Below are positions 1-64,000 of a stretch of 64,000 nucleotides of DNA, one piece after another; positions within the stretch are counted from its first letter, which is position 1; each line of letters begins with the position of its first letter. Made by a program: the position numbers and the translations under genes. The notes beneath the pieces were generated by a model, which saw only the letters and a list, made by a program, of their open reading frames with translations, was not told the origin of the DNA and ran no database searches. The stretch is from Saccostrea echinata (Eukaryota): contig NW_026889763.1 in assembly GCF_033153115.1 (NCBI RefSeq), positions 13,144,001 through 13,208,000 on the forward strand. The letters are read 5' to 3'.

Positions 1-1600
1 ATTTTTTCAACAATATTGATAGTCTTTCGTGTTAAATTTAGATGTATAATTTCGACTGGTCCTCACCTTTAGTACTTTTTGGTTCGTTCTCTGAAATTTC
101 CAAGTTATTTCAGGCACTCTTGTTTGGTTACTTAACTACCCCCCCCCCCCCAAAAAAAAAAAAAACAAAACAAAACAAAATAAATAAATACACTTTGAAA
201 AACAATGCTAGGTCTCTGAAATACTACTTACTATTTGAAATAGATGTTTGACCAAAATTCCTCGAACAATATACATTTATATATTTTTCGAAACTGAGAA
301 ATATTCAGTAATTATGCCATCTACTAGGTTTTTTCAACATTTATATCAATGTCATCATTTGATTATAATATTCTTTTTCTATTTCAAAGGAGTATGTGTC
401 ATGGCGTAAGAATGTGCAAATTATATCATTTAAATACTTATTTATTTTTCATTCATTTACAATGTATTTTATTTCAATACCATTTTTGTTTGAAAATGAC
501 CCTTTTTGATAGATTTCTGAACAGAAGCATTTTTAGTTACATTTAAACAATGTAGGAGTAAGCATCACCCATAACTTAATGCATTCAAAAAGAATATAGA
601 ACCATAGCAACGATTTTAAAAGGGGGAACGTCCAAAAAAGTCAGACCCCCGAGAAAAGCGTTAACTGTCCAAACTCGAACATTCTTGTGGGGGTGATGGC
701 TGGTCATTGAAAGTGGATGGGTAAAGAGCAACCAGCATCTGAATGAAAATTTACATTGAATTACAGCAAAGGACTTAACTCACAAAAATGTGATCCCCCA
801 CCCCTACGTTCTAAAGGCCTGAAGAAGAATACATGTTACTTATCTTTATAAAAATCAATTTATGAATTATAAAATCATGATTTGTTAATATTTCACCAAG
901 TCACCAAGAAACATTCTGTATATATAATAAGAATATTATATAATCGTACTCTAAAGAGAAATTGAAACTGCGAAATGTAAGAAAAATTGATAATTTTGAA
1001 ATTTGAACCTTTCGCGATCTAAACTATGTGATCCTCACTGGAAGTATATGAAATAGAAATATTAAACAATTTCATAAAAATACTAGATAACTTGCGTGAA
1101 ATATGGTTTACAAAGTTATTGGTTCAAAACTACTAAAGCTTTTACAAACTTTTATTGAGAATGGGTGTGCTGGAAACATACGCGATTTCTGCATTGGCAT
1201 TGAAAATTATCATATCATTCTCAATATAACTTGTACAAAGTGCAATATCATTATACATGTATGATCTTGAATGCCAATACGTCTTATACAATTAGAATTG
1301 ATAATTCTATTATAAAATTATGAATTCTATACAAAGAATCGATTAATATTCAAAAATATTTACATTTGCAAATGTTTTCTTTTATATAACACTATTAAAA
1401 GCAACGCGTATCTATATCCGTATAAACACGGGTTCCTCGCGTCATAAACGTTCGACGTAATTTCTCAGTGACGTCATAAAGAGTTGACGCTTAATCAGTT
1501 GATCAAACACGTGCCGTTAGGTTTGAAAAATAAAACGTTTTACGCGTTAAAGATTATAATCAGGCAAATATAAAATATGAACAAGTCACAAATGTAAATA

Positions 1601-1762
1601 TAAGTAATAAGGTATCATTTTAAAACATCTATCGGGCTATAAATACGGGTTGGTATGAGATCAAATTTACCATAAAGCCCTTCGGGCTTTATGGAATTTG
1701 ATCTCGTGACCAACCCGTATTTATAGCCCGATAGATGTTTAAAAATGATACCTTATTTCTTA
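1601..1762. repeat. Near-perfect ~160-bp palindrome (hairpin-type non-autonomous element)
   Basis: taagtaataaggtatcatttt...gggctataaatacgggttggt...ataaagccc-TTC-gggctttat...accaacccgtatttatagccc...aaaatgataccttatttctta; the arms are reverse complements over ~80 bp. Confidence 0.85.
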
Positions 1763-2467
1763 CATATCTTTTATCAATATATTATTAATATATTAATTCA
1801 TAATTGTTTATTTCCTCTCCCTTTACTAGCTACTACCTCAAGTATACTAAGTTTAAAGAAATATCTGAAAAAGAAAATGTGATTAATATTCAAAAGAAAA
1901 TACATAAAATTCTCCAAGCTATATTTATTTCAAATTTTCACTAATTTGATCTGTACATCGTTTGAGTTAATGTTTATCTATATTTCGCAATCGCGTACAT
2001 GTATATGTTCTTCTATGTAAATCTGTATCTATATACATTTTGTAATTTATATTTACATAAATATGTATATCATCATACAAAATCATTATTAAATTTAATG
2101 TGGTGATTCACAAAATGCAAAAGGATTACGTAACATATCTGTTTGAAAAATAGTCAACAGAAAATACATGTATGCCTGTTCATGCGTCAGTGTTTAATAT
2201 TTTCGTGTAATATTATTAATTACTAAACCAAATAAAATACGATCTGCGCATGCTTAGTACTTAGCGAAGAGGTATAATTCTTTTGTACACTAGGCCTGGA
2301 CTTACGCCACTTTCTTAAACGCGATTTAGGCCCGTCTGAATTTTTTATAAGCCAGTTTTAGTTGTTAACTTTAGTAGATTCCTTATTTACGTAGATACTT
2401 AATATTGCGAAATACCTCTTAGACCTCTAACATGACTGTTTAAAAGACTTTTTTTTATGTATTTCAG

Positions 2468-2507
2468 AAATATTGTAATAAAAGAAAGCATTTTTATTTC
2501 GCGAGTG
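2468..2507 (+). CDS. Candidate exon of STAND gene 1 (KYCNKRKHFYFAS, juxtamembrane-like basic peptide)
   Basis: T-rich tract then tttcag acceptor; open in phase 0; ends phase 1 at a weak gtcaat donor, compatible with the next exon. Confidence 0.3.
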
Positions 2508-2620
2508 GTCAATGTTGCTAAATTATGCGATGATTAATTCCTTTCGGTATCTACAGTAATGTTGAGATCACCAAAATGTACTTACCTTGGAGTGACTATA
2601 TATTAATATTCCATTTGTAG

Positions 2621-2689
2621 ACCATGAAACTTCTAACAATGAATCAAGAAACATCAGGTTAAGAATAAGGAGGATACTTCCATGTTCCT
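2621..2689 (+). CDS. Candidate phase-1 exon of STAND gene 1 ((D)HETSNNESRNIRLRIRRILPCS); alternative donor at 2710/2711
   Basis: ccatttgtag acceptor; the peptide is clearly similar to that of the exon at 8180; donors gtatac (2690) and gtaaac (2711) are both phase 1. Confidence 0.5.
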
Positions 2690-3279
2690 GTATACATTAT
2701 ATCAATGAAAGTAAACCGACGGAAAACAGGGAATCGTTACCTACCGGGATGACCTCCCTACTAACCTGGCGCGATAGCGCCCCCACAGGGAAAATAACTG
2801 TGGTGGGAACAGACCTCTTGGTACCAACAAGAGTGACTGCCACATACGAACAGGGAATTCAAGTTCTGACTTGGGCCCTAACTCTATACTGTCTCCACTG
2901 GTATAAACAACTACCTGGGGATAATACCCCCAGGGGTAGATCCCCAAAGCCTGCCCTTGGTACCACAAGGATCAAGCTGGTCCCTCAGGTACCGCTGAGG
3001 TAACCCCCGAATCTTCCCCACTACTGAGGATAGGTTACCCAGAGTTTTGAGCCAGACATGGTAGAAATCCTCATTCGTGGTAATCCCCGAACTCCGCAAA
3101 ATTAACTTGTCTATACAAGTTCACCCGCCACTAACGTGTTGTGTGGTACATTAGCCTACAGCCTATTATGATTTCACCCACCAATCCTTCCATTAAACAT
3201 ATTAAAGTCCATAAATGCAAATATATACATATCTATATACATATACACATAATATATACTTCTTTGAAATTCATGCTAT

Positions 3280-3880
3280 CAAGCTATGTCATCTGGGAAT
3301 ACCTTTATGTCCATCTGATTGCCCAAGAAGGATTCGAGACCACCTTGCAGACAATTGAGAAACACTGAATTTCCTAATTCATTTAAATGTGTGCCATCAT
3401 ATCTAAACAGCTGTTTTTGGGCAAAAGTAATTATGGATGTCTGATGACCCGGCCCCCTTCTGCTTTAAGAAATTGCTTAACTTTACGGTTTACGTCTTTC
3501 CGCATAGCATCAACTTTGGATGCAGATTTGACATTGTGCCAGTATAAGCGGGGTAACATATCAAACCAAATAACAGACATGTTTGGAGCCAATAACTTGC
3601 AACGAAGGAAGGAGCATTTAATATTTTGAATTAGTTCCCCTCCAGGCAATATGCCTAGGTCATTGGAACCCAGTTGTACCACCAAATAATTTGGTGGAGG
3701 GGTAGACTTCAGTTTATTCTCGAAAAAAGAGTCAATTTCTTTCCATCTCATTCCCCTGACACCAAACCACATTATGGAGATGTTCTTATCTTGAAGTGTG
3801 GGGTTTTTTTCCTCCAGGTCTATTGGTGGCACTTCGGGCTGCCCAGTATACTATGGATGATCCCACTACCCATTCTATTC
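3280..3880 (-). pseudogene. SGNH/GDSL-type hydrolase ORF carried by the YR retrotransposon
   Basis: Block I-like VVGSSIVYWA (~3840..3870), block II GVRGMRW, block III VQLGSNDL, block V DGTHL (~3380..3398, beyond the stop/frameshift at 3431). Confidence 0.85.
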
Positions 3881-3949
3881 TCCTATAACCTACAAAACTT
3901 GAAGTTTGTTAGCAAGAAAAAAAAACAACCAAAAAACCAATATTATAAA

Positions 3950-4923
3950 TTATGTGAATCTAATGTATGAAGAGTATGCCCCCGACTTCCATCTGCCCCA
4001 TTCTTTGATTATTTGGTCAGGTATGCCCCTCATTGCTGCCTCTGTTGCTGCCCCTATGCGAAATGAGTGTGACCTATAACGCCCATTCTTGATGTTGCAG
4101 AATTGTAAAGTTTTAGCTAACAGGGCAGAAAACTGGTAACGTGTTAAAGGCTTACCATCGAAATGCACCAGGAATTGATTAGCACTTGGTTTGCCTCGAG
4201 TACGAACCCCTAAAAAATTACTTTTTTTCCTGTACTAAACAAAAACAAGGTGGCCTTGTTACCTAATTGGTCTGTTTTTGATTGTCTTATAGTCAGCTTA
4301 ACCTGCTTGTGTCCATTAACTTGAATGATATCAATGTCGTTTTGTTGCAAAGGTCTCGAGTCCTGCCCTCTCAGAGATTTACAGGCCAATTCGCCTACTC
4401 TTTAAAAGCCAAAAAATGCTAAACAGAAAGCAGCCATAAAAAGGTGAACTTCATAACTAGAAGAACAGACTTTCTCCAAAGCCTGGAGAAGTGATACAAG
4501 CATTTCTAAAGTTATAGGGGCTCGTGTATCTTGTTTTGGTGTCAGCCTTGCAGTCCCTTCTAACAACTTAGAAACAATAAAAGATTTGGTAATGTCTGCA
4601 AGACCATGAAGTTTGTACATATATGACAAGCCCAATATATATGTTTTAATAGATCCAGGGGATTTACCCTCCACTGACATATAAGCTATATAATGAACTA
4701 CATGATCTAAAGGAGCTGGCCAAGTAGTCGCAAAACCAAACAAATACCTGAAATGATTGAAACTTTGGAAAGCTGCCTTATATGTGTACCAAGTATTCTC
4801 GGCCATAGAGGCCTTTAACAGTTTATTGGTTTCCAGTGTCAAATCTCCCAGATTTCTAGGGGCAATTGGATTGGTTCTGGGTCTGCTTGTGGAGCCAAAG
4901 CCCGAAAACGACGCCACTGGCAA
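3950..4923 (-). pseudogene. Tyrosine recombinase (frameshift near 4402)
   Basis: N-terminal core-binding region (TWYTYKAA...SIKTYI), AFFGF-RVGEL, QSKTDQ, SHSFRIGAAT, GRWKS, AYSSYIR: catalytic R-K-HxxR-W-Y set recognisable. Confidence 0.92.
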
Positions 4924-6440
4924 CGAGAAATAGAATCTGCAATTGCATTTGATTTGGTATCTATGAACTCTGCCTTAAACCTTATGTTAAAATGAAGGGT
5001 ATTAAGCACAAGTTTCCTAACCAGTTTCATAACGTCTTCAGATTTAGAAGTTTGTTTGTTGATTATGTGTACAACTGCCTGATTGTTAATATGGAATAAT
5101 ATCTTTTTATAAGCCAACAGAGAACCCCACACTAATATGGCCGCTACTACGGGAAACAACTCGAGAAATGTCATGTTACGCAGCTTACCTGTTTCTGACC
5201 AATGTTGAGGCCATCTACCAAAAGCCCACTTATTATGAAAAAAATATTCCAAATCCCCTCGACATACCCCCAGCACTATCTGTGAATAACTGGAGAATAT
5301 CATTGGAGACCCAGAGTCTCTCAGGAAATAGGGTCACTCCATTATAATGATCAAGGAAATCAAGCCACATAACTAAGTCTAATTTCATAGAAGATGTTAC
5401 TCTTATTTTGTGTTTTGCCTTCCTTACACCTATTGTGGCATCGATGAGTCTCCTAATAACTGCTGCAACTATATGACAGACGAAATTCATTAACCCTATT
5501 ATAGACTGCAAGTCTCGTAAAGTAATCTTTTTGGCCCTTAAGCTGTCTTGAATTCTAGTACGTAGCTCAGTCAATTTATCTTGTGGTAAACGCATAAGCA
5601 TAGACAGTATCAAATTCTATTCCTAAAAATGTCAAGCATGTTGTGGGCTCTACCGTCTTGTCGTTGGCTATAGGGACCCCAAGTTCCACACAGACCTGAT
5701 GAAAGATATCAAGCGTATGTTTACAAATAGAGTCACCTGCTTTTCCTGCAAATAAAAAATCATCTAGGTAATGTATGAGGTTTTGATTATTTGATTTTTT
5801 ACATATGAGCCAATGCAAGAATTTACTAAACTGATTAAATAAGGCACAAGAAAGCTTGGAACCAAACGGCAAACATTTGTCAAAAAAGTATTTTTCATTG
5901 CACTTGATACCTAAAAGGTCAAAGTCCCCTGGGTAAATAAGCAACAAGCGGAACGCACTCTTAAGGTCAGTTTTGGCCAGGAGCGCACCCTATCCCAATT
6001 TCTGTATCATCAATACTGCTTCATCTATATTGCTATACTTCACTGTGCAAATGTCCGGGTCAATAAAATAATTAACTGAATCAAAGTCTGGGTAGGACAA
6101 GTGATGAACTAAGCGGACATCCCCATCTTTCTTGGGCACGAGGCCTACTGGCGATACGCGAAGCGTGGGGAAAGGAATATCGTGAAAAGGACTAGCCATT
6201 CTACCCAAAGTTACTTCTTTAGCAAGCTTTTGCTCGACAACTTCAGGGGCGTCTCTGGCAGATTTAAGATTTTTTGCCTCCCTGTAAGTTCTTGGGCCAG
6301 CATAGTGTAGCGGAAAACCAAATTTAAAACCATTTAACAGTTGAAGTTTTTCTGAATTGAAAGAATATAATTCTAATTCGTTACAAAGTTGGTTGTATTT
6401 AATGGGTGTGGCAGCAAGGTCATAAAGAGTCTTATCAACA
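4839..6440 (-). pseudogene. Reverse transcriptase + RNase H of the YR retrotransposon (frameshifted)
   Basis: SPVGLVPKKDGDVRLVHHLSYP, KCLPFGSKLSC, HYLDDFLF, FLGIEFDT; RNase H motifs LFTDSAG, FLELFPV, NAIADSISR; spread over ORFs 5990..6685, 5576..5947, 5233..5613, 4839..5303. Confidence 0.92.
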
Positions 6441-7547
6441 TTATTTCTGACCGGATGGGCAGTTGATCTGTGGATGAGGTCCCCCACAGTTTGCACATCT
6501 GTGTCTAAACTTGCAGGGATTAAAGGAGCATGAGCCCCTATTGAAGGCAAAGCAGTTTCCGACAAACCTTGATGTCTGTGATTTATTAATGTTATAGCCT
6601 TGTTTGAATCCGGACCCACCACCCTGAGTAGTTGTTCAGAGATAAGTTGTTTGTGTCCGTGGACAAAAGGAACTACCCCCAACATTTCCTGAAAGTATGT
6701 CCCTATGAGAAGTTTGTGAAGCCGATTGTTCGTACTGCCCCGGGGATATCAACATTACCCACAATTCGAAATCAACTTCCCCCCATGATAAAGTAGGATG
6801 CCTCTCCTTTTTTAAGCGAAATTGCTCGTCATACTTAGACCAACCCAACTGGGTCTACTGGCAGCCAATCGAATACTGTGCATGTACTTAATCATTTCTT
6901 GGGCTTTCTCTGGAAACCTCTCGAGGTATATTGACAGGTAAATAATAAATGCAGTTGTCCAAATGTGTATATTATTTATCGACTTCAAGTGTTGTTTTTC
7001 AACAACTAGTTGGCCATTTTTAATCACAAGCTCCCCTGTGATGTTAGGGTCAGTCCTAAGGTCGTGGGCCTGTTTTAACAATAATGCCAAATCTATATAA
7101 GAACCTGCCCATATTTTTTCTCGGATGGCTACGGGCACGACTGCCCATAGGGTCACAAATACTAATTTCAGCAGATGGGCGACTACTAGTAACTTGCACC
7201 TGTTCCCCAATCGAGAGACCCCAATACATTGAGTTACCGAATTAAAACCCGAGCCCGACTGATTTGTATCCAAGCTTCTCACTCCGTGAGAATTTTGATT
7301 GAAATCAATGTTTATACCTGCACCCGTGTCTTGCTGTGACGGACCCTGTCCGATCTGGTCACTGGCGCTTTCACTTGCCAATAAAGGTGCTGCCTCATGT
7401 GCCACTGCTTGCTGCGTCTCTGGCGTGTCTGACATGCGGGGTTGTTCTGAGGGGTGCTTTGATTAAACGTCGGCTAGGTCTTCATTTTCTTTTGGCCGAG
7501 TTTGCTTGACTGTCCATACGCCCTCTCTTCCTAGCTTTGGGAGGCAT
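6440..7547 (-). pseudogene. gag-like ORF of the YR retrotransposon (frameshifted)
   Basis: Starts MPPKARKRGR (7547); IREKIWAGSYIDLALLL, WSKYDEQFR; C-terminal zinc-finger-like CFAFNRGSCSFNPCKFRHRCANCGGPHPQINC (~6455..6560); split by stops and frameshifts. Confidence 0.8.
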
Positions 7548-8179
7548 TATGGCTTGTAATTTAACTGATGGCAGCGGATAGGACTCGATGAAATTGAAAT
7601 TTTTTAAAGATGTCAAGCTCTTTCTCTGCTCTTCTTCTAGAATTTACTAAATCAGTATCGCTGGGGGCTTGATTTTATTTACTCAATGTATATAAAATTC
7701 ATGGTCTCACGAATGTTTTGCCGGGAATAAGGATAGAAGAGTTATCGCGCCTGCACTGAAATTAAAGGCATTTATCACAACATGGTGATAAATGCAATAA
7801 ATAGCGATATCAATACCGTCGTCTCTCAAATCAAGTCAATAGCAAGATTATGCAGCATAAATTCACCGTCTAATAATCACAATATCTTTGCTTATTAAAT
7901 TGATACATGTATAATGTATTAAAATCTATATAGAAATCAATTAAGAATATTTCAGAGAGAGTCATTCTTTATTCTTATACGTAATAATTTGTATTATTAC
8001 ATTATATTTCCATTTCTATTTGTTTTCTCTGTGATAACTCTTTGAAAGTTAGGAGAGTTGATTTGTATAACAATATAAATATTCAATTATTGTTTCAAGA
8101 ATTATTCATATCAATTTTATTTTAATATCCAATGCACACACATACTGGTATTATTCCCGTATGCTTTTTTTGTTTGTAG

Positions 8180-8254
8180 ATCAGGAAACTTACAACAGGG
8201 ACACAAGATCAAAAAACAACAGGCTAAGAATACGGAAGATAATCAATTGTCCTT
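8180..8254 (+). CDS. Phase-1 exon of STAND gene 1 (QETYNRDTRSKNNRLRIRKIINCP)
   Basis: ttttttgtttgtag acceptor, gtaagt donor, 75 nt, open in phase 1; paralogous to the 2621 exon. Confidence 0.65.
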
Positions 8255-9894
8255 GTAAGTCCTGTAGAAATTTTAGACCAATTTTACATTTTCTTAATTA
8301 AGTGCATTTATAAAACTAGACATAGAAAAGATCGTTTCAGCTAGATTTATTTCTATAAACAAAGATGAAAGTCTTTTTTAATATCTCCTAATATTCTTAT
8401 AAAACAAGTTCATAACTTTAAACAAATACATTTATGAAATGTGAAATACATAGTACAAAGTGATTCGAATGAAGAAGTAGAAGATAACGAACAATGATTG
8501 ATGTCATAAATCTTAGAAAGAATGAACAATCCGAAAATACGGTTTTGGAAACATCACAGATTGGATCAGGCCTAGGAAAAGTACTGCTCCGACAACTAGT
8601 AAATACCTCCTTGAATCCTTTGTATTTATTCAGGTAAACAAAGGAAGGAATCCATAATTAAATTACGCGGCTATGTTAAAGCTGTCCGAAGGCTTTTTAT
8701 GCATAAGAAATATACTATTCTATTTTGAGCTAGATTTTGATTTCAATTTGTTATCTATGTATACATGTGCAGTAAATTTGTGAAGAGAGTTTAAAAAGGT
8801 ATTGTGAAAAAGCATGTTTGTGATGACACATGACTGTGTTGATCACGTGACGGACACTTATAAATTTTCCTAATTGTTGCACAAAAATCGCATCGGCACA
8901 AGTGAGAAACAAAATTATTGTGCTCAGTTTGTTGTATAAGTCAGTTAAACGTATTCTTGGGTACATATGAAGTACTGAGGGGAAAATCTGAATTTTACTT
9001 GTTAAGAAAATATGTCACGAGAAATTCCTCTAACCCATATAAAAGGGGGCATTTTCCACTCTTCATCGCAATTTAAACAAAATAGGATACATTACATACA
9101 ATCCCCCAGCAAAACTCAGAATACACACTTCCCCAGTAGATTCACATTGAACATCTTCAGTTTATCCTTATTAATCACTTGTGTCAGTCTAATTTATGCA
9201 TGATTTATGAATTCTAACTCTGTCTACGGACGTGTTTAGGGGAGCGTTTCATATTCATTTTTTTGTTATTGTTTTAATACGTATATTACCAGAAAGAGAA
9301 AGGAATAGCGATATTGTATTGCAAATGATCACTATCATAACATCATATTGAATCTTAAACCAACAATTCAGACACCTGATTTAAACATCAACGTCAAAAA
9401 ATTCTACATGCAATTTGAAAGGAATGTAAAAGTTATGACACTTTCCCCGTCATGACTGCTCAAGTATGCAGTAACTTGACGCCATATTCTATTATGACGT
9501 CATATCTTGGTAGTTCAGAGAGGTAACAACGGCTGGTACACTGTGATATTTTTCGGACATCCTTATCCTAGCCGCTTAATAAGCATTAAAATTTGTATGA
9601 AAAATGTCAGCCAAAATTATAATTAAAAACCGTAGGTTGTATTAGCAAACAAGATTTTTGCAGTATAACAACCTAAGTATTTCCAAAAGAGTGACTTTAA
9701 ACAGGAATATTGAAAGCCCTGTAACATCAACGTATTTGTCAGTAACCTGTCTCGGTTTTAAAATTGATCGAATTAAAAAATACTAGCAACTTTTCTGTAT
9801 TTTTATTCAAATTTTATTTATATTACAAAAGTTTCGTTGAAAACTTTGCTTAAAATGTATCTTTAAATAAGAAAAGAAGATTTATTAAAAAAAA

Positions 9895-9930
<36 letters not shown>

Positions 9931-9995
9931 CCCACGTAAAATAGCTCAATCAAATGATTCTCTAAGACAGTTGATTTCAATTCAAAGCGATTTTT

Positions 9996-9999
9996 TTTC

Positions 10000-10034
<35 letters not shown>

Positions 10035-11744
10035 CCGTTTTTGTCCGTCGGCGTGCCTCGTGCGTCGTGCGATGTGCGTTAACATTTGAACATTTTTAGC
10101 TTCTTCTCTGAAACCGCTCAACCAATTTCAACCAAATTTGGCATATAGCATCTATGGGTAAAGGGGAACAAAAATTGTGAATTTCATGGTCCTTGCCCCC
10201 TTGGGGCCTGAGGGGTGGGGCTAAAACCACCAAAATTAATGCAATCTTTAAAAAATCTTCTTCTTTACTGCTGGACATCAAGCAGTCAAACTGTTGGCAT
10301 GATTGTAATAAGCACTGAGCCCTCTACCAAAATTTTGAAAATACATGGCCCCAGGATCAGTGGTTCTGGTGTTAGGGCGGGGCTATATAGATCATATAGT
10401 GAAAGTGCATTATTTCTTTGAAAATCTTCTTCTCTGCTCCTGGGTATTTAATAAACTAACTAAGTACATAGTTAGGATGAGCAAGAGTGCCTCTTCCAAA
10501 ATTGTGAAATTCATGGCCCCAGGGGCAGGGTTTCTGGTGTTAGGGCGGGGTTCTATTGATTATATAGTGAAAATGCATTAATTCTTTGAAAATCTTCTTC
10601 TCTGCTCCTGGGTATTAAATAAATTAACTGAGTACATAGTTAGGATGAGCAAGAGTGACTCTTCCAAAATTGTGAATTTCATGGCTCCTGGGTCAGGGGT
10701 TCTGGTGTTAGGGTGGGGCTCTATTGATTATATAGTGAAAATGCATTAATTCATTGAAAATCTTCTTCTCTGCTCCTGGGTATTAAATACAGTAACTAAG
10801 TACATAGTTTTGATGAGCAAGAGTGCCTCTTCCGAAATTGTGAAATTCACGGCCCCAGGGGCAGAAGTTCTGGTGTAATGGCGGGGCTCTATTGATTATA
10901 TATTGAAAATGCATTAATTCATTAAAAATCTTCTTCTCTATTCCTGGGTATTATTGAAACAAACTAATAGATAGTTATGATAAACAAGGATGCCTCTTCC
11001 AAAATTTTGAATTTCGTGGCCCCTGGGTCAGGGGTTCTGGTGTTAGGGTGGGGCTCTATTGATAATATAGTGAAAATGCATTAATTCATTGAAAATCTTC
11101 TTCTCTGCTCCTGGGTATTAAATACAGTAACTAAGTACATAGTTTTGATGAGCAAGAGTGCCTCTTCCAAAATTGTGAATTTCGTGGCCCCTGGATCAGG
11201 GGTTCTGGTGCTAGGGCGGGGCTCTATTGATTATAAAGTGAACATGTTTTAATTCTTTAAAAATCTTTTTCTCTGCACCTGGGTATTATTTAAACAAACT
11301 AAGTACATTGTTATGATAAGCAAGGATGCCTCTTCCAAAATTCTGAATTTAATGACCCCAGGTTTAAGGGTTCTAGTGGGGAGTGGGGGGTGGTGGTGGT
11401 GGTGGGTGGTAGGGGGGCTTCTATTGATAAATTTCTTTGAAAATATTCTTTTTTGCTTCTGGATAAAAAAGCAAAGAAGCTAAGTGTATAGTTATGATGA
11501 GCAAGAGTGCTTCTTCCAGAGTAGTGAATTTCATGAACCCTGGGTCAGATGTGCTGATGTGAGGGTGGGGCTCTTGATAATATAGTGAAAATGCATTAAT
11601 TCTATTAAATAATCCTATTTGCTCCTTTGTGTTAAGCAGATAAACAAAGTGATTAGTTATGATGAGCAAACTTATGGTCCCAGGGTCAGAAGCTCTGGTA
11701 TTTCGGGTGGGGGAGGGACTCTATTGATAATATAGTGAATTTGT

Positions 11745-11777
<33 letters not shown>

Positions 11778-12415
11778 CCACACCTGGGCATATCTGAGGC
11801 ACACAGAGTAAAAGTTTTTATAAGGAAGGGAATTTTTACCAGATTTTTGAACATTTGGACCATTTGGTCAAGTGTTCTGGTCCTGGCTAGGGCTCGATTA
11901 GTTTGTATTCTACTGAGAGGAGTTATTCACCTTTGCCATTTACTTTTGATAATTTATCACTGTAAATAATGTACTTGAAAGGTAAATAGAATAAGAGAAT
12001 TATGCAAAAACATTTATTGTATAATACAAAAAGTACTTTTATAGTTTTAATGATCAGATAGACTTGTAAGTAGTAGATTAATAAAAATGAGACAAAAATA
12101 ACTTGTCTTTTTAAATGTTCATCAAGGACCAAGAGAGGCCAATGTTAGAGATTTCAACAAGGGATTAAAATAGTAGAAGCATTGATAATTTGTTAATATA
12201 CTGTATGGTGATAGTGATAAATGGGGAACAGATTAAAACCTAATTTATGAACTGTTAATGAATATTAAGACCAATTATTTTGTTGATCATGATCACCCTA
12301 TTTTTCTTGCTTTTGGGCAACAAAGCTTCACCTTTCAGTTCATTTTATACTCTATGCATCCTTTAAACTGTTGTAACATACTCAGGTGACCGTAAAGGCC
12401 CTTGGGCCTCTTGTT
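9996..12415 (+). mobile_element. HINE / non-autonomous Helentron-like element with internal ~168-bp satellite array
   Basis: 5' aggtcacctgagtcactcaggtgacct palindrome and gtcc/gtcg microsatellite; units recur at 10421, 10589, 10757, 10925, ~11092, ~11260; 3' ctcaggtgacc subterminal IR plus aggcccttgggcct hairpin and ttgtt end. Confidence 0.85.
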
Positions 12416-12496
12416 TAGCATTATTCTCTTTTAAAAGGAAAGAATTTTTTAGACTCATATGTCATTTTGAATATTTTTGATATTTTCAACATTAAA

Positions 12497-25455: not shown

Positions 25456-25728
25456 ATTTATGATTGAAAGAGTTAGTATTTGTGTAATGATTTTGTTTAA
25501 ATTTGTATTTAGGATTATTTTTTGAGTTTGAAATTTTTGTTTGACAATTTTACGTTCCTGGCTAAATGCACCAATACTTGACAAGAGGCCCATGGGCCAC
25601 AGTGCTCACCTTGGTCAGTTTGGCCATCAGCAGATTTCATTCCCTATTTCTATGCAAAACATTGATCACATCTTTTGGCTCCCTCTTATCCTAGGGATCA
25701 TGATTTAGGCAAACCTGAATCTATACTA

Positions 25729-26842
25729 CAGTCCCTGAAACGTTCTACTTTCCCACTTGAACGGTGAGCGAACGGTGAACGAACGGTGAACGAACGCTGA
25801 GCGAACGCAGAGCGAACGGTGAGTGAACGATATGTGAACGCTGAACGCAACTTGGTGAACGATGTATGAACGCTGAACGGTGAGCGAACGCAGAACGCGA
25901 ACGGAGCGCAAACGCGAACGCAAAGTGAACGGTGAACGAACGGTGAACGCAAGATGAACGATATATTCGGAATGCCTCTGATCTTTTCCTTGCATTGAAA
26001 CTATTTTATTGTTTTATAATGTCAGGTGCCAAAAAAAAATATAAATCAATCAATAATAAATAAGTAAACCAATAAATGAATGAATAAATAAGTCAATAAA
26101 ATAAATTCTCCAAAATTGTCCTGAGAAAGACGATGCATGCACATTAAGTTTTTAATCACACGATTTTTATCGCATTAAAACATTGCAAATGTTGCCGAAC
26201 GCTGAAGTATAAGAATTAGTTTTTTTAGTTGGAAAATAAAAATGTTTATTTTTATTTGATAACAAATCAGAGAAAACTTCTGACTTATACAATGAATTAA
26301 AGTGGTTGTAACATCCATTCATATATCTCCGTGTTAAAGCGATTTCCTGTAAAGTAATGAAAAAAATAATAATTACAAAGGTCAGTGGACGTTTTGCATT
26401 TATACGCTCGTATTTCAAATCTTTAATACAATAATATATTATGTGTCATTTCTATTTTTCATGATGATTTATTTAGGCCCGTAGGAATCAAATTCCTTTG
26501 GGGGGGGGGGGGCACAGCCATATATTTTCAGTTGATAGTTGAGGGGGCACTACCAAAAATTTCCTGACAGGCAAAAAAAAAAAATAATAAAAAAGGTCAT
26601 CAGACTTTTTATTGCTAAGGGGCACAAGCATATGATATCTATGTTTACTATAATAACCTATATATCGGCAAAATTATTGGGGAGGGGGGGGGGTGAGCAG
26701 ACTTCTACATTTATTCGTAGATGGCCGTGATTATACTCGGATAAGATAATACAAAGATACATATTCATATAATTTGTTATAAATTCAATTTTCAGAACTT
26801 GATATTCAAGTAATATGCTGTTATAGTTTTTATTAAACAGAC

Positions 26843-26894
<52 letters not shown>

Positions 26895-28353
26895 CCGTTT
26901 TAGCCCCCCCCCATTTCAGGCTTCACTAAATGTTTGTACCTATATCAAACAAAAACTCTGAAATTTTTTTCTAAATATATCAGACAGTGAAAGTAACTTT
27001 TTTTTTTTTATCAACAAATCATATCCATTTGTTTGACAGTCATACTCGTTTTTATTTTCCTGCTTCAAGTTCACACGAAGTCCATGTGCTTGTCCTGTTA
27101 ATCAAAATCATTCGACACTGTGCAGGTGTGAAAGTTTCGTCACATCGAAGACGAAGTTCGAGTATTTCCAACAAGTTATAACATTTATTTTTATCATTTC
27201 TAGATTTGATTCCAATATTTGAATAATAATTGAATAAAGTACATTGGGCATTAACACTTAAATTTGAAACATACTCTCTGTCAATTCCAAATACCACCGC
27301 CGACACGTGTACATTTTGAACTACTATTGTTTTGTGACTTTTTTAGATGCATGTTTGTTTTGAGACTGAAATTTTTGTTCTAAAAAAGATTTTAACATTT
27401 TTTAAATGTTAATTAAAATATTCTGGAAATACAATACTGACTAAGTAACCGATTTAGGGGGAAAAAAAGGGGGGGGGTATTAATCATATCGAATGGCAAA
27501 CATGTAAACTTACGGTGAAAAAAGGTTTTGTTTTCTCTATAACTATAGACTTTACATATTATAGTAGAGAAAATTCTGTAGTGCATTACATTTTAAATAT
27601 TTCCTTTAACCACACTATCAATTTAATTCGCTCCAAAGATAATAATTAACACGATATCCGCAGTACTATGTATAACTCTCAGAACTAGTTCTATCATACA
27701 TGTATTTTCTGTAGTAATTGAAAAAAGAGTGTTAGAAATAAATATTTTCGTAATTTTGCTGCGTAATTATTTGACTTGGTTAATTATATCTCCATTAACG
27801 ATTTGTCGTCTTTAACAAAACAACAAAATTTTGCAGTGTTTGAAGTATTTGCACATTGCCCTTAGTTAAATTTAATATTTCAGCATCGTTCTACATAAGT
27901 ACAGAATGTGCTTATAATAACATTTATTTTCCTGAGTAATTTAATAAATAACCTAACAGCTAAGTTAGAATAATAAAAATATATATCGTAGATATTTTTT
28001 CCCATGAAATAATGATTCTTCAAACACGATATGTTAGTTATTAAATTAAAATACCTGTAACTCCTAACCTACAAAAAGATAAGTCCTTTCACTTCGGAGT
28101 TCCGAATGACAATGAAAACTGAACGATAGGTGAACGCTGAACGCAAGGTGAACGCAAAGTGAACGGAACGAAGAGCGAACGCTGAACGCTTTGTGAACGG
28201 TGAACTCGAGCGCACGGTGAACGGTGAACGCAAAACTGTGAACGGAGAGTGAACGGTGAACGCACGGTGAACGAACGGTGAATCACGCTGAACGAACGGT
28301 GAACGAACGGTGAGCGAACGGAAAAATGGGAAAGTAGAACGTTTCAGGGACTG
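25729..28353. mobile_element. Non-autonomous TIR transposon (TA TSD) with GAACG-rich subterminal arrays
   Basis: TA|cagtccctgaaacgttctactttccca...tgggaaagtagaacgtttcagggactg|TA, perfect 27-bp TIRs; no internal transposase ORF. Confidence 0.9.
26848..26892. repeat. (GA)n microsatellite
   Basis: Direct read. Confidence 0.95.
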
Positions 28354-29029
28354 TATCTGTTGATGCATCCATATACTGTATGTGTACTTAAAAAAACGGG
28401 TTTCATATTTTATCGGCTTCGGCGCAGACACCGATGCGCTAACTCATAAAATCATAAAGAAGTTATTTATAAATACAATATACGACACGGATCCAGTGAT
28501 TGTGCTAAATTTTGAATACGCCAATTTATGTACACGTACAATAAATATGACTTATCATAGCCTTGCTGTTCTGGAGAAGAAGATTCTTCAAGATTTTTCC
28601 TATGTATTCCTTTGTAAAAGTCTGATAGCTCATTGTGGCTGACCCTACCCCTGTGGTCATGATTTGAACAGACCTCAATCTACACTATCTGCAGGTGCAT
28701 TCATATAAATATGTCTTAACATAGCTTTGCTTTTCTTGAGAAGAAAATTTTCATTGATGCATCCATATGAATATGTTTAAGCATGGCTTTCATCTAAGTT
28801 TCATTTTTTTTCTGGCTAAGTGGTTTGAGAAGAGTTTTAAATGATCCCCACCATATTTTCACTATTTCTTAAATATCTCCCCTTTGAAGAGGAGTGGCAC
28901 TTCAATTGAAAAAAACAACATTGAATCCCTTCACCTAAGGATTCGCCTTCAACTGATGTACCTGTTTCTAATAATTTTACAAGGTATGTCTCTTAACATA
29001 TTTACTAATTAATAATGTTTATTGTCGTC

Positions 29030-29314
29030 CGCTTAGTGGTTAGAGCATTTGCTCTAGAGTCGCGGCGTAAAAGGGTTGATCTTGACGTCGCGGGCTCGAA
29101 TCCAACTGCGGGAGATGGAGACAGGTCTTTCGGACGAGACCGTATATATCGAAGCTATATGTTGCAGTAGGTGCTGCACGAAAAAGATTCCTCACTGCTC
29201 AAAGGCCGTAAGTGCTGAGTACAGGTCTAAATGTGCAGCCTTCCACCGGCAAGTGGTGGCGCTTAAATATGACTGACAAACCATCGAAAGGGACGTTAAA
29301 CAACAAACAATCAA
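29030..29314 (+). mobile_element. tRNA-derived SINE (related family)
   Basis: tagtggttagagc A box, ggctcgaatcc B box, ggtctttcggacgagac core shared with the other SINEs, caacaaacaatcaat tail. Confidence 0.7.
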
Positions 29315-30083
29315 TACTGCTCATTTTGAATGCATTTTTGTGTGATATATACTTGTACATATGTTGATATGAAGTTTATCTCTATGCTTCTATACGTGTT
29401 TACTTACTCCCTTCAAGTAGGGAGTGTGAACGCCATCATCACAGACCCCTATATGTAGAAGCATTTTTCCCGTGGTAAGTCTTGCGCAACTCCTAACACT
29501 GCAATAAGTATTGTATCACTATGCAAAACAACTTTTAAAATTTAGATTTAAAACAATACATGGTTAATGAAAAGTCTATATGGATTGCATGAAAATACAA
29601 ACACTGAAAGTAAAATCTTAAACAAATTAACTATTTAAGTTTCTTTTGTAAGAGAACCATGTTAGATATACTGACTTCGAAAATAAAATACCTGTTTCCA
29701 TTGCTTTCCTGCTAGGAATGTACTGTAAACCAACTTTTATTCGCGTGCGAGAATTTTTCGCGAGGTTCGCTAGAGCCTCGTCATCGCGAATATTTCTCGC
29801 CGCAAAAGGTCTTTTAAAGTCTCTCTTTCTATTAACAACAGATAAAAGAAGGCTTGATCGCGAAAATTAAACACTAACAAAAAGTGCTTTTTGGACTTGG
29901 AGAAAAATATGTTATATTAAGGTGTGCATATTCAGACTATTTAGCTCATTTTCAACATAGGGTACGTGCCTTATTTCAGCAGGAAAAATGTTTAAAGACA
30001 ATTGACTACTTGTGAACAGAAATCACTGTTGTTTACTTACATTGGGGAAAATTAATGAAAATAATGAATTCAATCACTTATTC

Positions 30084-32474
30084 TTTTTTTTTTTTTTTAA
30101 TTTTTTATTACCCCATCACATGAATATGATGATCAATAAGTTTACAGCCAAGGTTGGGGAGCCTTGGATACTGCAAACTAATTTGACAAAATTCTTATAC
30201 AAAACATACATCCTGTGACAGGTGAATTTTTATATACAAAAAAAGAAAGAAAAAACAACAGTCACACCTCAGTCATACAAGACATGTATATGCAAGCTTA
30301 ATTATCTAAATTATACAAAAAGAAATCATTGTTTCAATAATAAGTAGTTTGAGCAGCAGGGGGTTCAGCTCAAACAGAAAAATTATGCAGGACTTATTCT
30401 AATGGTAGACAATTCCATTTTCTATCAAATTTCTCAATATCACAGATCTTCTTGTAAATATATTTTTTTTCACATTTATAATAATACAAAATTTCATTTT
30501 TAGCTCCTTCAAATGAAGGAATTTGTTTTAAACATCTTTTTTGGTATATGTGCTTCTTTACAATACATGTTATCAGATTTGTAATGTTATAATACATATC
30601 ATATTTTCCAATAATAATGTCCAATCTATTCATTGCAATATCAATTCCAGATATATCTTTTATCCAATCTTGAATTTTTTCCCAGATCTCACTTACATAT
30701 TCACATTCCCAAAGTAAATGTCCCAGTGTTTCTGGATGTACATTACAAAAAGTACACAATTCTGATTCTACAATCCCAATCTTGTTTAAAAATGTGTTTG
30801 ATGCAAGAATTCTGTGCATAATGCGGTATTGGAACCATCTAACTTGCATGTCATTTGTAAGTTTAAAAAAAGACTATTTTTTAGTCTTCCACCAATTACT
30901 GTTCACATCTAGATTAAACTCTTTTTCCCATTTCATTTCACATTTAGGCTTTTTCCAACTATGATTCAAAAATACATTGTAGTAATCCTTTGAACCCTTT
31001 TTACTTTTTCTTATTATTTGCAAAAATTGTGGGTAAAAAGGTAAGTTATTAACAATATACTCTGTATTGTAATAGAGGTCTAGTTTCTTTATACTATTTA
31101 TTATCCCGTAGTACAAGGTAAATGGTGGATAGAAATTGTACCGATTACAGAACTCTTCATAACACATTAATTCACCAGTGTAATTGTAAAAATCTAATAT
31201 GTAACAAACAACTTTTTCAAACCATTGTTTACAAAATACACTTTTGCTATTAATACATATTGATTCATTAAACCACACAAGACTCAAAATACAGTGAGTC
31301 TCGATACACTTTCTTAATTCTAAAAAATCTGAAAAAACATCAATCCCAAAAATATTTGTGCTGGTTTTAATAAGCTTTTGCGAAAAAAGAAGGTCCAAAA
31401 ACTGTTATCTGTGATACATTAGGCAAAGTTTCAATTATCAAGCATTTCCAGCCGGATTTACATGTATCATCATAAAAGCGGCGAACCCATGTAACTTTCA
31501 AACTTTTAGCAAAAGTTTCAAGACAAATCATTTGGAAACCTCCATTTTCGTAGCTTTTAATAATATCACTCTTTGCAACTCTTAGAGTTTTAAAGTTCCA
31601 TATATATTGATAAAAAAAATTTCAATTTCTTTTAATTTTTCTTTTCGGGGAGTTGGTAAACTAATTAACAAGTGTGTAATTTTTGGAAGAATCAATGATT
31701 TAACCACAGTAATCCTTCCTGCAGTTGATAAAATTCTGCGTGACCATGAACATATGAGTGCTTTTATTTCTTTAAGTTTGGGTGTGAAGTTTAGTTCAAA
31801 CATAGAGTTACTTTCTAGGTTTACACAATATGTTATTCCTGAAACAGTAAAGGGTTTTTGAGACCAGTTTAAGTTTTTGAATTCATCTTACGACCTCAAA
31901 ATGTTTCTGAGTGATCCTATTTTAATACACTGTGTTTTTTCATAGTTAAGTTTTAGTCCAGAAAACNNNNNNNNNNNNNNNNNNNNNNNNNNNNNNNNNN
32001 NNNNNNNNNNNNNNNNNNNNNNNNNNNNNNNNNNNNNNNNNNNNNNNNNNNNNNNNNNNNNNNNNNNNNNNNNNNNNNNNNNNNNNNNNNNNNNNNNNNN
32101 NNNAACCATCTAGTAGCAGTACTGTGTCATCTGCATATTGAAGCAATTTAAATTCCTTACTCTCTGTAGTAATGCCCCTGATTAACGAATTATTCCTTAT
32201 CATTATAACCATTATCTCAGCACAAAGGAGAAATAAATATGGAGAAATTGGATCGCCTTGTCTGCATCCTTTACCTATATTGAGGAATTCAGAAAAAATG
32301 CCATTCTGTATTACACACAATCTGGCATCTTGCAGAAGAAGTTTAATAAACTTTATAAAGAAATCACCAAAATTGAAAAAATCTAAGACTTTAAAAATAA
32401 ATTTCCATGAGACTGAATCGAAAGCCTTTTCAAAGTCAATAAGAAGGACTAATCCAGGTTTATTGTTTTCATTA
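30084..32474 (-). mobile_element. L1/Tx1-clade LINE, 5'-truncated, decayed ORF2
   Basis: GLVLLIDFEKAFDSVSW, GCRQGDPISPYLF, QYADDT, GRITVVKSLILPK, zf-RVT CTFC..ETLGHLLWEC; minus-strand AATAAA then poly(A) at 30084..30098. Confidence 0.92.
31967..32103. other. Assembly gap (N run)
   Basis: Run of n characters inside the L1 RT. Confidence 1.
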
Positions 32475-35400
32475 TAGTCTGGTCCGATTTGTAGAAAAAA
32501 TACTTCTAACGGCAAATAATTATTATTTGGTCCAGCATAGATTTTTAACCTATTTCGAGTATGCTTAATCCGAAAAAATATGCTGGCTTTCATGAATATG
32601 GCGTTAAAAAGGTAAAAATGGCGATTCAAAATGGCGGACATGCAATTTTTCTAATTTTCTTTTAATGTCGTTCAAATAGGAGAAAGAATGTGTGAATATC
32701 TCACAGAGTGTAATGCAACTATAAAAATGATAAAGGAATCTAACACCATTACTTTAATTCGAAAAATTTAGTTGTTTCTACACTTAATTTGAATTTTCTC
32801 TGCTTTGTTCAGGATTTCACATTTGCAAATATCCATACACTGCAAATTGTTTTTTTTCCCTTTGCATCTCACTATTCTACAACTGAATGATGGTACAGCT
32901 GTAAGTTTTAATTTGAATTTTGGAAAAATCTCTGCCATGGCCCATTCATAAGTTTGCAGCAAACAACCAAGAACATCCATTCTATCTCATTGGACTTAGT
33001 AATGTGAGGTTACCACTACATCTGCCTATCTTTATATCACGTACTGCCTGGCATTGCGCTCGGTTTACATGCATATAAAAAGAATGGAAAGCGTAATTCC
33101 TAAATTATTTTCGATGCGCGTTAGTGGACACTGTGTATTTGTTACGCAACTTAAAGACGATTTTTTGGTTTTTTTTTTTTGATCGATTAATTTTCCTTCT
33201 CCTCAACCTTCTAGTGATATGTACTACAATGAGTGAATTATATTAAACATATTTTTCTGAAGCTCTGGAAAAGACAAATTTATCGCCAAAACAATTTAAA
33301 AGGAATAATTGCAGGCTTTCGAAAGGTTCCACTCGCATTCTACAGGAGTCTATTTCTGGAAAGAAGGAGCAATGACAGGTCCATATATGATATGCTAGTA
33401 TGAAAACAGCTAAAGGTGCAAGAGGGCACTAAAGAACGGTACTAGAGCACTGCTTGAAGAACTACAGACTGCTTCTTCACTCAGCACAGAATGCTTTAAC
33501 CAATATCATTCTCACATTTCAATCTTCAACCATCCACTCATCCCTTCCCCCTCCCTCTCTCCCACATACATAGCGAGCAGTAACAATGTTTTTTTTTATA
33601 ATGGGTGATGCAAGGAGACAGGGTAATATGTTTTTTCCCAAAATATAGCAAAGTTAATAGGAAGAGGAATTTCTCTTGGTGTCCCTTTGTTCTGAGTGTT
33701 GCTGATTATATTGATTACTCCATTTAATGATCAAACAAAAAATAATACTAGAAAAGTTTCTTTTTTTCTGGAAATAGTTAAAACAAACTCGACTTGTTTT
33801 CCTCATATTTGACCGTGTTCCAAAGCTCTGAACCCCTGTCCACCTAAAACCACTGCTGAGTCGCTGTCATTATTAACTCGCACTTCCACTTTAACATCCC
33901 TTAGCACACCATCAAATATAAGTGAAGAAATTCTTGCCCGACTTCATTGAACCCTTTGTACTAGCTTTTGAAATTAGCACTTGTAAGAGCTTAGTATTTT
34001 CCCCAACATCCTCTATTCCAGCTTTAAATGCTGTATGTTTAGTCAGTCTTGGAATTTTGGTTTTCTCAACAGCCCAAGGAACAACACATTTATGTTCAAA
34101 TCTTAAAAGACTATTTTGTTTTCCAAAACCTTATGCAAAATGGAAAAAAAAAATCTCTGACAAGACATGTAGCTTTCTCTTTTGTGACCATATAGATTTA
34201 TTGTCTTTTTGGGTAGAAAGGTCATTCTATTAGCAAGAAAATTCTCAAACTTTATCATTTGGAATCACATTGTGTGCATTTTTTGGTGAGAAAAGTTGTA
34301 TAATTGTGCGATCTAAGAGCACTTGCAGATTCCTTGTGATTTCTATCACGTACAATCTTTCATACCAACAGGCCGAAGCCATTCTTGACTTTGATTTAGT
34401 CAACACTTATCTTGACAACAAAATTTTCTTGAACACTCCAAGAACTTTACAAGGGAACTTGATCCACACTACTTTGTTAGGATAGTGTATGGTTGTATCA
34501 AGAATCGAGGGGGGATTAAACACAAACATTTTCCTCTTTCCGATTTTGTAAATTTCAAAACAATAGGCACCGAATTCCATCAGAGTATGACAAAAAAGTA
34601 TGTTTGGATTATCGATTTTGATCATATACAATATTCCTTTAAAAAAAGGAATTTTGTAGCCGCTTAAATTTATATCTAACAATACAAGATTATATGTTCA
34701 CAACATTAAATATTTGTGAATATAGTTGATTTTTGTTGGCTATGGATAACAAAATGCAAATGCAGGGACGCAGAATCAGAGCTAGACAATCAAGAATATT
34801 TATGGTTTACGTATATTATACTGGTTTTGATAATTCTTAATAAATATGTTGATATATAGTATATAACATTCAAATTTATATGATTTGATAATTCTTAGCT
34901 CTCTGATTGGTTGTGGTTCATCATTTTAAAAATCATATACTAAGTTATATTGCACTAGACCTTCGACATGAACATAAACATTTTTTTTTCTACACTGTAT
35001 GGACTAAAAGTAGATCAAAAATTTCCAACAACTGGGATAATTTAGCAACCCTCGAACTACAATGTTCACTCGCCTTTGGACTCGGGGAATACTGCTCTTG
35101 GGGTAGCTTAATTGTCATATAGTCCTCCAAACAGCAATTATTGTGTGATATTATTAACTTTTTATATTAAGAAGCATAGTTAGATAGGTAATAGGTAAAA
35201 GTTCTTCATAGATGTAGTCAAAAGCTTATCTTAATAATAAAAGTAATAAAACAAAGATCAGTGTCATAAAAATTATAAGTCATTAACAACAATATCCTCA
35301 AAATTTTTATTGAATATTTAAACATTATTTTATTAATTTAAAATGCAAGCTGTTATTAATTTCCTTTTATTTTCTGCAAAAGACTCAGAATTAAGCAGTT

Positions 35401-36135
35401 TGAGTATTTTGTGTAATTCTATTTTTGAGCTAATTAACACAGCTTTCAAATTTAAACGACTAAATTTTCCGAATTAAAGTGATAATATTAGTGTTCTATT
35501 ATCATTTTCATAATTGCATTACGCTCAATTAGATATTAACACATCCATTCTTCTATTTGAACGACATTAAAAAAATAATTAGAAAAAATGGAAATCCACC
35601 ATTTTAAATCGCCATTTTGACTTATATATTACAGCTGCACCATCATTCAGTTGTAGAATAGTGTGATGCGGAGGAAAAATACCAATCTGCAGTGTATGGA
35701 TATTTGCAAATGTAAAATTCTGAACAAAGCAAATTATAGAAACAAAAGACAAATAAATCAGGGAAAATTCGAATTAAGTGTAGAAACGACTAAATTTTCT
35801 GAATTAAAGTAATAATGTTAGCATTCTTTTATCATATGTATAGCTGCATTACACTCTGTGAGATATTCACACATTCTCTCTCCTATTTGAACGACATTAA
35901 GAGAAAATTAGAAAAATTGCATGTCCGCCATTTTGAATCGCCATTTTGACCTTTTTAACGCCATATTCATGAAGGCCAGCATATTTTTTCGGATTCAGCA
36001 TACTCGAAATAGGTTAAAAATCTATGCTGAACCAAATAATAATTATTTGCCGTTAAAACCTATTTCTAGCCTTCTATTTACTAGACTAATATCAATACTA
36101 ATATCAATACTACTACTTTTTACTAGACCAGACTA
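32475..36135 (-). mobile_element. Decayed DNA transposon with very long inverted repeats, Academ-like
   Basis: Termini tagtctggtc / gaccagacta; 32490..32900 is the reverse complement of ~35630..36060; minus-strand CXC-like tail SCRIVRCKGKKNNLQCMDICKC and HVNRAQCQA resemble Academ-type transposase C-termini (family is inference). Confidence 0.65.
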
Positions 36136-37404
36136 ATATCTCGATGTACAATAATGAATTAGTTTACTAATTTCATACGTGAAACCAACAATCATTAAAA
36201 TATAACGGCTTTAAAATGTGATATATTATACCTATGATAATTACTTTTTTTCTTTTTCTTCAAGGGCAGAATTTCAACCAAAGATTTTTATTGCCTTGTG
36301 GTGTAAGTGGTAATGAAAAAAAATTCATCTTACATACTCTGCAAATCCAGTCCCATATCTAACTTTACGTGTATATAAGTGAGAAATGTATCTGTTACCT
36401 TAAGTTGTCCGAGTTACGTCGAATTCTTTTATGGATAAGCAAATAAACTTAATGACAGTAATATTATTGCAAACAACTGAACAAAAGAGATTTTAACACC
36501 TTTTCGACTTGCATAACTACGAAAGCCCAGAAGGCTCATTTGAAATTCGAGTTTTGATATACGAAATTTGAAATTCAAGATCATAATCAAGAAATCAGAA
36601 GGCGGATTAAACATTTGATTACTCCCCTTTACTAAATTTTGACTCTCAAGGAATCGTTGAGTATATTTATAACAAACAGGTCATTGGATTAAATAATAAT
36701 GCAAGAAAAAATGTTGCATGTATAAAAAAAAAATTATGCATAAACTATATTTTTTTCTCATTAAAAAAAACAATAGATTAAAAAAAGAATTTATATAAAC
36801 CTATATGTATCATGGAATGGAACATTATTTATGTCGATAACTTTATTTAAAAACCCCAATAATAAAGAAGAAAGCTAAAATGATGTGAAATATTAATGAA
36901 CCTCTCTGCACTGTACACTGATTTAAGGGTACTTCTGTGTATATATACTGATCCCTATTTGATATGAAATAAAATAAATTGCAGTCTGCAATGCATATAT
37001 AACTTTTATTGATTAATTCAAGTATTCTAAGCATTATATTAGACCCAGGTATAATAATTGATTTTATTTCATTTTATTTGTATGTTTTCTCCTTATGGGA
37101 AAGCAGACGCGATTTTTCTTCGTTGTCTTACGATTTTTCCAAGGTAATAAGAAATACGTAAACTAGGTAATTTTAATACGTACCCCTTTACGCTATGCAA
37201 TTTTTTTCAAAGTCCAAAAGGTGTATGAAGGGTCCATAATATTGGTAAAATGTTTATAATTTTATTATTATCAAATGCCTGTACATCTTTTTTACTGAAA
37301 ACTTGTTCGGCGTTGTACTGAAGTAAACAACATGGCCTTAGGAACTTGGGCTAGGGGGTTGATCCTCCCTTCTTACTTTTGCCGATATATTGTGTGATAG
37401 AGGG

Positions 37405-38585
37405 ATATAACGGAGAGTAATCAAGCTCAGTAGTCCATTGAAACAATAAAAATCCGGAACACAGCAAACATGGACCTCTACAAGATCATTGCATCGACCA
37501 TAGAACTTGCGAAATGATGACTTTAAACGAAAATGTTGATATTCTTTCATCAACTGAGAGACGTAAACCCCAAAGACGTGTGATAAGGGTTTATTGCTAC
37601 ACAAGTTAGGGAATTTGACGATGTAAAAGTTAAAGTCGTCATGTTTATCATAAAGTTTTGCTGTTAGGTTGCCGTTAACGTCTTTTTTCAATCTAATTAG
37701 AATTAGATGTTCCGAATCCGTTATCCCTTCTCAAACATCTAAGAACATCCCATTCGGGGTAACGTCAGAGCGACCTTTCGATTATGAATAGAAATGAAAA
37801 TTTTGGCCAATCAGATTCAAGCTTCTGTATACCATTCTAAAATTATTTCCATGGCTACATTATCGATATTCATTAGTCTGTTTTAAGTTTACTTAAAGTA
37901 ATCGTGGTATAAATTGAACGTATAGTCCGCCTATATGGCATTTTTACCCGAATAACGCAAAAGAAAACGCCTAGACTCTACAAGATCTCCCACACATCAC
38001 ATTCATAAGTGGCACGGCCTTTGCCATGCATATTTTGTTGACTACGAAATTTCTCGGGCCTTAAGGTTTGGTAGTGAAAAAAGAAACGCATCCGAACTAT
38101 AAGCCAAGATTTCAGAGGCGGCGATTTTATTCGCTATTTTATTCGCATATCGAATGATTGCTCTGACAAGACCCCGAATGGGATGTTGTTAGATGTTTGA
38201 GAAGCAGTACCGGATTTGAAACATCTTGTTTTAATTAGATTGCTTCTTTTTCTAATAAAATATCCTAGTTTGAAACAGATGTGTCAGACTCTGTGGTATC
38301 TTTTATTTCAAGCTCACTGGGATATATCGAGTCGATATATGAATAGAAGTAACTATTGTTAATTGATAATACGTCGTCGATATACCTTAATGTCTAGTTG
38401 AAGGCCATAGTAAGTGTTTTCTTCATCTCATGTAGAAGTTTTTGAAATTCTTTTTCATATAAATACAAAAATAGGTCTGCTAATGAGGGGCGCAATTGGT
38501 ATACATGGGAATTCCGACAGATTGTTGGAAGACTTGATCTTCTGAAACTACATAAATATTGTCAATCAGAAACTCAAGCATTTTT
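37405..38585 (-). mobile_element. Penelope-like RT fragment interrupted by a MITE
   Basis: GIPMYTNCAP, LRYIDDV, KLYDKHDDFNF, RLKSSFRKFYGR. Confidence 0.85.
37689..38242. mobile_element. MITE with ~90-bp imperfect TIRs and ~9-bp TSD (MULE-like)
   Basis: caatctaattag...ttctcaaacatctaagaacatcccattcgggg vs ccccgaatgggatgttgttagatgtttgagaa...taattagattg; flanks cgtcttttt / cttcttttt. Confidence 0.75.
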
Positions 38586-39725
38586 TAATATATTCGATCA
38601 GTGCATATTATCTATTCAAGATATATTACTAAAGTCAGGTACTCTTCACACAATTGCTCCGACGAAAATAGTTCCATTCATGATCAGTAGATACAAGATT
38701 ACAACAAATGTTAAGAATAATGATGTATATTTAATACGTTAAAGAAAACAAAATTAACGTATAAAGATTTTAAGAAAATCATCTTTTCCCCGGAAAAGCA
38801 AATAAAAAGTTTTCATATTCCTACGCTCGCTGCCTCCTCAGTTTTTTTCCCGAAAATATATAGGTCATACTTCGATTGATAATGATAAATCTTTTCACCA
38901 GTTATATTACTGTCATTATTATTGTTCGTTCATTGCCTTATAATTTCTTTTGAATGGATATATGTTAATCATTAACTGTGTGTTTTTTTTCTCTCTTTTA
39001 ATGAATAACGGAATGGTTATTATGGTTAAACACCTGCAATCGTAACCTCTCGGCAAAGCAAGGTAATGTTCCGAGCTCGTCTGAAAGGATCTTCGCACGT
39101 GTGTAGACCTAGGCTATTTGGTCTTGCAAGCACAGGTGTGTGCACCGTTTGCTAGAGACGCTTAGATCACGTAGACTGGGTATCAGTATTTGCTACGGAA
39201 ATGAAGAAGTTTAGAACTATACACCAGTTTCATAAGAAGTGCAGGTTTTTTACTCAAGCCGTAAATTGGGCTAGAGGGGCTGAGTTATATAAAACGAGAC
39301 TAGGTCATCGATCTACTCAGTTTAAAAACACGAAAATATACTAAGTTTATCTTCAAAACATCTGTATATTCAAAATCTATATTAAGTGTTAAATGTCGGA
39401 TTCTATCCTATGACGAAGGAATATTCAGTGATGCTCCATAGCCGCAACCGATCTCGCGCTTTCCTTTGCGTTTAACAACGGCCGTCAATGCATCTCTGGA
39501 CAAGTTCATTGATTACAAGTTCATTCGTACTAAAAGGTGACATGTTGACCATCTTTAACATCTGCCTATACTATGGGTGATAGTAATTTAATAGCACAAA
39601 ATTAAAAAATAAATTAAAATCTATCCTTGATAGATCTATAGTTTTGCTATTTAAAAAAAATGGGCTATCTTTGATAATCCATAACGGCTTGAACTTGATT
39701 TGAATTTTTTTTTTTTTTTTTACAG

Positions 39726-39752
39726 AAGATTATATCATTGGAAAGTTAGATG
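39726..39752 (+). CDS. Candidate 27-nt phase-1 micro-exon of STAND gene 2 (DYIIGKLD)
   Basis: Long poly-T then tacag acceptor, gtacac donor, frame-compatible with the 44514 exon. Confidence 0.3.
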
Positions 39753-40332
39753 GTACACATGTAGCACAGGCCCATATAGTACGCGGGATTTTTTTCGGAG
39801 CTCCCCCCCCCCCCTTCACTTTGAAAACGTTGCTACAGGCCTGTAACATGCTATTTGGTTTAAATATTCCTGAAAATGAACGAGGTGTTAAATACATTTT
39901 TAAAATTATACGATTAATTATATTTAGTCTATGTTCTATGTGAAATTAAAACTATTTTTAGCGACTTTGTGATAGTCACTACATGCATCTACATCTAACG
40001 TTATATATGAACATGCAGTTTGTTTCCTAGTACATGCATATTTTATTCAACAAAAGATGTTGAAACTCAGTAGCCTAAATATTTTGTCGTTTTAGGATAT
40101 TTATGGCACTTTTATTATGACTTTCTACAGCTTGAGTATCTCTGACGTTTTGTCAGTAAATACTTGTTTTTTTTATTAGAAATCATCTGAGCACAATGAA
40201 AATTCGAATAAATTAAAAGTCGAATATCTTGGATATGGGGTAACCCATATCTATTCTTGTTTACTATCAACTTCAGAGTACTTGTGTGTACAATCGGAAA
40301 GTTTTTAACAAAAGAATTTTGCAAATGACCAC

Positions 40333-41010
40333 TGACTTGACTTATTTGACTTATTCCTGTTCTCTCCTTGAGGAACATAGGGCCACAACCACACCGCGGA
40401 AGCGGATTCTCTTTTGGGCTACATTTTTTAAATTGGGTCCTTGTAAAACCTGCTTCTTTTGCCTCCATTTCCACGGATTTTCTACAGCTTTGCCTGGGTC
40501 TTCCAATCTTCCTCTTTTCTCGTGGGTTCCAATCAAGAGCCTAGATTTGTGATGTTGTCTGGAGATTTACGTAATGTGTGGCCTATGCATCCCCACTTTC
40601 TCTTTTTTATATCAATGTAAATGGGATTTTTGTTGGTTCTCTCCCATAGACTGTTGTTTGATATAGTGTCGGACCATGTGATGTCAAGGATAAGGCGGAG
40701 ACAATTATTGAAATTATTGATGAAAGACTGTAGCTTCCTATCTATTGTTTTTTTTACCTTCCAGGTCTCAGAACCATAGCAAAGAACTACTTTGACATTT
40801 GTATTAAAATCTTGATTTTGCTGTTGATGGAGAGTGCTTTAGAGTGCTTTTGAATTCTAGATTTGTCTGAGGGTATTGAAAGCTTGTTTTTTCTTATTAA
40901 CTCGGCTTTTATCATCGTCATCTACGCCACTGTTCATGTTGACGATACTCCCAATATAAGTGAATATGTCAGTTTCTCTGATGTTCTCTCCATTTAACTA
41001 GATTGATACC
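40333..41010 (-). mobile_element. RTE-clade LINE 3' fragment
   Basis: [45 protein letters not shown]; short tandem (taagtcaa) tail. Confidence 0.85.
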
Positions 41011-42354
41011 TCAATGACTAATGACAAGGTAGTCAAATTAACGAGTTCCATTTTTATTGAAAAAGCAGCTGTCTATAATGTCAAAAAACCAGGACTTTAT
41101 TTTATCGTGGGAAATGGTTGTATAAAGTGTTGAAAAGTCGATGTTTGATGTTATTAATTTCGGTAAAAGTTTGTGAATTTAACTTTTCTAAAAGTTCCTT
41201 TGAGTTTTTTAAGTATCTATATCTGATTTACAGCACTTCTAGAATATATTGTCTGACAGTACCCCTGAAGTTTCTCCTTCACTGCTGTTAATATTTTAGT
41301 GAGAGGTAAAGAAAGGGGCTTTGTAGAACATTAACTGGAACCCGCTATGCACCTTTGTTTGAAAGGTTTTTCATTAAGTTTAGGAATCCAGTATAGGCAT
41401 GGTAATTCAAATTCTATGCTATAGAAAACATAGCAACTTTATGTTTTGGAAATTTAAACCGTCTTTTAATTGCTTAATTTACATCTTTAATCTCGAAATT
41501 CGAATTTCGATTCTCATATTTAGAATTTCGTATTTCGAAACTAGAATCTCGAATGAGCCTTCTGGGCTCTTAGCTTACCATACCGATACCGATGAAATAA
41601 GTGAATCATATCTATCAATTAAGTGCAAATACGTAAAACATGATATTGAAATGAAAATATTGAAACGATTGCAACTTATCTTTTTCTTTGCGGAGAAAGA
41701 TTAGCGGATATGTAAGGGATATCTTATTTCATAATGTTCATATCATCTTTCAGCACTTTATATCAACATCTTTTGGAGGAAAATACACAACTAAGTATTG
41801 ACTTATTTGGTTCCTTCGTGTCCGGGGTCTATTTGTTTTTTTAATTTCAATAGTTTTGATTAAATTGGTACAGATGTCATAATTCCAAGTAAAGATCAAT
41901 AATCAAAGTAATGATTAATTCATGTCACAACCAAACACGACAATTATGTTTTGAAGGTCTACATATCATTGACGTATAATTGACATATTCCAATACAATT
42001 AAAAGAGATCAGATAATACGAGCTACATGTGTATATATACATTTAAGGCTTGAATGCATAATTTGATAACCCTTTTAACGAGCTAGAAGTCTCTAATCTG
42101 GGATTTTCCAACTTGTCAGTTCATATGTTTATCAAGATCTTTTATCTAGTGTATATAAACTTTGATTCATAGCAAGCTGGATCATGTATGTTTACTAAGA
42201 TAAGGAAGATTATCACAAAAAAAGTTTGATATGTATTTGGTGCACATTTCAAATTTTATAATCAAATTATCAATAAAATAACAGAAGAAGAACTCATTAA
42301 AAAAAACAAACAAACAAACAAATGGATTTTTTTATAATGACGCAGGTTAGTTAA

Positions 42355-43054
42355 GGCTAGGTATAGGCATTTCTATGCAAATAATCTAATTAAAATGCCT
42401 AAGGACTATATCTATTATACAGGGAAAGTTAAAACTTATCTAATACATACTTGGTACCCACGACATGAGATGGCCAGTACACATTATGACGTCATATTAT
42501 GACGTCATTGTTCGTTACTACACACGATTATAATGGATATCAACAAAAATGCTTCGGCGCAAGGGCATGCTCTATTTTATTTAACTGAAACTAGGTATAT
42601 TCAGAAGCCAAATATTACAAAGTTTGCTGGTATTGCTGCACAAATATCAACAGCTCAGTTGTATAATTTCTATTTGTGAAGTTTTAAATTGAATAAGGGT
42701 AAAAACGTACAGTCCGGTATAAGTTTCCTCAAATTCCGATCAAATGAGAAAATGTCTAGGATTTGTGCAGCAGTTTTATTAATCTATATAATATTCTTCT
42801 TAGCATTATAGAATTTTTATGTAAAAATAAATAGGGTAATCCCTTGCGCCGAAGCTGTTTTGTTGATGGGTTTCATAACCTCCAGTAGATAAGATCAGTG
42901 ACGTCTTACTATGACGTCATAATGTGTACTAGCTATAATATATCGTGGGTACTAAGAATTCTTAAGAAAATAAATTAACACTTTCTCTGAATAATAAATA
43001 TACCTTTTATGCATTTTTATTAGCTCATTTGCAGAGAAACGCCTATGCCTAGCC
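42355..43054. mobile_element. MITE with TTAA TSD and GG..CC termini (Kolobok-like)
   Basis: TTAA|ggctaggtataggc...gcctatgcctagcc|TTAA; imperfect TIR ~215 bp (gcttcggcgcaaggg vs cccttgcgccgaagc). Confidence 0.82.
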
Positions 43055-44513
43055 TTAACTCACATGCGGAGAAAAATATCACTAATTGAAATTTTTATAT
43101 ACACAGAAGACCGACAAGAGTGTGTACTTTTGAATTCATATCTTAGAAAAAAAACTAGAGTGTTCTAGAAAAAAAAGCGTTTGTCGCCTTCAAAAGCAAA
43201 ACCATTAAGAATAAAAAGTGAAAAACATGCTGTTTGTTTGAATATTAATATTATTGTTTTTGCTTGCACCGGAAGAAAAGAGGAATACTCGTGGATAAGA
43301 AAAGAAACACTATATAGACTAATCATCATACGAACTATAGGAATTTAAATAGCCAAATATAAATTAATGTCCTCGGGTCATAACATCCTATATATATATT
43401 ACATGTATATTTATCTTCAAAATCCGAAGTACCTTCCAAAATAAAAAAAAACTAAATTGTCCTCGAAAGAAGGCCAAATTCCAACGTCAAGAGGACTAGA
43501 GTTCTGAATTTTTCAATAGGTCAAACAATTATGAACTAATTTGAAAAGCAAATCAAAGGTCAAGTTCGGTTTCACAAAGTCAGTTTCCTCGACGTTTAAT
43601 ACAAATCATTGAATCAAGCAATATTCATTAATGTATGAGCAATACATCAAAGCACTACCTCTTACAGTTAAAAAGATATTTGATATTTGACAGTCAGACA
43701 GACTGGCACTGGACATAGTGATTTTTAATTGTAAAAGAAATCTGCTTTATAAGCAACATAAAAAGAATCTGAACATCCCAAAATTATTATGTCTTTTTAC
43801 ATGTTTATGCTTATACAGTTAGATCTACATACACATTCTTTTTTTTCTTTTGAGCGCCATCTTTCCCATCATAATTTTAAAGAAAGGAAATCTTGATGAT
43901 CTTGCACGTACATTCATAATGTTTTCATCCAAAAGCTTATACAAATTATAAATCGATAGATCAGTGTACCTCTTGAAAAAAAAATCATTTTATGAATAGC
44001 GCTTGTATAGATTACTCTAAGGTTCTTAATTTCGGAATAATAATAATAAACATAAAAAACTCAATCAAAGAACACAATTGCACATATTAAAAGAGGGTAA
44101 CACTACAAATTAATTCAAACTTTGAAAAATACTTTATGTTAAAAAAGGCAGTGGATACATGTATAAGGGGCATTTGTCATGTTGTAAATTTTGTATTTAC
44201 TGCCACCCGGTAAATTCAAAATTTACAATATGACACATTTATCAATATGTTTTAACCTTGAACTATCTTTTGTCAATAAGTTTTAAAATTTGACCATGTC
44301 TTTAAACTACAAGGGTTGTAAACCAGATTGTTAAATGTAGTAATAAATGAAAAGTACACAATTGACTGCTCTTAAGATTTTTTTCTTAACCATATTTTTG
44401 TACTATAAAGAATAAATAAAAAAAGAGAAAATTTCAATAATGCAGTAAATTTCACAATTGATCAAATGCATTGAATAAATACGGAAATTTTGTAATATAT
44501 AGTATTTAATCAG

Positions 44514-44772
44514 TTAAACTATCTGACAAGATAAAGAGAAAGATAACATTAAATATCAACACATATAGAGAAATAAAAAAGTTTCGTGCACACCCATATT
44601 TGAAGAAGTGTGTGTATGAGGTGTTACTAGATACATTATGGGCTGCGCTTTTTATTTGTGAGAGAACTCTAATTGTTTCAATCAAATTATGCCCAAAAGG
44701 AATCGATTACACAGCATTTGCCGAGTTTTGTTACAAAACACTGAACAAAGTATATCTGGAACAAGAAAATGG
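44514..44772 (+). CDS. Candidate exon of STAND gene 2 (86 aa, 4 Cys, putative ectodomain part)
   Basis: aatcag acceptor just after an in-frame intronic stop; 259 nt open in AT-rich DNA; gtcagt donor, phase 2, matching the phase-2 acceptor at 46880. Confidence 0.55.
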
Positions 44773-44939
44773 GTCAGTATTTTTAAAATTATTTTTACAT
44801 TACTATTGAATCTTAAAGTTCAAAATATGGTACTGAAATGATGAAAATCAAATTATATTCTTTATTAATTATTGAATAATACAAAACTCCATGCCCTATC
44901 AAAGTGAAATCCTTCCCAAACTATGGTCTCAAAGGACCG

Positions 44940-45135
44940 ACGCTAATACCCTGTTCTTTCGGTGATAAGTGGATAAAAGACCTGAATTCCCCTAGATGGT
45001 GAACCGGTCTATCACAGGTTAACTTCCAGAGTAAGACGGTATCCATTAAAAGCTGAACGGACTGACACAATGAAGATAAAGTACTTTGTATAAGGAAATA
45101 ACACTGTATTCATTGCCCAGAGCGGATTTGAATGT
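44940..45135 (-). mobile_element. Decayed CORE-type SINE remnant
   Basis: ggtatccatt..agctg..ggactg..caatg..gataaagt..ttg..caagga resembles the reverse-complemented CORE domain. Confidence 0.4.
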
Positions 45136-46880
45136 AAAACGTTTAAATAACGAACAGAGTTCATTCTAAAAATTCTATAAAAAAGAAAATCGACCTTTCT
45201 GTTACTGGCTAAATGCTTATGATCACTGAGCCATAAGTAATTAACAATAAAAAGTCATGGTAGATAGCAAAACAATTTCTTGGTATTTTGCATTTCTGAA
45301 AAAAACTTTAAATTTTGGAATTAATAAATAAAAAAAATGCTTGCTAGACAGCACAGGAGTTCTTAATCGTAGCGTATCGTTTCTTCTGATTTTCTTTTTG
45401 TTTTAACTAGTTGTTATCCAACACATGGAAGAAATTTTGACAGTACTATGAGAGGGAAATATAGTGATAAATAAATAAAATCTAGATTTTTTTTTTTAAA
45501 AATCTTAAATACTTTCAGAGAAGGTAAACGAATGTCCAAGGACGTTTCAAGGCTGGTCTGAGTCCGCCAAGAATTGTCCTAATCATGATCATTATCACTG
45601 CTTGTTTAACGAGTACTCGGAGACTGTGCAAGGCTGCATAAAACCGATCTTGGTTGAAATAGGTAGGAATAAAGCTAATGTACATAACATACATATCTAT
45701 TTTCTTATTCACTAGTTAAATCACGTCTAAATTTGTGGTACATAAGGTACATAAAGCTAACAATGATTTGCCAATTAGAATAAAAACTTAACAAGAAAAG
45801 CTGTGCATTTTTAACCACGTAGGCAGACTAACAAATTAGAAAATGTTAATCTGTTTATAAACACATTTCTTCTTTAATGAAAGGGAAATGTCCACTTTTC
45901 AACTCAAGAGTTTCAAAATTAGACACAGAGAAATGTCAAAGTGAATGTCCAAGAGAGGTTTACGAATCATTTGAATTATATAAATGTAAGTAGAAAAAAG
46001 CATATAAATTTGAATGAGATAAAAGCAATGTATTTATATTTTAATGGTTTCAAAATACTTCCATATTATTTTAAACCAAGGTCGATAAATGCTACAAATC
46101 ACAGAGAGAAGAAGAGAGATTATTATCAAGTTTTAAATTGATGGAATAAAAATGCTTTGAAACGCGTCATGATATAGATCAATTTCATAATTATATGCAA
46201 TTTCAAAGAAATAGTTACATACTTTAGCAGGAGCTATATCCATTCAGAAATCAGTCTATAACATACAGAGTAAAATTATTTGTATAAATTAAATTTTCAT
46301 AGAAAATTTTGAACACCATGCATAGCATTATACATATTTGAGATCATAGGACATAAAGTTTTGATAGTCACTATCATTAACAGACATGTCAAGATGAATA
46401 AGCTGAAATGAATTTTAATTACATATTGTATTTATAATAAGCTTAAGCTTGTTTGGAGGGAGAACATTCTTTTTTTTCAACTATGCCTGTAGTATACACA
46501 GCATGCTTTGATAAAAATGATTGAACATGTTTCTGGATTAGTTTGTTTTGAATTAGCCATATAAAGAGATTTGTGTGCCACAATAAGAATATTGATGACA
46601 TTGAATTTTAAAACATTTTTTCATTTATGATATTTGAAGATCCAGTGTGCTTTTCAAATGGGAGGTCAGTATCAATTCAACTTCAATACAATCTTATTTT
46701 TTTTTAATTTAATTTAATTTTGTGTACACATTTTACAAATATCATTAAATAGATTACTAGAAAACTTGAATCTTAAATGAGCCTTCTAGGCTTTCGTACG
46801 TATTTCATATTTAGATTTAACATTATTGCAGTCTTCTTTTTTATCTACATATACTTTATGAAATCAAATTGGTTTTTAAG

Positions 46881-47047
46881 GTCGACTTCAGATTTGACAA
46901 CTTCCAATAACTACAACGATAGCATTAGTACGGAAGCAATTACCATAGCTAATGTCCAACATGCTAACAACCAAATCGTTTTGACTGCCGTGGTGTTCAT
47001 GATTTTTCTCTCAGTCTTTGCTATAGTGGCCATTTATAGACTAAGAG
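46881..47047 (+). CDS. Transmembrane exon of STAND gene 2 (S/T stalk + IVLTAVVFMIFLSVFAIVAIY + RLR)
   Basis: ggtttttaag acceptor (alternative ttcag at 46891), AG|gtatgg donor phase 1; 21-residue hydrophobic stretch followed by basic residues; NDS sequon upstream. Confidence 0.72.
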
Positions 47048-47775
47048 GTATGGATTCTTTAATTACCGCCAACTAAAATTTATCATAATTTGAAGGAAAA
47101 TATGTGGGAAAAATTTATATATGCACATTTCTTATCCACTGTATAAATAAATGCGACTTCATTATCAGATATCAATGGTAAAGTTAAAAAGGTTATTCAA
47201 AGAAACAAAGGGTTATTTGCATTTTGGCCAAACCTAATTTTACTTATCTTTAGATCTACATGTCAAGACCAAAAGAGCTATGCTATGATAACGTGTCCGT
47301 CTTCTGTTAAGCTGTTCGTCTGCCTGTCTTTCTGAATACCCTTTTCAAAATTCTACCCCCTTGTGTGTTTATTCCAGTATCAATAGTACTTGGTACACAA
47401 GTGGACAACGCCTCTTTGCAACATTCTATGATAAGTTTTGGGTTTCGATCCACGAAGTTGCCACTGTTGATACACCATGTGTTTGGCATGGATCGCTCTG
47501 GTATACTGATACTAATTACTTCGTTAAAAAAGCATATAAAAGTGATATAATGCTGGAAGAATCAATCTTTTATGCTTGTTGAAAATAAAACGTACAGTGG
47601 TAAAAATTGGTTGACACATGTTACCCAAAATACTGCCCATTGATAGGTTATATTTGCTAACAAGGTCAATATAAAAACCATAGAATTTACAAAATTTAAA
47701 TGAGGAGGTTGTTTATATCCCTTCAACATAAACTTCTCAGTCAGTAGTCTGCCTCGGTTAAAAAGATGTTGCTCT

Positions 47776-48498
47776 GCTACGTTAAGGAAGGCCTGAGTTT
47801 ACATGCTCACTCCTCCATGGCACCTGATCCCACCTCTGATGTTTGGAGGTCTGTGTTTGCTCTGCTTCTATTTTGTATTGTTTAATGGACTTTTGAGCTT
47901 GAATATTGTTCGTTATCTCCATATACTTCATCTGTGATGCAACATATGGGAAGTGTATACCTGATTAACCTCAAAAGTGCAAGGGCATAACCTAGACTGT
48001 TTGAGCTGAAATATGGAATGTCAATTGGATATATCATGTATATTTTGAAAAGTGGTGGGAGCTGATTCTGGTCTGCATATCATTGTTTTTATTCATGACA
48101 GAATTAAGCGAAGTGGAAATTTTGAGCTATTATACACATTTTCGGCAAAATTACAAGTATTACCGAATTAGCTTAAACTAGCTCCCAGCACTTTTTCGGG
48201 AAGCCGAAAATAAATCTTTTTTAATATGTATTATTTTTTTTACAAAACATGCGTATGCCCTTGCGCTAGCCTCATTTTCTATATTCAGCTGAACAATTCT
48301 ATTTTTATGCCAGTCACAGGACACACAGCTGATACGTGCAATATAATTGTTACTGAGAAAGCCACAAACATATCCATTATGGATATCTATATTAGCTTTC
48401 CTACATGTTCACAGTTACTTTGTTACAAAGATTTTTAAAAATAATACGTATTAAGAATGTACTAAGATCGCATTTTCCATTTCCTTCCTTAACGTAGC
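47776..48498. mobile_element. Possible MITE (16-bp TIR) containing a Penelope-like 3' fragment (47800..47930)
   Basis: gctacgttaaggaagg...ccttccttaacgtagc. Confidence 0.45.
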
Positions 48499-48649
48499 TG
48501 AGTGATACTCAAGGCATGCTCTTGAGTATCACTTCAGATTGGAGATATAAAAATGAAATGCAGATGATGGCAGAATATTACTACATGGATAAGGAAAGTT
48601 GATGATGAAAAAGCTGATCATCTCTTCAAATTCAATTGACCTGTTAGTT

Positions 48650-48990
48650 TGCCCTTATCGTCTTTAGTCAGGAAACGGATGTGGCGGACTCTGTGGAGTC
48701 TTCTCTTTCAAATTCACTGGAATAACTATTCGGAGTAGAAATATGAATGGAAGTTACTACTGTTAATTGATTCAACGTCCTTGATACATTTGAATATCGA
48801 GTTGAAGGCAAAAACAAGAGTGTTCTTCTTCTTATGAAGAAGTTTTTCCTTTATTTTCCACTATACAGGAATATAAAAAAGGTCGACTAATAAAGGAGCA
48901 CAATTAGTACCCATCGAAATTCCAACATTTTTTGGAAGACCGGATTTCAAAAGAAATTTAAATGTTGTCAATGAGGAACTCCAGTAAATG
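48650..48990 (-). mobile_element. Penelope-like RT fragment
   Basis: Similar to 57200..57540 (ggagcacaattagtacccatcgaaattccaac = decayed GIPMGTNCAP). Confidence 0.7.
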
Positions 48991-50384
48991 ACTTAAAGAA
49001 ACTTTATGGTTGTCATAATTTGTTTTCTGAGATTCCCCGTCATAAAACAGCACTTAAGCGCAAAAATAATTTGTGATGAATGTGTATTTATTCAACATAG
49101 ATACCAGTCCTTTAAGGTGTACTTTTAGCCGCTTTTCGAAGACTTATTGCAAAGTACCATTCAATACAATGAACCTCGATAATAATTTTTACTTTCCTAA
49201 TAATAATAAAAAAATGTTAATCTTGCTAAAGAAATTCTTGGAGGTCTATTAAAAGTGTTTTTTTTGTAGTTTTTAAGCATAAAAAGGATACAGATCCGGG
49301 TAAGAAGTTTTGTATTTCACAACTTAAATATGTAAAATATTATCATTTAATGTGAATCATTGATAAAATATATCAATCTTATGAGAGAAAATATGTCTGT
49401 GAATAATTAATACCAGTAAAAATGTTTTAGAAAAAAATATTATTTTCACAATGTTAGTTTTTCCTATGCCTTAATTAGTTTGAATTTGATTTAAAACTAC
49501 CTATAACGATCTTCTTGACATGACATCATGACAAGCATTAGAATAATTCTTGCTCTGCTCCTATTTTGTATTGTTTTATGGACTTTTGAGCTTGAATACT
49601 GTTCGTTATCTCCATATATTTCTTCTTAACGTTTGATAGTTCTGTTCATGTAGATATGCATAAAGGTTTTGAAATATCAAATTCCCAAGGACTTCCCAAG
49701 CATCATTAAGGATGAGGTCAAAAATGATTAAGCTTTAGTTCCAAGCGAATTATAAGCTTTATTTCTAAACGTTTAATATCTATTTTCAATAGCATTTAAT
49801 ATATTGTTATTACCCTAATATTTTGCAAAATTAACCTTCATTCTAATAACTTCCTTTAATCACGCTATAATTGAAGTACATACGATACTATATATTGATA
49901 CATTTTTGAATCTATATTTCCATTTGAAGTTATATGAGTTTCGACACCGTCAAATACAACCCCAGTTCATTTACAGATAACTTAGCTCTTTCTCGCCAAA
50001 TATGTCCACAATTATCATTACCAATAAATACGTAAAATTCATTGCTTCAAATCAAATTTTTAATTGATCATCCAAAGTCCATTTTTTTCGTTCTTTACAC
50101 CAAATAACACTTTTCTTTCTGCTTCATTGTCAGATGACCATCTTTTGAAGATGTCTATTGAAGCCTGAGTGAAAAAATTTCGCCATACAATTCTTTAGTA
50201 AAAAGTAGCATCCTTTGCCTCATTTAAAGAGCTGGTATTTTCATCCAATGTCCCCCTCCCAATGTTTTTTTTTTTTAAATTGTGAAACTTGCAACTTACT
50301 CTTCCATCATTTTCCCCTTGAGATTATTGCATCAATCTGCTACAAACGTTACATAATTAGGGACATTTTTTATCTTGTTTAATG

Positions 50385-50575
50385 ATATATGGAGATAACT
50401 AACAGCAATCAAGCTCAAAGTCCATTAAACAATACAAATCGGGAGTAGAGAAAACAGATTAACTTGTTTAGCAATAGTTTGCCTCGTTTTAGAAATTGTT
50501 CGTACGTAGAGCATACTCTTGCATATCAAGTCAACTGTCAGACATAAACCCCATATGCAGGTGATAAGGGTATAA
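50385..50575 (-). mobile_element. Penelope-like 3' fragment
   Basis: atatatggagataac..caagctcaaagtccattaaacaatacaaa; gtttgcctcgttttagaaattgttcgtacgtagagcat. Confidence 0.7.
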
Positions 50576-50973
50576 GATGCGTTTAGGACGTACAATTATG
50601 AAACGTGCTAAAAAAAAATGTATTCTCCTCTATTTGTTTACATGAAACGTGCTTCTACTAGACTTATTCTCCTCTATTTGTTTATATTTATAGATGGTGA
50701 ATCAGTAAAACCTTTGAATGAATATGGTAAGAATTGTATCATCCGGTTATAAATCATATACTTTGGGGAGGGGGGAACTAATAGAGTTCGAATCAGAATT
50801 TTCCATACTACTCTTTTTTTTTACCAGTTAAGTGTTTCTGATACCTTTTTTCACCCAAAATCTTGATATATCGTTATATTAAAAAATATACCGGTACAAG
50901 ATATCTTTTATTTGATTATATTTGCATTAAGAAATTGTTGAAAAATTCTTACTGAGTCAATTTTTTTCCCCAG

Positions 50974-51039
50974 AATTCAGCAGAATAAACGATATGACTG
51001 TTTATGACCCAGCTGTACTGGATAATTTCCTTTCAACAG
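50974..51039 (+). CDS. 66-nt phase-1 linker exon of STAND gene 2 (FSRINDMTVYDPAVLDNFLST)
   Basis: tttttttccccag acceptor, CAG|gtatgt donor, symmetric phase 1; joins the TM exon to the NTPase exon in frame. Confidence 0.72.
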
Positions 51040-51158
51040 GTATGTAAAAAATTGAATTGTTAAACTTTATAATCCTCGAATCAGGCCATGCAACTACCTA
51101 ATTGAATTTTGTACGATTTCCTAGTCCTACGGACGACGCTGCTTTTTTCATGTTATAT

Positions 51159-51588
51159 CCCTAACAAAAAAATACTATAGTTAACTATAGCTTACCATAG
51201 TTGACTATAGTTTACTATTGTTAACTATAGTAAAGCAAAGTGTCAAAGTGATTACTATAGTAAATCAAAGTTTTTAAAGTGATCACTATAGTGTCATAGT
51301 AATCACCATAGTACATCAAAGTTTTCATAGTGATCACTATAGTAAATCAAAGTTTTAATAGTGATCACTATAGTAAATCAAAGTTTTCATAGTTATCACT
51401 ATAGTAAATCAAAGTGTCAAAGTTGTCACTATAGTAAATCAAAGTGTCAAAGTTATCACTATAGTAAATCAAAGTGTCAAAGTTATCACTATAGTAAATC
51501 AAAGTTTTTATAGTGTCAAAGTTATCACTATAATTAACTATAGTAAAATATAGTAAACTATAGTTAACTATAGTATTTTTTGTTAGGG
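51159..51588. mobile_element. Foldback-like MITE with CCC..GGG termini and an internal 30-bp tandem array (CMC/EnSpm-like)
   Basis: ccctaacaaaaaaatactatagttaactatag vs ctatagttaactatagtattttttgttaggg; AT on both flanks; unit aagttatcactatagtaaatcaaagtgtca repeated ~8 times. Confidence 0.8.
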
Positions 51589-52099
51589 ATATAACATTAT
51601 GTTAAGCAAATAAATGAAAGGTTTGAAATTAATACTACAGTATACACTGTATCTTCCATATTTCATACTTATAGTCATCTTTATATATTTTATATAATGT
51701 GTTATCATATCGATATGATGTCGATGCTTATCAAATTTATTATCTGGATTCTTAATCTGGTTTAAAATTTTTTATGTACATGTATCAATTCCTTTTTCGA
51801 AAAGTTTCATTGAACGCTTAAAATATTTAGCAAGCGTAAAAATAATTTTATCTCATCTCACACAGAAAAAGTGGCAAAGCAATGTATCTTTGCACTATTT
51901 TTACTGTAATGAATGACAAAAATCTGTAAAAGAAAAAAAAAAAGTCAGTAGTGATGAATGACTATATAATAAAACAATAACCCGCAATCTTTTCATGTAA
52001 GTGCTTAAATTAAGAGCAGGCTTTTTGATATCATCAGTCATCTACAAAATTATTTGACGTAAAAATCAGTCGGGTACTACTTACAAATACTTAATTGTT

Positions 52100-52550
52100 G
52101 AAAAGATTCTGGAGTTCCTCAATGACAATATCTATGTAGTCTTTGGTGACCAGGTCTTCCAGCAGTGTTGGAATTCCGATTAGCACTATTGTGCTCCTTT
52201 ATAAGCCGGTTTGATTTAATTATTCCCATGAAGCAGAATTTATTCAAAACATTTTCATGAGAAAAAAGCTGTTGATGTGGCCTTCAACTCAATATTCAGA
52301 TATATCAATTAACCATAATCACTTTTATTTCATATCTAGACTCTTTATATCCCAAAGAAGTCGAAATAAAAGATACTACAGAGTTTGTCACATATGTTTC
52401 AAATTCGGTTGTTATAAATAATGATCAATAAATAAACCATATAAAATTATGGCCAACAATCAACTAAACTGTATGACAAACGGGATGACTTCAGGTTTTT
52501 TTCGTCATCCTCCCTTATTTACATATACATGTAAGTAGCAATATTCCACG
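52100..52550 (+). mobile_element. Penelope-like RT fragment
   Basis: LEFL.DNIYVVFGDQVFQQ, KLYDKRDDF. Confidence 0.78.
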
Positions 52551-54640
52551 AAGATACATCTCATTTAAACTGTCTGCTAGAAATAAAGAGATTTTTTTTT
52601 ATATACCGTAAGTTGTGAATGGTACTTGTTTGTATTTATTCCTTAGAAGTACCATATATCTGTAAGTACTAGAAATGATAAATGCTATCCATGATGTAGT
52701 TGAAAGATACACATAAGCGATTTTTGATACAATTTATTTTTCTATAGGTACATATGCAACTGTAATAGAGGAATTACTGACATAAAATAAAAGTTTCATA
52801 ATGTGAATTCTCGCCTGACCTTTCAGGAGAACGTTCCTATTTCTCCGTATGAAAGACATAGGATCCAAGTATTTTATACATGTATTACCTCTATTACAAT
52901 CTATTGTAATTTCAGGATACAACACACATCTTTGGTAGCACTACTAGCTACGAGAACAGCAGTTCTGACTAAGAAAATCAAATGTCAAGGAAGGGGGTCC
53001 TAAAGGTCACATATAATTGATAATTAAGTGTTTGCTTTAAGCAATTTTAGTATTTTTACCAAGATAAAGAGATCATCCGCCTTATATGAAGTGTCACAAT
53101 TTTGATTTATGCATGATGTTTCATTATTGACCCAAACTACCGTGGCACAGGATCTCCTTTTTTTAAGGTAATATCCAAAAAAACATGACTTTTACTTAAT
53201 TAATGCTAAGGGCTAAGCAAAGGAACAGTCAATACCCGCGTTAAACGCCTTACTTTTGACGCGTCACATCGGGCCTTATCAAGATGTCAATGCGAGTTTC
53301 AAACCCTTAGTGCCTATCTGTGCCTTTATTGTTTTATACATCTGTAAGACCATGGATATACATGTACTAAGACTCTTTATATGAATATTGGAAGGAGCTG
53401 TTGAAACTCTTCTTGAACAACTTAATCTTAATTCAATCAAAAAATCCCTTTGGCATAATCAACATTTGAAATACATCTTTAATAGTTCATTAGAAAACTT
53501 CCATGACGTCATCCATTGTTATTAGTTACCGATTCAACCATCACTAGTTGGATATTTAAAGATCAAACTGGCCATCAGTTGGATTTTTAAATATCCAACT
53601 GCCTATCGGTGGATATCTAAGTATCCAACTGTGCAAACAAACATAATTAGGCAATGGACAAAAGATATTAAAAGAGTTTAAAATGTGATTCCAATGCACA
53701 TAAAAATAATTACTCCGAATTTGTAAGACTATTACAATTTATGTCCATGAATTATTCACTTTGCATTTTTTACACTATTAGAATCGTGTTAAAGATATAC
53801 TTCCAATGCACACAAAAATTATAATTCCTCCGAATTTTGCGCACTGTTAGACTCTTGTCGTAAATAAAATATCCAATATTTATCCGATGGTATTTTAATA
53901 CAATGTTTCAGGTCTGAAATTTTGAAAGCATCATTTTTTGACACGCTTATAAATACATTTTCACCTTGAACCTTAAACCACGTCACTTCCTATTGCTGAA
54001 TATTATTTCAGGGGTCCGTTATCAGCAAATCCTCTCAGATTTGTCGAGGTACATCTTTGTTCTCATACTTTTCCAGCGTAGTTCCCAAATCAATTTAATA
54101 ATTTGACAGCACATCTATTTGTTGTCATTTTATTGTAGAACTTGATATGGAATGTTTTTAAAGCAGTTTCCGCATAATACAGACAATCTTTTCACCTATT
54201 TTAGCAGTACTAGAAGTATTGTCCGAATGGAACTCCATAAGATTCCAAGACTTTTCCTCAGAAAAAATCATCATCTTATACGTAATGACAGATTTCCAAC
54301 TTTTTATCAAAATTCTGTAGTTTTCTTCTGCTTTCAGGTCAAAAATATTCAAAACAATATCTGATCCTCTCTAAATTTACCTTGAATTTAAAACTATTCT
54401 TTTTCTGATTTCATGACTGTTCAGTACAATGGAAAGGTTTGAAATGACATTTGAGCTGATTAGCACCATGCAGTTTCATGCTCACTTATCCATGAATAAA
54501 AGAGGTGTTCGATTAGGCTATTGTATGTTGTCACTATTGGATATTTAAATGGGCTAGATCCCAGTGTATTGCAGCAAAGTTGGATATATGAATGGATAAA
54601 TGTTTCTTTGAGGTCCAAAGTAGGGAAGTTTTTTAAGTAA

Positions 54641-54764
54641 GATAAATAACTCGATATATAGTGTTAAAAAGTTTAGAAAAAACATCCCCTCCTCGGGCTT
54701 TCGGCCCTCGCAGGGAATGTTTTCTCTAAACTATTCAACACCAATGTCCATCTCATTATTTATC
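54641..54764. repeat. Decayed ~125-bp palindrome
   Basis: gataaataa...gtttagaaaaaacatcccct-cctcgggctttcggccctcg-cagggaatgttttctctaaac...ttatttatc. Confidence 0.7.
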
Positions 54765-55426
54765 CATTACATAGTTCAATCCCGGGGGTTCGTGTTTTTT
54801 ATCCTGTTCAGTTTAACATCAACTGATTATTAAGCAGTGTACATCAACAATTTACTGTAATTTCTGTTTTATTATGTGTAAATATATTTTTTTTTCATAA
54901 AAAAGTATTTTGGTATGATTTGACTAAATATCATCTCTTTGGGCAGAAACAGATCTATTTCTTTCCATTCCTCTATAACTATCCTGGTCATATAAAACAT
55001 ACTTTTATCCCAGATCCTTGATAAGAAACTATGCATAACTAATGTACAAATGTAATAGTAAACAATATTGGGAGCAGTTTATATTAATAAATGGTTTATG
55101 AGACGAAACATATTGTCATTCTATATATATTGTCGTTGATGTCAATATGTACCAACCCTAACTGCATAAAATATCGTCAATCGGTATATATTTTAAATGG
55201 CTTCAAAATTTTGTTTGTACATTTTATTGCTGGCGACGAGATGCGCCTACCCATGCTGCACAAAGCGCTTCCCAGTTTAAGGGTTGCAATTAAGAATGAA
55301 TGATAAAAATGATATCGAAATTTATAAATTAAATTTTCATGAGATTGCAGGTTAAGAATGAACCCAATGTTTTTATATGCTCATTTTTCAGTTCTTCAAC
55401 TCCAGTGCATATGCAATCAAACGCTA

Positions 55427-56535
55427 TTAGCTCACCTAAGTCAAAGGCTCAAGTGATCTTTTCTAAATGAAATATGTTAGTAGTCTGTCATCGTCGTAAC
55501 CTTTGTTTCAAATTTTGATTTCTCCAGAACCACTAGACCAATTTTGGTCATAATTGACAATAAGCATCCCTTGATAAAAAGAATTTAGATTATATTAGAT
55601 AAAGGGTCATACCTTCGTTAAAGCGGAGATAATAAATAAAACTGTTGTTAAGTCTTTAAAAATCTAAAGAACCACCAGGTCGTAAAAGATAAATTTCAAA
55701 TTAAAAGCTTTCTGACATGATAATTGATATTAAAATGGAAATATCCTTAGAGAGTGAATCTTCAAGAGCATGCTCTACGTATGAACAATTTCTTAAACGA
55801 GGTAAATTATTGACAAACAAGTTGATGAAACAAGAATATCAGCAGTCTCGTTTAAAGTCATCATTTCGTAAGTTCTATGGTCGATACAATGACCTTGTCA
55901 GCAAATACAATTTATCATTGAGTCAAATGCTGACTGACGTTTTTCATACTAATTGTTAGGCCATTATTTACACACTGCATTGTCGACGAATTTTTCCGTT
56001 ATTTCCCGATCATGACAAGGAGCGGGTGTGACCGGTCGGCAGGGGATGCTCACTCCTCCATGGCACCTGATCCCACCTCTGATGTTTAGAGGTCCGTGTT
56101 TGCTCTGCTCCTATTTTGTATTGTTTAATGGACTTTTGAGCTTGAATACTGTTCGTTATCTCCATATATTTCAATAATGTTTAAAACTTGACCCCAGGGT
56201 AGGATGATACCACTTTAGGGAGTCAAAGTGTACACGTGAATTTTTTAGGGAAATGTTTTAAATCTATCTCTCAAAAATAGGAGGGCCATAATTAGTAAGC
56301 CAATAAGGGGTGCATATACAAAATTGCTGTACTCAATCCTGACCCTTTGGATTAAATGGTGCCAGAGCTTACATAGGGAATTGATAGGAACTCCAAAAAA
56401 AAGGCAATGAAGGGCCATGATTAGTCGTATCATTATGCAAGCGTGCTCAGGTAGGAGAGATTCAAATTTATTTACATTAATGTCCGAGGGGGGGGGGGGC
56501 ACATCAGGAAATCAAACTTTTTCATGTGTATATAT
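55427..56535 (+). mobile_element. HINE/Helentron-like copy interrupted by a Penelope-like fragment
   Basis: ttagctcacctaagtcaaaggctcaagtga start; satellite-like units on both sides of 55760..56173. Confidence 0.6.
55760..56173 (+). mobile_element. Penelope-like 3' fragment (young)
   Basis: RACSTYEQFLKRGKLLTNKLMKQEYQQSRLKSSFRKFYGRY...HTNC* plus the conserved 3' UTR. Confidence 0.88.
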
Positions 56536-58301
56536 TAGGGATGGCATTCGAATACAGAATTGCCAATCGGTTAACCGCAAGACGTTCCGACCGATTAGTC
56601 GAATAAGCGTATGAAAAATTCTTGATATAGTTAGACTCGAATAAGTAAGATGAAATATATGGAGATAACGAACAGTATTCAAGCTCAAAAATCCACTAAA
56701 TATTACAAAAATAGGAGCAGAGCAAGCACAGTCCTCTTAAACATCAGAGGTTGTATCAGGTGCCATGGAGGAGTGAGCATCCCCTGCCGACCAGTCACAC
56801 CCGCCGTATACTCCTTGTCATGATCGGGAAATAGCGGAAAAATCCGTCGACAATTCAGTGTGTAAATAATGGCCTAACAATTAGTATGAAAAAGTCAGTC
56901 AGCAATTGACTCAATGATAAATTGTATTTGCTGACAAGGTCATTGTATCGACCATTGTACTTACGAAATTTTGACTTTAAACGAGACAGCTGATATTCTT
57001 GTTTCATCAACTTGTTTGTCAATAATTTACCTCGTTTTAGATATTGTACATACGTAGAGCATGCTCTTGGGTATCGAATCAACTGAGAGATATAAACCCC
57101 ATATGCGGGTCATGAAGGTATATTGCTGCATAAGTAAAGGAAGTTGACGATTGAAAAGTTAAAGTCATCACGTTTATCATAAAGCTTGGTTGTTAGATTA
57201 CCATTAACGTCGTTTTCAAGTTAAATATCCAATTATGAAACAGATGTGTCACACTCTAAGTATCTTTTATCTCGAGCTCCCTGGGATATATCGTATCGAC
57301 ATAAGAATGGAAATAACCATTGTTAATTGAGAATACGTCTTATATCAAAATGTCGAGTTGAAGGCCACAGCAAGTGTTTTCTTCTATTCACGTATAAGAT
57401 TTTGGACAAATTCTGCTTCATATGAATGCTAAAAAGGTCTGCTAATAATGGGGCGCAATTGGTACCCCTGGGATTCCAATAGATTGTTGGAAGACCTGGT
57501 CTCCCAAAACCACATAGATATTGTCAATCAGAAATTCAAGCTCTAAGCTTTAAGACTATAAAGATGTTCATGTAGTAATTTTATGCTTATATTTATATAT
57601 GATCAGAATACTACATATATTGTATTTCAATTTTAATGGGGGAAAAAAAGGGGAAAAAATTAAGAAACCCATGAAACATCCTGAGGTCGCAGATGCATTA
57701 AAAAAATTTCAGAAAAGATGTCATTCTGCATTTTCACCATAATCAAAATTTAGTCTGAATTATCGCTTATCTTACGATGTTTGTTTTAGAATATAATTTG
57801 ATAGGTAACTGGAAAGGATAGAAGAGATTGGGTACACATTATAATCAATTCAATTCAATTAATTCTCACATTTGTAAAACAACATAGAGAAAATACAACA
57901 ACAATATCAATCAAAAGGTGCAAAAGGTACATGATGCAAAAGTGTACAGTTAACTTTAACCTGGAAGGGTAACAAAGTTAACGATCATTTAATTAAAATC
58001 ATTAAAGAAACACGGGACAGGGTGGGTAACGACATGTGTTTAAACAGAAATACGACTGGAAAAGTGACCAATTACCCCCACGCGATGTCAATCTGGAGAG
58101 CCTTAATAATCTCCGAATCAGCTTAAATAGATAAGTGAACATGCTTACATTTCAGAGTATTTTATTTGTATTTTTTAAATTGAATTTTCAGGAAATTGTA
58201 TTATATTAATTATTTTCCGACTAACCGATTACAGATTTTCTAGCCGATTACCATCGTTCCGACCGAGTAACCGGTTAACCGATTACAAATTGTCATCCCT
58301 A
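56536..58301. mobile_element. hAT-type MITE with perfect 8-bp TSD, carrying a Penelope-like insertion
   Basis: gtatatat|tagggatggcatt...aattgtcatcccta|gtatatat; aaccg/cggtt subterminal motifs. Confidence 0.9.
56651..57541 (-). mobile_element. Penelope-like RT 3' half
   Basis: GIP.GTNCAPLLADLF, KLYDKRDDFNF, IRYPRACSTY, same 3' UTR. Confidence 0.88.
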
Positions 58302-58308
58302 GTATATA

Positions 58309-59152
58309 TACTGAAACGCAAAAGAAACGCAACAAGCCGTAATCTACAAATATTTGAATTTTTCATCAATTGATTCTGAAAAATGAATACAGTAATGTAA
58401 AACTCGATTTAAAAACATCAGAAATTTGATAAAAATGTTTAATGATTATCTTTTAACTTTAGAAAGTAACCCATGACTGTTAACCCCCACCCCCACCCCA
58501 CCCCCAGCCCCACCCCCAACCCGGCCATTCAATTACAGCGTGCAAGACTGTCATGCACAACAGTTGCAGCTTGATTTCTACGATATAATAGGTTCATCAT
58601 TCTCAAGTCTAAGCGAAAGAAATACTCTTTGCCATTTTAAAATGCCTGTTTTTCAGATGATGAGTGGAATTTTCTCTAGCCAAGCGCAGTTAAGTAACCC
58701 TTGGACTTCCGGTCCAAAGGAGTGTCATTCACGCTAATGATACGTAAAAGGCTGTTGAGGCGTGATGTTGTTCATATTTGCATTTGCAACTCTCAATCAC
58801 CTTTATTTTGAGATTTTCCAGCTAGCGCAATGGAAATGCGTACTTAAGACATTTTCAGGAAGCCTTGGCATCGCTTACGGAACAGAAAGGAGAGTTTATT
58901 TTCATACCATTGCTGCATTGCTTATAATGAGCAGATACAAATCCTTAAAACCCCTATTATTACCAAATGTTATATGAATCATGCAATTTGTGATTTCTGA
59001 TAGGCGGTTAACTTCCGGTAATGGTATGAAAATCATAAATTACCAATATTTACAAAGTTGAAGATATCCTTACTTGTTAGATACAAAATTATGTCCGATT
59101 TGTAATATTTCCCTCTTAAAATAGGATGTTGCGTTTCTTTTGCGTTTCAGTA
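58309..59152. mobile_element. Non-autonomous Tc1-like element
   Basis: tactgaaacgcaaaagaaacgcaaca...tgttgcgtttcttttgcgtttcagta perfect TIRs in TA context. Confidence 0.88.
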
Positions 59153-59159
59153 TATATAT

Positions 59160-59216
<57 letters not shown>
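59151..59216. repeat. (TA)n(GA)n microsatellite
   Basis: Direct read. Confidence 0.95.
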
Positions 59217-59218
<2 letters not shown>

Positions 59219-59324
59219 CATCTTCAAGACTATTACCTTCTCTATCAATGGCAAGGTAATGATCATCCATATTTTTATGCAGATATCCTATGGTAGTACG
59301 ATTCAAATTTACTCAAACCATAGC

Positions 59325-59630
59325 ACCGTCACGGTAGCTCAGTCGATAGAGCGCTCGCTCCGTGATCGGAAGGTCATGAATTCGAATCTTGGTCGCTACT
59401 GACCTTAGTCGATAAAAAGTAAGGTATATGTTACTATGTAGCAACTGTTCCTTCGCCAGGCACTCGGCACTTTAAAGTGAAAGTTGTAGGTCTTTCGGAT
59501 GAGGCTCCGTGTCACTGTAGGCGTAAGCACGAATAAGAACTCTGACTGCTCAATGGCCCTGAGTGCCGAGTAAAGGTCTAAATTTGAAGCCCTATGGTGA
59601 TGTCTCTGTATGACTGAAAAATTGTCAGAA
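59325..59630 (+). mobile_element. tRNA-derived SINE
   Basis: ggtagctcagtcgatagagcg A box, aattcgaatct B box; reverse complement of the 25102..25455 family. Confidence 0.88.
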
Positions 59631-59649
59631 AAAATGTTTTTAGCTCATA

Positions 59650-59990
59650 TCCAAACTTCACCTCGTGCCATCCTACTCACACCAAAAGGATATCCCTTAC
59701 AACCTAACCAGAAGAATTTGTACGATTGTGAAAGATACAGATACTAGAAATCGAAGGTTGACAGAGCTTAAAACATTTCTTCTTGCACAACATTATCCAG
59801 GAAATCTTATCCTTTCTGCCATAGAAGAATCAAAGAAAAGCCCGCAACATATCATAGAAAAGACTAGAAAAAAACAAAGACCCCCTCTTAATCCCTTTTG
59901 AGACAACATATAATCCAAAATATATTAACATATTTCAAGAGGCGAAAAAGAACTTTACAATTATTGAACGAGATAATTATCTTCAGCAAG
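59650..59990 (+). mobile_element. Fragment of a second Penelope-like family (thumb/linker region)
   Basis: KDIPYNLTRRICTIV..RNRRLTELKTFLLAQHYP.NLI, followed by a PF..TYNP-like linker. Confidence 0.7.
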
Positions 59991-60043
59991 TACATACTAT
60001 GATGTCATGGATTAATTCCTTCACTGTAGATTAGATAAAAAAA

Positions 60044-60100
60044 ATAGATAGATAGATAGATAGATTAGATAGATAGATAGAGAGATAGAGAGATAGATAG
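60044..60100. repeat. (GATA)n microsatellite
   Basis: Direct read. Confidence 0.95.
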
Positions 60101-60249
60101 CACTAGAAAACCAACAATACTGTATATCCTATGTGTCGGATGTATTAGATACAATTAAAGGTAGCAGTCAGTTTTGCATAGTAGATAATCTTCCTTTTGT
60201 GCCATATTGTTTTTTTTTTTTAAAAAGTTAAAAAAAAAATTATTTTCAG

Positions 60250-61475
60250 TGCATGTTAGTTTGGAGAACCTTATTCCATATGGTGATCAGACGATAGCAA
60301 ATATGGCGATTCGTCTTTATCATTCCAAATTAATTGTTTTTTGGGGAGATACTGGAAGTGGTAAATTATCTGTAGCGGCTCAAGTGTTTCATTTCTTCGT
60401 TAAAACATGGAAAAATCCCTTTGAGTGTCATGTTCTTGAGGATATTTTCAATGTGGAACAGTACATGATCAAGGGAAAAAATAATTTATTTCTTATCCGT
60501 GGAGTCATTAAGCGCTGGTATAGACATCAACATGTTTATGCAAAAATTGAAGAAATAAAGAAACTATCTAGCTTGCTTTCATATATGAGTAACGTTTATG
60601 TAATTGTTCTATCTGACTATGTAAGTATCTTTCAATGGAAAACAGAATCTGCTCATGAAGAAAAAATTGGATATTTTCATATCAAATGTACAAAGCCGGA
60701 TTTTTTTTGCAAGCTTTCAAAGCGGTGCATAACTTCTGAGAGCAAGACAGTTGAAATTAGTCAGGAATTCGCAAAGGGAATCATCAACTCGAAATTCAAT
60801 TTTGGTGGACCCGAGATTGCCACTCTGATGCTGAAAAACCAGAATCTTTGGAAGGAAGGATCAACGTTTGTTAAAGCACCATATCATGTCCTGGCCAAAG
60901 ATTTGAAAAGAATGTTAAAATCTTATGAAGAAAGTGAGAGGTCAAAGTTCACGGTTTTGGTCTTCCTACTAACAAACAGCGGTAAAATTGATACAAAATC
61001 TTTTGACAGAGATAAAATGAAAAAGCTTGCCGAGGATTTCCGTTCTTTTACAAATGGATTAGATAAGGTTGACAAAATATGCAAAGAACTGTTGTATGAA
61101 TATCTTGAGCGAGGGGAGGACGAATCATCTTACAGAATCCAACACGAAATTTTACTGAGATGCATTTTTGTTGTTGCAGCAGAGACTGTCTTGCCAAAAC
61201 TGATTGATCTAGCTAGTCCAGAGGTTCTGTTAGATTGTATCAGACCTGACAATAGGAAAATTTTAACAGAAATAAAGTTAATTTCAAAGCTCAAGATAAC
61301 TGACCAACAACATTTGAGTGATATGACTATAAATGTTTCTGTGATTCACTATTGGAAAATATGTAAAAGATTCTTAATGCTTGTAAATGATGGGTTTCCT
61401 AATGTATTGTGGCATAATTTTTTCGACGATAGGGACTTCACAGAGGCCTTTTCTGTTATGCAGACATCAAAATAA
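60250..61475 (+). CDS. Terminal exon of STAND NTPase gene 2 (nSTAND3-like, degenerate catalytic motifs)
   Basis: Intact ~408-codon ORF; ttattttcag acceptor phase 1; VFWGDTGSGKLS, LFLIRG at the Walker B position, FGGPEI, YRIQHEIL; collinear similarity to 18327..19495; AATAAA at ~61588. Confidence 0.85.
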
Positions 61476-62840
61476 TTTTTAAAAAATCATTTCTAATTGA
61501 AAACATCCGGATATTTAACTGCCAGTGAAAGGTATTTGACGATTAAAATAAGAATTTTAATGGGGGTAATTTCATATCTATTAGACAAATAAAGAACTAT
61601 TCCAATTCCTGATAAAATGATGGTTTGATATTATAAAATGTAATATATGAGGTTTACCATCCGGACCTTGTCTGGTATGGTTGAATGGGTCTAAAGGCCA
61701 ATGTTAACCAATACATGAACAGGTCCGTATAGTGTCTAGTACGTGTAGATCGCATTCGTCTCAATAATTATTATAAAATAATAAGTATTGAATAATCAGG
61801 AATTTACATTATTTATTTTTCCAACTGTAGGTTTTGTCTCCATCAAACATAATCATTCATGATATCTTAAGTTGCAACATATCATAATTATATTTCACAG
61901 TTTAACAACTGTTTAACAAGGTAGAAAATAATATTATAAATCATTAAAAAAAAGTTAACACTCTTCGATATGTTTACAACGACACATGTTTTAAAAGGCG
62001 CGATTTTATTTGTTGATGAAATTTTGGAAAAAAAGACAAATCTTCTTCCTTGTATTTTGTACCGAAGCACCGTGGTTGGGCATCAGAAATCAAAACTGCA
62101 TGATACTTTTGTTAATTTCTTTCTTTCTTTGGTCGAACATTGTTTGTGAAAAAGAAATCCAATGCACATTTAAAATAAACCTATAGTTAAGATGAAATAA
62201 ATATTCAAATGATATAGTCTTGTTCGTCTATTAAAATATAAACTCAACCACAAACTTATTGCAATAGATATTATTTTGTTTTCAATTCTATTTAAAAAAA
62301 AAATATAGTAAAAAGTGTAGAAAAATCTAAAAAGGTTAAGGACTTGGAATAATTTAAGAACCTCTAGAAACACTAAAAAAAAATGATTATACCCTGTATA
62401 TCCATTTAGATTTTTCCTAAGATGATTATAATTGCCAAGTTTACATAAAGTTGTGATTTTAAAGTTTATTATTATTTAATAATTTATTCCATCTCATAGA
62501 TAATGTCAATATGGCATATTTTTTTAGTAGAGTGTAATATTTGCTTCGTAATTTTTGGAAATCTTATTTTGGACAATAATGGTCAATAGATACAGACTTT
62601 AGGGAAAGAAAAAAAAAAACATTTCCTTTAGATAATGATTTCGTAAACAAAACATTTCATTTAGTATCTTAATACTTAATGCAATGAAAAATAAATACAA
62701 TATAGCCAAAGTTTGACTTAAATTCTTAAACTATCCAAAGTAATTTCTGTTTACATGTATAAAAATGTACAATTACATCTTAAAATGTCATTCAATAAAT
62801 TTTCACTTCCTCTATCTTTCAAATAGAAAAGTGTTATAAT

Positions 62841-63436
62841 TAGGGATGGCAATCGAATACAGAATTGCTAATCGGTTAACTGCAAGACGTTCCGACCGAT
62901 TAACCGGTTAATCGTAACACATTTCACATCTAAAATTATTTTTTAAGTTAGTTTTTTTTTTTTTTTTTTTTTTTTAATTTTGTTTAAGCCTGATCTATAC
63001 ACTTTGCATATTTTATTCAATTTCGAAAGGAAAACCATAAAACATCCATGAGAATCATTTACGAATATGCGTTTGTATAAATGTTTGTATAGGAATATAA
63101 TTTGGCAGATATAACATCAAAAGATACACAATGTAACTTAATTAATATATATCATTAAAGAAATATAGGACAGGCTGGGTAATGACAGGATGTTTGAATA
63201 GCAATTTACACTTCACCAATTGACCACCTCAATCCCAAGTCTTAATTAATTATCTCAAAATTAGTGAATTCGTTATGACTTTTCAACATTCATAGCTTTT
63301 TAAAATTGCAAATTGAATCTTAATGAAATTTTCACATATTTTAATTTTTTTCCGACTAACCGATTGCAGATTTCCTAACCGATTACCATTGTTCCGACCG
63401 ATAAATCGATTAACCGGTTAAAAATTGCCATCCCTA
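62841..63436. mobile_element. hAT-type MITE (uninterrupted copy of the 56536 family)
   Basis: gttataat|tagggatggcaat...aattgccatcccta|gttataac. Confidence 0.9.
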
Positions 63437-63860
63437 GTTATAACTTAAAAATTAAAATTCTTTGAAACAAAAGAATCATGTCTCCTTTTCTATGGTGATT
63501 TAAACTGAAAATTGATTTAACCTAAAATACAATCTTTCAATTTTCGTTTGCTTTTTTACGACATACAGTCATGTAAATATATTGTTAGAACTACAGTTCG
63601 TAATTTTTTACAGAATAAATTCTATTGCAATTTGTTAATTATTAAACAATTAAATGACTAGACATATTTCAAAAGGGGGAATATGTAGCTTATAAAAGTC
63701 AAGTTTATATCGTTCATTTTATTACACTTTTTGCTTACAAGGTACCCATTAGCAAGTTATCTAAGTGTCAGATATTAATATGTACATCAGAAATGTGAAA
63801 CTTGCGGTAGATACTTTGTTCTCAATACTTTTGGTATGAAAGACTTTTTTCCCGCAAATA

Positions 63861-64000
63861 TACTGAAACGCAAAAGAAACGCAACATCCTTATTTTAAGG
63901 GGGAAATTATATACAGGTTATAATTTTGTACTTAAAAACTTCAACTTTGCCAAATCAGTAATTGATCGGTTGAAAGGTTTTCATTCCATTACCGGGAGTT
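63861..64000. mobile_element. Start of another Tc1-like copy (58309 family, opposite orientation), running off the window
   Basis: tactgaaacgcaaaagaaacgcaacatccttattttaaggggg matches the reverse complement of 59105..59152. Confidence 0.8.

What the first reader, a model, noticed from the sequence alone, without database searches (positions are those of the whole stretch)
44514..61475. Single-pass membrane receptor with a cytoplasmic STAND (nSTAND3-like) NTPase module
Seen: exons 44514..44772, 46881..47047, 50974..51039 and 60250..61475 have canonical AG/GT ends and matching phases (2,1,1). They splice into one open frame: Cys-containing segment, S/T stalk with an NDS sequon, 21-aa TM helix, RLR, 22-aa linker, then the P-loop/GxP/WHD module and stop. 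Known: animal STANDs (NLR, Apaf-1) are typically soluble, with an N-terminal effector and C-terminal repeat sensor; nSTAND3 was defined from bacterial conflict systems. Inference: a type-I receptor that senses outside the cell and uses the STAND module as an intracellular signalling or oligomerisation scaffold, a candidate lineage-specific immune receptor class invisible to ORF-only annotation.
Basis: partly seen in the sequence, partly recalled or inferred. Interest (0 to 1): 0.9.

Follow-up and report, generated by a model that had tools for sequence, protein, structure and literature searches.

The report
Oyster membrane-anchored STAND NTPase receptor gene
This stretch of the black-lip rock oyster genome most likely encodes a single-pass membrane protein with an eight-cysteine outer domain and an NLR-like (nSTAND3) NTPase module inside the cell; it belongs to a large oyster gene family that is already in public databases but has never been studied experimentally.

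Summary

**Gene model**
- The NTPase exon (60250-61475) is a real 408-codon open exon.
- The TM exon (46881-47047) has the most hydrophobic 19-residue stretch of all 2,212 six-frame fragments in the window.
- Three exons were missed: 45519-45662, 45884-45985 and a 25-nt micro-exon at 46640-46664. They encode a conserved eight-cysteine ectodomain.
- The corrected seven-exon model is 577 codons long, with canonical splice sites throughout.

**Family**
- The window is Saccostrea echinata.
- RefSeq models, and one assembled contig that is probably a transcript, join the same ectodomain, a TM helix and Pfam nSTAND3. These come from Ostrea, Crassostrea/Magallana and Saccostrea, including this species.
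- Kaur et al. 2021 described related receptor-like STAND architectures in Crassostrea.
- The predicted fold matches MalT, NRC1/2, NLRC4 and Apaf-1.

**Weak points**
- No RNA junction evidence exists for this locus, and no public protein matches it.
- Both Walker motifs are eroded in this copy.
- There is no signal peptide, so it is not a classical type-I protein.

First-stage notes of this scan flag similar receptor-STAND genes elsewhere in this genome. Verdict: a new, probably catalytically dead member of a known but uncharacterised kind.

The parts
44769..44772 (+). Start codon ATG plus one base (G), then a GT donor at 44773 (intron phase 1).
Evidence: This is the first in-frame ATG after a stop 8 codons upstream. 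ATG+N|GT is conserved in the duplicated cassette upstream of the window.
45519..45662 (+). Ectodomain exon A (48 codons, Cys 1-4, YHC motif), phase 1 to 1.
   Evidence: The ectodomain profile hits it at E = 1e-12. Exon and splice sites are clearly better conserved than the flanking intron in the tandem copy. Frame check.
45884..45985 (+). Ectodomain exon B (34 codons, Cys 5-7), phase 1 to 1, with a T|GTAAGT donor.
   Evidence: The ectodomain profile hits it at E = 2e-9. It is conserved with its splice sites in the tandem copy. pN/pS for exons A+B between the two copies is 0.53.
46640..46664 (+). 25-nt micro-exon (Y-P-V-C-F-S-N-G) carrying the eighth, family-invariant cysteine. Phase 1 in, phase 2 out.
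   Evidence: It is conserved with AG and GTCAGT signals in the tandem copy. It yields YKYPVC, matching the family motif YKYxxC. It makes exon B in frame with the 46881 acceptor.
46881..47047 (+). Ser/Thr stalk with NDS sequon, 21-residue TM helix and RLR stop-transfer residues. Phase 2 in, phase 1 out.
   Evidence: Hydrophobicity ranks 1 of 2,212 fragments. Paralogs use a phase-2 acceptor (tgtag|A) at the equivalent place.
50974..51039 (+). Candidate 22-codon juxtamembrane linker exon, phase 1 to 1. Plausible but unverified; skipping it also keeps the frame.
   Evidence: It has the best combined splice signals of 395 candidates. Three linker exons of about 22-27 codons exist in the paralog at C14:11.65 Mb. 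No sequence conservation was found.
60250..61475 (+). Terminal exon: nSTAND3-like STAND module (NBD, helical domain, winged helix, C-terminal helices) and the stop codon. Walker A reads GDTGSGKL. The Walker B position reads RG instead of DD or xD.
   Evidence: AlphaFold2 model pLDDT 84. STAND fold matches. Acceptor homologous to the RefSeq-used acceptor of the paralog. Low-depth exact contigs at 60917-61295 in three of four runs.
18327..19495 (+). Tandem paralog ('gene 1'): NTPase exon of XP_061177724.1, 24% identical to the exon at 60250. Its own ectodomain/TM cassette lies upstream of the window, at C14:13124881-13136355.

Best explanation
The locus is a seven-exon gene of about 577 codons from an oyster-expanded family of membrane-anchored STAND NTPases.

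Architecture, shown by sequence and homology:
- An N-terminal domain of about 90 residues with eight cysteines, specific to molluscs.
- A Ser/Thr stalk with an N-glycosylation sequon.
- One TM helix followed by basic residues.
- A short linker.
- An nSTAND3-type module (nucleotide-binding domain, helical domain, winged helix) with no C-terminal repeats and no recognisable effector domain.

Inferred:
- The positive-inside rule puts the Cys-rich domain outside the cell and the STAND module in the cytoplasm. With no signal peptide, the protein would insert as an N-out signal-anchor (type III) protein.
- By analogy with other STAND proteins and with death-receptor-type clustering, a ligand or surface that binds the ectodomains would bring the cytoplasmic modules together. 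These would then form or seed an oligomeric platform, perhaps recruiting soluble nSTAND3 paralogs that carry HEPN or ankyrin domains.
- In this copy the Walker A Ser/Thr is Leu and the Walker B acidic pair is Arg-Gly, while the GxP motif, the winged-helix His and the fold are kept. It is therefore more likely a nucleotide-independent scaffold, regulator or decoy than an ATP-driven switch.
For: - **Exon structure:** open in frame with canonical sites.
- **Ectodomain exons:** found by a profile built from homologs and conserved above intron level in the tandem copy.
- **All eight family-invariant cysteines present**.
- **TM helix:** hydrophobicity rank 1 of 2,212.
- **Same architecture in public proteins:** XP_048728652/3 and XP_048780149 (O. 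edulis), XP_022301281 (C. virginica), XP_065939718 (M. gigas), XP_062598348 (S. cucullata), XP_061175930 (S. echinata), plus the 514-aa P0025 on a 2.9-kb assembled contig.
- **Pfam nSTAND3 in relatives:** 36-104 bits.
- **Co-linearity in this genome:** ectodomain exons lie upstream, on the same strand, of NTPase exons at about ten further loci on C14, C30, C11, C29 and C1.
- **Phase-1 junction:** verified in the RefSeq-backed S. echinata paralog and at the homologous acceptor of gene 1.
- **Fold:** MalT Z 11.5, NRC1 10.4, NRC2 10.3, NLRC4 9.5, Apaf-1 9.2, each over 260-306 residues. Foldseek top hits are NLRP14, CED-4, NRC1/2, Apaf-1, SAMD9 and Avs5.
- **Published precedent:** Kaur et al. 2021 propose external triggering for receptor-like Crassostrea proteins.
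Against: - No read or contig joins any two exons of this locus. The only coverage is low-depth contigs inside 60743-61295, from runs whose RNA label is a guess.
- No public protein contains this NTPase exon, although neighbouring family members of the same species are in RefSeq.
- RefSeq models the tandem paralog as a soluble 414-aa protein with a different first exon.
- Pfam nSTAND3 is below threshold for this copy (17.3 versus 27.2 bits).
- Both Walker motifs are eroded, and the family's PIWV motif reads PILV.
- The 5' cassette is a recent duplicate (68-82% nucleotide identity, introns included), whereas the two NTPase exons share only 24% of residues. The present pairing is therefore a mosaic that may or may not be spliced together.
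- Function, topology and oligomerisation are all inferred.
Confidence: 0.6

Rival explanations
1. There are two separate products. One is a short ectodomain + TM protein ending in another 3' exon. The other is a soluble NTPase transcribed from a promoter or first exon within the 13-kb intron. The two parts are then neighbours, not one receptor.
For: - O. edulis LOC125683239 has a 225-aa isoform with only ectodomain + TM.
- RefSeq gives the tandem paralog a soluble 414-aa product whose first exon lies in a repeat 600 bp upstream of the NTPase exon.
- The 5' cassette and the NTPase exon have different duplication ages.
- There is no junction evidence.
Against: - The NTPase exon begins at a strong acceptor. 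Its first in-frame ATG is 18 codons in, and an in-frame stop lies 15 codons upstream of the acceptor.
- The repeat that supplies gene 1's first exon is in the opposite orientation here.
- The exon phases are compatible throughout.
- Full-length joined models are the rule in relatives.
Confidence: 0.2
2. It is a decaying or recently dead copy: a mosaic made by duplicating a 5' cassette next to an old, diverged NTPase exon, no longer under selection and not expressed as a protein.
For: - It is not in public protein sets.
- Walker A and B are eroded, and the ectodomain has W>L in a conserved motif.
- Pfam is sub-threshold.
- A nearby ectodomain-A copy at C14:13238589 has stops.
- Coverage in the only available runs is very low.
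Against: - All seven exons are open and all 12 splice dinucleotides are canonical.
- A 408-codon open frame in DNA of about 30% G+C is very unlikely without selection or very recent origin.
- Structural motifs (GxP, winged-helix His) are intact and the fold is confident.
- All eight cysteines are kept.
- pN/pS of the ectodomain exons is 0.53.
Confidence: 0.15
3. The C-terminal module is not a STAND NTPase but another AAA+-like ATPase with a winged helix (ORC/Cdc6-like) or a generic P-loop protein.
For: ORC/Cdc6 chains also appear among the Foldseek and VIA hits. A sequence search of PDB finds only generic P-loop matches.
Against: - STAND proteins give the best and longest structural alignments, with MalT Z 11.5 over 300 residues across 1-407.
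- Relatives pass the Pfam nSTAND3 threshold by a wide margin.
- nSTAND3 is the NTPase of bacterial Avs5, which is also among the fold hits.
- NSF-type AAA+ matches cover only the first ~210 residues.
Confidence: 0.03

Closest known systems
Uncharacterised oyster RefSeq proteins with eight-Cys ectodomain + TM + nSTAND3, e.g. XP_061175930.1 (S. echinata LOC133184871), XP_048780149.2 and XP_048728652.1 (O. edulis), XP_022301281.1 (C. virginica)
   Same: Same order of parts: N-terminus without signal peptide, eight conserved cysteines with the YHC and YKYxxC motifs, stalk, one TM helix plus basic residues, short linker, and a ~400-residue nSTAND3 module ending the protein. Same exon logic and the same phase-1 junction into a single large NTPase exon.
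   Different: The NTPase exon here is only 22-25% identical to any of them. It falls below the Pfam threshold and has lost the Walker A Ser/Thr and the Walker B acidic residues. No public protein model exists for it.
Receptor-like TRADD-N proteins of Crassostrea (Kaur, Iyer, Burroughs, Aravind 2021, eLife 10:e70394, PMC8195603)
   Same: [quoted passage not shown] The authors propose triggering by external stimuli.
   Different: Those proteins have a DED and a TRADD-N domain after the TM helix. Here the linker is about 25 residues, and no DED/TRADD-N match appears in this gene or its close relatives. I could not test whether the ectodomain is the same one.
Bacterial Avs5 (SIR2-STAND, AVAST type 5), the characterised nSTAND3 (PF20720) proteins
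   Same: Same Pfam NTPase family in relatives. Avs5 structures are among the fold hits.
   Different: Avs5 is soluble, with an N-terminal SIR2 effector and C-terminal repeat sensors. Here there is no effector or repeat domain, and the candidate sensor is extracellular.
Animal and plant NLR/apoptosome STANDs (Apaf-1, CED-4, NLRC4, NRC1/2) and MalT
   Same: Predicted NBD-helical-winged-helix fold (Z 9-11.5). GxP motif and a conserved His in the winged helix at the place of the MHD motif.
   Different: No NACHT or NB-ARC Pfam match, no LRR/WD40/TPR sensor, no CARD/PYD/TIR effector, and the protein is membrane-anchored.

Membership tests
STAND class of P-loop NTPases | Walker A motif GxxxxGK[ST] | tested here: inconclusive
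   This copy reads G-D-T-G-S-G-K-L: the Gly and Lys are kept but Ser/Thr is replaced by Leu. Paralogs read GSGK[TS].
STAND class of P-loop NTPases | Walker B: hydrophobic strand ending in Asp/Glu | tested here: not met
   The aligned position reads L-F-L-I-R-G, whereas relatives have LLQD, ILDD or LLDD. The motif is met in relatives and lost in this copy.
STAND class of P-loop NTPases | Nucleotide-binding domain followed by a helical domain and a winged helix, structurally closest to known STANDs | tested here: met
   AlphaFold2 model pLDDT 84, pTM 0.84. VIA-align: MalT Z 11.5 (300 residues aligned), NRC1 NB-ARC 10.4, NLRC4 9.5, Apaf-1 9.2, STAND-TPR 6mfv 8.9. Foldseek probabilities are 0.97-1.0 for NLRP14, CED-4, NRC, Apaf-1 and SAMD9, though TM-scores are only 0.23-0.39.
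STAND class of P-loop NTPases | GxP motif after the NTPase core and a conserved His in the winged helix (MHD-like position) | tested here: met
   G-G-P-E-I and I-Q-H-E-I are present. H298 is invariant among the seven paralogs and G185 and P210 are nearly invariant among 40 sequences; G185 lies in the G-G-P-E-I motif, while P210 lies about 23 residues downstream of it. That these correspond to the canonical motifs is my inference from position.
Pfam PF20720 nSTAND3 | Score at or above the gathering threshold (27.2 bits) | tested here: not met
   This exon scores 17.3 bits, E = 0.004, covering profile positions 14-74 only. Paralogs and orthologs pass: gene 1 27.3, L004 28.4, P0001 38.9, P0048 76.5, P0028 104.5. 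Membership therefore rests on homology to members.
NLR (NACHT or NB-ARC with LRR) | NACHT/NB-ARC domain and C-terminal LRR sensor | tested here: not met
   There is no NACHT, NB-ARC or LRR Pfam match, and the protein ends about 90 residues after the winged helix.
Crassostrea receptor-like TRADD-N expansion (Kaur et al. 2021) | DED and NCOA6-type TRADD-N domains between the TM helix and the variable C-terminus | tested here: not met
   The linker from TM to NTPase is about 25 residues. Neither this gene nor eight full-length relatives give a DED or TRADD-N Pfam hit.
Type I membrane receptor | Cleavable N-terminal signal peptide, N-terminus outside | tested here: not met
   The predicted N-terminus is M-E-K-V-N-E-C-P with no hydrophobic stretch, and there is an in-frame stop 8 codons upstream of the ATG. 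Most relatives start the same way. The N-out orientation is inferred only from the basic residues after the TM helix, the cysteines and the sequon. No signal-peptide or topology predictor was available.
Oyster eight-Cys ectodomain + TM + nSTAND3 family | Eight conserved cysteines, YHC motif, single TM helix plus basic residues, and a terminal nSTAND3-type exon on the same strand | tested here: met
   Joining in one mRNA was not tested for this locus.

The most novel reading that the evidence does not exclude
Oysters have a whole class of transmembrane STAND receptors. In this reading an extracellular eight-Cys domain, with no detectable relative among solved structures, senses a microbe, a foreign cell or a self/non-self cue. 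It then directly nucleates a cytoplasmic STAND oligomer at the membrane, with no adaptor domain in between. Copies with dead Walker motifs, such as this one, would act as nucleotide-independent decoys or brakes that co-assemble with active paralogs.
Probability: 0.25. Interest if true: 0.75.

Novelty: new member of a known kind. Interest (0 to 1): 0.45.

Why it matters
STAND/NLR proteins are usually thought of as cytosolic sensors. A large, fast-evolving oyster family that ties an extracellular cysteine-rich domain straight to a STAND module would be a different wiring of innate immunity. Oysters have no adaptive immunity and face mass-mortality diseases, so this is of practical interest too.

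The family is in databases only as 'uncharacterized protein', and nobody has tested its topology, ligand or output. This particular locus adds three things:
- a corrected gene model for what appears to be an unannotated member;
- an example of cassette shuffling, in which a recently duplicated 5' ectodomain cassette sits in front of an old, diverged NTPase exon;
- a natural variant with both Walker motifs eroded.

It is not a new class, and its own expression is unproven.

Tried and rejected
- **Word-indexed protein search with the NTPase exon:** no hit. Relatives were found only by the exhaustive profile search.
- **RNA evidence:** only four small runs with a guessed RNA label hold parts of the exon. 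Laid on 55900-61800 they give low-depth contigs inside 60743-61295, no joint or loose end at 60250, and very high depth on intronic repeats. This neither supports nor refutes splicing.
- **Alternative acceptor at 46892:** I first proposed it (phase 1, giving YKY) to link ectodomain exon B to the TM exon.
rejected.
- **Sequence search of PDB with the family profile:** only generic P-loop hits.
- **Ectodomain:** no Pfam family and no PDB fold match. Foldseek gave E >= 1.4. The VIA wide search was taken over by the TM helix, Z <= 3.5, so the ectodomain fold was barely tested. The language-model atlas gave only mollusc clusters.
- **Search for an ectodomain cassette within 40 kb upstream of the paralog at C14:13357755:** none. 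A later genome scan found one 63 kb upstream.
- **Homolog of the 50974-51039 exon in paralogs or public proteins:** none.
- **Tools unavailable:** I therefore could not fetch the O. edulis loci or the ectodomain exons of XP_061175930.
- **Joined model:** All searches were exon by exon, by reference. The exons were chained only inside a script to check phases, printing eight residues at each end.

Full report
**What the window is.** The NTPase open frame at 18293-19495 is 100% identical over 389 residues to XP_061177724.1 of Saccostrea echinata. The window is G000:C14:13144001-13208000 of a 923-Mb assembly with about 30-35% G+C.

**Checking the observation.**
- The last exon (60250-61475) is a 408-codon open frame ending in a stop.
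- The TM exon (46881-47047) encodes a Ser/Thr stalk with an NDS sequon, a 21-residue hydrophobic helix and RLR. Its best 19-residue window (Kyte-Doolittle 2.96) ranks first among all 2,212 six-frame fragments of the window.
I built a profile from the N-terminal parts of eleven homologous public proteins. It ignores 44514-44772 and instead hits two + strand frames at 45509-45712 (E = 1e-12) and 45850-45990 (E = 2e-9).
- What is conserved there is ATG plus one base followed by a GT donor: ours ATGG|GTCAGT, the copy ATGA|GTAAGT.

**The corrected model.** It has seven coding exons:
1. 44769-44772 (ATG+G)
2. 45519-45662 (ectodomain A)
3. 45884-45985 (ectodomain B)
4. 46640-46664 (micro-exon)
5. 46881-47047 (stalk and TM)
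6. 50974-51039 (linker)
7. 60250-61475 (NTPase)

All acceptors are AG and all donors GT. The phases are 1, 1, 1, 2, 1, 1. The model has 577 codons and a single stop, at the end.

- The 25-nt micro-exon was found because the intron block around it is unusually well conserved (82%) between the two tandem copies. Both copies keep AG|AT...AG|GTCAGT.
- The micro-exon supplies the eighth cysteine in the motif YKYPVC (family consensus YKYxxC). That cysteine is invariant in 18 full-length relatives.
- Before finding it I had proposed an acceptor at 46892. That idea is withdrawn.
- Exon 50974-51039 has no detectable homolog. It is nonetheless the only one of 395 open phase-1/phase-1 candidates in the 13-kb intron with splice signals as good as its own, by a crude score.
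- Linker exons of about 22-27 codons exist in a paralog. Skipping this exon would also keep the frame.
- The acceptor at 60250 (ttttcag|TG) is homologous to the acceptor of the paralog at 18327 (gtcag|TG). RefSeq uses that one in phase 1.

**The NTPase module.**
- Pfam gives only a sub-threshold nSTAND3 match for this exon: 17.3 bits against a cut-off of 27.2.
- The exon nevertheless belongs to a family with at least 75 matches in this genome and 799 representatives in public proteins.
- Members pass the nSTAND3 threshold, with 27-104 bits.
- Some members are long and carry HEPN_DZIP3 and ankyrin repeats.
- An AlphaFold2 model built on a 40-sequence alignment is confident: pLDDT 84, pTM 0.84.
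- Its best structural matches are STAND proteins: MalT Z 11.5, NRC1 NB-ARC 10.4, NRC2 10.3, NLRC4 9.5, Apaf-1 9.2, NLRP9 9.2, SAMD9 9.1 and a STAND-TPR protein 8.9. Each aligns 260-320 residues.
- NSF-type AAA+ matches stop at about residue 210.
- Foldseek agrees, with NLRP14, CED-4, NRC, Apaf-1, SAMD9, Avs5 and Avs4, though ORC/Cdc6 is mixed in and TM-scores are low at 0.23-0.39.
- nSTAND3 is the NTPase of bacterial Avs5.
- In this copy the Walker A reads GDTGSGKL, with Leu in place of Ser/Thr. The Walker B position reads RG where relatives have DD or xD.
- The GxP motif, the winged-helix His and two near-invariant residues are kept.

**Is the membrane cassette really part of the same gene?** For this locus this is inferred, not shown.

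Evidence for:
- RefSeq proteins of O. edulis, C. virginica, M. gigas, S. cucullata and S. echinata itself (XP_061175930.1) have exactly this order of parts. So does a 514-aa protein on a 2.9-kb assembled contig, which I take to be a transcript because the genes of this family have introns.
- For XP_061175930.1 I verified on the genome that the TM exon ends in phase 1 (AAAC|GTAAGT) and joins the NTPase exon (tttcag|AA) to give the annotated Gln.
- All exons of O. edulis XP_048728652 map in order onto the S. echinata paralog at C14:11.65 Mb. Five of its six junctions have canonical phase-1 sites.
- Ectodomain exons lie upstream and on the same strand of NTPase exons at about ten further loci.

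Evidence against:
- The only runs holding this exon are four small ones with a guessed RNA label. They give exact low-depth contigs within 60917-61295 and about 92%-identical ones in one run, with nothing at the junction.
- No public protein contains this exon.
- RefSeq models the tandem paralog as a soluble 414-aa protein. Its 25-residue first exon lies in a repeated element.
- The 5' cassette (41578-46757) is 68-82% identical in nucleotides, introns included, to the cassette upstream of gene 1. The two NTPase exons share only 24% of residues. The locus is therefore a mosaic of a young 5' part and an old 3' part.

**Topology and ectodomain.**
- The protein starts M-E-K-V-N-E-C-P with no hydrophobic leader and an in-frame stop just upstream. 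Most relatives start the same way. It is therefore not a classical type-I protein.
- An N-out orientation is inferred from the basic residues after the helix, the eight cysteines and the sequon.
- The ectodomain of a relative folds confidently, at about pLDDT 90 over residues 1-96.
- It has no Pfam family and no match in PDB in the searches I could run. Its look-alikes in the atlas are all molluscan, including clusters with nSTAND3 and nSTAND3 + ankyrin.
- Between the two tandem copies, the ectodomain exons have pN/pS 0.53.

**Comparison with what is known.**
- Kaur et al. 2021 (PMC8195603) describe in Crassostrea an expansion of about 50 proteins. Each has a cysteine-rich extracellular domain, a TM helix, DED and TRADD-N, and variable C-termini that include STAND NTPases. 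The authors suggest triggering by external stimuli.
- The present family lacks DED/TRADD-N and wires the TM helix almost directly to the STAND module.
- I found no paper describing that variant. The proteins are in RefSeq as 'uncharacterized' with nSTAND3 assigned.
- First-stage notes of this scan flag similar receptor-STAND genes on other pieces of this genome. These are unverified and are not independent evidence.

**Verdict.** The locus is a real, probably intact but catalytically eroded and unannotated member of a known, uncharacterised oyster family of membrane-anchored nSTAND3 proteins. One exon was wrong and three were missed. 'Type I' and 'invisible new class' are overstated.

Noticed in passing
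window 41578-46757 versus C14:13121895-13128322 (upstream of the window): A 5.2-kb block (promoter region, ATG exon, both ectodomain exons, the micro-exon and the introns between them) is duplicated in tandem at 68-82% nucleotide identity. The NTPase exons downstream of the two copies are only 24% identical in protein. This looks like shuffling of a 5' receptor cassette between old, diverged NTPase exons.
   Followed up: partly
window 17643-17718 and 18327-19495; C14:13124881-13136355: RefSeq XP_061177724.1 (gene 1) starts in a 25-codon exon that lies in a repeated element; related copies sit at window 59435-59593 and upstream of the window. A complete in-frame ATG, ectodomain A, ectodomain B, micro-exon and TM cassette lies 26-37 kb upstream on the same strand. 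The RefSeq model may therefore be a truncated or alternative isoform of a membrane receptor.
   Followed up: partly
window 60743-61271: In run X3 the contigs over the NTPase exon differ from the assembly at 16-18 of ~206-232 positions (about 92% identity). Runs X1, X2 and X4 give exact or near-exact contigs. No close paralog exists in the genome, so this may be a strongly divergent allele.
   Followed up: no
window 55760-57540 and 59361-59626: Intronic repeats with copies near gene 1 reach depths in the hundreds to thousands in the four runs. Many contigs run on into unlike sequence at 56167-56173 and 59593, which suggests the ends of a high-copy mobile element.
   Followed up: no
window 59143-59196: A short stretch of about 50 bases aligns at every 2-base offset, and on both strands, to longer arrays at C14:13127742-13127947 and C14:13132124-13132224. 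This looks like a simple dinucleotide repeat shared by the introns of both tandem genes.
   Followed up: no
window 30394-32641 (- strand): Fragments of a non-LTR retrotransposon: reverse transcriptase (RVT_1, E = 4e-16) and zf-RVT (E = 5e-8), split over several open frames.
   Followed up: partly
window 3431-7435 (- strand): A run of seven open frames of 123-231 codons on the minus strand in a G+C-richer stretch (40%). The three I scanned have no Pfam match. Possibly a degraded mobile element or a multi-exon gene.
   Followed up: partly
C14:13238589-13238702 (about 30 kb beyond the window end): Another ectodomain-A-like exon (53% identity) with two in-frame stops, likely a dead cassette copy in the same cluster.
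   Followed up: no
C11:3400710-3482884 and C29:23801555-23857432: Tandem arrays of three ectodomain + NTPase gene units each. On C29 the ectodomain exon lies only 2.5-5.7 kb upstream of the NTPase exon.
   Followed up: no
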